NCBI GenBank assembly: GCA_963810275.1
Contig: CAWENF010000003.1
Location: 1-64,000, forward strand
Reading direction: 5' to 3'
Length of the DNA stretch: 64,000 nucleotides
Source of the DNA: an uncultured archaeon
GTDB lineage: Archaea > Thermoproteota > Bathyarchaeia > Bathyarchaeales > Bathycorpusculaceae
Made by a program: the position numbers and the translations under genes. This document shows, one piece after another, positions 1 through 64,000 of this stretch (positions within the stretch are counted from its first letter, which is position 1; the number at the start of each line of letters is the position of its first letter). The notes under the pieces were generated by a model. The model had not been told where the DNA came from and did not search any database. It worked only from the letters and a program-made list of their open reading frames with translations.

Positions 1-442
1 CTGTCATAGAGTTGTCTTCTTGTAGTTCGCCTGTGGTGCCTCTTAGAATCCAAACAGTATTTCTTCCACCGTAATAGGTGCCGCCTAACATCAAATTAAG
101 GTGTATAAAGTTGTTTTTGTTGACGATAACTCCTTGACCTTTAATAGCAGTCATCGAATCAAAGCTGCCAGCGGTTACAGCTCCACCTTGAGTACGCATA
201 TGGAATACTGTTCTTTCTCTGCCGTTTACCTTACCTGAAATCTCAATATGGATCGGCACTACTCCGTCTTCCGTTCTTCCAGTACCATCAACCACTAAAG
301 CAAAAGAGCTAAAATTCTTGTGTGCAGAAACAGATTTGCCTTTGTGCACACCTGGAGTAGCAACTGACAAAGCAACAAAACAAGACAAAACAATACTTGC
401 CATTAACAGCACAGCAAATGCAGCAACTAGTTTAGTTCTCAA
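1..442 (-). CDS. Secreted hypothetical protein, partial (runs off the window edge)
   Basis: Read manually, not in the ORF track. TTG at 442, open to position 1: MRTKLVAAFAVLLMASIVLSCFVALSVATPGVHKGK...GELQEDNSMT, with a signal-peptide-like N-terminus. Confidence 0.75.
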   Translation of the reverse strand, partial: MRTKLVAAFAVLLMASIVLSCFVALSVATPGVHKGKSVSAHKNFSSFALVVDGTGRTEDGVVPIHIEISGKVNGRERTVFHMRTQGGAVTAGSFDSMTAIKGQGVIVNKNNFIHLNLMLGGTYYGGRNTVWILRGTTGELQEDNSMT

Positions 443-540
443 ATTAATCCCCAACAAACCAGAACGACCAAACTATATAAGCTTTATTAAACCATACGAC
501 ACATCGCTCTCTGTTCTTCACAAATCCACAACAACAAAAA

Positions 541-2397
541 CTATTGACTATTTGGCAACTCTATAAAAAATTCAGTCCCCCTACAAACATCACTCTCAAA
601 ACTGATACGCCCACCCAAAGCCTCCACCAACCGCTTAACAACCGCCAACCCAAGACCTTGACCTTTAGATTTAGTTGTCACCATAGGCGTAAAAAGCCTA
701 GGCTTAACCTCATCAGGAATACCCACACCCGTATCAGAAACAACAATACAAATCTTACCTCGCCTAACAAAACCCGCAACCTCAAGCTTCCCTCCACTGG
801 GCATAGCTTGAATCGAATTAGTCACCAAATTTGTCAAAGCCCGCCTAACAAACGCCGGATCAGTCCTAAACTTTGGACACCCCTTAAGACAAAAAGACAG
901 ATCTATGCTCTCCGGAACTTGAATCGCATCAAACACACCCACAAGAACATCCCCCAAATCAACAAAATCCACATACTCAGGATGTAACGGCCGAGCATAA
1001 TCCTGCAAATCAGCCACAATCTTGTTAATATAATCAATATTTTCCTCAATACACTCCAAACTCTCCACAGCCTCCAGCTTCACCCCCGAATCCGAAATAA
1101 AAGAAACATAATCATGCATCAAAAAAACATCACCAGAGATCGCCTGAAGCGGATTTCGAATATCATGCCCCACCATACCCGCAGTAGCACCAATAGTTGC
1201 TAAACGCTCCTTCTCGTCAAGCTGCGCCTCCAATTTTTTACGCGCCGTCAAATCAACAACAATCCCCCTCGCACCCACAATCACGTCATCCTTCATAACC
1301 GGCGCACTCGTCAACAAAACCGGAAAACGCGTCCCATCCTTTTTAACAAAAACATACTCGTTGCTCCTACGCATCCCCCCACGAAACATAGCCTTCATGT
1401 TCTTCTTCGATAACTCTACATACTCAGGGGCAACAAACCGGTTTGCATCATAGCCATACAACTCTTCTTTTGCATAGCCCAAAGTTTCCAAGGCAGTAGC
1501 ATTAGCAAAAACCACTTGCCTCTCGGCGTTTATCTCAATAACCATCTCAGGCAACTTATCAACAAGATTTCTATACTTCTGCTCACTCGCCCCCAACTCT
1601 TCTTCAGCTTTCTTACGCTCAGATATATCCCTAAAAAGAATACCAACTTGATTAGCAGAATACAAAAAACAGTAAATATCAAACCACCTCTCTGATAACT
1701 TATTATACTGCTCAAAACGCACTCCCCCACCAGTCTTAACCACCTGGCTTACACGCAAAAAGTATTCAGCTTCAAGACCTGGAATTACCTCTTTTGCCCT
1801 CTTTCCCAAAGCATCAATCGCCACAACCCCAGTTTGACACTCAAACGCTTTATTCAACTTAAGCAAACGAAAATCACAAACCTCAGAACACAAATCAAAT
1901 ATCGGCTCCACCAGCATAAAACCATCTTCACCATTATCAAACAACGTACGATACAGCTTCTCACTCTCTCTAAGAGCACCTTCAGCTTGTCTGCGCCTAG
2001 TTATATCTCGATGTATCGCAACAACTAGCTTCTTAGCCCCCCAATCAATCACACTCGCATGAATCTCCACAGGAAACAACGATTTATCCTTACGCAAATG
2101 ATAAGCTTCACAAAACGAACTACCCGTCTCAACCAAAAATCTAAATCTAGATTCAAGAAGCTCGGCTGATTCAGGCGCATTTAAGTCTTTCACATTAAGC
2201 TTTGCCATCTCCTCCCTACTGTATCCACGCATCCTACAAGCCGCATCATTAAATCTAAGAATATTACCATCTAAATCAGAAACAACAATCGAATCAGAGG
2301 ACAACTCATAAACAGCAGATACCAACCTGAAATCGTCTTCATCCTTTTTACCCTCAGCTATATCGCTATCAATTGGCAAACGCTCTGCAATACCCAA
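541..2397 (-). CDS. Multi-PAS sensor histidine kinase (kinase A, copy 1)
   Basis: Three PAS/PAC repeats (RDIT/RDIS/VDLT ends), H-box GHDIRNPL, N-box NLVTNSIQAM, G1 DTGVGI, G2 GQGLGL. Confidence 0.93.
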   Translation of the reverse strand: MGIAERLPIDSDIAEGKKDEDDFRLVSAVYELSSDSIVVSDLDGNILRFNDAACRMRGYSREEMAKLNVKDLNAPESAELLESRFRFLVETGSSFCEAYHLRKDKSLFPVEIHASVIDWGAKKLVVAIHRDITRRRQAEGALRESEKLYRTLFDNGEDGFMLVEPIFDLCSEVCDFRLLKLNKAFECQTGVVAIDALGKRAKEVIPGLEAEYFLRVSQVVKTGGGVRFEQYNKLSERWFDIYCFLYSANQVGILFRDISERKKAEEELGASEQKYRNLVDKLPEMVIEINAERQVVFANATALETLGYAKEELYGYDANRFVAPEYVELSKKNMKAMFRGGMRRSNEYVFVKKDGTRFPVLLTSAPVMKDDVIVGARGIVVDLTARKKLEAQLDEKERLATIGATAGMVGHDIRNPLQAISGDVFLMHDYVSFISDSGVKLEAVESLECIEENIDYINKIVADLQDYARPLHPEYVDFVDLGDVLVGVFDAIQVPESIDLSFCLKGCPKFRTDPAFVRRALTNLVTNSIQAMPSGGKLEVAGFVRRGKICIVVSDTGVGIPDEVKPRLFTPMVTTKSKGQGLGLAVVKRLVEALGGRISFESDVCRGTEFFIELPNSQ

Positions 2398-2595
2398 AAT
2401 AGTAACACCATCCGTTTAAATTTCTCAAATTAATCAGACAATTTCCGCTATACAACAGTGGAATTTTCTAACTTATATAAGATTACCAAACAAAAATACC
2501 AGAAACCAAACACTCTAAATCATGACCCAAAATTCATAAGCCATTTAATAAATTAAAACCTTTTTTCTAAATCAACAACAACAGAGGAAAAAACT

Positions 2596-4209
2596 ACGCC
2601 AAAAAAGCCCACATCAAACACCCACCTTCAAGAAAAAAACACAACACAACAGCCCTCACCACGCACCAAAAAAGACCAAACACACGCAACAGACCAATCC
2701 AACCAATTTATTTACGCCATGCCCAGCGCAGTAGCAGTCTATGAAGCGGTTGACGACGGCAAAGATTTTATTTTTACAGATTTTAACCCCGCAGCCGAAA
2801 GAATCGAAAAAACCACCAAAGCCTCCATTTTGGGCAAACCTGTCACCAGTGTTTTTCCCGCTGTGAAGGAATTTGGCCTATTTGATGTCTTTCAACGCGT
2901 ATACAAAACAGGAAACCCAGAACACTTCCCAATAACCATCTACAAAGACGATACCAGAAGGGGAAATTGGCGAGAAAACTGGGTTACAAAGCTGCCAAAC
3001 GGAAACATAGCAGCAATATATAACGACATCACAGAACAAAAAACAACCCAGGAAAAACTAAAAGCCAGCGAAAAACAATTCCGGCTAATTACTAACGTAG
3101 TTAGAGAAGCCATTGTTCTTGTAGACAATAAAGGCAGAATAAAATTCTGGAATCCAGCAGCCAAACGCATCTTTGGCTACTCCGAAAACGAAGCAAAAGG
3201 CAAACTACTACATGAACTCTTAATTCCAAACTCCACATACAAAGATGTAAAACAACACATAACCTCAGCATTCACCTACTTTGGAAAAAGCGGCAAAGGA
3301 AATCTCTTAAAAAACCATTTCGAAGTAACACTCGACACAAAAAACACAGAAACACGCCACCTCGAACTATCAATATCCCCAATATTCTTAGACGAAAAAT
3401 GGCATGCAGTCAGCGTAATTAGAGACATCACAGAAAAAAAACAACACGAACAACTAACAAAAAAATACTCCCAAAAACTAGAAGACACCATAAAAGAATG
3501 CACAAATGAACTAAAAACCGCCAACGAAAACCTACTAAAACTAGAACGATGGGCAGCCATAGGTGAACTCGCCGGCATGGTCGGCCACGACCTACGAAAC
3601 CCCCTCGCCGGAATAAAAAACGCAACATACATACTTAGAAAAAAACAAAACAACCTAGGCGAACTCGGCCTTAGCATCCTAGACACTATAGACCAAGCAG
3701 TTGAGCACGCTGATGACATAATAAATGATTTACTAGACTACAGCCGAGAATTACACATGCAAATTGAGCAGTACTCATCAAAAGTTCTGGTTGATTACAC
3801 ACTTCTATCTCTTCAAATCCCCCCAGACATTAAAATAAAAGAAAAAGTCCAAGACTACCCAGTAAATGTTGATGTCACAAAGGTTCAAAGAGTTTTCATA
3901 AACCTAATAAAAAACGCAATAGAAGCCATGCCAAACGGCGGAGAAATAGAAATATCCAGCAAAAAAACCGGTGATTTCGTAGAATTTCTTTTCCAAGACA
4001 CAGGCAGCGGCATGTCAGAAGAAGTCTTATCCAATATATTTACACCTCTTTTCACCACCAAAGCCCAAGGAATGGGACTTGGCCTAGCAATCTGCAAACG
4101 TTTAGTCGAAGCTAACAAAGGCCAAATCACCGTTCAAAGCACCGAAAATAAAGGAACAACCTTCACTGTCGCACTACCAACAGCCCAAACAAAAACCACC
4201 CAAAATTAA
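2596..4209 (+). CDS. PAS-PAS sensor histidine kinase (kinase B, copy 1); first ATG at 2719, probable ACG start at 2596
   Basis: Two PAS domains, H-box GHDLRNPL, NLIKNAIEAM, DTGSGM, GMGLGL. The frame is open upstream to an ACG placed after a GAGG RBS. Confidence 0.9.
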   Translation, partial: TPKKPTSNTHLQEKNTTQQPSPRTKKDQTHATDQSNQFIYAMPSAVAVYEAVDDGKDFIFTDFNPAAERIEKTTKASILGKPVTSVFPAVKEFGLFDVFQRVYKTGNPEHFPITIYKDDTRRGNWRENWVTKLPNGNIAAIYNDITEQKTTQEKLKASEKQFRLITNVVREAIVLVDNKGRIKFWNPAAKRIFGYSENEAKGKLLHELLIPNSTYKDVKQHITSAFTYFGKSGKGNLLKNHFEVTLDTKNTETRHLELSISPIFLDEKWHAVSVIRDITEKKQHEQLTKKYSQKLEDTIKECTNELKTANENLLKLERWAAIGELAGMVGHDLRNPLAGIKNATYILRKKQNNLGELGLSILDTIDQAVEHADDIINDLLDYSRELHMQIEQYSSKVLVDYTLLSLQIPPDIKIKEKVQDYPVNVDVTKVQRVFINLIKNAIEAMPNGGEIEISSKKTGDFVEFLFQDTGSGMSEEVLSNIFTPLFTTKAQGMGLGLAICKRLVEANKGQITVQSTENKGTTFTVALPTAQTKTTQN

Positions 4210-4461
4210 CACCAAACAAAAAGTTCCCCTCCTCTATTTAAAAAGTCACCAAACACCAAAACACCACCAATTACAAACGCAAACCTAACCACAATTTTAG
4301 CTACCAAAACTAAAAACAACAAATACAAACTAAAAAAGCTACTATACGCACAAGTCAAATCTTCACTTAACAAAAAAAAGTACATCACCATGTAGCAAGC
4401 AAATCTTTTTTAAACCCAATACGCATCAATTAATGTTAACAATTTTAGGAAACAATTTTCT

Positions 4462-4686
4462 ATGTTAGGCAATTTTCACGAAAAATCCTGGGTCGTGAGA
4501 CTCTCAGAAGGAACCATCGACAATAATACAATCAAAAGCCCAGACTGCAAAAACTGCAAAGCAACCACCGCCACAATCTTAAGAATCAACTACCACAACC
4601 CAAACCTAGTCCTATACGGCTGCAAAGACATCAACTGCAAACACAGGCTTCTAAAGATAGATTTAGAGCACAATTTAACCCACTAA
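4462..4686 (+). CDS. Small zinc-ribbon-like protein (copy 1)
   Basis: CKNC...CKDINC motif; frame conserved in the second copy. Start codon uncertain. Confidence 0.6.
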   Translation: MLGNFHEKSWVVRLSEGTIDNNTIKSPDCKNCKATTATILRINYHNPNLVLYGCKDINCKHRLLKIDLEHNLTH

Positions 4687-7394
4687 ACCTTAGAACCCTG
4701 AAAAGGAAAATCAACAATAAATTTCGTGCCCACACCTACCTCACTTTGATAGCTCACAGAACCATCTAAACACTCAACAAGACGCTTCACCACAGCAAGA
4801 CCAAGACCCTGCCCCTTAGATTTAGACGTAATCAACGGCAAAAAAAGCTTAGACTTAATCTCTTCAGAAATACCCACACCAGTATCTTCTACACTAAAAA
4901 ACACTCTACCAGCACAATGGTACGCCCTCACTGTTAAAGTTCCACATTCAGGCATAGCTTGCAAAGCATTATTCACCAAATTAAACAATATCCGCTTCAA
5001 CATTGAACGATCAGAGTAAAAAACAGGAAAACCCTCAGCCACTTCAATGACAACATGATGATTTTCTTGAACAAAAACAAGCAACATCACTTCTTCAATA
5101 ACATCATTGATATCGATTTCTTCACAGACAGGTCGTAACGGCCGAGAGAAATCTTGAAGGTCCGAAACTATCTTTTCAATATAAAACAGGTTAGTTTGAA
5201 CATCGCGTATGCTTTCCTCCAAACTCTTTTTAACTTCCCTCTCAGGCAACAGAGCCACTTCACCCTCGATTAGAAACATATCAGAAACAATAGCTTGAAG
5301 AGGATTGCGAATATCATGACCAACCATGCCTGCAGCAGCTCCAATCGCAGCCAAACGCTCTGAATCCTGCAAAGCTCGAGTTCGCTCTTCAACAATTTCT
5401 TCCAGATTTTTAGTATGCATTTCAAGCTGCGCTTTAACCTGCTTTAGTGCATCCTCGGCTTTCTTTCGCTCCGTAATATCAACATTAGATTCCAGCAATT
5501 CATCAATAGACTCACCATGCTCTGACTCAGGCAACCAACGACTTTGCACAACAACAGTCCCCTTACAAACATCACTCTCAAAACTAATACGACCCCCCAA
5601 AGCCTCCACCAACCGTTTAACAACCGCCAACCCAAGTCCCTGACCTTTAGATTTAGTTGTCACCATAGGCGTAAAAAGCCGAGGCTTAACCTCATCAGGA
5701 ATACCCACACCCGTATCAGAAACAACAATACAAATCTTACCTTGCCTAACAAAACCCCCAACCTCAAGTTTCCCTCCACTAGGCATAGCTTGAATCGAAT
5801 TAGTCACCAAATTTGTCAAAGCCCGCCTAACAAACGCCGGATCAGTCCTAAACTTTGGACACCCCTTAAGACAAAAAGACAGATCTATGTTCTCGGGAAC
5901 TTGAATCGCATCAAACATACCCACAAGAACATCCCCCAAATCAACAAAATCCACATACTCAGGATGCAACGGCCGAGCATAATCCTGCAAATCAGCCACA
6001 ATCTTGTTAATATAACCAATATTTTCCTCAATACACTCCAAACTCTCCACAGCCTCCAGCCTCACCCCCGAATCCGAAATAAAAGAAACACAATCACGCA
6101 ACAAAAAAACATCACCAGAGATCGCCTGAAGCGGATTTCGAATATCATGCCCCACCATACCCGCAGTAGCACCAATAGTTGCTAAACGCTCCTTCTCGTC
6201 AAGCTGCGCCTCCAGTTTTTTACGCGCCGTCAAATCAACAACAATTCCCCTCGCACCCACAACCGCGTTATCCTTCATAACAGGCGCACTCGTCAACAAA
6301 ACCGGAAAACGCGTCCCATCCTTTTTAACAAAAACATACTCGTTGCTCCTACGCATCCCCTCAAGAAACATAGCCTTCATATTCTTCTTCGAAAGCTCAA
6401 CATATTCGGGGGCAACAAGACAGTTTGCATCAAAGCCATACAACTCTTCTTTTGCATAGCCCAAAGTTTCCAACGCAGTAGAATTAGCAAAAACCACTTG
6501 CCCCTCGGCATTTATCTCAACAACCATCTCAGGCAACTTATCAACAAGATTTCTATACTTCTGCTCACTCGCCCCCAACTCTTCTTCAGCTTTCTTACGC
6601 TCAGATATATCCCTAAAAAGAATGCCAACTTGATTAGCAGAATACAAAAAACAGTAAGTATCAAACCACCTCTCTGATAACTTATTATACTGCTCAAAAC
6701 GCACTCCCCCACCGGTCTTAACCACATGATTTACACGCAAAAAGTATTCAGCTTCAAGACCTGGAATTGCCTCTTTTGCCCTCTTTCCCAAAGCATCAAT
6801 CGCCACAACCCCAGTTTGACGCTCAAACGCTTGATTCAACTTAAGCAAACGAAAATCACAAACCTCAGAACACAAATCAAATATCGGCTCCACAAGCATA
6901 AAGCCATCTTCACCATTATCAAACAACGTACGATACAGCTTCTCACTCTCTCTAAGAGCATCTTCAGCTTGTCTGCGCCTAGTTATATCTCGATGTATCG
7001 CAACAACTAGCTTCTTAGCCCCCCAATCAATCACACTCGCATGAATCTCCACAGGAAACAACGATTTATCCTTACGCAAATGATAAGCTTCACAAAACGC
7101 ACTACCCGTCTCAACCAAAAATCTAAATCTAGATTCAAGAAGCTCGGCTGATTCAGGCGCATTTAAGTCTTTCACATTAAGCTTTGCCATCTCCTCCCTA
7201 CTGTATCCACGCATCCTACAAGCCGCATCATTAAATCTAAGAATATTACCATCTAAATCAGAAACAACAATCGAATCAGAGGACAACTCATAAACAGTAG
7301 ATACCAACCTGAAATCGTCTTCATCCTTTTTGCCCTTAGCTATGTCTCTATCAATTGGCAAACTGCTCCGCAATACCCAAAATAGTAACACCAT
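4683..7394 (-). CDS. Chimeric double histidine kinase (kinase A fused in frame to the C-terminal half of kinase C)
   Basis: Three PAS domains plus HisKA/HATPase nearly identical to 541-2397, then from 'VVVQSRW' nearly identical to the C-terminal part of 9668-11170. Contains two GHDIRNPL H-boxes. Confidence 0.9.
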   Translation of the reverse strand: MVLLFWVLRSSLPIDRDIAKGKKDEDDFRLVSTVYELSSDSIVVSDLDGNILRFNDAACRMRGYSREEMAKLNVKDLNAPESAELLESRFRFLVETGSAFCEAYHLRKDKSLFPVEIHASVIDWGAKKLVVAIHRDITRRRQAEDALRESEKLYRTLFDNGEDGFMLVEPIFDLCSEVCDFRLLKLNQAFERQTGVVAIDALGKRAKEAIPGLEAEYFLRVNHVVKTGGGVRFEQYNKLSERWFDTYCFLYSANQVGILFRDISERKKAEEELGASEQKYRNLVDKLPEMVVEINAEGQVVFANSTALETLGYAKEELYGFDANCLVAPEYVELSKKNMKAMFLEGMRRSNEYVFVKKDGTRFPVLLTSAPVMKDNAVVGARGIVVDLTARKKLEAQLDEKERLATIGATAGMVGHDIRNPLQAISGDVFLLRDCVSFISDSGVRLEAVESLECIEENIGYINKIVADLQDYARPLHPEYVDFVDLGDVLVGMFDAIQVPENIDLSFCLKGCPKFRTDPAFVRRALTNLVTNSIQAMPSGGKLEVGGFVRQGKICIVVSDTGVGIPDEVKPRLFTPMVTTKSKGQGLGLAVVKRLVEALGGRISFESDVCKGTVVVQSRWLPESEHGESIDELLESNVDITERKKAEDALKQVKAQLEMHTKNLEEIVEERTRALQDSERLAAIGAAAGMVGHDIRNPLQAIVSDMFLIEGEVALLPEREVKKSLEESIRDVQTNLFYIEKIVSDLQDFSRPLRPVCEEIDINDVIEEVMLLVFVQENHHVVIEVAEGFPVFYSDRSMLKRILFNLVNNALQAMPECGTLTVRAYHCAGRVFFSVEDTGVGISEEIKSKLFLPLITSKSKGQGLGLAVVKRLVECLDGSVSYQSEVGVGTKFIVDFPFQGSKV

Positions 7395-7582
7395 CCGTTT
7401 AAATTTCTCAAATTAATCAGATAATTTCCGCGATACAATAGTGGAATTTTCTAACTTATATAAGATTACCAAACAAAAATATCAGAAACCAAACACATTC
7501 TCTAAATCATGACCCAAAATCCATAAGCCATTTAATAAACTAAAACCATTTTTCTAAATCAACAACAACTGAGGAAAAAACT

Positions 7583-9196
7583 ACGCCAAAAAAGCCCACA
7601 TCAAGCACCCACCTTCAAGAAAAAAACACAACACAACAGCCCTCACCACGCACCAAAAAAGACCAAACACACGCAGCAGACCAATCCAACCAATTTATTT
7701 ACGCCATGCCCAGCGCAGTAGCAGTCTACGAAGCGGTTGACGACGGCAAAGATTTTATTTTTACAGATTTTAACCCCGCAGCCGAAAGAATCGAAAAAAC
7801 CACCAAAGCCTCCATTTTGGGCAAACCTGTCACCAGTGTTTTTCCCGCTGTGAAGGAATTTGGCCTATTTGATGTCTTTCAACGCGTATACAAAACAGGA
7901 AACCCAGAACACTTCCCAATAACCATCTACAAAGACGATACCAGAAAAGGAAATTGGCGAGAAAACTGGGTTACAAAGCTGCCAAACGGAAACATAGCAG
8001 CAATATATAACGACATCACAGAACAAAAAACAACCCAGGAGAAACTAAAGGCCAGCGAACAGCAATTTCGGCTAATTACTAACGCAGTCAGAGAAGCCAT
8101 TGTTCTTGTGGACGATAAAGGAAAAATAAAATTCTGGAATCCAGCAGCCAAACGCATCTTTGGCTACTCCGCAAATGAAGCAAAAGGCAAACTACTACAT
8201 GAACTCTTAATTCCAAACTCGACATACAAAGATGTAAAACAACACATAACCTCAGCATTCACCTACTTTGGAAAAAGCGGCAAAGGAAATCTCTTAAAAA
8301 ACCATTTCGAAGTAACACTCGACACAAAAAACGCAGAAAAACGCCACGTCGAGCTATCAATATCCCCAATATACTTAGACGAAAAATGGCATGCAGTCAG
8401 CGTAATTAGAGACATCACAGAAAAAAAACAACACGAACAACTAACAAAAAAATACGCCCAAAAACTAGAAGACACCGTAAAAGAATGCACAAATGAACTA
8501 AAAACCGCCAACGAAAACCTACTAAAACTAGAACGATGGGCAGCTATAGGTGAACTCGCCGGCATGGTCGGCCACGATCTACGAAACCCCCTCGCCGGAA
8601 TAAAAAACGCAACATACGTACTTAGAAAAAAACAAAACAACCTAGGCGAACTCGGCCTTAGCATGCTAGACACTATAGACCAAGCAGTTGAGCACGCTGA
8701 TGACATAATTAATGATTTACTAGACTACAGCCGAGAATTACACATGCAAATTGAGCAGTACTCATCAAAAGTCCTGGTTGATTACACACTTCTATCTCTT
8801 CAAATCCCCCAAGACATTAAAATAAAAGAAAAAGTCCAAGACTACCCAGTAAATGTTGATGTCACAAAGGTTCAAAGAGTTTTCATAAACCTAATAAAAA
8901 ACGCAATAGAAGCCATGCCAAACGGCGGAGAAATAGAAATATCCAGCAAAAAAACCGGTGATTTCGTAGAATTTCTTTTCCAAGACACAGGCAGCGGCAT
9001 GTCAGAAGAAGTCTTATCCAAAATATTTACACCTCTTTTCACTACCAAAGCCCAAGGAATGGGACTTGGCCTAGCAATCTGCAAACGTTTAGTCGAAGCT
9101 AACAAAGGCCAAATCACCGTTCAAAGCACCGAAAATAAAGGAACAACCTTCACAGTCGCACTACCAACAGCCCAAACAAAAACCACCCAAAGTTAA
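7583..9196 (+). CDS. PAS-PAS sensor histidine kinase (kinase B, copy 2); first ATG at 7706, probable ACG start at 7583
   Basis: Near-identical to copy 1, with the same motifs and the same upstream RBS-ACG arrangement. Confidence 0.9.
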   Translation, partial: TPKKPTSSTHLQEKNTTQQPSPRTKKDQTHAADQSNQFIYAMPSAVAVYEAVDDGKDFIFTDFNPAAERIEKTTKASILGKPVTSVFPAVKEFGLFDVFQRVYKTGNPEHFPITIYKDDTRKGNWRENWVTKLPNGNIAAIYNDITEQKTTQEKLKASEQQFRLITNAVREAIVLVDDKGKIKFWNPAAKRIFGYSANEAKGKLLHELLIPNSTYKDVKQHITSAFTYFGKSGKGNLLKNHFEVTLDTKNAEKRHVELSISPIYLDEKWHAVSVIRDITEKKQHEQLTKKYAQKLEDTVKECTNELKTANENLLKLERWAAIGELAGMVGHDLRNPLAGIKNATYVLRKKQNNLGELGLSMLDTIDQAVEHADDIINDLLDYSRELHMQIEQYSSKVLVDYTLLSLQIPQDIKIKEKVQDYPVNVDVTKVQRVFINLIKNAIEAMPNGGEIEISSKKTGDFVEFLFQDTGSGMSEEVLSKIFTPLFTTKAQGMGLGLAICKRLVEANKGQITVQSTENKGTTFTVALPTAQTKTTQS

Positions 9197-9446
9197 CACA
9201 AAACAAAGTTCCCCTCATCTATTTAAAAAGTCACCAAACACCAAAACACCACCAATTACAAACGCAAACCTAAGCACAATTTTAGCTACCAAAACTAAAA
9301 ACAACAAATACAAACTAAAAGAGCTACTATGCGCACAAGTCAGATCTTTACGTAACAAAAAAAAGTACATCACCATGTAGCAAGCAAATCTTTTTTAAAC
9401 CCAATACGCATCAATTAATGTTAACAATTTTAGGAAACAATTTTCT

Positions 9447-9671
9447 ATGTTAGGCAATTTTCACGAAAAATCCTGGGTCGTGAGACTCTCAGAAGGAACC
9501 CTCGACAATAATACAATCAAAAGCCCAGACTGCAAAAACTGCAAAGCAACCACCGCCACAATTTTAAGAATCAACTACCACAACCCAAACCTAGTCCTTT
9601 ACGGCTGCAAAGACATCAACTGCAAACACAGGCTTTTAAAGATAGATTTAGAGCACAATTTACCCCACTAA
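9447..9671 (+). CDS. Small zinc-ribbon-like protein (copy 2)
   Basis: Near-identical to 4462-4686, all cysteines retained. Confidence 0.6.
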   Translation: MLGNFHEKSWVVRLSEGTLDNNTIKSPDCKNCKATTATILRINYHNPNLVLYGCKDINCKHRLLKIDLEHNLPH

Positions 9672-11170
9672 GCCTTGGAACCCTGAAAAGGAAAATCAAC
9701 AATAAATTTCGTCCCCACACCTACCTCACTTTGATAGCTCACAGAACCATTTAAACACCCAACAAGACGCTTCACCACAGCAAGACCAAGACCCTGCCCC
9801 TTAGATTTAGACGTAATCAATGGCAAAAAAAGCTTAGACCTAATCTCTTCAGAAATACCCACACCAGTATCTTCTACACTAAAAAACACTCTACCATCAC
9901 AATGGTACGCCCTCACTGTTAAAGTTCCGCATTCAGGCATAGCTTGCAAAGCATTATTCACCAAATTAAACAATATCCGCTTCAACATTGAACGATCAGA
10001 GTAAAAAACAGGAAAACCCTCAGCCACTTCAATGACAACATGATGATTTTCTGGAACAAAAACAAGCAACATCACTTCTTCAATAACATCATTGATATCG
10101 ATTTCTTCACAGACAGGTCGTAACGGCCGAGAGAAATCTTGAAGGTCCGAAACTATCTTTTCAATATAAAACAGGTTAGTTTGAACATCGCGTATGCTTT
10201 CCTCCAAACTCTTTTTAACTTCCCTCTCAGGCAACAGAGCCACTTCACCCTCGATTAGAAACATATCAGAAACAATAGCTTGAAGAGGATTGCGAATATC
10301 ATGACCAACCATGCCTGCAGCAGCTCCAATCGCAGCCAAACGCTCTGAATCCTGCAAAGCTCGAGTTCGCTCTTCAACAATTTCTTCCAGATTTTTAGTA
10401 TGCATTTCAAGCTGCGCTTTAACCTGCTTTAGTGCATCCTCGGCTTTCTTTCGCTCCGTAATATCAACATTAGATTCCAGCAATTCATCAATAGACTCAC
10501 CATGCTCTGACTCAGGCAACCAACGACTTTGCACAACAACTTCTTTGCCAGACTTAGTCGTATGAACTAACTCTCCAGACCACGCCTTGCTACGACGTAT
10601 TTCCGAAACAACATCATCAAACGACGATGGAAATCGAGTCTGAAGCAAATCATCCGTCTTTTTTCCTAAGGCTTCCTCACTACTCCAACCATAAATCTTC
10701 TCCGCACCCTTACTCCAAAAAACAATAGTTCCATCCATTTTTCTAACAATTATGCCATCAGGGCTAAGATCTATAAGTTTGGCTTGCTTCTTGCAAACTT
10801 CTTCAGCTTTTTTGCGCTGAGTGATATCAGTGAGTATGGAAATATTCGCAATATGCTCACCTTCTTTATCAAAAAGCGGCGACACATTGACAATAGTCCA
10901 AATAAATGTCTTATCTTTGCGTTTAAATTGAAATTCCTTTTGGATTTTGACGTTTTCACTTAACTCTTTTCTTGTCCGCTTGACAATGGCTTTTTGTCCG
11001 GGTGCTAAAAATTCAACGCTAAATCTTCCAACCAACTCGTCAGGGGTATAACCAAGCATATCCGCCATTTTCCTATTCACTAACAGCGTAGCTCCATCTG
11101 GGCGGACAATCCAGATGCCCTCTTCTGACAACTCAAAAATCTGACGATAAATATCCTCAGTTATTTTTAA
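9668..11170 (-). CDS. PAS-PAS sensor histidine kinase (kinase C); track start TTG 11131, probable start TTA 11170
   Basis: Two PAS domains, GHDIRNPL, NLVNNALQAM, DTGVGI, GQGLGL. The in-frame upstream extension KITEDIYRQIFEL is a typical PAS lead-in and follows an AGGTGAGG RBS. Confidence 0.9.
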   Translation of the reverse strand, partial: LKITEDIYRQIFELSEEGIWIVRPDGATLLVNRKMADMLGYTPDELVGRFSVEFLAPGQKAIVKRTRKELSENVKIQKEFQFKRKDKTFIWTIVNVSPLFDKEGEHIANISILTDITQRKKAEEVCKKQAKLIDLSPDGIIVRKMDGTIVFWSKGAEKIYGWSSEEALGKKTDDLLQTRFPSSFDDVVSEIRRSKAWSGELVHTTKSGKEVVVQSRWLPESEHGESIDELLESNVDITERKKAEDALKQVKAQLEMHTKNLEEIVEERTRALQDSERLAAIGAAAGMVGHDIRNPLQAIVSDMFLIEGEVALLPEREVKKSLEESIRDVQTNLFYIEKIVSDLQDFSRPLRPVCEEIDINDVIEEVMLLVFVPENHHVVIEVAEGFPVFYSDRSMLKRILFNLVNNALQAMPECGTLTVRAYHCDGRVFFSVEDTGVGISEEIRSKLFLPLITSKSKGQGLGLAVVKRLVGCLNGSVSYQSEVGVGTKFIVDFPFQGSKA

Positions 11171-11368
11171 CTACAAAACCTCACCTAATAATTATGCTTT
11201 AGTAAAATTTAAACTTGAATATTTTTGCCAATAAATCATAAATCCAGCACCTAAAAAAAACACAACTTATAAAACTAGATATAAAAAGTAGAAAATCCCC
11301 CAGCAACAGCGCCATAATTCGCCAAGTTTTAAATAATTTGTCCACAGAATAGGCGGATTGGTGAATTA

Positions 11369-12088
11369 GTGGAAATAACCACCACACGGCTACTCATAAT
11401 CATCCTAGAAATCACATGCATCGCCCTATCCGCCACGCTTGTCTACTTATTCTCCAAAATATACAAAACAAAACGATCATTCCACCTACTCAGCCTTCCT
11501 ATAGGCATCTTCTTCTTAATGAGCTCATACTCTTTTCTGCTAGTTCATCATCTTGACTTGAGCTTCGCAGTCATAAACCCACTCTCCAGCTCACTAATGT
11601 GGCTGCGAACAATCACCCAAACCATCGGCTTCTCCCTAATCGCAGCATCCTACATATTCGCAGCCAAAAACCAAAACACCTCAAAACAAAGCTACGCAAC
11701 TATCCTAGCAGCCTCCGCCGCCCTGATGCTAACAGCTTTTAGCACCCTGTACTTTCTAAACCCCACAGGCCTATCATCAATCTACACCTACATACAATTT
11801 TTCGCATGGGCAAACATCGCCCTACTATCATACATCATAATCGTACTAGACATAAAACTACTAAGAAAGCAAAGCCGAACCTCTGCTTTGGCCATCAGCA
11901 TGTTAGCCTTTTTTTGCCTATGGCTAAGCCAATTTGTCTTTCTAATTTTCTCTTTGGCCCAAGGAGGCGCCTTCGCCCTGGTCGGATCTCAAGTAGCACG
12001 AATAGCAAGCTTTGTAATCTTTATCCTAATCTATTACTCAGCAAGCAAGGAGGCCGCTCTACATACCTACCAAAAGAAGCAAAGTTGA
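11369..12088 (+). CDS. Seven-transmembrane protein, possible membrane sensor
   Basis: About seven hydrophobic helices; divergent from kinase C; overlaps a downstream wHTH gene. Confidence 0.8.
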   Translation: MEITTTRLLIIILEITCIALSATLVYLFSKIYKTKRSFHLLSLPIGIFFLMSSYSFLLVHHLDLSFAVINPLSSSLMWLRTITQTIGFSLIAASYIFAAKNQNTSKQSYATILAASAALMLTAFSTLYFLNPTGLSSIYTYIQFFAWANIALLSYIIIVLDIKLLRKQSRTSALAISMLAFFCLWLSQFVFLIFSLAQGGAFALVGSQVARIASFVIFILIYYSASKEAALHTYQKKQS

Positions 12089-12332
12089 CATCTACTTTGA
12101 CGTTCTAAACCTCCTATGCGAAGAAGGAGCAGTAGAGGGAAAAGCAAGCTCTACTAGGGTTGCCCGCAGAGCCAACCTGCCTTACGACCGATTCCAAAAA
12201 ATACTGGAGCGTTTCATAAATTCGGATATGGTTCGCAAAACCCCTGAGGGGCTGCTGATTACCGAGAGGGGGCTGGACTGTTTGTATCAGATACGGCGGA
12301 CTAATGACTTTCTTGAGCGGCTGGGGCTATAA
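12063..12332 (+). CDS. Winged helix-turn-helix regulator (archaeal RSKxDI type), 89 aa, ATA start
   Basis: Manual translation: (M)PTKRSKVDIYFDVLNLLCEEGAVEGKASSTRVARRANLPYDRFQKILERFINSDMVRKTPEGLLITERGLDCLYQIRRTNDFLERLGL*. GGAGG lies 9 nt upstream. Confidence 0.85.
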   Translation: MPTKRSKVDIYFDVLNLLCEEGAVEGKASSTRVARRANLPYDRFQKILERFINSDMVRKTPEGLLITERGLDCLYQIRRTNDFLERLGL

Positions 12333-12571
12333 ACACAAAAAAATTGCAAGTTATATACCGACATCAGATGTTTCTCCTCAATCACACAATTTATACAAAA
12401 TTTCCGAACACAATATAAATTGTTCACATAACAACCCGTTTTAAGAAACAAAACAATAGCAAAGACAACAAAACAATGAATTACACTACAAGTACATCAG
12501 CCTTATAATCAAACTCACATCAAATCATCAGACAGCAGGATCATATAAATCCTGACTATGGAGAAATAAAA

Positions 12572-15184
12572 ATGCAAAATATAAAAACCAAATCTTTTGC
12601 AATTATAATCATTGCAGTACTAACGATATCCACATTTGCAATCACCCTAACCTCAGCACACGACCCCGCATGGAACATACCAACATACGCCTACTGTAGC
12701 GTCGCACCAAACCCCGCAGGCCTAGGCCAACCAGTCACCATCGGCATGTGGGTCCAGATACCCCCACCAACCGCAGCAGGAACAAACGGAGACAGATGGC
12801 ACGGATTTAACGTAACCATCACCGACCCCGACGGCAAAGTCACAACACTAGGACCCTTCACCTCCGACGCAACCGGCGGCACCTGGACAAGCTTCACACC
12901 CGACAAACTCGGCAACTACACCTTTGTCGTAAACTACCCCGGCGAAACCATGCCAGGCGAAAACAACGCCAACCCAAACAACGCCTACATAGGCGACTAC
13001 TTCATGCCCTCCACCAGCGACAAAACCTACCTAACCGTCCAAGAAGAACCCATACCAACTCTACCAATCAACCCTCTACCAACAAGCTACTGGACACGCC
13101 CCATCCAAGCCGGCAACTACCCCTGGTACACAATCAGCGGCAACTGGCTAGGACTTGGCGCCCACTCATTCGCAGCAACGGGCAGATACAACGCCACAGG
13201 AGACTACAACCCATACTCCAACGCCCCACTCGCACCACACATCATGTGGACAAAACCAGTCGCATTCGGCGGCTTAATGGGCGGAGAATATGGAGGAGAC
13301 GACACAAGCAACTTCTACTCAACAAGCCAATACGAACCAAAATGGGCACCCATCATCATAAACGGCGTAATGTACTACACCAACTACCCCGGCAGCTCCT
13401 CAAACCAAGTAGGCTGGACAGCACTAGACCTAAGAACCGGCAAAACCATCTGGACAACCAACACCACAGACATCCTAAAATACGGACAGATACTGGACAT
13501 GGTAAACCCCAACCAATACGGCGGCATCGCATACCTATGGGCCGTACCCGGGAACATGGGCGGATTCGGAGCATCACCAAGCATCTACAAAATGTATGAC
13601 GCCATGACCGGCCAATACATCCTAAGCATCGTCAACGGAACAGGCATGAACATAGTCTCCGACGACGGCGGTAACCTCATCGGATACTACGTCAACAACA
13701 GCCGAGCCAACGAATGGGGCACACCAACAATCAACTGCTGGAACTCAACCCAAGCAATCTTCTACCCAGACAGACAATACATCAAAGGCGAAACCTCAGA
13801 CAGCTGGAGCTGGAGACCAAGACAAGACGGAGAAATAGAATTCGGCCGCGGCATCATGTGGACCAAACCCATAGCCACCAACCTAACAACAGGCGACTTC
13901 CCAGAAGGCGGACGCCTATCCATCAACAGAGTCGACTGCAACGTCGTACTCATGACCGCAGTGGGCGCAAGCTACTACAACATAGGCTGGCAAGTCGACG
14001 CAGGCTACAGCGCAGAAGACGGACGCCAACTATGGATCACCAACCGAACCCTCACACCATTCACAAGAGACTCCATTACAAAATCCGGCTACGGCATGTA
14101 CTACTACATCGAAGCAGCCACAGGCAAAATCAGAGCCTACGACATCAACACAGGCAAACTAGCATGGGGCCCCAACCAACTCACAGGCCACAACGGAAAC
14201 GTACCCGTACCAAACGCATACAACAGCATCGGCGGATACCAAACAGAAATCGCCAACGGCACACTATACATCATGGGCTTTGGAGGAGACATCTGGGCAG
14301 TTGACAGTAAAACAGGAAACGAACTATGGTACACAAGCACCAACAAACTCATCGGACCATCAGGCTCAGACACACCCTACGGCGTATGGCCACTATGGGT
14401 CTTTAGCGGCGGCTCCATCGCAGGCGGCGTATACTTCCTAAACATCGGCCACGAATACAGCCCACCACTATTCAGAGGCGCAAAACAACTCGCCATAAAC
14501 ATCACCGACGGCTCACTAGTCTGGGAAATCACCGGCTTTGACGTCACAAACGCAGCCACCATAGTCGACGGCTACGTAAGCGTCCTTAACGCCTACGACA
14601 ACCAAATCTACACCTACGGCAAAGGCCCAAGCAAAATCACCGTAACAGCACCAAACATCGGCGTAACAACAGCCACCCCAATAACCATACAAGGAACCAT
14701 CACCGACATCGCAGCCGGAACAGCACAAGACGCACAAGCAGCAAACTTCCCCAACGGCGTACCATGCGTCTCAGACACAAGCATGAACCGCTGGATGGAA
14801 TACGTCTACATGCAACAACCAATCCCAACCAACACAGTGGGTGTACCAATCACCATAAGCGTGCTCGACTCTAACGGCAACTACCGAACCATAGGCACCA
14901 CTACAAGCGACACAAGCGGCACCTTCGCCATGCAATGGACACCTGACATCACCGGCGAATTCACAGTCTACGCGAGCTTTGAGGGCAGCGAATCATACTG
15001 GCCATCAAACGCAGCCACCCACATATTCGCATCAGACTCCCCAGCAACCCCAGAGCCAACCCAAACACAAACAGCAACACTGGCAACCTTTAACGATTTG
15101 ATGATGTTCATTGTGGGGGCCACAGTGGCAATCATCGTCGCCATCGCAGTTGTCGGATTGCTACTCTTAAAGAAACGACCATAA
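12572..15184 (+). CDS. Secreted, membrane-anchored PQQ-like beta-propeller surface protein (paralog 1)
   Basis: Signal peptide, N-terminal Ig-like region, repeated A.D..TG...W blades, C-terminal Ig-like domain (WTPDI.G.Y/F), P/T linker, TM helix and KKRP tail. Confidence 0.88.
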   Translation: MQNIKTKSFAIIIIAVLTISTFAITLTSAHDPAWNIPTYAYCSVAPNPAGLGQPVTIGMWVQIPPPTAAGTNGDRWHGFNVTITDPDGKVTTLGPFTSDATGGTWTSFTPDKLGNYTFVVNYPGETMPGENNANPNNAYIGDYFMPSTSDKTYLTVQEEPIPTLPINPLPTSYWTRPIQAGNYPWYTISGNWLGLGAHSFAATGRYNATGDYNPYSNAPLAPHIMWTKPVAFGGLMGGEYGGDDTSNFYSTSQYEPKWAPIIINGVMYYTNYPGSSSNQVGWTALDLRTGKTIWTTNTTDILKYGQILDMVNPNQYGGIAYLWAVPGNMGGFGASPSIYKMYDAMTGQYILSIVNGTGMNIVSDDGGNLIGYYVNNSRANEWGTPTINCWNSTQAIFYPDRQYIKGETSDSWSWRPRQDGEIEFGRGIMWTKPIATNLTTGDFPEGGRLSINRVDCNVVLMTAVGASYYNIGWQVDAGYSAEDGRQLWITNRTLTPFTRDSITKSGYGMYYYIEAATGKIRAYDINTGKLAWGPNQLTGHNGNVPVPNAYNSIGGYQTEIANGTLYIMGFGGDIWAVDSKTGNELWYTSTNKLIGPSGSDTPYGVWPLWVFSGGSIAGGVYFLNIGHEYSPPLFRGAKQLAINITDGSLVWEITGFDVTNAATIVDGYVSVLNAYDNQIYTYGKGPSKITVTAPNIGVTTATPITIQGTITDIAAGTAQDAQAANFPNGVPCVSDTSMNRWMEYVYMQQPIPTNTVGVPITISVLDSNGNYRTIGTTTSDTSGTFAMQWTPDITGEFTVYASFEGSESYWPSNAATHIFASDSPATPEPTQTQTATLATFNDLMMFIVGATVAIIVAIAVVGLLLLKKRP

Positions 15185-15243
15185 AGGCGAAAAACCATGG
15201 GAAAAACACTCCCTCCCTTTTTTAGTTTAACGAATTCAGAAAC

Positions 15244-15339
15244 GGGGGCTGAGAAGGCTTCTGATATTTTGCTATTTGTTGTTTTCATGCATTTCTTTTT
15301 CTCCTTAAATCTCCTTAAACAGAAGCCTCAGCAAACCCC
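15244..15339. repeat. Bulged inverted-repeat element, copy 1
   Basis: GGGGCTGAGAAGGCTTCTG...(TCTCCTTAAA)x2-CAGAAGCCTCAGCAAACCC; repeated at 18161-18259. Confidence 0.85.
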
Positions 15340-15527
15340 AAAAAACGACCTTAATTGATAATTTTCTTTCTTCCAAAGAAATTGAAAGTTCTCGAAAAAA
15401 TATTGAGACAATACTTGTTAGTTATCCTTTGCAAGTCAACAAATCTGAATATATATAATTAATGCACGTGTTGTGCATCCCTTTTATATACAAAAAGTGT
15501 CTTTACGCCTGTACTTAGTGAAAAAGT

Positions 15528-18104
15528 TTGAAAAAACATTTAGAAGTCAAATCAATCGCTATCGCAACAATTCTAATTTTGTCAGTTATATCATCAGCTG
15601 CATTATTGCCATCATCTGATGCTCACGACCCACCCGTTGATGTTCCAACTTATGCATACTTAGCTATTTCACCTGACCCAGTAGGTGTTGGTCAATCAGC
15701 AACAGTTGTAATGTGGATTGACAAGGCGCCTCCATCTGCAACAGGCATATCCGGCGACCGATGGACCGGCTACACCATAAAAGTAACCCAACCAGACGGC
15801 CATACAGAAGAAATAGGACCCCTCACATCAGACCCAACCTCATCAGCATACATAGTATACACACCAGACCAACTCGGCACATACACATTCGACTTCAACT
15901 TCCCAGGACAAACAGCATCTCTATACAACCCAGACAACGGCTTAGAAGGTGCCCCAAGCATTTGGATAGGCGACTATTTCCTACCATGCAACACTACAGC
16001 TACCTTAACTGTTCAAGAAGAAGCAGTGACTTTACTTCCTGAAAACCCACTCCCAACCGAATACTGGACACGACCAATTGAAGGTCAAAATACAATGTGG
16101 ACTACCATTGGCTCAAACTGGCTTGGTAACGAACCAACATCAACCTACAACGTTCAACCAGACGGCATCGCACCAAATAGCGCACACGTAATGTGGACCA
16201 AACCACTGCAAGACGGCGGTATTGTCGGAGGAACATTGCCAGGATTAGCCTACTACCAAGGTGACTCCTACGAAATGCGTTTTAACAATCCAATGGTAAT
16301 CGACGGCAGACTATACTACGACTTACCCTTAGGGCACGCAAAAACCGGCGGCGGATACATCAGCGTAGACTTAACTACAGGCGAAGAGCTGTGGTGGGAA
16401 AACTGGACCAGCAGCCTACCTGGATTTGGGCAAATCTACGATTACGAAACATTCAACCAACACGGAGTTATCCCAACAGGCATTCTTTGGCGAACACATG
16501 GCTCAACATGGGATGCGTACGATTCGTTGACAGGAAGCTGGCTCTATACCCTAACAAATGTACCTAGCGGAACAAACATCTATGGACAAACTGGGGAAAT
16601 AACACGCTACGTGGTAGACAGTACTCACAAGTGGGTTGCATTATGGAACAACTCACAGCACAACGTAGGTCTAGAATTAGAAATAGGAAACGGAGCAAAC
16701 GCATTTGAGTGGAGACCCAACGGAAAAACAGTGGACATGTCCGAAGCATATACATGGAACGTAACCATATCCGACAAAGTACCCTCAAGATCAAACTACT
16801 ACTATGCTATCCCAGAGGACGTATTACTTGTTGCAACTGCAACCCAAGATTCAAGCGGGGGACCCTTTGCATCATACGGAACCATCCCCTACACAGTTTC
16901 AGCCATAAGCCTAAACCCCAACTCAAGAGGACAACTCCTATGGAGCAAAGAATACACAGCGCCAGACGGCATGATTACCCGATTTCTGGGACCGGTCGAT
17001 TCTAAAAACCGAGTCTTCACAACACTAGACAAAGAAACAATGCAATGGTCAGGCTACAGCATAGAAAACGGAAACAAAATCTGGGGACCAGTAGGAGAAG
17101 ACCTACGCGGCTACACATACTACAGCAGCAGATCAGGCGCAGCAGGATCAATGAACTCCATCTACGATGGCAGACTCTACACAGGCGGCTTCCAAGGACT
17201 AGTAAAATGCTACGACACCCAATCTGGTCAACTACTATGGACATACGGAAACGGCGGAGAAGGCAACAGCACCAACAGCGGTCTTGAAAACGTCTGGGGA
17301 TACTACCCAACATTCCTCGGAGCATTTGCAGACGGAAAACTCTACACCTTCACTGAAGAACACTCAGTCAACATGCCCATATACAAAGGCGCAACAATAC
17401 GATGCCTAAACGCAACAACAGGCCAAGAAATGTGGCAACTTCCAGGCTTTGCAGAATCAACAAGCTTCTACAGCAGATTAGGCGCAATAGCAGATGGATA
17501 CCTAACATACTTCAACGCATACGACGGCCAAGTTTACTGCATCGGAAAGGGCCCAACAAGCACCAGCGTGTCCATATCAAACGATGTTGTGCCTTCAGGT
17601 AGCAGCGTCATCATAAAGGGAAATGTTATAGACGTTTCAGCAGGCACACAACAAAACGAGCAAGCAGCAAGATTCCCAAACGGAGTCCCAGCAGTCTCAG
17701 ATGAGAGCCAAAGCGCATGGATGGAATACGTCTACATGCAAAAACCACGCCCAACAAACGCCACAGGCGTTGACGTTACACTAAGTGTGGTCGATGCAAA
17801 CGGTAACTACCGAGACATAGGAACTACAACCGCAGACGCAGACGGATTCTTCAGCTTCAACTGGATGCCAGATATCGAAGGTAAATACACAGTCTACGCA
17901 TCATTTGAAGGCAGCGAATCATACTGGCCATCACACGCAGTCACCGCATTCAACGTCGATGCCCCACATGCAACACCTACACAGCCACCGGCACAGGAAC
18001 AGTCAGCTTCAGATCTATACTTTATTCCGGCGATCGTAGGTCTTTTTGTTGCTATCATTGTGATTGGCCTTTTGACCATATTTATGGTGAATAAGCGTCG
18101 GTGA
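15528..18104 (+). CDS. Secreted, membrane-anchored PQQ-like beta-propeller surface protein (paralog 2)
   Basis: Same architecture and conserved blocks as paralog 1 (PTYAY, YWTRPI, NAYD.Q.Y..GKGP, FPNGVP, WMEYVYMQ). Confidence 0.88.
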   Translation: MKKHLEVKSIAIATILILSVISSAALLPSSDAHDPPVDVPTYAYLAISPDPVGVGQSATVVMWIDKAPPSATGISGDRWTGYTIKVTQPDGHTEEIGPLTSDPTSSAYIVYTPDQLGTYTFDFNFPGQTASLYNPDNGLEGAPSIWIGDYFLPCNTTATLTVQEEAVTLLPENPLPTEYWTRPIEGQNTMWTTIGSNWLGNEPTSTYNVQPDGIAPNSAHVMWTKPLQDGGIVGGTLPGLAYYQGDSYEMRFNNPMVIDGRLYYDLPLGHAKTGGGYISVDLTTGEELWWENWTSSLPGFGQIYDYETFNQHGVIPTGILWRTHGSTWDAYDSLTGSWLYTLTNVPSGTNIYGQTGEITRYVVDSTHKWVALWNNSQHNVGLELEIGNGANAFEWRPNGKTVDMSEAYTWNVTISDKVPSRSNYYYAIPEDVLLVATATQDSSGGPFASYGTIPYTVSAISLNPNSRGQLLWSKEYTAPDGMITRFLGPVDSKNRVFTTLDKETMQWSGYSIENGNKIWGPVGEDLRGYTYYSSRSGAAGSMNSIYDGRLYTGGFQGLVKCYDTQSGQLLWTYGNGGEGNSTNSGLENVWGYYPTFLGAFADGKLYTFTEEHSVNMPIYKGATIRCLNATTGQEMWQLPGFAESTSFYSRLGAIADGYLTYFNAYDGQVYCIGKGPTSTSVSISNDVVPSGSSVIIKGNVIDVSAGTQQNEQAARFPNGVPAVSDESQSAWMEYVYMQKPRPTNATGVDVTLSVVDANGNYRDIGTTTADADGFFSFNWMPDIEGKYTVYASFEGSESYWPSHAVTAFNVDAPHATPTQPPAQEQSASDLYFIPAIVGLFVAIIVIGLLTIFMVNKRR

Positions 18105-18160
18105 AAACAATGAAAAACCAACTCTTCTCCTCTTTTTTTAATTGGGTCAAGAGAAAACTA

Positions 18161-18259
18161 GGGGCTGAGAGGGCTTCTGTAAAATTGTATGTTTGCAAGT
18201 ATTGCTCTGATTTTCCTTTTTCTCCTTAAATCTCCTTAAACAGAAGCCTCAGCAAACCC
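18161..18259. repeat. Bulged inverted-repeat element, copy 2
   Basis: Arms and 3' segment essentially identical to copy 1; the central ~35 nt are different. Confidence 0.85.
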
Positions 18260-18311
18260 AACTCTTTTCAACCCGAAACTCTACTAAAACCAAAGAGATA
18301 GACGACAAAAA

Positions 18312-18725
18312 GTGGACTACAAAAAAATAACCAAAGAAGACATCTACAAAGACTACGGCGCATTCAGCCCGAAACCAAAAACAAAAAAGAAGACCCCAAG
18401 ACCCGCCAAAGAACTACATCAATGCGCCAAATGCGGCAGAGTAAGCGATGAGATGACTAGACATTCGCTGACAGGAGAACATAAGCCGCCTTTTATATGG
18501 CTCTGCAGGCAGCCGTGCCATGACGAAGTACATAAATTCGGCATAAAAATGAGTAAGGAAGAAAAAGAAGCCCAAAAACGTCAACTTCCATGCACCATAC
18601 AATTCCCCAAAGAAAACAACATAATCAATCCCTACGCCCAACTAATCGAGCCCGAATCGCTAGACGAGAAATTCAGGCAAACCTTCAAACCAAAAAAAAC
18701 TAAAAAAAAGACAACGACTCAGTAG
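18312..18725 (+). CDS. HNH-like zinc-binding protein
   Basis: CAKC...TRH...LCRQPCHDEVH resembles the CxxC-H-LCxxCH-H pattern of small HNH nucleases. Confidence 0.55.
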   Translation: MDYKKITKEDIYKDYGAFSPKPKTKKKTPRPAKELHQCAKCGRVSDEMTRHSLTGEHKPPFIWLCRQPCHDEVHKFGIKMSKEEKEAQKRQLPCTIQFPKENNIINPYAQLIEPESLDEKFRQTFKPKKTKKKTTTQ

Positions 18726-18736
18726 AAAAGGGGAGT

Positions 18737-18982
18737 TTAGAGTTTTTGGCGTCTCCATTTTTTGGTAGGTTCAGTTGCCGTTGGGGGATTTCCTGTCACT
18801 TTTTCGTTTAGCTGCTTTAGCTGCCAAACAGTTAAGTCTCGATCATTAGGCTGCTGCTTTATCCACAAGTCTCGGTACTCTCGAAATTGTGCTCCTGTGA
18901 TTTTGCCTTTTGATTGCAGCTCACTTAAGAGGTTTAGGAGGGCTTGAAGTTTTGCCTGCTCTTCAGTTTGTGGGGAACTCAT
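18737..18982 (-). CDS. Small hypothetical protein with a SHOCT-like helical hairpin
   Basis: LSELQSKGKITGAQFREYR pattern; ATG start; convergent with the HNH-like gene. Confidence 0.6.
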   Translation of the reverse strand: MSSPQTEEQAKLQALLNLLSELQSKGKITGAQFREYRDLWIKQQPNDRDLTVWQLKQLNEKVTGNPPTATEPTKKWRRQKL

Positions 18983-19386
18983 ATGCTATTTTTCCTTTAC
19001 TGATTAAGTATCGAGTTGAGCAGATAAACATTACAAAAAAGAATGGTTTCTTGGCACAAAAAGACCTGTCAATGTCGCTAAACATCAAAACAAAGACCTA
19101 ACTAAATTCATAAATCAAATCGCTTAAACATTGATGAAATCTGATAAAATTAAGATAAAAAGTTAATGATTACTTAAAAAAATGTCTTTTTACACCATGA
19201 TCAATCCCTATCAATTGATATTTAATATCCTCAATAATTAAAAATATGTCGCAACAATCCATCCATTAGGAAATAAAAAGCAAAATTTTCCATCCAAAAA
19301 AGACTGAAGTTACACGACAACTAGCAAATTATAAATACATCTACAAAACAAACAGGGAATCACCCAAAAAAGGAGAATAAAAAATT

Positions 19387-22108
19387 TTGAACTTTTCTAA
19401 GCAAACCGCAATAGCACTTTCAATGATTTTTATACTCAGTATATTCGCATCATCATTTGCAGCTCCATTGGCAAGCGCCCAGCAAAACATTCCATCTGGT
19501 ACACATATCGCAACTTATGCAAGAATCAACGTAGCCCCAAACCCAATCGGCGTCGGACAACAAGTCGCAGTAAACTTCTACCTAGCCACACCACTCATAG
19601 ATAGCAGCCCCCCAGAAAACATGACAGTCCACGTTACCGATCCAGACGGCAACCTTGAAGTTATGGGTCCATACACAGGCGACACAACCGGAGGAACATA
19701 CTTCAACTTCGTCCCAGACCAAGTCGGCGAATGGAAATTCCAAATGTTCTACGGCGGACAAGTAACCGCAGGCAGCTCAGGCTTCGGAGGAGGACCACCA
19801 ACAAACGCGGGACTCATCGAAGACCCAAGCGAAAGCCCAATCGTCACCCTAACCGTCCAAGAAGAACCCATAACACAAACCGCATACCCCCTAACCCCAC
19901 TACCAACAAACTACTGGGAAACACCAGTCTCCGCTCAAAACGTCCAAACCTGGTACAGCCTAATGGGTCCCTGGCTAGGACTTGGCACCATAACCTTTGC
20001 CCAAACAGGCGCATACAACGTCAGCAGCCTATGCAACCCTTGGACTCCATCAGTAACATCCGGACACATACTCTGGACTAAAACTTGGGGCGCAGGCGGC
20101 GTCGTAGGCGGAAGCGCAGGTGGAACCGAAGACTCAGGCAGCTACTGGTCAACAAGACAATACTGGCCACAGTACGCACCAGTAATCATGAACGGCAAAA
20201 TGTACTCAACATACTACCCAGAAACCACAGGCTACTCAAACGGCATACTATGCACAGACCTCTATACAGGCGAAACTTTATGGAAACTAAACACAACCTC
20301 AGTTCTCAGATGTGGAATGACAACACAATGGAAAACACCAAATATGTACGGCGTAATAGGCCCCTACATTTGGACCTCAGGCAACCTGCCAGCATCAGAA
20401 ACAGGCGGAAAACTAATCCAAAGCACAGGCATGGAAATGGGCATGTTTGGTCCACAACAAAAACCAGCATACAACCTATACTCCGCCGAGACTGGCCAAT
20501 ACGTACTAAGCATCGTTAACGGTTCCTCATTAACGATCAAAGAAGACTCTCAGGGAGACTTGATCGGCTACTACCTAAATAGCACCGTAGGCACCATGAG
20601 AACCTACGGCCCTGCCGGATCATTCGGTGGCCAACCAGTTACAGGTTTAGTGAACATCACTGCAGGCCACCCAGTCCTATGCTGCTTTAACTTCTCACAG
20701 GCACTCGGCAACGTCTTTGGATGGAGTCCATCACAGAACACCGCAATTGACTTCGGACTAGGCGTCATGTGGGCCAAACCAGTACCCACTGAAATCAACG
20801 GAGCCCCAATCACCCCACCACTCGCCATGGACGCAATCAACCCACTCGGCGGCGACGCAGTAGTACTAACAGGCGGATACACAATCATGCAAGGCGGAGG
20901 AGACGAAACATCCGGCTGGCTAGTCATAGCTAGCATGGACGACACAACAGGCGACATCTTAATGTGCAAAAACTTCACATACGCAGACGGCTTCAAATCC
21001 CTACTGCCCTACACCAGAACAACCAGCTGCAACATAGACGGCTACAGAGCAATAGCTAACGTAGTAAACAACGAAATCGACGCCATCAACATCCGAACAG
21101 GCCAAAAAGCATGGTCATCAACCCTACAAACGCCTTCAGGCACCACAAACACCTACGACACATTCGGCTTCAAAGCAGCACCAGTAAACGGAACACTAGT
21201 ACTCTTCGGACTAGGTGGAGACATCTGGGCATACAACGGAAAAACCGGCTCAGAAATGTGGTACACCAACACCACCAGCCTAATCGGCGACTCAGGCATA
21301 GAAACACCCTACGGAACCTGGCCGCTTTGGGTCTTTAGCTCACAAGCCTACACACCAGAAATCGCATACCTAGCAATCGGCCACGAATACAACCCACCAC
21401 TATTCCACGGAGGACAACTACTAGCCATCAACATGACCGACGGCACACTTGTTTGGAGTGAACTAGGCGCCTACATCAGATCAGTGGCAATCGCAAACGG
21501 AGTTCTACTATCCTTAAACGCATACGACAACCAAATCTACGCCTTCGGAAAAGGACCAACTAAAATGACAGTTGAAGCCCCAAGCATCGGAGTAAACACC
21601 GCAACGCCCATACACATCACCGGAACCATCACAGACGTCTCAGCAGGCATCGAACAATCCGAAGTCGCAAAGAACTACCCCAACGGAGTACCATGCATCT
21701 CTGACGAAAGCCAAAGCAGATGGATGGAACACGTATACCAAGACCAGCCAATGCCAACAAACATGACCGGCGTGCCAATCACAATAAGTGTACTTGACCA
21801 AAACGGAAACTACCGCGCCATCGGCACAACAACAAGCACTCCAGGAGGCACGTTTGGCTTCACATGGACACCAGACATACCAGGCGAATACACGCTCTAC
21901 GCTGGCTTCGAAGGTTCTAACTCGTACTGGCCAACAACTGCAACTACATCATTCTACGCAGGTGACCACCAAACACCAGCACCTTCCCAAACAATCCAAC
22001 AAGCAGCAGATAACACAATGCTCATAATCGCAGTCGGAGTAGCCATAGTGATTGCCATCGCAGTGGTTGGAGCAGTTCTGCTACTCGCAATAAAACGACG
22101 CAGCCTAA
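19387..22108 (+). CDS. Secreted, membrane-anchored PQQ-like beta-propeller surface protein (paralog 3); natural stop displaced by one extra base
   Basis: Same architecture as paralogs 1 and 2. After TM-KRR a TAA lies in the +1 frame at 22106-22108, followed by the pyrimidine/T tract also seen after the other two paralogs. The track extension to 22317 overlaps the next gene. Confidence 0.85.
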
Positions 22109-22222
22109 AATCAGGTCTAAAAATTTCTCCCCTATCTTTTTTTAAATGCATAAAAGTCACAATCGCTTTTTATAACATTAGTAGGATAAATGAAAAATAT
22201 TGCAATGAAAGGAGAATTGGGA

Positions 22223-22793
22223 TTGAAAAGAAAACTACTATCGCTTGCACTACTTTTGGTTGTGGCTTGTTTGATTACGCCAACTGTATCTGCAAATGCA
22301 CAAATAAATCGCATTAGCCAAACTCGAAAGTTTCGAAGACAACTACACATTCATAGAAGATCTAGAACCAAGTTACTATCCCTATACTCAAATAAAAGTT
22401 GACGATTACACAAGAATGGCAGAATTCAACTATATGTTCAACCAAGTCACTGACGCAAAAGGACAATTACACCTCAACGGTAAAGCATCAATTAGAGGCT
22501 CGATGCAAAGTGAAGCGTGGTTATTTGACGATATACGCCAAGTCTGGATTTTAGGCCAAAATCAAATACAATCCTCAAAAATGTTTTCTTCATTAAACGA
22601 ATTAAGCTTTGACTCCAACACCCAAACCAGCCAACAAGTAGGCATACTTGCAAACAAAATGAAAGCGAGCGCATTAGATCTAGATACTGGCCAAACCATC
22701 ACCGTAGACGTCTTAGCAATAGAGCATATGATGTTTAAGTATAACAACGATGAATTACAGTTTCAGAAATCCTGGGACATCGTTCATGATTAG
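22223..22793 (+). pseudogene. Secreted hypothetical protein split by a +1 frameshift (pseudogene or sequencing error)
   Basis: AAGGAG RBS and TTG at 22223 give signal peptide MKRKLLSLALLLVVACLITPTVSA. Removing one T at 22331-22333 joins it in frame (RKFEDNYTF...TRMAEF) to ORF 22416-22793. Confidence 0.75.
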
Positions 22794-22853
22794 CTAAGGC
22801 TTGCCCAGACAGATAGCAATGAATAATTAACACAAAACAGCCCTTTTAAAGTC

Positions 22854-23289
22854 ATGGACATATTTATGCAAGCGGCGATAAAGGAAGCAAAAAAAGGCTT
22901 ACAAGAAGGCGGAATCCCCATAGGCGCAGTGCTCGTACGAGAAGGCCAGATAATTGGGCGGGGACACAACCGCAGGGTTCAACAAAACAACCCCATCATG
23001 CATGCCGAAATAGACTGTCTGCAAAACGCCGGAAGAATAGGCAAATACACCAACACCACATTATACTCAACGCTGATGCCATGCTATCTCTGCGCCGGCG
23101 CTGTAGTGCAGTTTGGCATTAAAAAAGTCGTTGCTGGAGAAGCAGAAACCTTCGCCGGGGCACAGCAGTTTTTGAAATCAAACGGCGTAAAAGTTGTCTG
23201 ACCTAGAACTCAAAGAGTGCAAGGATTTGATGGCGCGGTTTATCCAAGCTAACCCCGAGTTGTGGAACGAAGACATCGGAGACCTCTAA
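22854..23289 (+). pseudogene. Cytosine/nucleoside deaminase (yeast FCY1-like) with a +1 frameshift at ~23199
   Basis: HAE and PCxxC zinc motifs, GGIPIGA. The conserved C-terminus DLELKECKDLMARFIQANPELWNEDIG continues in the +1 frame after GTC-TGA-C. Confidence 0.85.
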
Positions 23290-23504
23290 AACCCAAGCGA
23301 ACCCCAAAAAAAGGCGCGCCACCTCTCGTTGGTTACTTATATCTTTTCGTTGTTACATCCGCGCAGCAACAATTGGTTATTACTTTTTACTACATATAGA
23401 TTAGCGGTAGAAAGGGAAAGGAGAATGCTTCATAAACTATTTTCAAAATCAAAAATGAACATCAACACAAAGAGTTTCACTAAGAAAAGGACTGCTTATC
23501 CACA

Positions 23505-23654
23505 TTGAAGATTATTATTTGTACATGCGGCAAAAGGATTCTAGTTGTACCTGATGTCGATGCAATGGTTAAAGCTATTGAAAGTCATGCAACAAAGCAT
23601 AAAGGCGTTGAAGAGCACTTAACCAGAGAAGTGCTGTTAGCAATCAGCCAATAA
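23505..23654 (+). CDS. Small CxC/His metal-binding protein, 49 aa
   Basis: Manual translation: MKIIICTCGKRILVVPDVDAMVKAIESHATKHKGVEEHLTREVLLAISQ*; C-x-C...H-x3-H pattern. Confidence 0.65.
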   Translation: MKIIICTCGKRILVVPDVDAMVKAIESHATKHKGVEEHLTREVLLAISQ

Positions 23655-24350
23655 ATCAAACCATCCATTTTTACCTAAAACAACAGATACGAATAGCTAC
23701 AAAGAAACAGATTCTAAATTTTTAGATCATAAAGTAAGTGCATACTTATTTGCACAACTAAAACTTCAACCAAGTCTCTTATAATAAAAAATATTGTTCA
23801 GCGGACTTGACCTTGCGTTAACAACAAAAAGGCAAAAGCAATGGGGGTATACCGCCTTATTGGTTGTTAACAGCCAAACCCGCTCAACTGTTGGCTATCC
23901 CTTGATTACAAGTTAGGGCTTTCTTTAATAAAAACAAATGTTGGCTACACTAGCCTGTAACAAAGACTCTTAAACAGAATAACAAAAACGCGTTTAACAA
24001 ACACACAACCCACACTACACGCAAACACATGGGCGACCACTGTATATACAACGCAAGAAACGTTACCGTTGAAGGATGCCAATCACAGATGTCCTTTGCC
24101 TAGTAATACCAACAATTAATCTACTTTTTAAAAATCCCAATCTCGCTCATAAAAAAACTCAAGTTTCATCGTTGAGCAGCGTCTCCAAATAGTTTCGAGC
24201 CAACTCTAATCCTTGGTCAAAGTTAATTTGCAGCTGCCATCCATTCTTAAGTCAAACGTTGACTAATAACGTCATATAAACCTCTTAACGATTAAGTATC
24301 GAACTTGATAATTACCAGGTAACCAATAACACTGCTAAAATCTTAATCTA

Positions 24351-24698
24351 CTAAAGCCCCCAGCTTTGGATAGCAGTCTCATGTGGAGCCTCTTTTTCCA
24401 CGTGCTGTTTTTTCTTCCTTTCTTCAAATCTATTAATCTTAACCGTTGATTTTTCAGCTGAAACCCAATGAGAGCCATTCAAATCTCGATGATAGACAAA
24501 TTTGTTCACAACATGCTCAAGTTCCTCCAACGTCAAGCGTTCGGATTCCACTGTTAATTTACCTGTTCCATGGGAAACTGAAACCTTAAGGTGTGCCATC
24601 AGAAAATTTGCCAGATTTTCTTTTTCGTTTTCCAAGTCGCCCATATCGACATGTAATTTTGTTGTTTTATCTTTAAAGAGCAAATCTGCCACAGCCAA
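24351..24698 (-). CDS. Hypothetical protein, possibly eL22-like fold
   Basis: Intact 115-aa ORF; the pattern VD..DL...L..FL...K..V....V.KF.....L...V loosely resembles eL22 family proteins. Confidence 0.55.
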   Translation of the reverse strand: MAVADLLFKDKTTKLHVDMGDLENEKENLANFLMAHLKVSVSHGTGKLTVESERLTLEELEHVVNKFVYHRDLNGSHWVSAEKSTVKINRFEERKKKQHVEKEAPHETAIQSWGL

Positions 24699-24974
24699 AC
24701 AACCTTACGTCAATTCGATATTAAAAAGTTAGTGCGAGCCAAACAAATAAAGTAAGTAAAAAAGAGTTTTACCCCGAGTAGAACAAATCTTCATTTTGAA
24801 AGTTCTAAGAATCAAGTTATAGGAAGGTTCATTTACAATCGCTTAGAAAGTTCTTGCCTCCTTGTAGATAATGAATAAAGAGATTTACGACACCAGCCTT
24901 CTGTTACAAAAGTCTGAAAAAGCTATTATACCCTTTTTAGGCTCAGCCTATTAGATAGATTGGAGGTGAGCAGT

Positions 24975-25094
24975 TTAACTGAAGTAGATCAAGTATATTT
25001 CTGCCCAACCTCTGGAAACAAAGTGAAAGTTATCGAAGCAGGAGGAGGAACACTTGTATGTTGCGGAAAACCAATGACACTTTTTCCCGCATAA
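24975..25094 (+). CDS. Desulforedoxin-like mini-protein (second Cys replaced by Ser), probable TTA start
   Basis: Manual translation: (M)TEVDQVYFCPTSGNKVKVIEAGGGTLVCCGKPMTLFPA*. GGAGGTGA lies 5 nt upstream; T-tract downstream. Confidence 0.8.
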   Translation, partial: LTEVDQVYFCPTSGNKVKVIEAGGGTLVCCGKPMTLFPA

Positions 25095-25271
25095 TAGAGT
25101 AAAATATTAATAATTTTCACCCCTCATTTTTTTGCAGCTAAAAAATATAGCAAATAAACATATTAAACCGATAAACTACTAGTTAATCATAGTAACTTCC
25201 ACCTATGGTTGCATTAATACACTTATAAATTACCTATTCTTCCAAAAACCAAAATAATGAACGTTGTTCGT

Positions 25272-25712
25272 TTAGACTCTGCGTTCAGAGCGTGGACGTT
25301 TGCGATACTTTTTTCTTTGAGCTCTCTTGCGAACATTATTCAGCACAATTTTTGCGTGTTCTCGTTCTTTAGCTAATAAAATCATTTGCTTAATTTTCTC
25401 GACAAGCTTCTCAGCGTCATCACGGCTCTCAAAAGGAAGAAAGATGTCTCGATGATTATGAAGGTCTATATCCACAGTCGGTTTTTCATCTTCAGTCATG
25501 TATACGGATTTGATGTCTGCCATTTGTACATGCAGCGGAACAAATATACCAAGTATTTTGCCCAAGGTTTCTTTTAAGATAGGTTTGTTTTCAAGGCCTT
25601 CTTCTATTTCGTTTTTTAAAGTTCCTTTCAAATCAATCTGAAGAAAATCCTCATAAACTGTAATAGTAAAGTGAGATCCGTCAATTTTCAAGTTTATACC
25701 TGATTCCGACAT
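25272..25712 (-). CDS. Hypothetical protein with a basic C-terminal tail
   Basis: 146-aa ORF, ATG preceded by GGGGTA; no motif recognised. Confidence 0.7.
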   Translation of the reverse strand: MSESGINLKIDGSHFTITVYEDFLQIDLKGTLKNEIEEGLENKPILKETLGKILGIFVPLHVQMADIKSVYMTEDEKPTVDIDLHNHRDIFLPFESRDDAEKLVEKIKQMILLAKEREHAKIVLNNVRKRAQRKKYRKRPRSERRV

Positions 25713-25879
25713 TCTTTTTACCCCTTGGTTCCTTGTTACCCAATAGATACTACCCGTTTTAAAAATATCTTCTAAGTCAAGTTACAGTTTTCAAAACAAA
25801 AAAAAGTAGGCTTTGTTTTCCAAGCAATCTGATACGATTTTATCTCTTAGAAAAAGTAAGGAAAAGTGAAGTTTGCCGC

Positions 25880-27000
25880 TTAGATTACCCCATTAAGTAG
25901 GGTTTGCAAATCATCCCGGACGAGCTCTATCCCCTGGTCATAGTAACTTGCAGTTGTTATCCAGTCAGGGTAAAGCCGGAACCAGCAACGTCCGCTAAAC
26001 GTCTTAGCGGCCAACCATCTAATTTGGGAATCATGTCATTTAATTGATCTATTGCACTCTGAAGGTATTTACTGCGAAGTTTCATGTTCTGAGCAAGTGA
26101 TGCAGATTCAATATCTACAATCACTGAATCTAACTCCTTTAGTAAAACATTCTTCCGAGATTCCTGAACCTTAGTATTAACACCAGCAAAATCTTTCGTG
26201 AAGATTTCTGAAATCCATTTCTTTATGTCCTGTAATTCGCCTATGGCTTTACTTGGGGTAATCGGAGGATCAGGTGTGTCAGCACCATAACCGAATACCA
26301 AGAAGCATCCAGATATATGTCCCAGTTGCCACTGCGATAATCCATGCAGACTACTCGGTTAACATCGCCAATGCTTAAGGCAGGATTAATCTGATGCCCC
26401 CACTAGAAGTCACTGCCTAATCAACATTTGTGGGTTATATCATGCGAGTACACGTCCCAGTCACTGCCCAAGCATTGATAAGCAATGTAGTTACCACTGA
26501 CATCTGGGTTTGCTAAACCGCCTAAAACCCTGCTTTGCCCCAAATAACATTATTTGCCAAATCTTTTTGTGTAACACGATAGCTATCTACATATCCCGCC
26601 CAAGCCAACATTGATCCGTCAATAGCAGTAAAACTGACCGGTCGCTGTTGATTGGAAAGGGGAACTGCTTCCTTTGGAGCTGCAACCACATCAAATGTTC
26701 CTCCGGTAGCCAGATTATAAGCAGAAACGTATGAGTTGATAAAGTGTATACCAGTGTATGAATCTGCTGAGTAATTTTCTCCTACATAGACTACTAGGTC
26801 ACCGCTAATTGAGGGGCTAAAGCAAGCCTGTTTAGGAAGCGGCAGACGCTCCTCCGTATGCGTTGCTAAGTTATACATATAGATAGACATGCCAGGGTAG
26901 GTTTCTAAATAAATGCTAGGCCACCAGGTATTGCACCAATCCTGCCACAATACAATATCACCATAAATTGCAGCGGGACCTTGGTTGGCGGTGTTTGTGG
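25880..27000 (-). pseudogene. Degraded cell-surface protein with Methanosarcina-type (TolB-like) beta-propeller repeats, 3' part
   Basis: TNTANQGPAAIYGDIVLWQD, IYMYNLAT.TE, SPSISGDLVVY; several frameshifts; ends PDWITTASYY...LLNGVI* at 25880. Confidence 0.8.
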
Positions 27001-27228
27001 AAAAGGAGACTTAGCTTGATAGGCAAAATGTTTGGTGTAGCTATTTTTATCATGATTACTTTTTTCTTGTTTGCGGGTTTAGAAAACAACATTGTAAAAG
27101 CTGAAACCATTATGCAGATTTCTGAAAGCAAGTTGACCATTTTGCGGTGGTGTGGCAGGACAATCGCAACGGACTCTGGGACATATACATGTATGACTTG
27201 ACGACAAATACGGAAACTCAAATTACCA
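27001..27228 (+). pseudogene. Inverted 5' part of the same surface-protein gene
   Basis: AAGGAG RBS, signal peptide (MFGVAIFIMITFFLFAG), and, after a frameshift, VVWQDNRNGLWDIYMYDLTTNTETQIT. Confidence 0.8.
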
Positions 27229-27235
27229 ATAGATG

Positions 27236-27244
27236 TTTTATACA
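27236..27244 (-). promoter_or_regulatory. Putative TATA box orphaned by the inversion
   Basis: TGTATAAAA on the minus strand; lies 25 nt before the TTG start once 27001-27225 is re-inverted. Confidence 0.5.
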
Positions 27245-27360
27245 AAATCCAGTAAATACCTTTTTTCAGATTGACACATAAATTTCAGCATTGACCCATA
27301 ACGCACTCATCAGGGTAAAGCCAACGAACGTTAAGCAGCAGGTGAAACCGGTGCAGTAGA

Positions 27361-27417
27361 AGTTGTTGTTGCAATTGTTGTTGCAACTGAAAATGGCACG
27401 CGGTTGCAACAACTACA
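27361..27417. repeat. GTTGTTGTTGC...GTTGCAACAACTACA palindromic intergenic repeat, copy 1
   Basis: The 15-mer GTTGCAACAACTACA is identical at 27403 and 52109, and each is preceded by a complementary GTTGTTGTTGC arm. Confidence 0.6.
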
Positions 27418-27900
27418 GAATTCAAACCCAAATTCTTTTTGCAACTATACAAGCTCAAACCTTTTTTGCAAGAAAACGTGTACACAAACGATGAAGCTGA
27501 GAGAAATATCATTTGGATCCAACAATACCTCTAAAATCGAAACCCAGCATAACTCTTCGCTTTCGCATAAGCCTCAACTAGCTCCCTCTCCATTCTAATC
27601 AAAAACCCTTCCTCCATTGAATACTAACGACAGCGTATTTAGCTTAGAAAGCAACTCAAGCCCAATAGGAAAAGGTTGATTTTTAATCAAATAGCTATCA
27701 GCATTGATCGATCAACCAACCATTCTCCAATTAAATATCTGGAAATTCCTTTATTTAAATAAGGGAAATATAACAGATAACCAGCTATAAACAACTGGTC
27801 AACCGATTCTGATCTGCAATTGTTAACTTGTTTTCTGAAATTTCATATTGACGGGTACTGTTATATATGAAGTATTCGTATACGAATAAGAGGCTTTTTA

Positions 27901-28161
27901 GTGAACGAAAAAAATTATGACGAACAAAGAAAAGAAGAGAAACAAATAACAAAACAACTCGTACTCAACGACATCAAAGAATGGAAAAACAAAATCCCCA
28001 AAGAAAAACAAAACAAACCAGCCATAGTAGTAGGTACCAAAACATTCACTCCTGAAGAGATCGAAAAAGAAGTAGAAAAAGATACAGAATACGGCCAAGA
28101 ATTCTCAAAAATACTGGCAAAATCTCGACTTGAATTAACCAAGGGGGCAAAAGAACAATGA
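27901..28161 (+). CDS. Small charged hypothetical protein, partner of the downstream protease
   Basis: 86 aa; TATA-like TTATATA ~35 nt upstream; stop overlaps the next start (ATGA). Confidence 0.8.
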   Translation: MNEKNYDEQRKEEKQITKQLVLNDIKEWKNKIPKEKQNKPAIVVGTKTFTPEEIEKEVEKDTEYGQEFSKILAKSRLELTKGAKEQ

Positions 28162-28940
28162 TTGCCACATTAGAAACCAAAAAAATCATAGAAAGTCTAT
28201 CTTATAATAACCTTCTAAGCAAGTGGCGTTTTAAAACCTCAAAAAAACTATTAATCATCCGACCCAACGTACCGGGAGACAACTATACAGCTATGTTCTC
28301 CTACAACGCAGCAGAACAGGTAAAAACCAAAGCGGTAGCTGAAGGCTGGACAGTAACAGACCTTGCAGCAAACGATGCAAACCCCACCAATGTAGAACAG
28401 AAAATCAACAGTATAAAACCTGACTTCATAGTTCACTACGACCATGGAAGTTCATACACATTATATGGACAAAACAACAACTCAATAACACCTGCAATCA
28501 GCTCAAGCAACGTCGATTTGCTATCAAAAAGAGCAGTAAGCACAGTATCATGTGAGAGCGCAAGTGGACTGGGCCCTTTAGCCATCAGTTCAGTTGACAC
28601 CAAAGCATATTTGGGTTATGATGAACTCCACTGGGTGCACCTTTGGTATCTAGACAAATTCACGGAAGCAGCAAACGCTGCAAACTATGCACTTTTGGAA
28701 GGCAAAACCTACCAGCAAGCCTATGATTTAGCCATACAAAGGTATACTGAAAAATACAATGAACTAGCAGCTGTGGATGCATCTGCTGCTGGTTTGATGC
28801 TGCATGATCGTGACCACTTGCAACTATTAGGTAATCCAAGCGCTAAAGCATCAGGTGTCGTCATCTCAACGTTGAAACCAGCGCCGATACTAAAAAATCC
28901 AGTAATACGTGCACCTATAAGACGAAGGTTGAGCAAGTAA
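28158..28940 (+). CDS. Caspase/gingipain-fold (clan CD, C25/CHAT-like) cysteine peptidase, cytoplasmic
   Basis: PDFIVHYDHG (His96-Gly), AVSTVSC (Cys132), AYLGY, terminal LLGNP; no signal peptide. Confidence 0.75.
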   Translation: MIATLETKKIIESLSYNNLLSKWRFKTSKKLLIIRPNVPGDNYTAMFSYNAAEQVKTKAVAEGWTVTDLAANDANPTNVEQKINSIKPDFIVHYDHGSSYTLYGQNNNSITPAISSSNVDLLSKRAVSTVSCESASGLGPLAISSVDTKAYLGYDELHWVHLWYLDKFTEAANAANYALLEGKTYQQAYDLAIQRYTEKYNELAAVDASAAGLMLHDRDHLQLLGNPSAKASGVVISTLKPAPILKNPVIRAPIRRRLSK

Positions 28941-29203
28941 GCAAACCCCCAACTTTTCTTCTTTTTATTTTTCTATTCTCAATTAAATATAGACTACAAA
29001 AAGCAGCCACAACACAGCATTAAAAACAGTGGTATCGTCTCATAATATAACATGAGAGTTAACGAAAGAGCTTAGGAAAGCTTGCTTTGCAGCTAAAGCT
29101 TAGGAAATCTCTATTAATCCTAAGAAACTATCAGCTTACAAATAAAAGAAACTCAATTATATAGTCAAAAAGCATTGGGCTTTATTGCAAAAATTTTTCA
29201 GAA

Positions 29204-29845
29204 TTAATTTAACTCCAATTCCGGGATTTGTTTACAGATTTTTTCCCAGTTACCGGCAACATTTCGTTTAATTAGCTCTTTTGCTTTAGCAAAAACTGGA
29301 GAAGGCATCACCGACATCCACACTTTTGTCACAATTGCTTGATCATTAAGATCTAGCAGTGGAAACAACCAGTGAGAAAGAGTAGGAAATCGGTCTGGAG
29401 GAATCTTGCTTGACATCACTTGAGCAATAGAAATTTGGTCTTCATCTTTAGTTCTTTGTCTCAAAATTGGATAAAGATGTACATCCTCTTTATCTAAATG
29501 AATTCTTAAATGGGATCGCAAGACAGCAGTTGCTCTTGCGGTTGTCAAAAGATCAGGTGACTTACGGATTGACTCTAACCCGTTAACCATTAGGTCAAGT
29601 TCACGATGATCAATCAGATATGCTTGAGCAACCATAGGCGCGAGTTTGTCGATAGCTGGAAAAACAGCTACCTCCTCGCCTCTAGCATGATAATCCAAGA
29701 CTTCCCCTAAAATACTTAATCTGTTGAAAATTGCTTCTAAATCGCCACCAGAACGCGCTATTTCTAGCACTGTGGCATCAATTTCAGAAACGTCTCGTCT
29801 AAACGCATTATGAAAACAACGGACGATGTCAATGGGTTTAAGCAA
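29204..29845 (-). CDS. Hemerythrin-like (HHE cation-binding) protein
   Basis: HNAFRRD, HARGEE..VFP, DHRE, HLDKED..LYP. Confidence 0.88.
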   Translation of the reverse strand: MLKPIDIVRCFHNAFRRDVSEIDATVLEIARSGGDLEAIFNRLSILGEVLDYHARGEEVAVFPAIDKLAPMVAQAYLIDHRELDLMVNGLESIRKSPDLLTTARATAVLRSHLRIHLDKEDVHLYPILRQRTKDEDQISIAQVMSSKIPPDRFPTLSHWLFPLLDLNDQAIVTKVWMSVMPSPVFAKAKELIKRNVAGNWEKICKQIPELELN

Positions 29846-30264
29846 AACAAAAACCGCCTCTAAACTTATGTATAATACAGACTATAAACATATTTTCATA
29901 TACAAGAGCGGTCCTACAGAAAAACTCTCCAATACCACTCTAAACACATTGTTCTAAATTATAGAAAAGCCATGTGACCAGATATATTCAAAAATAAATT
30001 CAACCTAAATGACACTTTAAGGTGCATTTTGCCAAGATAAGGTTTGAAAGTACTACAAAAAGTGATGTAGGCCATACCAACCCTTCTTTTCGTTAAGCTG
30101 ATACCTAACACCCAAGAAAAAAGTTTTCACTAACCTGATTCTATCAGCAAGCGATTTACATTTTGACATAGCAAAGCTAAAAAATCCAGTAGAGAAGAAA
30201 GCCAGAAAAAACCATTATATATATCAAATCTCCGTTTTCATTTTAGGAAAGGATATGAATTTTT

Positions 30265-31011
30265 ATGATTATTTTTAAGAGTAAAAAAGCCTTAAGTGCA
30301 CTTGCTATTGTTTTACTGGTTGTGGGTATCGTTGTCATCGCAATTGGAGCGGTTTTTGTTTTTCTTTATGTCTCGCCTGGCAACCTAAAAACAGAGACGT
30401 TGGAGTTTAGCGGTTTTTCAGCTGTTGAAGCTGGATCAGCTTTCCAAGTCACCATAACCCAGTCAGACACCTATAGCGTAAAGATATCGGCGGGAGAGAA
30501 CATTTATGATAGAATCCAAGTTACGCAAGAGGGGGAAACCTTAAAAATTTTGGTTAATCCTGGCATATTTTTCGGAACCTTTGATGCGAAAGCAGATATA
30601 ATGATGCCTAACTTAGACAGGATAGACATATCTGGCGCAAGCCATGGTACAGTGGATGGTTTTAACACTTCGGACTCATTCACAGCTCATGTGTCGGGAA
30701 CTAGCTTCTTAGAACTAAAAAATTTAATGGTCGGAGATGTAGACTTTGAATTGTCCGGACTCTCACATCTTACAGGCATTGGAGCAGGAAGCAACCTCAC
30801 AGCTGCAGTATCTGGAGGAAGCAACTTAGATCTCGCCAACTTTCAAGTTACAAATGGAAATATTGACTTGAGCGGGGGAAGCCACGCAACTATTAAGATA
30901 GATGGGCGATTGGATGTTCAAGCAAGCGGCGCATCGTCACTTGATTACTTCGGCGAACCAACTCTTGGCATAATTAACACTTCAGGCGCTTCATCAATTA
31001 ACAAAAAATAA
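30265..31011 (+). CDS. DUF2807/GIN-type beta-helix surface protein with a class III (pilin-like) signal peptide
   Basis: KKA|LS followed by a hydrophobic stretch; repeated SGAS/SGGS/SGTS turns; Y.G.P...SGASSI ending. Confidence 0.82.
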   Translation: MIIFKSKKALSALAIVLLVVGIVVIAIGAVFVFLYVSPGNLKTETLEFSGFSAVEAGSAFQVTITQSDTYSVKISAGENIYDRIQVTQEGETLKILVNPGIFFGTFDAKADIMMPNLDRIDISGASHGTVDGFNTSDSFTAHVSGTSFLELKNLMVGDVDFELSGLSHLTGIGAGSNLTAAVSGGSNLDLANFQVTNGNIDLSGGSHATIKIDGRLDVQASGASSLDYFGEPTLGIINTSGASSINKK

Positions 31012-31032
31012 CCTCAACTGCCGATGCTTAAA

Positions 31033-32616
31033 CTACAGCTTAAGAAAAGCCATCAACCGCTCGATAACAACCAATACTTTAACAACTAAACCGCCAAGTG
31101 CACCCAACCCACCAACCATAACCTTGAGATTAGCAATATCGCCATGAGTAAAAGCCCTAGATAATAACAACGCTGGAACCACTACTACAACAAACATCAC
31201 CACCCCAAATAAAAGTCGCAGCCAAGCAGCAAAAGGCAACTCAAAAACCAAAAAATAAGTAGCCACTCCAGCAATTACTGAAGAAAGAAGAATACGCTCA
31301 GAGGCAGCGAAATCTACAGTGAAACCATATGTCCTCTTAACAAAGATAAGACCCATAACCAATTCCGGTATCTGAGCCACTATCGCAGTGAGAATCAAAC
31401 CCCAAACTCCAAAAGTTAAGATTGAGGCATACCCTAAAGGAAAACAGATCAAGCCAGTAACCAATCCAATCTTCAAAACAAATCTAGTCTTGCCCTGACC
31501 ATTCAAAAAAGCAGTCAAACTCATATTTCCAAAAGCCAAAAACACATACTGTATTGCCAATAAAGCAAGAAACAGCCCAGCAGTCTCATAAGCATTCCCA
31601 AATAGAGTCGCTACAGCCGGGCCAGACAAGCTCATAACTATAGCAATCACTGGTAAGAGAAGAAGCGAACCATACTTGACCGAAAAGCGAAAAACATTCC
31701 CAAGAGAATCCCTGTCCTTTTCAGGATCTAACTTAGAAAAAGCCGGAAACATCGTTGTAGCGATAGGCATAGTAACGAAGTTTATTAGCACAATGAAATT
31801 CATTGCTACACCATAGTTGCCGATAGTTACGTTATCAGTCACATAATGAATGGGTAACATGAAAGCATAGAATTGAGGAAGCAACAGTATAACAATAGTT
31901 GTAAAAGACAAAGGCAAACAATAACTAAGCATAGCGGTGAAGTAAGCATTTAGCTCAAGCTTACGCGAGGATGGTCTAGGAAGCTGTCTATAAATAACAC
32001 CGATTAACAAAACACCAATCACAGCTGCGATAAATGTGCCGGCTGTATAGCCTATGACAGCTCCAGAAGTACCAAAACCGAAAATAATTAAAACAATAAT
32101 AATCGCAGTTTTGGAGATATTTTGCAAAACAAGCATTACACTATTGAGCTCAAGACGCTCATAGCCAGTAAACGCAGCAGTGGCCGCAGCAACTAGCCCC
32201 ATAGCAAATATGGAAAAAGAAACAAGCTGGATAAGCGGAGCTACAACTGGACGATTAAATATGTTAGTTGCCAAAAAGTCCGCAAAGAAAAACGAGAACA
32301 AAGAGAGAGCTAAACCAACAGCAACTTCGAAAATAATACCAGTTAAATACACGCTGCGGATCTCGTCCAATCGGTTTTCTGCACGATACTGCGCAGTAAA
32401 GCGAACCATGGCAAAGTTCATGCCCCAGTCACGAAAAATCTGAATAAGTAATGGAACAGTAACAACAATAGTGTAGAGACCATACTGATCAGAACCCAAC
32501 AGCCTAGCGATAAAAATCATACCCACCGACAGTATGACTGTAGAAATAACCAAACCCCACAGCATATGAAAACTGCCCTTAGCCGAAACCCTAGCTATAT
32601 CCCCAACTTTGGCCAT
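31033..32616 (-). CDS. Oligosaccharide flippase (Wzx/MOP family)
   Basis: IARLLG.DQYGLY, D.G...A..RF, about 14 TM helices, FPAFSKL. Confidence 0.9.
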   Translation of the reverse strand: MAKVGDIARVSAKGSFHMLWGLVISTVILSVGMIFIARLLGSDQYGLYTIVVTVPLLIQIFRDWGMNFAMVRFTAQYRAENRLDEIRSVYLTGIIFEVAVGLALSLFSFFFADFLATNIFNRPVVAPLIQLVSFSIFAMGLVAAATAAFTGYERLELNSVMLVLQNISKTAIIIVLIIFGFGTSGAVIGYTAGTFIAAVIGVLLIGVIYRQLPRPSSRKLELNAYFTAMLSYCLPLSFTTIVILLLPQFYAFMLPIHYVTDNVTIGNYGVAMNFIVLINFVTMPIATTMFPAFSKLDPEKDRDSLGNVFRFSVKYGSLLLLPVIAIVMSLSGPAVATLFGNAYETAGLFLALLAIQYVFLAFGNMSLTAFLNGQGKTRFVLKIGLVTGLICFPLGYASILTFGVWGLILTAIVAQIPELVMGLIFVKRTYGFTVDFAASERILLSSVIAGVATYFLVFELPFAAWLRLLFGVVMFVVVVVPALLLSRAFTHGDIANLKVMVGGLGALGGLVVKVLVVIERLMAFLKL

Positions 32617-32799
32617 TGACTAGTAACCCATTATGACCAAAGCAATCTACAAAGAAGCGTTTATGAATTATGGTTAAAAGCCAATGCTAACAAAATAAAA
32701 AAGTCACAATCACCAACTAAAACCATTAACTAAACTTTCAACCCGTCAAGTTAACCACGACAGTAATTAGTACTTTAAACATATTTGACAAGCAACTAA

Positions 32800-34878
32800 T
32801 CACACAGTTGCAGCTGTACCGTTCACACTGAATAACCAAGCATCGCCAACACGTGAAACCACCATGAAATTGGGAGATGAAAGAAGCCCTTTCACATCGA
32901 AATGGCGATAGGTAGGATTTTCCAGATTATATGTAGTTGCCATAGAACCAACATAAATGTACGAAATATTATATTTAGCCAAAAGAGGAATAGCGTCTGA
33001 ATTAGAGGCATTGCTGGTTAAAATTTTCATTAAGGGCTCATATCCTTCTATATAGCTGTACGCACAAACGGTATATCGACCGGTAATGGGCATTACAAAC
33101 TGTCCACTATCACCCATTGACACCAAAATATTGGCATTAGCAGACAGATGGTCATTAATCCAACCCATCAAAGAGATATCTGCATCGGCAATAGTTTCAA
33201 ATGTACCAAACTGAAAATCAATGTTTTTAATCTTATTTTGTTGTTCATCTATAAGGTTATCACCATAAGACAACATAGTACCCCCCAGCATTATGAGCAA
33301 GCCTAGAACCCAAACTTTTTTCCTGAAATACTTTAGGACTGGTATATGCGGTCTCTTATCCAGTAACCAATTAAAGACAAAAACAATACAGGAAAATGCA
33401 AAGAAAAATACAAGACTTAGAAAAACAGTTCCAGGAATAAATAGATGCTGCCAAACACGCAGTGGATTCAATAAAGATGTCATAATATCAATTTGAAAGT
33501 TAAGTGATAATGTCAAATAACCTATTAATGTGAAGAACAAGAGATAGAAAAGTATTAAACCTCTCCTAAAACTAAGTGGAAAAACATAGTTCAACCTTTT
33601 AGATGCAAAAGGAAGACAAATTCCAATTAACAGGAACCAATTCCAAGGCGCAAACTGAAAAAGAAAATCATATTTTGCAAAGAATACGGAAAGTTGTGGT
33701 AAATCTAGAAACCAATTGAAACTCACAAGGGACCGAATAGATTCCGATAGAGAACTTGTCTCATTGGTCATGTTTGAAAATTGAACACCAACAATGTGAG
33801 AAGTGTAAATGGAATAAAAATAGGGAACAGCCAACATAACAGGCAACAAAAAGCCAAAAAGAATAATCAAACTTCTTCTATTCCAAATAGAAGAAAATGA
33901 AAAAGACCGCTTAGACCTAAAAACAGAAAACATTTTGACGATCAAAACTAATACCAACCAAACCACCGCTACGAACAGAGCATCAGGATATGTTTCTGCG
34001 GCGATAAAAATAACTAAACCCATAAGAAAAGCGTTAAACCAAGTAACCCTTTCTTTTAATAAAAAAACATAGAATAAACCCAAACAACTAATTGAGAGAT
34101 AAAATGACAATAAAAGAGGCAAGCCTCCCCAAGCTATGGGCAAAATTGTTAAGCCAGTAAAAAACGGAACGATAATCAAGCCTAGTAGAGCAACAGGTAG
34201 ACTCTGGAAAATAGATTTTAAAGAAGAGTAAGTTGCAAAGGCAATCAAAACAGGCAAAATAACACTAAATAGTAAAACAACCTTCTGTACAGCTACCCCA
34301 AGCAATGCTACAAAAAAGCCACACAAAACATGGGCACCCGACGGATAGTCTAGAACAAAATTGCCAAATGGAACCGAAGAACGAGAGAACAAAGCATTGG
34401 AATGGTCCAATAAAACCCTGACTATTAAAGAGTGCAAAGCAGAATCATCATTTGTTCCTCCATAATGCCCAACGGGAATGCTGGAACTAAGAAACAGTAA
34501 AGTTGTTAGTACACAAAAAACCGCAATTATTGGCGCATAAATCTTTAAAGTAAATTTAGGTAAATTCGGTTTAAAGCTCTTGCGCCCAACAACTGTTCCA
34601 ACGCAGGCTAGAGCCAAAATAAAGATAGATGGAAAAATCAAGGGCGCATTAAAAGCCGAGAAAATAAGAACAAAAAGAAAAATAAAAACAAAACCAAATA
34701 AAATTCTAAAGCTCACTTTTTGGATGAAATCAAATGAATTTAAAAAACCATATGAGCGCTTACCTAAAACAGAAATAAACCTAAGAAGACCATAACCAAC
34801 AAAATAGAGAGCAAATAAACTTAAAACTGCAAACAAGAAAGAATCAATAAAAGTAATCTGAGACCAATCCCACCACAT
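32800..34878 (-). CDS. Polytopic membrane protein, GT-C-like
   Basis: Many TM helices, external loop NDDSALH, YPSGAH, and a soluble C-terminal domain (WI...I...DSGQF, YNISYIYVG). Confidence 0.75.
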   Translation of the reverse strand: MWWDWSQITFIDSFLFAVLSLFALYFVGYGLLRFISVLGKRSYGFLNSFDFIQKVSFRILFGFVFIFLFVLIFSAFNAPLIFPSIFILALACVGTVVGRKSFKPNLPKFTLKIYAPIIAVFCVLTTLLFLSSSIPVGHYGGTNDDSALHSLIVRVLLDHSNALFSRSSVPFGNFVLDYPSGAHVLCGFFVALLGVAVQKVVLLFSVILPVLIAFATYSSLKSIFQSLPVALLGLIIVPFFTGLTILPIAWGGLPLLLSFYLSISCLGLFYVFLLKERVTWFNAFLMGLVIFIAAETYPDALFVAVVWLVLVLIVKMFSVFRSKRSFSFSSIWNRRSLIILFGFLLPVMLAVPYFYSIYTSHIVGVQFSNMTNETSSLSESIRSLVSFNWFLDLPQLSVFFAKYDFLFQFAPWNWFLLIGICLPFASKRLNYVFPLSFRRGLILFYLLFFTLIGYLTLSLNFQIDIMTSLLNPLRVWQHLFIPGTVFLSLVFFFAFSCIVFVFNWLLDKRPHIPVLKYFRKKVWVLGLLIMLGGTMLSYGDNLIDEQQNKIKNIDFQFGTFETIADADISLMGWINDHLSANANILVSMGDSGQFVMPITGRYTVCAYSYIEGYEPLMKILTSNASNSDAIPLLAKYNISYIYVGSMATTYNLENPTYRHFDVKGLLSSPNFMVVSRVGDAWLFSVNGTAATV

Positions 34879-35204
34879 TGCCTACTCCTCACAAAATCCA
34901 AAAAAGAATATCCGCACTGATATAATCCAATTAATCAAACATCGCACTGAAGTAGACAAGTAATTGTTCAATTTGCGGATCAGCCACTAACCCCCTCTAT
35001 CACGTATTTAACAAATATATCCTTATTCTAAACACATTGAAAATAAGGAGAAAGGAACGTTTACAGTGATATAAAATATCCAGAAGCAGTGACTGAATTG
35101 TTCTAACCAGTAAGATAATAATTAAACTCTACAAAAGAAAAAACCAATTTATCGGAAAAGGTTAAAAACAAAATAAGTAATCAGAGTCTTTAAGGTGCAA
35201 TCAA

Positions 35205-36203
35205 ATGAGTAATAAGACCATTGGAATCACAGGGGGCTCTGGCTTTATCGGTTCATCAATAGCCACAGGGCTAAACCAGAATTTTACTGTAAAGCTTATC
35301 GACTTAAAAGAGCCGCAAAGGAATCTCCCAGAAAACGTCAGCTTCCAAAAATGCGATATTACAAAAAAGAATGAAGTTGAGGTAGCTCTAAAAGACACAG
35401 ATCTGGTAATACATGCAGCCATCATTCAGATTCCAACTATCACAGAAAAAAAAGAGTTAGCCTACGAAGTTAACTTCATCGGAACTCAAAACATATGCCA
35501 AACTGTTGCAAATAACGAGAGAATAAAAGGACTTATCCTAGCAGGTTCATGGCATACAATAGGTGAAAAGGGCTTAAAGGGCACTATAAACGAAGAATTC
35601 GGATTCAGACCAGACAAAGTCGAAGAACGCGCCAGACTTTATGCACTCTCAAAAATGGCCCAGGAAGCAACAGTTAGATTCTTCGATGAGATGACACCTA
35701 AAGTATTTGGCATCATCAGAATGGGAACAGTTTTAGGCGACAGTATGCCAGAGAAAACGGCAGCAAACATATTCGTCGAAAATGGATTAAAAGGAAAACC
35801 ACTAACACCATTCAAACAAAGCATGTACAGACCAATGCTATACGTTGACATAAAAGATATTGCAAAAGCTTACGAGATTTTCGCAAAAAGAATTGTACAA
35901 GGCGAGATAAAAAAAGACGGCAACAGCATGTCGGACATATTCAATATTTACTACCCAGAAGCCATAACAATAATCGAACTAGCAGAAATAACTAAACAAG
36001 TAATCACAGAACAAACCAATGGAAAAATCCAACCAAAAATCGATATAATAGACAATAAACAACCAGTTGCCTTTGATGAAAACGACAAAAAGCAGATTGA
36101 AGTAGACACAAGCAAAGCTACCGCACTCTTAGGAAACCTGAAACTTAAAAGCCCAAAAGAATCAATAGAAGACATAGTAAAAATAAGGGCCTCTCGGCTC
36201 TAA
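35205..36203 (+). CDS. NAD-dependent epimerase/dehydratase (extended SDR)
   Basis: TGGSGFIG and YALSK motifs. Confidence 0.9.
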   Translation: MSNKTIGITGGSGFIGSSIATGLNQNFTVKLIDLKEPQRNLPENVSFQKCDITKKNEVEVALKDTDLVIHAAIIQIPTITEKKELAYEVNFIGTQNICQTVANNERIKGLILAGSWHTIGEKGLKGTINEEFGFRPDKVEERARLYALSKMAQEATVRFFDEMTPKVFGIIRMGTVLGDSMPEKTAANIFVENGLKGKPLTPFKQSMYRPMLYVDIKDIAKAYEIFAKRIVQGEIKKDGNSMSDIFNIYYPEAITIIELAEITKQVITEQTNGKIQPKIDIIDNKQPVAFDENDKKQIEVDTSKATALLGNLKLKSPKESIEDIVKIRASRL

Positions 36204-36236
36204 TTCAGCTTCTTTCTTCTCCCTGCAAAGTAATGT

Positions 36237-37352
36237 TTAGCTATGATTTTTTGCATTGACAATTGCAGTTGCCACAGATTTGACTTCTGAAGATGTTAGC
36301 CCTGAACTAGAAGGTAAGTTTAGGCCACAATGTGATAGTTTTTCAGCTACAGGATATTCCTCACCAAAGAAAAGACCCATCTCCCGGAACACCGGTTGTT
36401 TATTCATTGGAATAAAAAAAGGTCTCGTATCAATCTGACTAGAACACAATTTTTCCATTAAACAATCACGGGATAATCCAAATTCGGGCTCAACCAGCAT
36501 AGAATACATCCAATAAACATTCTTGGCCCAAGGCTTCTCAACAGGCAAGGTTAAACCAGCGACATTCGATAAAAATTCATTATACCGCCTTGCGTTTTCT
36601 CTTCTCATCTCTACGAATTCTTCAATACGCTCAAACTGAGCTAAACCAATAGCCGCCTGTAGGTTAGTCATTCTGTAGTTATAACCTACTTTTGAATGAA
36701 GATAAACACGACTGCCTTTAGGGAAGCATAAGTCTCTGAGAGAACGGGCATTTTCAGCCAAGTTTTCGTCGTTAGTTACAACCATGCCGCCCTCTCCGCA
36801 GGTTATGATTTTGTTTGCATAAAAGCTGAAGCAGCCCAAGGTGCCTAATCCACCCGCTTTCTTGCCTAAATATTCGGCGCCGTGAGCTTCTGCAGCATCT
36901 TCTATGATAGATAAGCCGTATTCATCCGCCAGTTTGGAGATAGACCCCATTTCTACTGGATGACCATAGATATGAACCGGCATTATAGCCTTCGTTTTGT
37001 CAGTAATCTTTTGCTCAATTTGAGACACATCCATGTTCCAAGTATCAGGTTCGGAGTCAACCAAAACAGGTTTCGCACCGCAATAAAGAAGAGGAAAAAC
37101 AGACGCTATCATGGTAAGCGCGGGAACTATGACCTCATCATCCTTCTTTAAATCAAGAGAGGCTAAGGCTAAATGGATGGCGGTCGTTCCACTTGTTGAA
37201 GTTATGCCATATTTACAGCCGCAATAATTAGCGAACTTTTCCTCAAATTCTCCAACGTACTTGCCCCTTGACGAGATCCAATTGGTCTTAACACAATCAC
37301 TTACATATTCGAGTTCCTTACTTCCTAAAAGTGGAACACAAACAGGAATCAT
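36237..37352 (-). CDS. DegT/DnrJ-family aminotransferase, GDP-perosamine synthase-like
   Basis: SGTTAIHLAL, EDAAEAHG, SFYANKIITCGEGG, GYNYRMTNLQAA. Start reassigned to MIPV at 37352 to avoid overlap with the upstream gene. Confidence 0.9.
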   Translation of the reverse strand: MIPVCVPLLGSKELEYVSDCVKTNWISSRGKYVGEFEEKFANYCGCKYGITSTSGTTAIHLALASLDLKKDDEVIVPALTMIASVFPLLYCGAKPVLVDSEPDTWNMDVSQIEQKITDKTKAIMPVHIYGHPVEMGSISKLADEYGLSIIEDAAEAHGAEYLGKKAGGLGTLGCFSFYANKIITCGEGGMVVTNDENLAENARSLRDLCFPKGSRVYLHSKVGYNYRMTNLQAAIGLAQFERIEEFVEMRRENARRYNEFLSNVAGLTLPVEKPWAKNVYWMYSMLVEPEFGLSRDCLMEKLCSSQIDTRPFFIPMNKQPVFREMGLFFGEEYPVAEKLSHCGLNLPSSSGLTSSEVKSVATAIVNAKNHS

Positions 37353-37354
37353 CT

Positions 37355-38110
37355 TTAATTGCTCCTCGTCCGAGCTACAAAAACCATATTCCAAACATTC
37401 TCATCGACAGCGCTATCTACCCTCATAAAAGGGCAAATCTTTAAAACTTCAAATCCTGCCTGCTCAAGGTAATACTTGGTCTCCTGTGGAAAATAAAACC
37501 TAACAATATGTTTCTCATCTATTTCTTCGCAGGTTCCGCCAGACTTTTTGTTGAAAATAAGGAGTTTGTAGTTGACTTCACAAATTTGATCAGCTGATCG
37601 CAGTACTGGCTGAGCAAACCGAAGAAGCTTTACATCGGGGGTTTGAACAGTTTTAAGTCTTGAGTCAGGTAGTAATCTCATTACTGCTAAACCATTCCAA
37701 ACGTCGAAAATGAAAAGCCCACCAGGCTTTAGGTGTTTGTAAACATTCTCAAAAGTGTGAATTATACTTGTAGTTTCAGTTATGTACCCCATGACTGCAA
37801 ACATTGCCAAGCAGACATCAAATGTCTCATTTAATGATACTGTCCGAATATCGCTGTTAACAAATTTGCAGGCACACTTGTGTTTTGCTACATCAAGCAT
37901 ATTCTCAGACAGATCTACACCAGTTACACCGTAACCTTTTTCAAAAAGGACTTTTGTGTAATTTCCAGTTCCACACCCAAGCTCAAGTACACTTTTAACA
38001 GCATGATCTTTGAAGAAAGATTCTATGAAATTCATTTCAGAAAGGTAATCTTTATCCTGATAGAGCAAATCGTAGTATTTTGCTAGATTAACGAAACTTT
38101 CAGCTTTCAT
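37355..38110 (-). CDS. Class I SAM-dependent methyltransferase (sugar methyltransferase-like)
   Basis: YYDLLY..KDY, VLELGCGTG, GVDLS..ML, LKPGGLFIFD. Confidence 0.9.
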   Translation of the reverse strand: MKAESFVNLAKYYDLLYQDKDYLSEMNFIESFFKDHAVKSVLELGCGTGNYTKVLFEKGYGVTGVDLSENMLDVAKHKCACKFVNSDIRTVSLNETFDVCLAMFAVMGYITETTSIIHTFENVYKHLKPGGLFIFDVWNGLAVMRLLPDSRLKTVQTPDVKLLRFAQPVLRSADQICEVNYKLLIFNKKSGGTCEEIDEKHIVRFYFPQETKYYLEQAGFEVLKICPFMRVDSAVDENVWNMVFVARTRSN

Positions 38111-38516
38111 TTATCATCACTTTATCAAATTCTTTTCCTAAATAGGGACCCTGCTTAACCTCAATCAACTTAGTATCCTCAAGCATAGAAAAACCATGCC
38201 CACCAGCAACAAAAAATATAGTCGAACCACACGACAACTCAACACACTTAAACCACTTTCCTTGGCTATCATACAAATCAACCTTTGCACAGCCAGATTC
38301 AACATGAACTATCTCCTGAATCTCTCGAATTAAAACCTCTTTTTTCAAATGAATATGAGGTTTAAGCATTGTTCCTCTATTATAAGAGCTCACTGCTAAC
38401 TGCAGCGGAAAACTTTTTTCTGACAAAAAATTTGTCCCTTCTTTTGTCTCTTCAGCATGCATAATAATAGCAATAAGTGAACCGTCTTCCGAAGTAACTT
38501 TTTCCAAAAAAATCAC
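38100..38516 (-). CDS. Cupin-fold protein of the sugar biosynthesis cluster
   Basis: PHIH...QE and GGHGF...EVKQGPY cupin motifs. Confidence 0.8.
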   Translation of the reverse strand: MIFLEKVTSEDGSLIAIIMHAEETKEGTNFLSEKSFPLQLAVSSYNRGTMLKPHIHLKKEVLIREIQEIVHVESGCAKVDLYDSQGKWFKCVELSCGSTIFFVAGGHGFSMLEDTKLIEVKQGPYLGKEFDKVMINES

Positions 38517-39568
38517 CGATCCAATCCTTGATATCGCGAAATTATCTTTGCCTCACTAGGATAATTCGAAGCGTCCCAAGGAAAACTTTCACCTTTTTGC
38601 CAACGCTCCCACCTTTGAAGATCCTCTTTAACCATGATCTCAACCAATTTATCAAACGTCACAGTAGGCGACCACCCGAGTTCTGCCTTAGCCTTAGTAT
38701 AATCGCCACATAGTCTTTTAACATCCACAGGTCTTAGAAATCGCTTGTCAACTTTTACGTAATCCTGCCAATCCAATCCACATATATTAAAAGCCTTTTC
38801 AGCAAACTCTCTAACTGAATGCGCCTCATTAGTGGCAATGACATAATCGCTAGGTTCCTTTTGCTGTAAAATTAGCCACATAGACCAAACATAATCGGGA
38901 GCATAACCCCAATCACGCATTGCATCTAAATTTCCCAAGTAAAGATCTTTTTCTATCCCCAAAGCAATTTTTGCAACGGTATTGGAGATTTTTCTTGTAA
39001 CGAACTCAAGCCCCCTTAAAGAACTTTCATGGTTAAACAAAATGCCATTACAAGCAAAAAAATTGTAACCCTCGCGATAAATCTTGGTTATCCAATAACT
39101 ATAGAGTTTAGAAGTTGCATAAGGACTAGATGGATGAAAAGGCGAAGACTCATCCAAGTTCGCAGTATGCCCATTGCCATATAACTCGCTAGTCGAGGCT
39201 TGATAAAACTTGATTTCAGGATTTGTTTGCCTTATCGCCTCTAAAACACGGGTAACCCCCAAACCAGTGATTTCGCCAGTGCTAATTGGCTGTTCAAAAG
39301 ACGCTCCTACAAAACTCTGAGCAGCCAGATGATAAACTTCATCGGGCATTGAAAGCCGAATAGCCTCAACCATTGAGCCCGCATCAACCAGGTCGGCGGA
39401 AATAAGATTTATCTCTTCAAATATCCCCAGATATTGTAAACGCCAAAAATTAGGTGTCGACAACCTGCGATAGGTCCCAAATACTTTATAGCCCTTTTTT
39501 AGCAAGAAATCAGCAAGATATGCGCCATCTTGACCAGTTACACCTGTAATAAGAGCACGTTTAACCAT
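38513..39568 (-). CDS. gmd: GDP-mannose 4,6-dehydratase
   Basis: ALITGVTGQDGAYLA, LAAQSFV, YQASTSELYG, NGILFNHES, FVTRKI, RDWGYA. Confidence 0.96.
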   Translation of the reverse strand: MVKRALITGVTGQDGAYLADFLLKKGYKVFGTYRRLSTPNFWRLQYLGIFEEINLISADLVDAGSMVEAIRLSMPDEVYHLAAQSFVGASFEQPISTGEITGLGVTRVLEAIRQTNPEIKFYQASTSELYGNGHTANLDESSPFHPSSPYATSKLYSYWITKIYREGYNFFACNGILFNHESSLRGLEFVTRKISNTVAKIALGIEKDLYLGNLDAMRDWGYAPDYVWSMWLILQQKEPSDYVIATNEAHSVREFAEKAFNICGLDWQDYVKVDKRFLRPVDVKRLCGDYTKAKAELGWSPTVTFDKLVEIMVKEDLQRWERWQKGESFPWDASNYPSEAKIISRYQGLDR

Positions 39569-39799
39569 TTATTAACTCGCCCAAGTTTGTAGGAAATAAA
39601 GAATAGGCTTGATATTTAGCTATCGGATAACAAAGGATAAGCAAAACCACAAGCGAATCGCTCTACTACGGATGAAACCAAATTAATAACTGACCAACAA
39701 AGAAAATTACGGATAAGAATTCAAGACACCGCATGATGCTTTCTGTGAAAAATCACATGTTTATTGTTAACTAAAATAGATACCAATACAAGAACTAAA

Positions 39800-40325
39800 A
39801 CAACGGTTCCATGTTAGCCGGACTTAAAGATCAGTATGAATTTGACCCAGTCGATATTGATATAGTTGGTTTAGTAGAATCAAACATCTGTTTGTAAAAG
39901 CAGACGCACAATATTTACTCTTTAAACAGGAAGCCTTTGATGTTGTATATGGCTTAGGTTCAATTGAGCACTAAAAAAATACGAGAAAACAATTAATGCA
40001 TCTTACAGGGTTCTTAAAAATAATGGACAAGCACTTTTTACCGTTCCAAACAAACGCAGCTTACACACTATAATCGAAAGACCATTAAGGCAAGCATTAG
40101 GCTTATGGATAACATCGGTTTGGATAGCCGTTTGCAATCGAACTAGTTACGAATTTCTTTACTCAGAGTGGCCTTTTAAGAATAAGACAAAGTTTAAAGC
40201 CGTGGGATAATAGAGTCACAACATCATTGCTAAGGCATATATGAAGCAGAATAATGGGTTTGGAAAACTATCTAAAAAATGGAGTTTCTTAATTTGTGTT
40301 TTTGGTACAAAGAAAAAAGGTATAG
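39800..40325 (+). pseudogene. Degraded class I SAM methyltransferase (type 11-like)
   Basis: Fragments ADAQYLLFKQEAFDVVYGLGSIEH* and YRVLKNNGQALFTVPN lie in different frames with stops; boundaries approximate. Confidence 0.7.
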
Positions 40326-40348
40326 CTCAGCCCGAATTGCCTACAAAA

Positions 40349-42265
40349 TCAAGTCAATGAACTATTTGTTGCAGTCGACTTAAACCATGAAGTTAGCCAA
40401 GCGTTCTCTTGGCTAATAGTCATGTTCTTTAACTCGAAAACGTCTGAATGAACCTCCTTAAGAATAGGTTCTTCTAAGGAATTAATCGAATAGAAAAAGG
40501 GTTGCCAACTTCTGGAAATAACAAGTACCCTAAAGTCGTTGTAGTTGCTGCTATTTAATACAGGTGGAGTATTAACCCAGGGATAAGAAACATTTTTTGG
40601 TGTACCGTTTAAAAGGTCTGCTAACGTTCCAACATGTATATAAGCTTCTGTAATCGCTTGAACCCAAGCAACCTCACCTTCATACACAATAGGTGGATTA
40701 TAAACTGAATCGCCAATACAAACTATGGTTGTACTAGGCTCAAAGTTTTCTCGAACCCAATAAAGCTCATCAGCATAATCTTTAAAAGAAACATAAATCA
40801 GCGGAGAATCAACAAGCCGAATAAATGAGAAAGATAGTAAAATTGTAAAAATACAAATCAAGGGAAGAAATTTTTTCAACTTTTTACTAATAATAATTGG
40901 TGATAACAATGTCAAAAATTTTCTGAATTTCAAATTTAATTTATCAAAATTTATGAATACACCTACAAATAAAAACAAAGAAATCGATATTAAAAGAGGA
41001 ATGGGATAATACAAAGCATAACGGTAGTGTCCATAAGAAAATAGAGGCAACATAAAAGAAGGAGTAAAAGCCCAAGCCAAAAGCAGTGTGCGCGCATTCT
41101 GGCTTATGCGTAACTTGCTGAACCTAAAAAGAAGAGCTATTACGCCCACCATCGACAAAAGCAAGACAAAAGAATTCTCCATTAGAAAAGGCTGAAAATC
41201 AAAACCGCTGGAACTACCAGCGAAAACAGAAGGAATGAAGGCACCTACGTTATTGATAGAGGGACTATAAGTTGAAGTTAAAGCGCCAACCTGAACATTA
41301 TAATCCCAAATTTGACTGAAAACAAAAGGCCCAATGAGCAGAACGAGTATAGATGGTAAATATACTATAAAAGTAGTTTTCAGCAGCCTAAGCTTATTCT
41401 GGGAGGTTAAAAGCGAAATTACAGTAAAAACGCTTATAATACCAGTACTGACTAACCAAGCAGGATTATAAACTTGCAGTAAAAAGAATTGGCAAATCGA
41501 TGCCAACATAACATATTTTAATTTACCACCATCCAAAGAACGCAAATAAAGACCAAAGAAAAGTGTCAGGATAACAAGCGCAAAGAAGTTCTCATATAGC
41601 TGCGAGGATAAAACCAAAATAGTACTAGATAAGCCTGTGGCTAAAGCAGCCAAAACCGATAGCTGCTTATTTGTATTCTTAAAAAAGAAGTATGTTGCTA
41701 AGGTGTATAAAGCCCCTATTAAGGAGGGTATTATTTTAACAATGACGTCTGAGGAGAGATTTAGAAATAATAACGGTGAAAACACTGTGGAAAAGATACG
41801 AGTAGATGTCATCCGGCTGAGCCAACTTATTGAAATGCCATGATTCGAAATATCGTTAAAACTTATCATATAATAAGCAACATCCCCCCCAGTCGGGTAA
41901 GGATGCCATAGATAGCGCTCGAGCATTAAAAAAACCATTAGAACTACAGAAAAAATAAGAACTAATTTTAGCAAAAAGCTACTATTAGATTGAGGCACCT
42001 CTGACTCAACAGTAGTGCATTCAAGTCTTTTCTTCCTTAAGATAATAAAAAAGATAGGGACAGACAAAGTGACAAAGAAAAAACCCGTGAAAATAAAAGG
42101 AAACGCACTATTGCTTACGTCACTAAACGCTAGAAGAGGATAACCAATTGTGGGCACATCAACAATCAAGCTCAATAAGTAACCGCAAGAGAGAATAACA
42201 AAAACCAGAGCCACAATATAGAATGATGCCTTCAGTGTGGAAGAATACCCCTTCCAATTTATCAT
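40349..42265 (-). CDS. Polytopic membrane protein, GT-C-like
   Basis: YPTGGDVAYY loop, many TM helices, soluble C-terminal domain. Confidence 0.75.
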   Translation of the reverse strand: MINWKGYSSTLKASFYIVALVFVILSCGYLLSLIVDVPTIGYPLLAFSDVSNSAFPFIFTGFFFVTLSVPIFFIILRKKRLECTTVESEVPQSNSSFLLKLVLIFSVVLMVFLMLERYLWHPYPTGGDVAYYMISFNDISNHGISISWLSRMTSTRIFSTVFSPLLFLNLSSDVIVKIIPSLIGALYTLATYFFFKNTNKQLSVLAALATGLSSTILVLSSQLYENFFALVILTLFFGLYLRSLDGGKLKYVMLASICQFFLLQVYNPAWLVSTGIISVFTVISLLTSQNKLRLLKTTFIVYLPSILVLLIGPFVFSQIWDYNVQVGALTSTYSPSINNVGAFIPSVFAGSSSGFDFQPFLMENSFVLLLSMVGVIALLFRFSKLRISQNARTLLLAWAFTPSFMLPLFSYGHYRYALYYPIPLLISISLFLFVGVFINFDKLNLKFRKFLTLLSPIIISKKLKKFLPLICIFTILLSFSFIRLVDSPLIYVSFKDYADELYWVRENFEPSTTIVCIGDSVYNPPIVYEGEVAWVQAITEAYIHVGTLADLLNGTPKNVSYPWVNTPPVLNSSNYNDFRVLVISRSWQPFFYSINSLEEPILKEVHSDVFELKNMTISQENAWLTSWFKSTATNSSLT

Positions 42266-42346
42266 ATAGATGCTATCCCCTCCTTTCTCTTCACAGATTT
42301 AACGATTGTATTGCATAAGTGCTCAAAATAACTTACCCTTCAAAAA

Positions 42347-43603
42347 TCACTTTGTATATATGTAACTCGAAAGTGTTTCAAAATATTTATCCCATGTAAA
42401 ATCTCGAGGGTTTATCTTTGTGTTAATCCTCGCGTTCAAAGCAGAACGTAATCCTTCTGCAAAGCAATCCACTGAGGGATAAGCTTGAAAGACATAACCA
42501 CTAGTAAGTACCTTCGGCTCTATCTCCATTTCAGTAGAACAAACTATCTTATTTTGTTGAGCTAGTGCTTCGTAAACTGTGATGGCGTAATCACCCCAGC
42601 CTGGATAGGCAAAGATCTCGCTTGCATAATAATAGTTAAGCAAGTCCTCTTCATCAATAAAGCCGACAAATATTATTTTATTTGATACACCAGAGTCTCT
42701 GGCTAAATTTTTCAAACGTTTCTCATCAGGACCTCGTCCACCAATAACTAGGACAATATCTGGGAATTCCTTCGATATCTTCAAAAAAGATTTAATGAGC
42801 AAATCAATCCTTTTTCTCGAGTCTAGTCGGCTAATGGTAAGAATGACTCTTTTGCCTGAAACATTTAACCTTTTTTTAATATCTGAAGAAGGCAGAAAAT
42901 TAACCATACTTTCTGAGATAGGGGAAATAGGGAGAACAACAGCCGATTTATTATAGATTTTTTTTACTTCCCACGCCATATGGTTAGAGAGAACAAAGAC
43001 CTTTTTGGCACGTCTAATTGCGATAAAATCCAGAATAGCGAGAGCCTCTATACCAAATTGCTTAAGTAAGCTCATCTTGATTTTTGGCTTGATGAACTCT
43101 TTATGCCCTGGAACCGAATTTCTGATTATTGAAAATACCCTTTTATGAATTAAAGAGTATTTTATTAAATCTTTATCAAGCCAAAAAATGGATCCATGCA
43201 AATGCAGAACATAGTGTATAGGTGTGAAAAGAGTAGCTAAGTATAATTCGATCCAACCAGCCCAACAGCATCCAATGACAACATCTGGAGACAACTTTTT
43301 AAGTTTACTCCTTAAGGCAAGGACCCTGCGTATTGCAGATAAGGGAGACATATAACTCGCATTCTTATACCCTTGCCAACGAACAATATCTAGCTCTTCT
43401 AACTCCTCGTTTCCAAAGAGCGCTTCTTTTTCCGCTTTAAATGTTAACAAATGAGTTTCCGTAACGCCACCAAAGTATTTTGCCTCTTCAATAGCAACTC
43501 GCTCAGCGCCACCCGCGCCACTAAGTTGGCCATAAAGGATTACAATACATTGGGAATTTACCATATTACAGACCATTTTTCTATAGATAAAAACATAAGC
43601 CAT
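42347..43603 (-). CDS. Glycosyltransferase family 4
   Basis: GGAERV, ISRLDSRKRIDLLI, IGGRGP, YEALA; start may be a downstream Met. Confidence 0.88.
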   Translation of the reverse strand: MAYVFIYRKMVCNMVNSQCIVILYGQLSGAGGAERVAIEEAKYFGGVTETHLLTFKAEKEALFGNEELEELDIVRWQGYKNASYMSPLSAIRRVLALRSKLKKLSPDVVIGCCWAGWIELYLATLFTPIHYVLHLHGSIFWLDKDLIKYSLIHKRVFSIIRNSVPGHKEFIKPKIKMSLLKQFGIEALAILDFIAIRRAKKVFVLSNHMAWEVKKIYNKSAVVLPISPISESMVNFLPSSDIKKRLNVSGKRVILTISRLDSRKRIDLLIKSFLKISKEFPDIVLVIGGRGPDEKRLKNLARDSGVSNKIIFVGFIDEEDLLNYYYASEIFAYPGWGDYAITVYEALAQQNKIVCSTEMEIEPKVLTSGYVFQAYPSVDCFAEGLRSALNARINTKINPRDFTWDKYFETLSSYIYTK

Positions 43604-43631
43604 TCTCTAATTTATTAAGCTACATCAAAGT

Positions 43632-44789
43632 CTAATTTTTAAGATTCTTGTACAATTGAGCAAATTTACGTTTTGTCTTAGAACTGTCATGATATTTTTT
43701 AATGAACTTCAGGGCATTATCAATCAACCTTTCTTTTAATGATTTTTCAACAATCAGTTCATCAATGGCTTCAACAATACTTTTTGAATCACCCTCCACA
43801 AGCATCGCGTTTTCTCGGTGGATAAACCAACTAGAACAACCAAACTCATTGGAACTAAGTAATATAGGGACACCACACGCCATTGCCTCAAGCGCAGCAG
43901 ATGGCAGCCCCTCAATGTTACTAGGCAAAACAAAAAAATCAGCTGATCGCAGTAATCCGGGAATATCATCTGGGTTTATCGAACCATAAAAAAAAACACT
44001 TTCACTCAGATTCAACATCGAAACTTTCAACCTAAGTAAATTTTCGTCTGGACCTTCGCCTACAACGTAATATTTTATATTGGGATATTTACCTTTAAGC
44101 AAACTAACTGCTTCTATTACACTCTCGATATTTTTTTGCTTATCAAGTCTAGCCACGGTAATCAGTTTAGGATAAGATGAATTCACTAATGAGGGTAAAA
44201 CCTGAGAATTGAATTTCGAAAGATCAATTCCTTGACTTAGTAATACTTGTTTCTTAGTCAACACTTTGGAATACCATACCATGTCTCGATTGACTATTAT
44301 TCTATCGGCAAAAGTAAAAGTAAGTCGTTCCTGCAAACTAATTATTCTCGCGATTAAAGGGCCAATGGTATATCTTTTTTTTACCAAAAATCTTGTAGGC
44401 TCGGATATTCTAATAATAGTCTTTCTTCCTCTAAGTTTACCTGCAAAAGAAGCAATAAATCCTGAGTAAGGATGTCCTCCCAAACTAACAATTACTCTAT
44501 TTTTTGAGGATTTTTGGACGGTCATAAACAATGCATATAACAGATAAGTTGCATACCCAAGAAAGAGTTGCCCTCCTTTTGCATGAGGATAGAAAGGGAT
44601 TGAATATATATGACTATATTTTTGGCGTAGAGTCTTTAGGCCTGATTCACTACCGATAATATAAATATCAAAAATTGATTTATCGATATGCTTCTCTATG
44701 AGCGGAACGTACTTTTGGATATAACCATTTTCATTGAAAGCAGGTTCAAGAACAAGCAGGAGTTCCTCTTTTATTACAGTATCTAACAA
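43632..44789 (-). CDS. Glycosyltransferase family 4
   Basis: VARLDKQKN, VGEGP, PS..EGLP...LEAMACGVP. Confidence 0.9.
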   Translation of the reverse strand: MLDTVIKEELLLVLEPAFNENGYIQKYVPLIEKHIDKSIFDIYIIGSESGLKTLRQKYSHIYSIPFYPHAKGGQLFLGYATYLLYALFMTVQKSSKNRVIVSLGGHPYSGFIASFAGKLRGRKTIIRISEPTRFLVKKRYTIGPLIARIISLQERLTFTFADRIIVNRDMVWYSKVLTKKQVLLSQGIDLSKFNSQVLPSLVNSSYPKLITVARLDKQKNIESVIEAVSLLKGKYPNIKYYVVGEGPDENLLRLKVSMLNLSESVFFYGSINPDDIPGLLRSADFFVLPSNIEGLPSAALEAMACGVPILLSSNEFGCSSWFIHRENAMLVEGDSKSIVEAIDELIVEKSLKERLIDNALKFIKKYHDSSKTKRKFAQLYKNLKN

Positions 44790-44813
44790 ATTACCACCAA
44801 TTTAGTTCCAAAT

Positions 44814-45941
44814 TCATATGTTGCCGTTCTTCTCATTAACCGCTTGAAGGTAGACCGAATCAAGACTATCAAGAACATTTTGCCAACCAAACCTGTCAAT
44901 AGCAGCCTGTCGTGCATTTGAGCCCAACTCTTTCCTAAGCGACAAGTTATCAAGCAAGTCCAGTATTGCACTAGCTAAGGCTCTTGAATTTTTTGCGGGA
45001 ACAAGAAGGCCACTTTTGTGATTATCGATTATACAGTTAACCCCAGGAATATCTGAAGCAACTATTGGAGCCGCACTTGCCGCAGCTTCTAGTACCGAAA
45101 CAGGCAAACCTTCTTTTATAGATGGAAAAACAAACACCGTTGCCTTACCTAAAATACTGGCAATTCTCTCTCGAGGCAAACTATCGCTGATAATAACGAA
45201 ACCTTCAAGGTCATAACTTTTTACCATGAGCCTGAGTTTACTTTTAAGGGGGCCATAACCAATCAACAATAACTTTGCTTCATTGTTCTTTTCATGAATA
45301 ATTTTTGCAGCCTCAATCAAATACTCAAGTCCCTTTTCCGGAACAAAGCGACCAGCCCAAACTATAAGATTAGACTCTCTTTGGGCAGAGGGCTTAAAAA
45401 GCCCAGTGTCAACACCATTTGGAATAATACTGATTTTTTCTGCTGGAAAACCAAATTTACTAATCTCTGCAGCCTCATCATAAGTAAGGCAAATAATTCT
45501 ATTTGCTTTTCTGAAAACACGACTGATTGCACGCAAGTAAGTCTTTTGAGCATAATTAACCGCAAGCCCCCTATCTGCATATACTCCATGTACGGAAATT
45601 ATAAAAGGGCAAGCTAATTTTTCAGCAATTCTCAATGATTGAACAGAAGGTAAAAACAGATGCGACTCAGCATGAATAATATCAGGGTTAATTTGTTTAA
45701 GTGTCGATGATAATGTCGGAAGACACGGATAATCTTGGACTTTTCCCTTCAAAGCAAAATTCACTCCATTTAGTCGATGAATATAAAAATTATCAGACAA
45801 AATTTCGCTTTGACGCCCATTTTTATTCCAAGTTACTACATGAACCTCATTACCACGTTTTTTCTGCTGTTCAGATAATTCATAAAAATAATCACGCGGC
45901 ATATCTGGAAAAAACAAATGCCTAATTCTTGCGATACGCAT
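44814..45941 (-). CDS. Glycosyltransferase family 4
   Basis: IPNGVD, GRFVPEKG, PS..EGLP..VLEA. Confidence 0.92.
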   Translation of the reverse strand: MRIARIRHLFFPDMPRDYFYELSEQQKKRGNEVHVVTWNKNGRQSEILSDNFYIHRLNGVNFALKGKVQDYPCLPTLSSTLKQINPDIIHAESHLFLPSVQSLRIAEKLACPFIISVHGVYADRGLAVNYAQKTYLRAISRVFRKANRIICLTYDEAAEISKFGFPAEKISIIPNGVDTGLFKPSAQRESNLIVWAGRFVPEKGLEYLIEAAKIIHEKNNEAKLLLIGYGPLKSKLRLMVKSYDLEGFVIISDSLPRERIASILGKATVFVFPSIKEGLPVSVLEAAASAAPIVASDIPGVNCIIDNHKSGLLVPAKNSRALASAILDLLDNLSLRKELGSNARQAAIDRFGWQNVLDSLDSVYLQAVNEKNGNI

Positions 45942-45943
45942 GA

Positions 45944-46900
45944 CTACGCACTAATTTTATTATTTATTCTCGTTAACGCATATAATGTGATGGCAGTCGA
46001 CAGCATAAAAAAGCCAATAAGAAGGAAAGCAATAGCCGCTAATGCTATATTGGTTATAATCCGTTGTTCAATAGCATAAAGATTAAACATCCAAATACCA
46101 AAAAAAACGCCAATAATAAGAGAGAATACTCCGGGCACTCCTAAATATGTAATCGGTCTGTCTTCAACAACCAAACGTACGAGATTCATTATAAGACTTA
46201 TTCCATGTGACCATGGATGTTCAGACGACGTCTCATTTTCTAGACTACCATATTTACAGGAAATCGGGACTTCACACATACGAAGCTGGGTTTTATTTAT
46301 CTTATGAAGAATCTCAATACTGGCGCTCATACCCTTATTAGAAAAAGAACCCAACTGATCCAGGGCAAGTCTACTGTAAGCTCTAAAGCCACTTTGGGCA
46401 TCGCTTACGCTATTTTTACCTGTGCCATTGCTTAAAGTTGTGATGACTTTAATTCCTATTTTTCTATAACGAGGCATTTCAGCACAACCAGCTTTATCTG
46501 TAAAGCGGCTTCCTAAAACAACCTCTGCCATACCTTTCTTGATAGGCTCAACCAGCAGAGGAATCTGCGCAGGGTCATGTTGACCATCAGAATCGAAAGT
46601 AACTAAAACATCAGCATTCAACATCTTGGCTTTTTTAAACAAGCTCTGTAGTGCAGCTCCATAACCTTTGTTTCGTTCATGACGAATTACCACTGCCCCT
46701 AGTCGCTCAGCGATTTCACCTGTTAAATCGGCCGAACCATCATCACAAACAATAACTATATCCGAAAACTTTTGTGCTTCCATAACCACTCGAGCGATAG
46801 CTTTCTCCTCATTGTAAGCTGGAATTCCAGCTACAACTAGAAGACCTGACTTGTTAAGATTTAAGTTAGGCAAATTAATGGCTTCTTCAATGATTACCAT
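45944..46900 (-). CDS. Glycosyltransferase family 2, polyprenol-phosphate (DPM1-like) type with two C-terminal TM helices
   Basis: IPAYNEE, DDGSAD, N.GYG, DSDGQH, GSRF, DAQSGFRA. Confidence 0.92.
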   Translation of the reverse strand: MVIIEEAINLPNLNLNKSGLLVVAGIPAYNEEKAIARVVMEAQKFSDIVIVCDDGSADLTGEIAERLGAVVIRHERNKGYGAALQSLFKKAKMLNADVLVTFDSDGQHDPAQIPLLVEPIKKGMAEVVLGSRFTDKAGCAEMPRYRKIGIKVITTLSNGTGKNSVSDAQSGFRAYSRLALDQLGSFSNKGMSASIEILHKINKTQLRMCEVPISCKYGSLENETSSEHPWSHGISLIMNLVRLVVEDRPITYLGVPGVFSLIIGVFFGIWMFNLYAIEQRIITNIALAAIAFLLIGFFMLSTAITLYALTRINNKISA

Positions 46901-47007
46901 TTTTGTACAAATGCCTCTTGTGTTAGCAATTCTTCTAAGCCAATTTTTAACGGAAGCTTTGGCACATATCCTAATAATGTTTTAACATAAATAGTTTCAA
47001 TTCTCAT

Positions 47008-47373
47008 CTATTTATTCGCCTGCAACATTGCCAAGTATAATGCAAACGACCAATCAGTTGACCAGCGTTTCGCGATTAGGTTTCCCCAGTTCTGGGCTAT
47101 TTGACTTGTTTTCTCTGCAAGTTCTCGTCCCACCGTTCTGCTTAATCGATGGAATTGGCTATAAATTATTCTTTCCAGTTTGCCTATGATAACAAAGATT
47201 CTATTAGCTAGGTATGCACTGCAAATGTTTTTTGCTACTTTTATCGTTAAATCTACAAGCACTCGGTCTATTCTATGTAATACTCTAAACCATACTCCTG
47301 CACGTATGGCTTTTCGCTTAAGTTTAGATAGCCGCCTTCTATCTAGCAAAGTGGAAGTCGCTTTTTGAGCCAT
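47008..47373 (-). CDS. Basic conserved-hypothetical-type archaeal protein
   Basis: Intact 121-aa ORF with KRKAIRAGVWFRVL and AQNWGN..A..W, co-oriented with the cluster. Confidence 0.7.
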   Translation of the reverse strand: MAQKATSTLLDRRRLSKLKRKAIRAGVWFRVLHRIDRVLVDLTIKVAKNICSAYLANRIFVIIGKLERIIYSQFHRLSRTVGRELAEKTSQIAQNWGNLIAKRWSTDWSFALYLAMLQANK

Positions 47374-47482
47374 GCCCTATTCTGAAGCTCCGATGAACCC
47401 TCCTATCCGTATATACATTTAAAAAAGCTTATGGTAATAACACCTTTTAATATATAATTTTAAGAATAGAAGGAGATCTTAC

Positions 47483-49009
47483 TTAGTCGGACTTAATGAA
47501 GGAAAATACAGCCATCTCGCCAGACTGATAAACCTCCTTGAATTCAGGGGGGAGCGATGAAATACCATACCAACCTTCTCCGCTTACCCACCATACTGTG
47601 TATACTGTGTTATTGCCAGCGTCTAAAGCTACCTTTGAAGAATTAACCATGTCGACGACAAGTTTAGTCTCATTCTGAATGTGCGTAGCCAGTGAACCAT
47701 GATTTACAATTACTATAGGAATTCTATGGACATAGAGTCTAGCTAAATCATACAGCCCATAATGAAGAATTAAAACAGAATCGTTGTTATAATTGCTATC
47801 TACCCAATTTAAACATGCAAGCAAAGATGGAATATTGGATATTGGTACAACATTTTGCACCATCGAAGATGGAACAAACGCCAGATATGAATTATATTTC
47901 GAAAAAATTGGAATCTGATCTTCGGGGGGGGCTGCCAAATAAAATCCAGATAAAACTATTAAAAATATAATATAAACTAACGCAAAAAGTTTAGGTACTT
48001 GGCGCCTGATTCTATTCTGATGATCTTTCCATATGCTCCAAAGTCTATCGAGACCTTCAACGGCAAAAAAGAGCAAGGGATATACGAGCAAAAAAACCCA
48101 GCGTTGCCAATCATATAACGGCAGATTTGTGGAAACCATAAGTAATACTACAGCACCCAAACACCATACAACCCAAAGCCTTAAAGACCAGTCTTTCACA
48201 CGCTTAAAACCAATTGCAGCCAAAGGCAGTATCAAAAAGTAACAATACAGAAACAACCCACCCATATATAGAGCCAAAGAAATTGAAGCCTCAGATGCAA
48301 CATTGACCGAAGGTATATCTAAGCCACCTGTGCTTTGCATATATATCTTAAACAAGAACAAACCAAAAGCCAAACTAATTGCTACAAAAGAATAAATGAA
48401 ATCATTATGTCTTCTTTTAATTAGAAGAATCAAGGTTTCAACTCCCAAAATAAAAAACAAAATAACTGAAATTAACTGATGGCTCAAAACAGTTAACAGG
48501 ATAAACACAGAAGCATAAGCATACCGTTTTGGCGAATTATAGGTCTTCAAAACTATCAAAGTGGCAAATAAGAAAATCAATGCAAAACTTTGGGCATAGC
48601 GATCCCAAGAAATGCGCAATGAAACGAAATAAAGGGCAATGAAAAGAGCTACAAGAAAAGACTTGAACCCGCCCCAACCTAAACCACGTCTAGCATACAG
48701 AAAGGCCATTATGCATACTAAGCCCATAAGCAATGGTCCAAAAATTTTTATTACTAAGACGGGGTCACCCAGTAACCAATAGGCTACTGTTCCAAAAGAA
48801 TAGAACAACTGATAATCAACCAAAGCTGAAAAACTAGATAAAGCCTGACCTGACTCTATAATTGGAATGTAATGCAGGGTATCCAAACCGAGAGGGTATG
48901 GCCAAGACAATATTTCAGGTATAAACCGCAGCAACAGTGGAACAAAGAAAGACAAAAGAATCCAACTATTATGCCTCAAAAAGGGCAAAAAATTGCTGGA
49001 CTTATTCAT
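47483..49009 (-). CDS. Polytopic membrane protein, GT-C-like (paralog of 49203-50717)
   Basis: R..PE.L..PY..G.D...Y, YFVSLRISWD, PSSMVQN, VWWV.GEGWYG. Confidence 0.78.
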   Translation of the reverse strand: MNKSSNFLPFLRHNSWILLSFFVPLLLRFIPEILSWPYPLGLDTLHYIPIIESGQALSSFSALVDYQLFYSFGTVAYWLLGDPVLVIKIFGPLLMGLVCIMAFLYARRGLGWGGFKSFLVALFIALYFVSLRISWDRYAQSFALIFLFATLIVLKTYNSPKRYAYASVFILLTVLSHQLISVILFFILGVETLILLIKRRHNDFIYSFVAISLAFGLFLFKIYMQSTGGLDIPSVNVASEASISLALYMGGLFLYCYFLILPLAAIGFKRVKDWSLRLWVVWCLGAVVLLMVSTNLPLYDWQRWVFLLVYPLLFFAVEGLDRLWSIWKDHQNRIRRQVPKLFALVYIIFLIVLSGFYLAAPPEDQIPIFSKYNSYLAFVPSSMVQNVVPISNIPSLLACLNWVDSNYNNDSVLILHYGLYDLARLYVHRIPIVIVNHGSLATHIQNETKLVVDMVNSSKVALDAGNNTVYTVWWVSGEGWYGISSLPPEFKEVYQSGEMAVFSFIKSD

Positions 49010-49202
49010 TAATCAGCCTCAAACAAACCTTTGATACTTGGGAATAAGCAAACTCTAGAGCTACACCGAAGAATTTGCTCAGAGGTATATAGATTATTGC
49101 CATACTTAGCCACCCAAACAAGTTATTTTCCAGAGCAGAAACTATTATAGTTAACGTTCAAAAACTTAGTGCGTCGTCCCATCATGCAAACATAACCCAA
49201 AA

Positions 49203-50717
49203 CTATTCAAAATATTGGTAAACTGCAATTCTCCCAGATACGTGGACCTCATGAAAGGCAGAAGAAACATTACTCTGTCCATACCAACCCTGTCCATTAA
49301 CCCACCAAACTAAATAAATGGACCCATTGACCTGGGATAAAACACAGGGCGCAACTTCTGAAGGGTTATCATACTCATAAAGTATGAGTTGACTGCTGTT
49401 TAGATAGTAAATCTCCCACCCATAAAAGGCTCTATGAGACAACAACCGATCACTGCCTATCATATTGATGCTTAACCACTCCATTGCAGAGGTAACATCG
49501 GGACAATCAGAAATTGAAACAGTATTTTGGAGCATTGAAGTCGGCAACTGATAAACAAAAGGATTAACATCATCCGAAAAATAGAAAAAAGGTTGTTCAG
49601 CCGTACCCAATATTAATCCTCCGCTGAAAACAGAAGTAACTACAACAAGAAAAACCAAGCTACTTGAAAGCAACTTTAAACCGCTATGCTGTACTGAACG
49701 CATTCTAAGCCGATCCACTCCTGCTATAACAAAAAATGCCAAGGGATAAACAAGCAGCATAGCCCAACGTAGGTTACTGGGACTAACTAGAGGAACAAAA
49801 GACAATATGAGGCATATCAACGCCCAGAAAATCAGTTGGAGATTTGAAAACTTACGCAAACCCAAAAACGCAAAAGGTATTAGAGGTAGGAAGCAGAATA
49901 GCAAAAAAATTGTTGTGCTAACAAACAATGCCAAGTATGAAGAGAAACCAAACAGCGCCAACCAGCCGTCAGTTTGCGAAAAACCGAATATCAAACGAAA
50001 CTCAGGTACACTCGAACTAAAAAAGAAAACACTCAAGAAAACTGCGACAGCGGGCAAACACACAACAAACAACCGCTTCGCTTCAACAAATTTCTTCGCT
50101 ACGAAGCGATGCATCAAGGTTAACCCAATGATGCCTAACAAGATTGCGGCAAGCAACTGTTCTGAAAGCACCACAAAAACCATGACCAAAGCAAGCACTA
50201 AATACCGTTTTGCTGAACCAGAAAAAGGTCTACTAAAACCAAACAACATCAAAGCCAAAAACAAAAAGATGAGCGCAAGCTCACTTCGAAGCATATCCCA
50301 AGAAATCCTTAACGCCACAAAATATAGCGACGCCAGAAGCGCCACAGCTAAACTCTTAACATAGCCCCATCCTAAACCCTGACGAGCAAAACCGAAAATA
50401 GATAAACCCAAAAACCCATGAAGAACAACCGCAAGCACCTTTAAAACCATAAAAAGCGAACCACCACCAGAAAATACCAAAAGCACAATAGCGTAAAACA
50501 AAGGTGCAGTACCAAAAAAACCGCCTAAATCAATATTGCCATTATTCCAATTCTCAACAGTAGGCACGTAGTGAGCCATTATGTCAAAACCTGTAACATA
50601 AGGACCCATCAAAACTTCAGGTACAGCACGCACAAATAAAGGGATAAGAAAAGCAAGCAACGGAAACAGCCAACCATACCTGAAGACACTGATCAGCTTA
50701 CCATGCAAACCCAGCAT
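49203..50717 (-). CDS. Polytopic membrane protein, GT-C-like (paralog of 47483-49009)
   Basis: PYVTGFDIMAHY, YFVALRISWD, PTSMLQN, VWWVNGQGWYG. Confidence 0.78.
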   Translation of the reverse strand: MLGLHGKLISVFRYGWLFPLLAFLIPLFVRAVPEVLMGPYVTGFDIMAHYVPTVENWNNGNIDLGGFFGTAPLFYAIVLLVFSGGGSLFMVLKVLAVVLHGFLGLSIFGFARQGLGWGYVKSLAVALLASLYFVALRISWDMLRSELALIFLFLALMLFGFSRPFSGSAKRYLVLALVMVFVVLSEQLLAAILLGIIGLTLMHRFVAKKFVEAKRLFVVCLPAVAVFLSVFFFSSSVPEFRLIFGFSQTDGWLALFGFSSYLALFVSTTIFLLFCFLPLIPFAFLGLRKFSNLQLIFWALICLILSFVPLVSPSNLRWAMLLVYPLAFFVIAGVDRLRMRSVQHSGLKLLSSSLVFLVVVTSVFSGGLILGTAEQPFFYFSDDVNPFVYQLPTSMLQNTVSISDCPDVTSAMEWLSINMIGSDRLLSHRAFYGWEIYYLNSSQLILYEYDNPSEVAPCVLSQVNGSIYLVWWVNGQGWYGQSNVSSAFHEVHVSGRIAVYQYFE

Positions 50718-50766
50718 TTCTTATCCCAAATATTAGGTAATAAAAGCCTAAGTAACTACACAAACA

Positions 50767-51930
50767 TTAAGAAGCTTTGCTTTTAAGCAAATCAAAATAC
50801 AACCGCTCATACTGTTTGGCAACAGAACCCCAGCATTCACGCCTAGCAAATTGAAGATTCTGCCAACACATCTTTTCTGTAACGTCAGAATCATAAAGCA
50901 CATCTAAAATAGCTTTTTTGAAGCTTTTTACATCGCCTTCTGGAACTAAAAGCGCTGAGGCGCCTTCATTTACCAATTCTTTTATTTCAGGCAATGCGGA
51001 AGCAACAATGGGTTTTCCAAACCCGCAAGCCAAATGAAAAACGCCGCTTGTTCCAGTAGCCGTTGCATAGGGTAAAACAACAACATCAGAGCCGCAAAAT
51101 ACTTTTTCCACATTTTCTTGAGGGACATAACCCAAAAACTCCACACCTTTGGGTGCAACAGCCCTCAAATCAGACAAATAACTCGGATAGTTAGGGTGAC
51201 TTTCTCCGGCCAAAACCAATTTTATTCCAGGAGTTTCTTTTGAAATTTGCTCGTAAGCCTCAAAAAGCGTCGGCAACCCTTTAAAAGGGCTCATGTGCCC
51301 AAACATCAACACAACTTTATCTGATTTCTTATTACAATGAACTAAACGATCCACATTAGAGAGAACTGTGCCATGTGGGATGTAACTAATATTTTTTGAA
51401 CTAAACCGTTTTTGGATATCCTCGGCATACCACCGAACAGGAGTAACTAAACTAGAAGATAAAACAGCGTGCCGCATAGCCAAAAAAATGCCTACACGGT
51501 TTATAAAGCTGGACTTGATTTTTAACTTCTCAAAGTTCACTCTGTCAGCTAAGTTATGAAGTAAAACGACAGTTCGCAACTTAAACAAGCGACATAAACC
51601 AATTAAGGCGAAACCAAAGAAATTAGATAAACGGCTATTTCCATAACTCTGAAAATGCAAATTAAAATGCACTATATCCGGCTTTAAACCCAAAATAATC
51701 TTAATTAGCCTCAAAATAGAAATCGGGTTGTCACCCCGCCAAACTCTAAAAACTTCAATCTTGCCTTCAGCACCAACCACCTCGTGGCTGCTTGCGCCAT
51801 TAACAACATCAGATAATACATAGACTTTGCTAATTGCCGCTCTTGCAGCTATCGCCTCTACTAAATTCTGGGCATACTCGCTTAGACGGGCGTGAGTAGG
51901 TGGATAACAAGACACAAAGCAAACACGCAT
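50767..51930 (-). CDS. Glycosyltransferase family 4
   Basis: S.YPP, IPHG, FG...P.KG, VVLPY....SGV..LA..FGKP. Confidence 0.9.
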   Translation of the reverse strand: MRVCFVSCYPPTHARLSEYAQNLVEAIAARAAISKVYVLSDVVNGASSHEVVGAEGKIEVFRVWRGDNPISILRLIKIILGLKPDIVHFNLHFQSYGNSRLSNFFGFALIGLCRLFKLRTVVLLHNLADRVNFEKLKIKSSFINRVGIFLAMRHAVLSSSLVTPVRWYAEDIQKRFSSKNISYIPHGTVLSNVDRLVHCNKKSDKVVLMFGHMSPFKGLPTLFEAYEQISKETPGIKLVLAGESHPNYPSYLSDLRAVAPKGVEFLGYVPQENVEKVFCGSDVVVLPYATATGTSGVFHLACGFGKPIVASALPEIKELVNEGASALLVPEGDVKSFKKAILDVLYDSDVTEKMCWQNLQFARRECWGSVAKQYERLYFDLLKSKAS

Positions 51931-52071
51931 CTATGGACTTCACAAAACATTATGCCACGGCGCATTTTAATAAGGTTTTAGTCAAAAGTAAGAAAGAAAA
52001 ATCACAAACAAGATACCGGCACTAGACTCAAAATCCCAACCCGCAAAAAATAGATCCAAACACTAAAACAA

Positions 52072-52123
52072 AGTTGTTGTTGTTGCTGCATCTATTCACC
52101 CACTAGCTGTTGCAACAACTACA
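52072..52123. repeat. GTTGTTGTTGC...GTTGCAACAACTACA palindromic intergenic repeat, copy 2
   Basis: See 27361-27417. Confidence 0.6.
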
Positions 52124-52234
52124 ATCAATCCAAAATTATTCATCTTAACGCTGATAAGAAACATAATCTAACCATAACTCGAACCATCAGCAGTTACAGC
52201 TCCCTTAACAAACTCACGTAGACATCTCTCTCAC

Positions 52235-53182
52235 TCAACCGACCTGATTTTCGGAGACCTTCAAAGCATACAAACCACGCAAACCCTCATTCAAACTAAT
52301 AGAAGGCTCAAAACCTAGCATGCGCCGCATCTTAGAAATATCGGCATAACTATTCTTAATGTCACCGCCACGCTCACCAACAAAGTTAATGTCAAGTTTC
52401 TGTTTGGACAACTTTAGTATTGTTTCAGCCAACTGCTTAATAGTTGTAGACTGACCCGAACCCACATTAAAGATTTCACCTGACACCGAACGCTCAACGC
52501 TAGCAACCACTGCAGCTGCAACATCCCGCACATTAACAAAATCCCTAGTCTGCAAACCATCACCATAAACTGTCAGAGGTTTTTTCTGGATACAACAATC
52601 CATAAAACGGGTTATCACGCCGCTATAATCGTTGAGTGGCTGCCGAGGACCATAAACGTTGAAAAACCTCAAGACCACAGTCTGCAACAAACCTCGAGCG
52701 CTAAAACCTTGGGTGTAGCGTTCGCCTAAAAGTTTAGACTCAGCATAAGGCGAAATAGGATTAGTTCTTATGTCCTCGGTCACAGGCAAAACTTCAGGAT
52801 CACCGCAAACTGCGCAGCTGGAAACAAACACAAACCTGGAAACGCCAGTTTCAGCGCTCAGCTTAAGCATATTTTGTGTACCATTCAAGTTTATATCAAA
52901 AGTCAACTCTGGATTCTTAACCGAAATTGGTACGCTAACCAAAGCGGCAAAATGAGCCACCGCATCAATACCCCGTAAGCATTCCTTAACAACAATTGGG
53001 TCCCGAATGTCACCTTTAACTAACTCAGCTTTACCTGAATTCAAATGGACCTCAACATTACGAATGTCACCTGAAGATAAGTCGTCCAAGATTCTAACGT
53101 TATGTCCCTCTTTGATTAAGCAATCAACCGTGTGGCTACCTATGAAGCCTGCGCCGCCTGTGACTAAAACCGTTCGTGACAT
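52235..53182 (-). CDS. NAD-dependent epimerase (UDP-hexose/HexNAc 4-epimerase-like)
   Basis: VTGGAGFIGSH, SPYAESK, LRFFNVYGPRQ, GDGLQTRDF. Confidence 0.93.
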   Translation of the reverse strand: MSRTVLVTGGAGFIGSHTVDCLIKEGHNVRILDDLSSGDIRNVEVHLNSGKAELVKGDIRDPIVVKECLRGIDAVAHFAALVSVPISVKNPELTFDINLNGTQNMLKLSAETGVSRFVFVSSCAVCGDPEVLPVTEDIRTNPISPYAESKLLGERYTQGFSARGLLQTVVLRFFNVYGPRQPLNDYSGVITRFMDCCIQKKPLTVYGDGLQTRDFVNVRDVAAAVVASVERSVSGEIFNVGSGQSTTIKQLAETILKLSKQKLDINFVGERGGDIKNSYADISKMRRMLGFEPSISLNEGLRGLYALKVSENQVG

Positions 53183-53417
53183 AGACGTAATGGTGCACCT
53201 GCTTGTTATTGTATATTACATTAGAAAAAACTTAAAACACCAACAATCCAATCTTAGAGTTAACTATTGGTTTTCATTTTTCTAATATAAGCCCAAAAAC
53301 GACAGCGATGACTTCGGGATCGCCAAAATTTATTATTAATAATTATGCCAATTAACCCCTGCAGCTAACACTTGCTTCAGTGGAAATATTCAATCTCTGC
53401 ATGTGTACTGTACAAAT

Positions 53418-54662
53418 TTAAGATAAAAGACCTTTATTGGCGGCTGACCCCATCGAGCCATCTTTAGCAGTTTTCGTCCAGTCACGGGGTCGTCTAAAGA
53501 CCAGCTTCAGAAATGCCCATCCAGCGATAAACATTTGCAAAAGCCAGTAAAGGTATATTGAGGGGATCCAGATGATGTTTCGTTTTTTAATGGGTTTTTC
53601 TGAGGCTGTTAAGGCTACACCGATTGAAACTAGCGATACCGCTGTTAGAGCTATCACTAGCCCAGTGAAATTCAAAATTGGTGTGCTCTGAGATAGGAAA
53701 AGCACCACTAAGAACCAGTTGAGGTAGCTTAGTAGCGAAATAACCATCATGAATGGGCCACCCATTGAGATTTCTGCGTCGACGGTGCGTTTGTTTATGT
53801 TTTCCAGTAACCGCCCATATTTGAGGCTGGTTTCCATGTAGCCACGGTACCAACGCACCCTTTGTTTAACCAAACTGCGCAGTGAATTTGGAGTTTCCTG
53901 CCATGAACAAATGTCTGGAGTGTACTTTATTCTATGATTCTTCTCAACCAGACGTAGTGCAAATTCAACGTCTTCTGTTAAGGAGTTTTCATCCCAGCCA
54001 CCCAGCTCCTCAATCACATTGCGCCTTATGAACTGGCAAGTGCCGTTAAGGGGAACGAACAGTTCCAGTTTTTCTCTACCACTAAGCAACATCTGAAACC
54101 AAGCTTTTTCCTCCATGGCTATAACTCGTGTTAGAGCACTGCTTTTCTCGTTAATCGAGATGGTTCTTCCCTGTATTGCTTTGATGCTCTTGTCGTCAAA
54201 GTAAGAAGTTGCTTTACACAAAACATCTGGTTCAGGCAGGCTATCTGAGTCGAATACCGCTATAATTTCCCCGTTGGTATAAGAAAACGCAAGGTTAAGC
54301 GCAGCAGGTTTGCCGCAAGTACCCTGCTCGGAAACAACCTTAAAGATTTCAGGATATTTCTGTTCAAACTCCGAGCATATTTTCATGGTGTCATCCGCAG
54401 AGTTTCCATCAACCACCACCACTTGGATTTTTTCTTTCGGGTAATCCAAAGCCAGAATGCCATCTAAGCAACGACGAATAACTAACTGCTCGTTTTTTGT
54501 TGGAACAATAAAGGAGTATTTAGGCTGGTAACTGCTAGGGGGAAGGGCAGTTTGGATTTTGCGTTTGTTACGCACACCAATGTAGATGATGGCGCCATTG
54601 TATAGAGACCAAAAAAGCAGTACAGCCAGCAGCACCATGGATATTATGTCAACAACAATCAT
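53418..54662 (-). CDS. Processive GT2, cellulose-synthase/IcaA-like
   Basis: D,D,D,QxxRW signature (VDG, DSD, TED, QRVRW), GKPAALN, N- and C-terminal TM helices. Confidence 0.92.
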   Translation of the reverse strand: MIVVDIISMVLLAVLLFWSLYNGAIIYIGVRNKRKIQTALPPSSYQPKYSFIVPTKNEQLVIRRCLDGILALDYPKEKIQVVVVDGNSADDTMKICSEFEQKYPEIFKVVSEQGTCGKPAALNLAFSYTNGEIIAVFDSDSLPEPDVLCKATSYFDDKSIKAIQGRTISINEKSSALTRVIAMEEKAWFQMLLSGREKLELFVPLNGTCQFIRRNVIEELGGWDENSLTEDVEFALRLVEKNHRIKYTPDICSWQETPNSLRSLVKQRVRWYRGYMETSLKYGRLLENINKRTVDAEISMGGPFMMVISLLSYLNWFLVVLFLSQSTPILNFTGLVIALTAVSLVSIGVALTASEKPIKKRNIIWIPSIYLYWLLQMFIAGWAFLKLVFRRPRDWTKTAKDGSMGSAANKGLLS

Positions 54663-54788
54663 GGTTTTCCCGCCTTCAAGCCTGCAAGCCCGATGGGGGC
54701 GGCGTAGATCCGATTTATTCTAAATAAGTTGAGTTTGCCCCAAACCGTCAGGTCTGCAAACCGACAGGCACGAGGGAGAATAAACCGC
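54663..54788 (-). promoter_or_regulatory. GC-rich structured 5' leader with twin TGCA-centred hairpins (candidate cis-regulatory RNA or paired operator)
   Basis: Related palindromes at 54673-54696 and 54745-54768; an outer GGTTT..TCCC / GGGAAAACC pairing abuts the ATG. Confidence 0.45.
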
Positions 54789-54975
54789 TTTTTCATTACA
54801 AATGTCACTATACCCGTTAAACTTTTTAACCTTATGTTTTGCCCTATTTATATTAAGTAATCAGCCCGAATGTTTTACTGCAAGACACATAAATAACTAT
54901 CTGAATTACCGCTATTCAGCTAAGGTAAATTTAGAGACCCTCGTTTTAGAAATTTTAAAAATAAATAACTATGTA

Positions 54976-55587
54976 TTAAGAACTCATAAACGTCACAAAA
55001 TCCGCCAAACTTCGAGGCTGAAGGACATAATTTGTTTTACGCTCTCTCCCAACCGTCGAAGAAGGCACAGCACCATAATCATGCCCAGGATAAATCTCCA
55101 AGTTATCGGGCAACGTTACGATTTTGTCAAACAAACTATGATATAATTGTTCAGAGTCACCGCCGGGCAAATCGGTTCTACCGCATTCCCCAACAAACAG
55201 CGTGTCGCCAGTAAGGAGTTTCTTCCCGTCAACTATGAGGCAGATGCCATCTTTGGTATGTCCTGGCGTGTAAAGTACCCTGATTATGGTTTTGCCAACT
55301 GAAAGTTCGTCACCGTCCTCAACCCGAACGTCACAGTCCACTTCTGCTTGTTTATGAGCAACGATTACTGCTCCGGACGCTTGCTTGAGTTGGCTATTAC
55401 CTGCAGTATGATCGGAGTGCCCATGAGTATTTATAATATATTTGAGTTTGAAGCCTTCCGTTTGAAGTATTTTGATGATCTTGCCAGCATTATAGCTTGA
55501 ATCCACCACGGCGGCTTCACATGTCTGTTTGTCAGCGATTATATAACTGAAGTTGTCACCGTGCTGCTGAAGTTGCCTAAAAAACAC
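54976..55587 (-). CDS. Metallo-beta-lactamase-fold hydrolase (glyoxalase II-like)
   Basis: THGHSDH, TPGHT, TGDTLF, GRTDL, YPGHDYG. Confidence 0.93.
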   Translation of the reverse strand: MFFRQLQQHGDNFSYIIADKQTCEAAVVDSSYNAGKIIKILQTEGFKLKYIINTHGHSDHTAGNSQLKQASGAVIVAHKQAEVDCDVRVEDGDELSVGKTIIRVLYTPGHTKDGICLIVDGKKLLTGDTLFVGECGRTDLPGGDSEQLYHSLFDKIVTLPDNLEIYPGHDYGAVPSSTVGRERKTNYVLQPRSLADFVTFMSS

Positions 55588-55588
55588 C

Positions 55589-56080
55589 TTAAACCCTCTC
55601 CTGCTCGGCTCGACGCTTTGTCAGCATCTCTTTTGCCAACACTCTTCCGTTTTCAGAATAGATTAAATCAACTATTTTTTCCCAGTCAAAACCTTCCCGT
55701 ACGTTATAGGTAGGATATTCTTCGGGGGTAAACATAACCAGTTTGTCAGCGTCATAAAGTGACTTAAAAGCGTCACTGGGCGCTTCGGGGTGGTCATGGT
55801 GTGTAGCTATTATAAGACAGACTTGCCGAATGAAGCTCTCGGAGCAATCCATTTGCTTGAGCAGTTCGGTAGCAATTTCAGGTCCCTGCTCGTATTGGTC
55901 TTTTATGCTGCAGCCACCGATGTCATGAAGGATAATGGAGGCGTAAGTTAAGTCCTCCATCGGAAACTGCGCTGGAAAATGCTGCTTTGCTAAATCCAAG
56001 ACGCGCTGTGTATGAGCTACACCAAAGTCGTTTTTGTCAAGGATTGGCGTAGCGAGTTGCCAAAGTTTCTGTAAGTCCAA
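55589..56080 (-). CDS. HD-domain phosphohydrolase
   Basis: HTQRV, LHDIG, THH, DADKL. Confidence 0.9.
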   Translation of the reverse strand: MDLQKLWQLATPILDKNDFGVAHTQRVLDLAKQHFPAQFPMEDLTYASIILHDIGGCSIKDQYEQGPEIATELLKQMDCSESFIRQVCLIIATHHDHPEAPSDAFKSLYDADKLVMFTPEEYPTYNVREGFDWEKIVDLIYSENGRVLAKEMLTKRRAEQERV

Positions 56081-56153
56081 ACCTTTTCACTCTGTAGACT
56101 TGATTTTGGATAAACAGTATAAAAGCTGTTTCTGTCCCAAAAACAAGAAGATA

Positions 56154-56903
56154 TCACTGGTTAAGCAACAGTTTTGTCATAGCTTTGACGTCATTAGGCG
56201 GAAAACCCGAATAATACTTTGCAAAGTACCCAAAGAACTCTTTCTCGGTAACGTATGGCTTGAGTTTCTGTGCCCAGGCAGAGGTGTCGGTTGCTCGATC
56301 CACTTCTGCTTTACCCAAGGTACCATCTACAACTTTGCGGTCGCCTTCCCAGCGCATATAAAGAAAACCAGCGGTAACCTCACAGATGTCAACCATCAGA
56401 TCGGTGCTGGTCCACGCCAACGCCACACCTTGATCCCGCAACAAACCGTAGAATTCGGGGGTGAGCCATGTTTTGTTCCGGACTTCCACCACGTAAAGGT
56501 TACCTTTGGGAAGCAACCGCAGGTAAGCCTCTAAATCCGCCATGTGTTTGCTGGTAAAGGTAGGCGGGAATTGGAGCAGGAGAGGCCCCAGTTTTTCCTC
56601 AAGCAAGTCAACTCTGGATAGAAAAGCGTCTGTTTGGGGCTGGCAGTCTCTAAGCATACGGATATGGGTTATTAACTGAGGAAACTTTATTGAAAACAAA
56701 AAGCCCTCCGGGGTCTGGGCATGCCAGTTCTTGACTGTTTGCTCGGAGGGTATACGATAAAACGTACTATCTACCTCAACCGTGTCAAAATGCGAAGCGT
56801 AATACGAGAGGTAATCCGCTGCTTTCGACTTAGGCGGATAGAAACCTCCACGCCAAAACGCGTAGCTCCACCCCAACGTCCCGAGGTGAAACTTAAGTAT
56901 CAC
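56154..56903 (-). CDS. DUF72 (YecE/UPF0759) protein
   Basis: GT.GWSY..W...FYP, VEVDSTFY..P, F.FS.KFP..ITH, LGPLLLQFPP. Confidence 0.93.
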   Translation of the reverse strand: MILKFHLGTLGWSYAFWRGGFYPPKSKAADYLSYYASHFDTVEVDSTFYRIPSEQTVKNWHAQTPEGFLFSIKFPQLITHIRMLRDCQPQTDAFLSRVDLLEEKLGPLLLQFPPTFTSKHMADLEAYLRLLPKGNLYVVEVRNKTWLTPEFYGLLRDQGVALAWTSTDLMVDICEVTAGFLYMRWEGDRKVVDGTLGKAEVDRATDTSAWAQKLKPYVTEKEFFGYFAKYYSGFPPNDVKAMTKLLLNQ

Positions 56904-58329
56904 TGTCTTTACCCTTCAGCAGCAGCCAGTTTTTTTGACCAGACCTCTTAAGCCGAACCAAAACATAGCGCCCCTTCAAGCGCTGGCCGTCAAGCGTAAC
57001 TTCAATTTTGTCCTTCTCCCACAGTTTAGGAGTATACTTGCCATGATCCCATATCTTGACTGAACCAGCACCGTACTGACCCTTTGGGATGGTGCCCTCG
57101 AATTTGGCGTACTCATATGGATGATCCTCAGTTTCCACCGCTAGGTGCCGCACGTTTGGGGCTTCAGGTATGCCTTTGGGGACAGCCCAGCTTTTAAGCA
57201 CACCACTATTCTCCAGCCGGAAATCCCAGTGAAGATGTGAGGCATCGTGTTCCTGCACCACAAAAATGTAAGGCTCTTTAATTTCTGATTGTTCCCTGGG
57301 TTCTGGGGTTGCTTGGAAATTACGTTTAGCTACGTAAGCACCTAATTTTTCGTCGGAAGGCAGGGTTTTTAGTTGTTCACCGGTTAATTGGTCGAGCGTG
57401 CATTGTTCTGGTTTTTTGTCGTCTCTTAATCTTTTAAAACGTGCCATTCTCAATTTCCCATCCGATGTCAATACTTGGTAGGCGACTTCACAGACCAACT
57501 TGGGTTTCAGCCAAGTGACTACGTCGCCCTGTTCAGGCGTAAACGCCGCAGTATCAGATTTGATTTCGCCAAATTTATCCATTAAACTATGCAGCACCGC
57601 CTCGCTAAAGCCTGTTCCGACTTTTCCCACGTAAACAGGCTGCCCGTTTTGGTCGTAGACACCCAGCAGAAGTGCACCAAATGTTTCTGAACGAACATTC
57701 TGGCCGTGAGTAAAACCGAAAATGACGCAGTCAGCGGTTTTGAGCTTCTTAATTTTAAGCCAGCTGCCAGTACGCAAGCCTTCCTCATATTGACTGTCCT
57801 TGCGTTTCGCCACAACACCCTCCAAGCCTTTCTGCAGCGCCAACTCGAAGTAGGCTTCGCCTTTTTCCTCAATAAAATCACAGAGCAACACATTTGAGCC
57901 TTCCTTGACGGTGCGCTGGAGTATGGCTTTACGTTCAGTTAACGGCAACTGCGTGAGAGGGTCTCCGTCTTTTTCAAGGATGTCAAACACGATGTAGACG
58001 GCGGCGTGCTGCTGGGTTTGGCGCCTGATTTCGCCCTCAGAGACCGCTTGCCCCCGTTTTAGCAAAGTTTGAAAGTCAGGTGCACCATTTTCCATGACAA
58101 CAATTTCCCCGTCCAAAACCACATTGGATGCAAGTCCTGTTAGCTGGTTTAGTTCAGGAAAATTCTGCTTGAGCTCTTTACCATTACGACTCCTGAGGGT
58201 AAACGGCTGCTCAACATAAGCTAAAGCGCGGAAGCCGTCCCATTTAACCTCAAAAATCCAGCCCGAACCCGAAAATGGTTCCTCAGCAGATTTCGCAAGC
58301 ATGGGACGATAGAAGCGTGTTCGGGTCAT
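56893..58329 (-). CDS. ligD: NHEJ ATP-dependent DNA ligase with a C-terminal 3'-phosphoesterase domain (LigD LIG-PE)
   Basis: Ligase motifs EVKWDG, LDGEIV, VFDIL, EGVVAK, WLKIK, GKVGTGF; PE motifs KRNF..TPEP, FVVQEHDASHLHWDFRLE, KSWAVPKG, YGAG.V.IWD.G. Confidence 0.95.
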   Translation of the reverse strand: MTRTRFYRPMLAKSAEEPFSGSGWIFEVKWDGFRALAYVEQPFTLRSRNGKELKQNFPELNQLTGLASNVVLDGEIVVMENGAPDFQTLLKRGQAVSEGEIRRQTQQHAAVYIVFDILEKDGDPLTQLPLTERKAILQRTVKEGSNVLLCDFIEEKGEAYFELALQKGLEGVVAKRKDSQYEEGLRTGSWLKIKKLKTADCVIFGFTHGQNVRSETFGALLLGVYDQNGQPVYVGKVGTGFSEAVLHSLMDKFGEIKSDTAAFTPEQGDVVTWLKPKLVCEVAYQVLTSDGKLRMARFKRLRDDKKPEQCTLDQLTGEQLKTLPSDEKLGAYVAKRNFQATPEPREQSEIKEPYIFVVQEHDASHLHWDFRLENSGVLKSWAVPKGIPEAPNVRHLAVETEDHPYEYAKFEGTIPKGQYGAGSVKIWDHGKYTPKLWEKDKIEVTLDGQRLKGRYVLVRLKRSGQKNWLLLKGKDSDT

Positions 58330-59186
58330 TTCTGCTGTTCCAGTTGCTGAAGAGTCTCCCGCAACGCCGACATCAAGTTTTTAGCTTGCTCCTCAGGCTG
58401 CTTGGTGACTGTGATTTTTTCGCCTTTTTGTTTCTGCTCTATGAGTTGCTGCACTTTCTCTTGATAGGTATCATGGAATTCACCGATGTTGAAGTCCCCT
58501 GATAGGTCAGATATGATTTTGACTGCGAGGTCAAGTTCAGTTTTCTTAGGTTCGGGCAGGCTGCCAAGTTTCTCAAAATCTCGCGGATCCACAACATCAT
58601 AGGCATAGCGTAGTGTAGTTAAAACCAAGGCACCCTTGTATGTATGTAGCAACGCCGGATACTCTTTGGTTCGCAACGTAATTTGGGCGGCCCCAGCTTT
58701 GTTGGTTTTCTCAAGCGCTCGAAGCAGCAAGTTATAGGAGTCTTTGCTTTTATCAGGTAACAAAGCGTAGGTACGGTCAAAATACACAGGATCCACGGAG
58801 AAGTAATCGACGAATTTGCTTATGCGAATGCGGCGGTCAGATTCGGGGCGAACTGCATCAAGTTCTGGCTTTTCAAATATTATGTATTCATCCTTGGCGA
58901 CCTCATATCCGCGCACAACCTCATTCCAAGGCACAACTTTGTCTTCTTTAGTGCAGACCTTAACATACTTCAACGGGTACCCATCAGTTTTATGCAAAAA
59001 ATGAAAGCTAACACCCTTATCGTAAATCATCGAGTACAATTTGACTGGAACGTTGACCAAACCTATTGTTATAGAACCAGACCACATGCTCCTGCTAGGA
59101 GCCGCTGCGCTTGGCGTCTCAGGCTGCTGCTCAATGGATTCTGTTTGTTTTTGTTCTGAACTCAAAAAACATCCTCCGCAAAACAT
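58326..59186 (-). CDS. ku: NHEJ DNA end-binding protein Ku
   Basis: RSMWSGSITIGLVNVPVKLY, VRGYE, FV....VDPVYFDRTY, F.DTY, NLMSALRETL. True start is probably the TTG near 59165. Confidence 0.96.
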   Translation of the reverse strand: MFCGGCFLSSEQKQTESIEQQPETPSAAAPSRSMWSGSITIGLVNVPVKLYSMIYDKGVSFHFLHKTDGYPLKYVKVCTKEDKVVPWNEVVRGYEVAKDEYIIFEKPELDAVRPESDRRIRISKFVDYFSVDPVYFDRTYALLPDKSKDSYNLLLRALEKTNKAGAAQITLRTKEYPALLHTYKGALVLTTLRYAYDVVDPRDFEKLGSLPEPKKTELDLAVKIISDLSGDFNIGEFHDTYQEKVQQLIEQKQKGEKITVTKQPEEQAKNLMSALRETLQQLEQQK

Positions 59187-59256
59187 TGATTAGTGTACAG
59201 TTAAATTTAGTCGGGTCTATGGTTTAACCTTTTTTGACGGTTAGAGTTACTGTTCT

Positions 59257-60531
59257 TTATTTTGCAGGATTAGTGCATACTACTTTAGCAATGTGCCCCA
59301 AACCAGTAAAAAAATGATCAGGTTTTTTGTTGGGGCAATGCGTCTCAGCCATTTTTGCTTTGGTCGACTCCAGTGCCTCCCGCGCTCTCAGTCCACCTAA
59401 CTCGTTAGCAACTTCTTTTAGGCGCTTAGGGATGTTTATGTGCTGGGGACATCGTTCCAAGCATTGCCCACAATCCTTGCAGATCTCCGCGTCCGCCCGT
59501 ATGCCTGTCAAACCTCCCATCAGGAACAAAGCGTACATTGAGCGGGCTTGCTGTTCGTCGCCGGTTAGGCAGAACTCATTGTATGCTTGGAAGTTGCGAG
59601 GTATGTTTACCCCGTTAGCACAGGGCATGCAGTATTGGCAACCTGTGCATGGTATGGTTAAGAGTTTGCAGTACGCTTCAGCGACTTCACTTGTTACTTT
59701 GAGCTCTTGCGGGGTCAATGAGTTGGGCAGGGTGAATTCGGCGATTTTTAGGTTCTCTTCTACTTGGGCTTCGTCGTTCATGCCTGACAGCGCGAGGGTA
59801 ACTTCGGGATGGTTTAGAACCCAACTCAGCGCCCAATCAGCCGGACTACGCTTAATAGGAGCATTGTCGTAGATGTCGTTTATTGCCTTTGGAAGGTTAG
59901 CTACTAGGTTGCCGCCTTTAAGCGGCTCCATAACTATCACCGCCAAGTTCTTGGAGGCAGCGTACTTGAGTCCCTCGGTTCCCGCCTGCAACTTTTCATC
60001 CAGCATGTTGTACTGGATTTGGCACATCACCCAATCTGCTGCATTTATGATTTCCTTAAACGTGCCGAGACCACCATGGAAAGAAAACGACATGTTAACG
60101 ATTTTTCCTTCAGTCTTGGCTTTCTCTAAGAATTTGACGGCGCCGAAATCCTGCAATTTCTTCCAAAAGTTCGCTTCCAACCCATGAAGCAAGTAGTAGT
60201 CTATGTGGTCGGTTTGGAGTTTTTCAAGAGAGGCATCAAGCATTCTTTGCATGTCCTCCGGTTTCTGAAGCATAAAGGGCGTGAGTTTTGTGGCGACTTT
60301 AACTTTTTCTCGATAACCGTCCCTCAAGGCTTTTCCGAGCACTACTTCGCTTTCGCCATTGTGATAAGGTGGTGCGGTATCTACGTAGTTTACGCCCTTA
60401 TCTATGGCAAGGCGTATTTGCTTGATAGCCCGCTGCTCATCAATGGTTTGCTCCTTCATCGGCAGGCGCATGCAGCCGAAGCCGAGAACTGACAAGCGAT
60501 CACCGTTTTTAGGAACAATTCTGTACTGCAT
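59257..60531 (-). CDS. Aldo/keto reductase with a C-terminal 4Fe-4S domain
   Basis: S.LGFGCMRLP, DTA..Y, ATKL, IDYYLLH, MEPL.GG; CTGCQYCMPC and CKDCGQCLERCP. Confidence 0.93.
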   Translation of the reverse strand: MQYRIVPKNGDRLSVLGFGCMRLPMKEQTIDEQRAIKQIRLAIDKGVNYVDTAPPYHNGESEVVLGKALRDGYREKVKVATKLTPFMLQKPEDMQRMLDASLEKLQTDHIDYYLLHGLEANFWKKLQDFGAVKFLEKAKTEGKIVNMSFSFHGGLGTFKEIINAADWVMCQIQYNMLDEKLQAGTEGLKYAASKNLAVIVMEPLKGGNLVANLPKAINDIYDNAPIKRSPADWALSWVLNHPEVTLALSGMNDEAQVEENLKIAEFTLPNSLTPQELKVTSEVAEAYCKLLTIPCTGCQYCMPCANGVNIPRNFQAYNEFCLTGDEQQARSMYALFLMGGLTGIRADAEICKDCGQCLERCPQHINIPKRLKEVANELGGLRAREALESTKAKMAETHCPNKKPDHFFTGLGHIAKVVCTNPAK

Positions 60532-60609
60532 AACTCATACACTCCAAACAAAACAATACAGGTAATATCAAGGAAAAAAACAAAGCGAATAACTTAAAGA
60601 TATGCTAAG

Positions 60610-61515
60610 TCACCTGTCGAGGCGACGCTTCGTTCCAAACATTCCTTTCCAGGGGTTCGCAGCACGTTTGGGAACTGTGAAGAGAGTGTAGTCTGTGGCG
60701 ATTAAGCTCTTTGTGACTTCCTTCCACTCCAAAGGCGTCGATGCAGTAGCTTCAGGCGTGGGGCGCAGGCTGTAGGGGATGACCATCGTGCGCATGGGTG
60801 AGTTCTGCAGGTAATCAACAAAGACTTTGCCGGGTTTTTTGGTGTCTTTAAACTCGGAAACAATAAGCGGGTTATGTTTAGCGAGTTCAATACCAACTCT
60901 GTGCACGTACGCTCTTGCCTCCTCAAAAATGTAGTCGGGCTCCACAGGCACAACTACATGCAACCCCTTCTTACCCGAGGTTTTCACGTAAGCTACCAAA
61001 CCCATGTCGCCCAACTGATCCTTTAACTGCAGCGCCACCTCCGCTGCATCGCCAAGGGTTGCGGGCAATTCAGGGTCAACGTCGAAAAACAGCATATCTG
61101 GCTTATCCAAATATGTGGTTGTGGCAAACGGCATGTGAATTTCTAAGGCTGCTAGATTCCCTAGCCAAATCAGGGTGTCTAAATCGTTACATACCACATA
61201 GTTTACGTCCCGTTTAGAAGTGGTGGAATAAATTGGGTGTAACTTAACCCAGTCAGGGGTGCCTTCAGGAGCGTTCTTCTCAAAAAAACTGTTTTTGCCT
61301 AGCTCCCCGTTTTTTATGCCATCGGGGTAGCGGGTAAGAACCAGCGGGCGATCTCGGATTATGGGCAGAATTTTTGGGGCGAGACGAATGTAGTATTCAA
61401 CAACCATGCCTTTAGTGACGTTAACAGTTGGATATAGAATTTTTTCGAGGTTTGAGAGGGAAACTTTTGTGAGTTTGCTTAGGTTTTCGGTCACGTTTAT
61501 TTCCTCAAAAAGCAA
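60610..61515 (-). CDS. ligD: Stand-alone LigD polymerase (AEP primase-polymerase) domain
   Basis: SNLEKILYP, RYPDG, FFEKN, FDVDP, KTSGKKGLHV, FVDYLQN, PYSLRP. Confidence 0.94.
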   Translation of the reverse strand: MLFEEINVTENLSKLTKVSLSNLEKILYPTVNVTKGMVVEYYIRLAPKILPIIRDRPLVLTRYPDGIKNGELGKNSFFEKNAPEGTPDWVKLHPIYSTTSKRDVNYVVCNDLDTLIWLGNLAALEIHMPFATTTYLDKPDMLFFDVDPELPATLGDAAEVALQLKDQLGDMGLVAYVKTSGKKGLHVVVPVEPDYIFEEARAYVHRVGIELAKHNPLIVSEFKDTKKPGKVFVDYLQNSPMRTMVIPYSLRPTPEATASTPLEWKEVTKSLIATDYTLFTVPKRAANPWKGMFGTKRRLDR

Positions 61516-61799
61516 GTAAATAGTTTTATGTTAAGTCTAGGTTTTTTGTTTTTGGGCTACACCATCTTAACTGAGTTACAACTAACATCATGATTGTTTC
61601 CATTTTCCGGAAAAAAAACCAACTTATCATGCAAATGGCAAATTTAATGTAGAAAACTAAACTTTTTCACAGTTAACCCTATATACTATACATCAGCTAT
61701 ATTATTTCTGCTGAATTTAATCAAGGAAAGGGTAATTCTACTTACCATAATCTTTTCGAGACAATTCGCTAAACTAAAAAATGGGGGAGATAATAAAAG

Positions 61800-62435
61800 A
61801 TGAAATCCAAAAAGCCAACCTTAGAAGACCAACTTGCGTTTATCTCAGCACAGAATGAAATTTACCCAACCGAACTGTTCTCTGGACTTGTCGAAGCCAA
61901 AGAAGAAGATGAAAAAGTTAAGATTGGACAGTTAACAGTAGAGTACCGCGGCAACGTAGGCAGCCAAGCCATATTCCTAATCACAAAAGAAGGCAACGTA
62001 GTAGCGCAGTTCCGCGTGCCAAACGAAACTTTAACCCGAAGCGACTTAACCTTTGACAGCTCCATGGATACAGGCCGAGTCAAAAGAGAAATCGCAAGGC
62101 AAAACCCACTGCCTTCACAACTAAAAATCGAAGACCTACGAGTCGGCATGAAAAAAATCAACGTAACCGCCGAAGTCACAGAGGTTTCCGAACCATCCAA
62201 AGTCCACACCCAGTTTAGAGATAACGCCGTGGTTTCAAACGCCACCGTACAAGACGAAACCGGCAGAATCCTGCTTTGCCTATGGGATCAGCAAGTTGAT
62301 TCTGTACATGTTGGTGACTTCATCGAGGTTAAAAACGCGCATGTAGCTTTGTTTAAAGGTGAGAAGCAGCTGCGGTTGGGTAAGAAGGGGTCGGTTAACG
62401 TTCTTGAGCATCCGCTTGAGGGCGAAGCCGCCTAA
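61800..62435 (+). CDS. Single-stranded DNA-binding OB-fold protein with an N-terminal extra domain
   Basis: The C-terminal half KIEDLRVGMKKINVTAEV...DETGRI.L.LW...I.VKNA....FKGE.QL resembles crenarchaeal SSB. Confidence 0.85.
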   Translation: MKSKKPTLEDQLAFISAQNEIYPTELFSGLVEAKEEDEKVKIGQLTVEYRGNVGSQAIFLITKEGNVVAQFRVPNETLTRSDLTFDSSMDTGRVKREIARQNPLPSQLKIEDLRVGMKKINVTAEVTEVSEPSKVHTQFRDNAVVSNATVQDETGRILLCLWDQQVDSVHVGDFIEVKNAHVALFKGEKQLRLGKKGSVNVLEHPLEGEAA

Positions 62436-62857
62436 AACTCCAAATTTAGAGAAGTAAAGAGCTCAGCTAGCGTCACAAAACTTATTTCTCTTTTATAGAA
62501 GTTCTAGTGATATTTCGAAGCTCTTTTTTAACAGAATACTTTTTTGGAAAAACGTAATAACAAAAAATTCTTGCATCGTAAGCTAACTCATACTAACAAG
62601 TTTGATGCAACCAAACCCTCCATAACATCGCCCAAACAATAAGAAAAAAAGAATAAGAAAATGATCAAAACCTGCTTAAACTCACATGCCTAAAACGGGC
62701 AAATTCATTTTCACTTTTACAGTTTTGAGTTTTTCAGTTTTGTTTTCCGCTTTTTCTCTTTTCAAAAATAACTAAAACGTAGTTGTGACAACAATCCTTC
62801 AACACAAGATAGGTTAGAGAAGAAATGGAGAATATGGAAAGAAGAAAAAAGGCCTAT

Positions 62858-63247
62858 TTAGGCATATTTTTTGTCGTTATAACAGTACCATCGTTGATAC
62901 TGGGGAATCCACGTTAAGGGTTTGCCACATGTGGGGCAAAGCGGTGGAGAAGTAGACTGTTGCTGAGCAGACTGGGCAGGGACCGCGGTTTGTACAGGCT
63001 GCTGATGAGCAGGTTGGGCGGCGCTTTGCATTTGCGGTTTAAGGATAATGTAGTCAGCGGCTGCTTGAACTTCGTCCCACGGAACATCTTGTGTTTCCCC
63101 GTCGGCGTTTTCTACTGTTAGGGAAATCCCGTTTTTGCCTACAGAAAATGCTAAGTCTTTAACTTTTCCAACTTTACGTCCTTTAGCGTCAATAACTTCC
63201 ATAGAGATTAAGGCGTCTCTGGTAAGCGGTTTATCGGTTCCACTCAT
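62858..63247 (-). CDS. PRC-barrel protein with a Q/P-rich linker and C-terminal zinc ribbon
   Basis: L..MEVIDAKGRKVGKVKD, VPWDEV...D.IILK; CPTCGKPLTWIPQYQRWYC. Confidence 0.85.
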   Translation of the reverse strand: MSGTDKPLTRDALISMEVIDAKGRKVGKVKDLAFSVGKNGISLTVENADGETQDVPWDEVQAAADYIILKPQMQSAAQPAHQQPVQTAVPAQSAQQQSTSPPLCPTCGKPLTWIPQYQRWYCYNDKKYA

Positions 63248-63391
63248 GTTGAATCACTCAAACTCTGATAGTGTCCCCCTTGTTTAAAGAATTTTCGATA
63301 AAACAAGAAGTGTAAAAGAGCGGCGTTGACGCTAAATTAGCAAGGGCTAAATACTACAGCAAGATTTCTATTAGGGTAGAGGTGCTTTTTA

Positions 63392-63598
63392 ATGTCAGAA
63401 AACAATGCATTATCCACTGAAAACGTGGAGAAAATTAAACAAGCTGCAAATGAATTTAAAACTACAATACTCAATTACTTCAAAGACCGCAACGTAGAAG
63501 TCAAAGAATGGAAGTTCGCCGTTGAAAACACCACCGAAGCTTACACAGTTGATGTCGCAGCTAAAATCGTTATCAAAAATACCAAACCATCCCAGTAG
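63392..63598 (+). CDS. Small hypothetical protein
   Basis: GAGGTG RBS before the ATG; 68-aa ORF. Confidence 0.75.
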   Translation: MSENNALSTENVEKIKQAANEFKTTILNYFKDRNVEVKEWKFAVENTTEAYTVDVAAKIVIKNTKPSQ

Positions 63599-63604
63599 CC
63601 CCTT

Positions 63605-63925
63605 TTGGAGCACCGGAAGGTGGAGCAACAAACACTAAAACCCAACCCATTTTTTGTGGTAGGCGCCAAAATAATCGCCAGCCGTCCAATCAACTTCCTC
63701 GCAGACCCCTTCATTCCAAGACTACTCAACAATTACCTGTCAGAAATCCTAGAGAATTGGAAAACAGAAGGGTTACTGACCAGCTACCATTTTAGAGTTG
63801 TGAGACTTTCTAGATTAACGTACAAAGTCGAAGTGCATTTGTTGGTCAGTAAAGAGGAAACTAAAAAGATGATTATAGACTATATCAACGACAAGCTGGG
63901 TCCAGCGTTGAATAACTACATCTAA
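63605..63925 (+). CDS. Hypothetical protein
   Basis: 106-aa ORF directly downstream of 63392-63598; start uncertain. Confidence 0.55.
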   Translation: MEHRKVEQQTLKPNPFFVVGAKIIASRPINFLADPFIPRLLNNYLSEILENWKTEGLLTSYHFRVVRLSRLTYKVEVHLLVSKEETKKMIIDYINDKLGPALNNYI

Positions 63926-64000
63926 CGTAACTCAAAAAAGGCAGTTACTGAAGGGGGATTTCCCAGTAGCTGATTATGTCACCCTTAACCCATCTACCGC

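Follow-up and report, generated by a model that had tools for sequence, protein, structure and literature searches.

A small archaeal gene pair encoding a predicted clan CD cysteine peptidase and a putative prodomain-like partner

Proteases with the caspase fold play a central part in the death of eukaryotic cells and are now emerging in prokaryotic immunity, and both the archaeal repertoire of such enzymes and the ways in which they are controlled are poorly charted. Here we ask what is encoded by two overlapping genes in a 64,000-nucleotide stretch of DNA from a member of the Bathyarchaeia (the window), in which a small protein precedes a putative protease of this type, forming a conserved pair whose role has so far gone undescribed. 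In the ORF list the first gene (positions 27901-28161, on the + strand like every module feature given below) encodes a partner protein of 86 amino acids and opens with GTG; close homologs have an ATG at the aligned position. The second gene (28158-28940) encodes a protein of 260 amino acids which its ORF, its homologs, an AF2 model and fold matches together mark as a predicted clan CD cysteine peptidase of an unnamed family. Searches returned 124 homologs of the protease and 64 of the partner, so the two genes are more than chance open reading frames.

The stop codon of the partner gene and the start codon of the protease gene overlap in the sequence ATGA (28158-28161), implying that the two may be translationally coupled. 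In the 18 homologous loci that hold both genes the junction varies between an 8-nt overlap and a 3-nt gap when the start codon nearest the aligned start is used in each case. A TATA-like box, TTATATAT (27861-27868), lies 32 nt 5' of the start codon; all six aligned upstream regions of close homologs share its TTA.ATA core unchanged, having diverged elsewhere, and the box is probably a promoter element. A Shine-Dalgarno-like AAGAGG (27888-27893, with GAGG at 27890-27893) stands 7 nt ahead of the GTG and presumably functions as such; GAGG or GGAG recurs upstream of the aligned homologs. Past the protease stop codon, a T-rich stretch at about 28954-28980 is a candidate archaeal oligo-T terminator, a reading that draws on general knowledge of archaeal termination. 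The module is preceded by about 600 nt without a long ORF and followed by a convergent hemerythrin gene (29204-29845, - strand). Thus, an earlier note on this DNA, which had described an isolated two-gene unit with a TATA-like box, an ATGA overlap and a T-rich terminator stretch, named features that are all present in the sequence. Four metatranscriptome runs contain contigs, at least 99% identical to the locus, that match portions of both genes and hint at expression, with DNA carry-over as a possible source; none of these contigs bridges the gene junction, and none covers 27741-27908, 28147-28314 or 28947-29000.

The identity of the second protein emerged from its predicted structure. The AF2 model of the protease (pLDDT 94.7, pTM 0.85) contains a catalytic core at residues 28-232 (28239-28853), made up of six core strands and flanking helices as assigned by DSSP, and structural alignments span residues 28 to 232 or 235. 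Foldseek returned 29 PDB matches at E <= 0.001, and the matches listed, down to E 9.0e-04, are all clan CD chains, headed by SAVED-CHAT (8tl0_C, E 3.2e-8) and followed by caspase-7, RgpB and legumain. When the model was compared with 48,161 chains using VIA-align, SAVED-CHAT again ranked highest (8tl0_A, Z 17.5, rmsd 2.7, 180 aligned), and there were further matches to RgpB (4ief_B, Z 15.3, rmsd 3.0, 184 aligned), Kgp (Z 14.8, rmsd 2.7, 184 aligned), metacaspase-4 (Z 13.9, rmsd 3.2, 182 aligned), legumain (4aw9, Z 13.8, rmsd 3.0, 177 aligned), separase (Z 13.4-13.7, the Z 13.7 match with rmsd 2.6 over 162 aligned) and the metacaspase TbMCA2 (4af8, Z 9.3, rmsd 3.6, 182 aligned). [quoted passage not shown] Specifically, His96 (codon 28443-28445, with Gly97 next) closes strand E90-95 (beta3), Cys132 (codon 28551-28553) closes strand E126-131 (beta4), and a small beta-hairpin, E101-115 in the DSSP assignment, lies between beta3 and the next helix. 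On this modelled structure, and by structure alone, the protein is a member of the caspase-type fold of MEROPS clan CD, and it is predicted to be a cysteine-dependent peptidase.

Both dyad residues lie in recognizable motifs, His96 in FIVHYDHG and Cys132 in AVSTVSC. Together with Arg35, Asp41, His93 and Gly97 they are invariant in 50 of 50 aligned protease homologs, and the GHG and [AT]C motifs are kept in six more distant family members that were read (about 200-620 amino acids). Cys132 is the sole cysteine of the window protease. The invariant Arg35, on loop L1, would favour an acidic residue or Asn at P1, and Asp41 might favour a basic one. AYLGY occupies residues 150-154 and LLGNP residues 223-227, and the C-terminal tail (residues 226-260, 28833-28937) is basic, with eight K/R, no D/E and no Cys; among homologs it is variable or absent. 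A crude check by maximum 19-residue Kyte-Doolittle mean, using no dedicated predictor, found no signal-peptide-like or transmembrane stretch in either protein (protease 0.94, partner -0.07), and the protease is probably cytoplasmic. The caspase/gingipain-like fold proposed in the earlier note is therefore borne out by the AF2 model, Foldseek and VIA-align alike, and so are its sequence observations on the 260-residue protein: the His96 and Cys132 motifs, AYLGY, LLGNP, the basic tail and the lack of a signal peptide were all found.

Despite this clear structural placement, the protease belongs to a sequence family without a name in the libraries searched. The window protease has no Pfam match at E <= 10, including to the CHAT domain (PF12770) and to Peptidase C25 (PF01364), C14 (PF00656), C13 and C11; 50 members of the family gave no match to CHAT, C25, C14, C13 or C11 at E <= 1, and ten distant members none to C25, C14, C13 or C11 at E <= 0.1. 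Another caspase-fold family, DUF6345 (PF19872), was likewise unmatched by the window protease, the ten distant members and the 50 family members. Scattered sub-threshold Pfam rows (Ras, ThsB_TIR, DUF6365, CBM30 and others) were taken as chance. NCBIfam yielded nothing significant for the protease, phmmer no match to it among PDB sequences, and a profile search of those sequences no clan CD chain. A profile bridge to CHAT was uninformative: hhalign of the protease alignment against a genuine CHAT protein, taken from G077 (CHAT is present in just one of 81 genomes of the class), gave 1% probability. In the atlas a CHAT cluster is the nearest named cluster to the protease (0.90), and the similarity to DUF6345 (0.89) serves as a lead only. 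At least 495 representative clusters belong to the family, none of them named; once it is defined, many "hypothetical proteins" from Bathyarchaeia, Methanosarcinales/ANME and Asgard-type metagenomes could be named.

We examined how consistently the two genes travel together. At 18 of 20 homologous loci, the gene immediately 5' of the protease gene and in the same orientation encodes a partner homolog, bearing out the co-occurrence on which the earlier note had made its reading depend; of the two loci where no partner was seen, one has 93 nt of upstream sequence only (L012) and the other is an N-truncated remnant (L010). The three points at which the note had said its reading could fail were the fold, the dyad and this co-occurrence, and none of them went against it. 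Within genomes of the class, a separate upstream partner is found at five of ten loci (the window's own, L022, L023, L025 and L026) and a weak fused match at L028, and no partner was found beside the distant homologs L027, L029 and L030. Pairing is a trait of the window's subfamily and not of the whole superfamily. In addition, an HMM of the partner picks out this domain at the N-terminal end of 7 of the 262 family proteins (E 2e-10 to 5.8e-4), in which the partner domain is followed by an S/K-rich linker and then by a protease with its dyad intact, and hhalign of the partner family against these fused proteins gave a probability of 97% (E 1e-10, 59 columns). These natural fused and split forms offer a view of how a prodomain can turn into a separate regulator gene. 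The module is patchily distributed, occurring in 10 of 201 genomes of the class and in 2 of 11 other genomes of its own genus, with one copy in the source genome. It is found in Bathyarchaeia, Methanosarcinales, Methanomicrobiales-type MAGs, a Hodarchaeota MAG and two MAG contigs labelled bacterial, and decayed copies occur at L010, L020 and L024.

The partner protein, whose sequence includes VGTKTFTPEEIEKEVEKDTEYG, has an AF2 model (pLDDT 80.9) that consists of a helix, a beta-hairpin and two further helices. It matches no Pfam family above threshold, DNA-binding domains included. Its fold has no solved counterpart at a meaningful level, the best Foldseek match having E 3.6 and the best VIA-align match (Z 5.1, rmsd 3.4, 71 aligned) falling within the tool's stated noise range; a likeness to the PezA and epsilon antitoxins (Z 4.0-4.8) was accordingly dismissed as not meaningful. 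Searched for within longer proteins, the partner was met just in P0327 (204 amino acids), probably the L019 partner gene annotated from a far-upstream start, and this counts as weak evidence of absence. Its most conserved motif, EVEKDTEYG (residues 57-65, 28069-28095), has an invariant Glu57 and Gly65 and a nearly invariant Thr62 and Glu63, and may form a turn in the structure or be the place where the partner is recognized or cleaved.

To see how the two proteins might fit together we modelled them as a complex. Three runs gave ipSAE values of 0.86, 0.86 and 0.87, which express the model's own confidence and are not a measurement, against 0.30 for the best of three controls; 58 of 80 solved complexes reach this mark, as do 2 of 110 mismatched pairs, a rough guide here as our own alignments were used. 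The runs agreed in at least 94% of contacts, and partner pLDDT was at least 82. There is no solved structure of the sequence relatives of either protein, so it is unlikely that the model is recalling a solved complex. The well-controlled model supports binding of the partner to the protease, through an interface of protease residues 41-43, 46-47, 96, 110, 132, 157-163 and 200-219 and partner residues 24-32, 36, 40-46, 48, 51, 54 and 67-82. Within it, the partner's beta-hairpin (residues 40-48, PAIVVGTKT, 28018-28044), in which Gly45 is invariant, is placed across the active-site cleft, where residues 40-46 and 48 touch protease residues 41-43, His96, Cys132 and 157-163; both catalytic residues thus lie on the surface touched by the partner. 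Lys47, at the hairpin tip, is K or R in 21 of 25 sequences by our reading of the alignment and is not among the confidently named contacts. EVEKDTEYG also lies outside the confidently modelled contacts, and its conservation is partly unexplained by the complex model.

These results suggest a reading to which we give about an even chance, namely that the partner is the N-terminal prodomain of the protease encoded in trans, and that it restrains a cytoplasmic protease as a pseudosubstrate, assists it as a chaperone, or does both. The module would then be a conserved, self-contained archaeal two-gene operon with a minimal cysteine peptidase as its second gene, preceded by the prodomain split off as its own polypeptide, and the two proteins would be made together through translational coupling and assemble into a heterodimer. 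In this heterodimer the two long helices of the partner would grip the protease on its helical face (residues 200-219), and its hairpin would pair, in the manner of a substrate strand, with the loop after beta5 (157-163) and cover His96 and Cys132. The partner would serve as pseudosubstrate inhibitor and/or folding chaperone, like the RgpB prodomain or securin, and the protease would become active only once the partner had been displaced, degraded or cleaved. Since natural fusions exist and the modelled hairpin lies over the dyad, the partner appears prodomain-like and is probably inhibitory or chaperoning, which supports and narrows the earlier suggestion that it is a substrate, inhibitor or activator; inhibition is what the complex model points to, and an activating or structural role would fit the data just as well. 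With a catalytic core of about 205 residues and a partner of 86, the module is a very small and tractable system in which to study how a clan CD protease is restrained by a detachable pro-piece.

Among known systems, separase and securin offer the nearest parallel to the way in which the module may operate. Separase (MEROPS C50; 5u1t) shares the clan CD domain, and its control comes from a second protein, securin, which chaperones it and also occupies its active site as a pseudosubstrate inhibitor. Unlike the module protease, however, separase is eukaryotic and giant, securin is intrinsically disordered, and the partners of the two systems have no homology. CHAT proteases are cytoplasmic prokaryotic clan CD enzymes that stay inactive until a signal arrives. 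They include TPR-CHAT/Csx29 and the SAVED-CHAT protease of CBASS and type III CRISPR (8tl0), the best structural neighbour of our enzyme; in contrast to them, the module has no SAVED or TPR sensor, no Pfam CHAT match and no CRISPR or CBASS neighbours, and its control would lie in a small bound protein, whereas SAVED-CHAT is driven by nucleotides to form filaments.

Clan CD enzymes repeatedly have their active site occluded by an N-terminal region or a prodomain, as exemplified in the excerpted part of PMC4357240 by the inhibitory loop of RgpB in S1, the gatekeeper of TbMCA2 and the AP/LSAM of legumain. Gingipain RgpB (MEROPS C25; 4ief) has the clan CD fold in common with the module protease, and its N-terminal pro-piece inhibits through a loop inserted into the active site (PMC4357240, in part). 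The likeness extends to the module in that the fused relatives carry the pro-piece at their N-terminus and the hairpin is predicted to lie over the dyad in the complex model. Unlike RgpB, the module protease has no sequence similarity to C25 or any other named Pfam family, and it is an enzyme of about 200 amino acids with no Ig-like domain and no signal peptide; its pro-piece, 86 amino acids long and mostly helical, is usually a separate gene and has no detected likeness to a solved structure. The blocking elements of the type I metacaspase TbMCA2 and of legumain, on the same partial source, are intramolecular, cross or block the active site and stabilize the enzyme. They differ from the module in belonging to the same chain, where the module's blocking region is normally a separate gene product, and in fold and position, the legumain element being C-terminal.

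An alternative that we consider unlikely is that the partner is a physiological substrate or precursor that docks and is cleaved, perhaps close to the hairpin (G45-K47) or within EVEKD-TEYG, to release a helical fragment as the real effector or signal. In its favour, the modelled hairpin lies paired with the substrate-binding loop and in contact with His96 and Cys132, and the most conserved partner motif is acidic and lies outside the named interface. The invariant Arg35 of the protease falls directly after beta1, in loop L1, which in the excerpted part of PMC4357240 is the site of caspase-7 Arg87, with the Arg35 position corresponding to the S1-pocket Arg44 of legumain; the inhibitory loop of the RgpB prodomain is, according to the same excerpt, also the first cleavage site. 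Set against this, Asp61 is not invariant, being G or E in 3 of 25 sequences in our reading of the alignment, and the extensive helical clamp (67-81 contacts) and the fused architecture look more like a stable domain-domain interface. The partner might instead be an obligate, non-inhibitory subunit, a cofactor or adaptor that stabilizes the protease and either completes the substrate groove or gates it, with the heterodimer as the active enzyme. Linkage, coupling, fusions and binding model all fit such a subunit equally well, and legumain, in the part of PMC4357240 cited, cannot be expressed without its C domain, is unstable without LSAM and keeps it bound after processing. We nevertheless think a non-inhibitory subunit decidedly unlikely, as the modelled hairpin over His96 and Cys132 would block substrate unless moved and the S/K-rich disordered linker of the fused forms is more typical of a removable pro-piece. 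It is scarcely credible that the protein instead has the caspase fold but lacks peptidase activity and serves as a pseudo-enzyme or scaffold. There are known caspase-fold pseudo-proteases, of which c-FLIP and Raptor turned up as structural matches here, and pseudo-orthocaspases have been described (PMC6426788, in part); but those have lost dyad residues, with Tyr and Ser in their place according to the excerpted text, whereas His-Gly and Cys are invariant here and persist in the distant members.

The detached-prodomain reading leaves the purpose of the pair to be considered, and we find it rather unlikely that this is a toxin-antitoxin-like or abortive-infection switch with the protease as toxin and the small protein as labile antitoxin. 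Such a switch overlaps with our preferred explanation and makes a claim about purpose, not about mechanism. In its favour, a neutralizer-like small gene comes first and overlaps the enzyme gene, giving the type II arrangement of two small co-directional overlapping genes with the putative neutralizer first, and the junctions are conserved in the 18 loci. Patchy distribution, a single genomic copy, a broad spread of lineages and decayed copies also agree with it, and the best structural neighbour is a defence protease. On the other hand, a type II antitoxin usually carries a DNA-binding domain, and no such family was matched by the partner above threshold. Neither window protein matched any family in PADLOC-DB 2.0 at E <= 0.1, and the neighbouring genes encode surface proteins, hemerythrin and glycan functions, with no defence, CRISPR or CBASS genes among them. 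Unnamed look-alike clusters of the protease in the atlas are about 50% Uroviricota; the viral link was dropped after tblastn against 50,697 phage records returned nothing and a scan of viral contigs showed no relative, which weighs against the switch as well. The suggestion in the earlier note of a role in defence or cell death thus found no direct support, patchy distribution being the one observation that fits. The orthocaspase MaOC1 of Microcystis, as described in a partial source, adjoins a type II toxin-antitoxin module and so provides a caspase homolog coupled to small neighbours; it is a C14 enzyme whose target is the antitoxin of a distinct downstream pair, unlike our module, where the small protein is upstream, overlapping and homologous to the N-terminal domain of fused relatives.

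A further alternative arises from Methanosarcinales-type cousins of the protease. In six of the 20 loci (L008, L012-L015 and L017) a radical SAM/SPASM gene lies immediately downstream, and in exactly these six the protease is at least 322 amino acids long and carries 5-8 or more cysteines in its tail, in repeats of the type C-[RK]-[ST]-G-L-P-[DN]-S. The radical SAM enzyme of the cousins falls below every NCBIfam equivalog cut-off among its best 25 matches. The coincidence of Cys-repeat tails with the radical SAM/SPASM gene raises the idea of a maturation protease that processes its own C-terminal tail or a neighbouring product, of which the window copy would be a tail-reduced version. Radical SAM/SPASM modification of Cys-rich methanogen proteins has a precedent in CrpA and CrpC of Methanococcus voltae, in which a Cys-rich protein is cross-linked by such an enzyme (PMC13692751, in part). 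For the window we regard maturation as highly unlikely: these cassette features are confined to the six loci, the single cysteine of the window protease is the catalytic one, its tail has none, and there is no radical SAM gene among the neighbouring ORFs scanned. A functional link between tail and protease is, moreover, speculative. The likeness to CrpA/CrpC holds for the cousins only, where a protein-sized C-terminal Cys-repeat substrate adjoins a radical SAM/SPASM maturase in methanogen-type archaea; as far as the excerpt of PMC13692751 goes, the Crp enzyme belongs to a different radical SAM family (TIGR04463) and acts on a different substrate, with another repeat motif and with no protease domain in CrpA. 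We therefore treat Crp as a different system, and as precedent only. The cousins themselves hint at a kind of substrate not described before, in which a protein-sized target of thioether-type cross-linking is fused to an enzyme.

A wider picture, which we put forward tentatively as possible and somewhat doubtful, takes in both the prodomain reading and the cousins. The proteases may form an unrecognized clan CD family, mainly archaeal in the records seen and without a model in the family libraries searched, whose prodomain has become an independent, co-translated gene, giving a two-component protease/anti-protease switch in which a protease toxin is paired with a pseudosubstrate antitoxin, the latter self-destructing on a trigger; methanogen and ANME-type lineages would have adopted the same core for the N-terminal part of proteins whose Cys-repeat tails are cross-linked by a dedicated radical SAM/SPASM enzyme. 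As to the wider surroundings, a functional link to the PQQ-propeller proteins encoded upstream was rejected, as a homolog lies upstream in just 2 of the 20 loci (L003 and L005) besides the window. These two loci and the window are all from Bathyarchaeia, and we read the co-location as shared ancestry.

Both ORFs of the unit proposed in the earlier note were found, and its first reading of them proved essentially right in ORFs, motifs, fold and linkage. The 86-aa partner is encoded at 27901-28161 (+) from a GTG start, which is credible because close homologs carry ATG at the aligned position, and the 260-aa protease at 28158-28940 (+), with the stop/start overlap ATGA at 28158-28161 (+) common to both genes. 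A TATA-like box, TTATATAT, lies at 27861-27868 (+), 32 nt 5' of the partner start codon, and its core is invariant across six aligned upstream regions that have diverged elsewhere. Given this box of its own, the T-rich stretch 3' of the protease stop codon and the convergent downstream neighbour, a hemerythrin-domain gene, the unit is self-contained. The motifs quoted for the protease, FIVHYDHG (His96), AVSTVSC (Cys132), AYLGY and LLGNP, are all present, as is VGTKTFTPEEIEKEVEKDTEYG in the partner. In a simple hydropathy scan, neither protein showed a stretch resembling a signal peptide or a membrane segment, and the basic tail attributed to the protease contains 8 K/R and no acidic residue among the last 35 residues. 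Contigs at least 99% identical in four metatranscriptome runs cover 27909-28146 and, in three places, the protease gene, and differ solely by a synonymous T>C change at 28445 in the His96 codon; none of them bridged the partner/protease junction, and we take them as a weak hint that the two-gene unit is expressed.

By sequence, the protease had no match in Pfam, NCBIfam or PADLOC and no solved relative by phmmer or a 50-sequence profile. In the 90%-clustered database, 124 of 1247 candidates were homologs, all annotated 'hypothetical', with named sources among Bathyarchaeota/Bathyarchaeia, ANME-2, Methanosarcinaceae and Hodarchaeota MAGs. Together with 495 representative clusters at E <= 1e-3 (90 at <= 1e-10 and 33 at <= 1e-30), this shows that the family is real and sizeable. 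We aligned the protease with 49 of 120 listed homologs, picked to cover the identity range, and found R35, D41, H93, H96, G97, G104, T129-C132, G139, Y151, G153 and Y154, among others, to be invariant. The GHG, [AT]C, Y-x-G-Y and RD-x-L-x-LLG motifs were also kept in six more distant members examined (~200-620 aa). Judged by the HMMs of CHAT, C25, C14 and DUF6345, the protease is a member of none of these families, and none of the named clan CD Pfam families was touched by the 50 family members or by 10 distant ones. Among distant members, P0209, P0235, P0228 and P0249 start directly with the protease domain, which leaves no space for a signal peptide and precedes Big_3_5, CarboxypepD_reg, Flg_new or PEGA domains, while P0210 ends in a hydrophobic segment resembling a membrane anchor.

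The AlphaFold2 model built from this alignment was very confident (pLDDT 94.7, pTM 0.85). Foldseek returned 29 PDB matches at E <= 0.001, and those listed, down to E 9.0e-04, were all clan CD enzymes, with the SAVED-CHAT filament 8tl0 at the top (E 3.2e-8), followed by caspase-7, RgpB and legumain. A second, independent all-against-all search with VIA-align retrieved 8tl0_A (SAVED-CHAT; Z 17.5, rmsd 2.7, 180 aligned), 4ief_B (RgpB; Z 15.3, rmsd 3.0, 184 aligned), 4rbm_A (Kgp; Z 14.8, rmsd 2.7, 184 aligned), 6w8r_A (metacaspase-4; Z 13.9, rmsd 3.2, 182 aligned), 4aw9_A (legumain; Z 13.8, rmsd 3.0, 177 aligned) and 9hvy_A (separase; Z 13.7, rmsd 2.6, 162 aligned), with unrelated Rossmann-like rows at Z ~9, well below the clan CD chains. 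As the clan is described in a portion of PMC4357240, the His/Cys dyad sits at the C-terminal ends of beta3 and beta4 in all members, a small beta section separates beta3 from alpha3, and S1 residues lie on loops L1, L4 and L5. In our model, His96 ends strand 90-95 and is followed by a hairpin at 101-115, Cys132 ends strand 126-131, and the invariant Arg35 comes right after beta1. Given these fold matches and the fitting placement of dyad and hairpin, the protease, as modelled, has both the fold and the catalytic residues of a clan CD peptidase, in agreement with the caspase/gingipain-fold reading and with the invariance of His96 and Cys132 in the alignment.

The partner, for which we recovered 64 homologs, matched no sequence family, and its AF2 model (pLDDT 80.9; helix 3-31, hairpin 42-44/47-49, helix 51-59 and helix 63-85) resembled no solved structure. 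In an alignment of 25 partners, G45, E57 and G65 are invariant and L20, T62, E63 and E78 nearly so. NCBI locus tags of partner homologs adjoin those of protease homologs (NWE92_12205 and NWE92_12200 are one such pair), and the linkage of the two genes was borne out by a neighbourhood survey of 20 genomic loci with protease homologs: a partner homolog lies directly upstream on the same strand in 18 (E 2e-43 to 5e-7). Of the other two, L012 offers just 93 nt of upstream sequence, and L010 holds an N-terminally truncated protease remnant (4896-5492) without a partner, and in L020 (4929-5663) the protease is frameshifted and spread over three frames. Since the two genes overlap by at most 8 nt or stand at most 3 nt apart at the 18 junctions, when the start codon closest to the aligned start is used, translational coupling appears from these sequences to be conserved across Bathyarchaeia and MAGs labelled Methanosarcinales, Methanoregulaceae and Methanospirillaceae, and likewise in two contigs labelled Anaerolineae and Myxococcales.

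In addition, the partner occurs naturally fused to the protease. The partner HMM matched the N-terminal part of 7 of 262 fetched protease-family proteins (P0167, 2e-10; P0146, 7.8e-8; P0152, 1.5e-6; P0143, 9.4e-6; P0173, 1.1e-5; P0155, 3.5e-4; P0165, 5.8e-4), in which the partner domain is followed by a 30-40-residue S/K-rich linker and a protease domain with H-x-x-HG and SC intact. Profile-profile comparison matched the partner to the fused N-terminus (97%, E 1e-10, 59 columns) and the protease to the fused proteins (100%, E 1e-71). By analogy, this layout is that of a zymogen with an N-terminal prodomain, the pro-piece being a separate gene in most lineages, the window included. A single-chain fusion of the same kind, with a weak partner match, lies at 919-2130 of locus L028.

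Complex prediction for the pair gave ipSAE values of 0.86, 0.86 and 0.87, against 0.00, 0.00 and 0.30 for control pairs; among solved complexes 58 of 80 pass the ipSAE mark, and among mismatched pairs 2 of 110 (approximate counts, own alignments used). The runs had at least 94% of contacts in common, with partner pLDDT of at least 82, and the model thus supports binding of partner to protease. Clan CD enzymes hold the substrate backbone at the loop after beta5, and the tightest modelled pairing joins partner residues 40-44 to protease residues 159-163 in this loop. Partner residues 43 and 48 meet protease residues 42-43 and 47, both His96 and Cys132 are contacted, and partner helices 24-32 and 67-82 clamp protease helices 200-219, whose conserved A210, A211, L215, R218 and D219 have no other explanation. 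In the model, the partner is placed as a pseudosubstrate or a prodomain lid would be: it would be a prodomain encoded in trans by a separate, translationally coupled gene and would close over the active site. The same lid principle is described, in the parts of PMC4357240 that concern them, for the TbMCA2 N-terminal gatekeeper and legumain AP/LSAM, and for RgpB, where the prodomain loop that injects an Arg into S1 is also the first cleavage site.

The fusions and the lid-like model therefore sharpen the earlier proposal of a substrate, inhibitor or activator to a putative, separately encoded prodomain, while computation does not separate inhibitor, substrate and cofactor. We give the inhibitor role an even chance. 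That the protease cleaves the partner as its substrate seems unlikely, and a cofactor role slightly less likely still. By eye, 21 of the 25 aligned partners have K/R at the position of Lys47, at the hairpin tip, and the 8 aligned fused forms carrying the motif have K. Neither Lys47 nor the partner motif conserved best, E57...D61-T62-E63-Y64-G65, is among the contacts named with confidence; the motif may have a structural role or serve for recognition or cleavage. According to part of PMC4357240, caspase-7 carries Arg87 on L1 and legumain its S1-pocket Arg44 at the corresponding place; as Arg35 of the protease lies on this loop, it hints by analogy at acidic or Asn P1, D41 being invariant too. 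While zymogen- or inhibitor-controlled caspase-fold proteases are known already, the protease, on its modelled fold, belongs to a new, unnamed clan CD family whose putative prodomain is a separate, translationally coupled gene, and a prodomain-lid mechanism is plausible.

The protease gene is single-copy in the 2.26-Mb genome and patchy, being present in 10 of 201 class genomes at E <= 1e-5, in 7 of 121 high-quality class genomes and, within its own genus, in 2 of the 11 other genomes. Of the ten class loci, five have a separate upstream partner and one (L028) the weak fused match, and none was found in L024, L027, L029 or L030; in L024 (1516-2115) the protease is interrupted by an in-frame TAG. 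Such patchiness, with decayed copies in L010, L020 and L024, is how an accessory module that moves horizontally behaves. It also fits a conflict or toxin-antitoxin-like role, as in the suggested defence or cell-death function, but PADLOC gave no match, no relatives were found on viral contigs or in phage records, and the neighbours do not fit: three large proteins of surface type with PQQ-propeller/Ig-like matches, hemerythrin, DUF2807 and a glycan/polysaccharide cluster (31033-39568; Polysacc_synt flippase, epimerase, DegT aminotransferase, methyltransferase and GDP-mannose 4,6-dehydratase). A full-text literature search turned up no account of the two genes; closest to them came MaOC1, an orthocaspase reported to cleave the antitoxin of a neighbouring TA module.

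Six of the 20 loci (L008:4986-7391, L012:46-2485, L013:4953-7446, L014:3269-5537, L015:4878-7288 and L017:837-3306) encode a protease of 322-351 aa with an extra C-terminal tail. The tail contains 5-8 or more cysteines, arranged as 3-5 tandem copies of a C-[RK]-[ST]-G-L-P-[DN]-S type repeat plus CAAGP-like motifs. In exactly these six, a ~470-aa radical SAM/SPASM gene lies directly downstream, giving the order partner, Cys-tailed protease, radical SAM/SPASM enzyme. Among the best 25 NCBIfam models shown, none reached its equivalog cut-off, the best being mycofactocin maturase (196-226 bits vs 265). The Cys-tailed protease may represent a substrate of protein size, fused to an enzyme, for cross-linking of the thioether type. 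In Methanococcus voltae, a radical SAM/SPASM enzyme puts ranthionine cross-links on a Cys-rich protein, although that system, as far as a portion of the report describes it (2026; PMC13692751), has another radical SAM family, another repeat and no protease domain. Unlike these cousins, which bear on the versatility of the protease family, the locus in the window has neither Cys tail nor radical SAM gene. The three-gene version is otherwise found in Methanosarcinales-type archaea, and its presence on bacterial-labelled contigs (L014, Anaerolineae; L017, Myxococcales) may reflect horizontal transfer or mis-binning.

Upstream of the module, three consecutive large ORFs (870, 858 and 976 aa; 12572-22317, +) all match PQQ_2 beta-propellers, and two have Ig-like or CarboxypepD_reg matches in common; this stretch has strongly negative GC skew and G+C above the rest of the window, and L003 and L005 also have a homolog of the third ORF on the upstream side of their module. 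At 26421-27281, short ORFs on opposite strands carry beta-propeller-like repeats (IYMYNLATHTEE on the - strand, DIYMYDLTTNTE on the +), one + strand frame being hydrophobic at its N-terminus; these ORFs may be what is left of disrupted genes for secreted propellers. Pfam gave no match in 26522-26947, and no inverted repeat was found. The ORF-poor region upstream of the module contains two adjacent 25-nt direct repeats (27420-27471; 76% identical, spacing 27 nt), and a stop-to-stop frame at 22827-23201 (+) has HAE...PC..C wording that, by eye, resembles a cytidine/deoxycytidylate-type deaminase.
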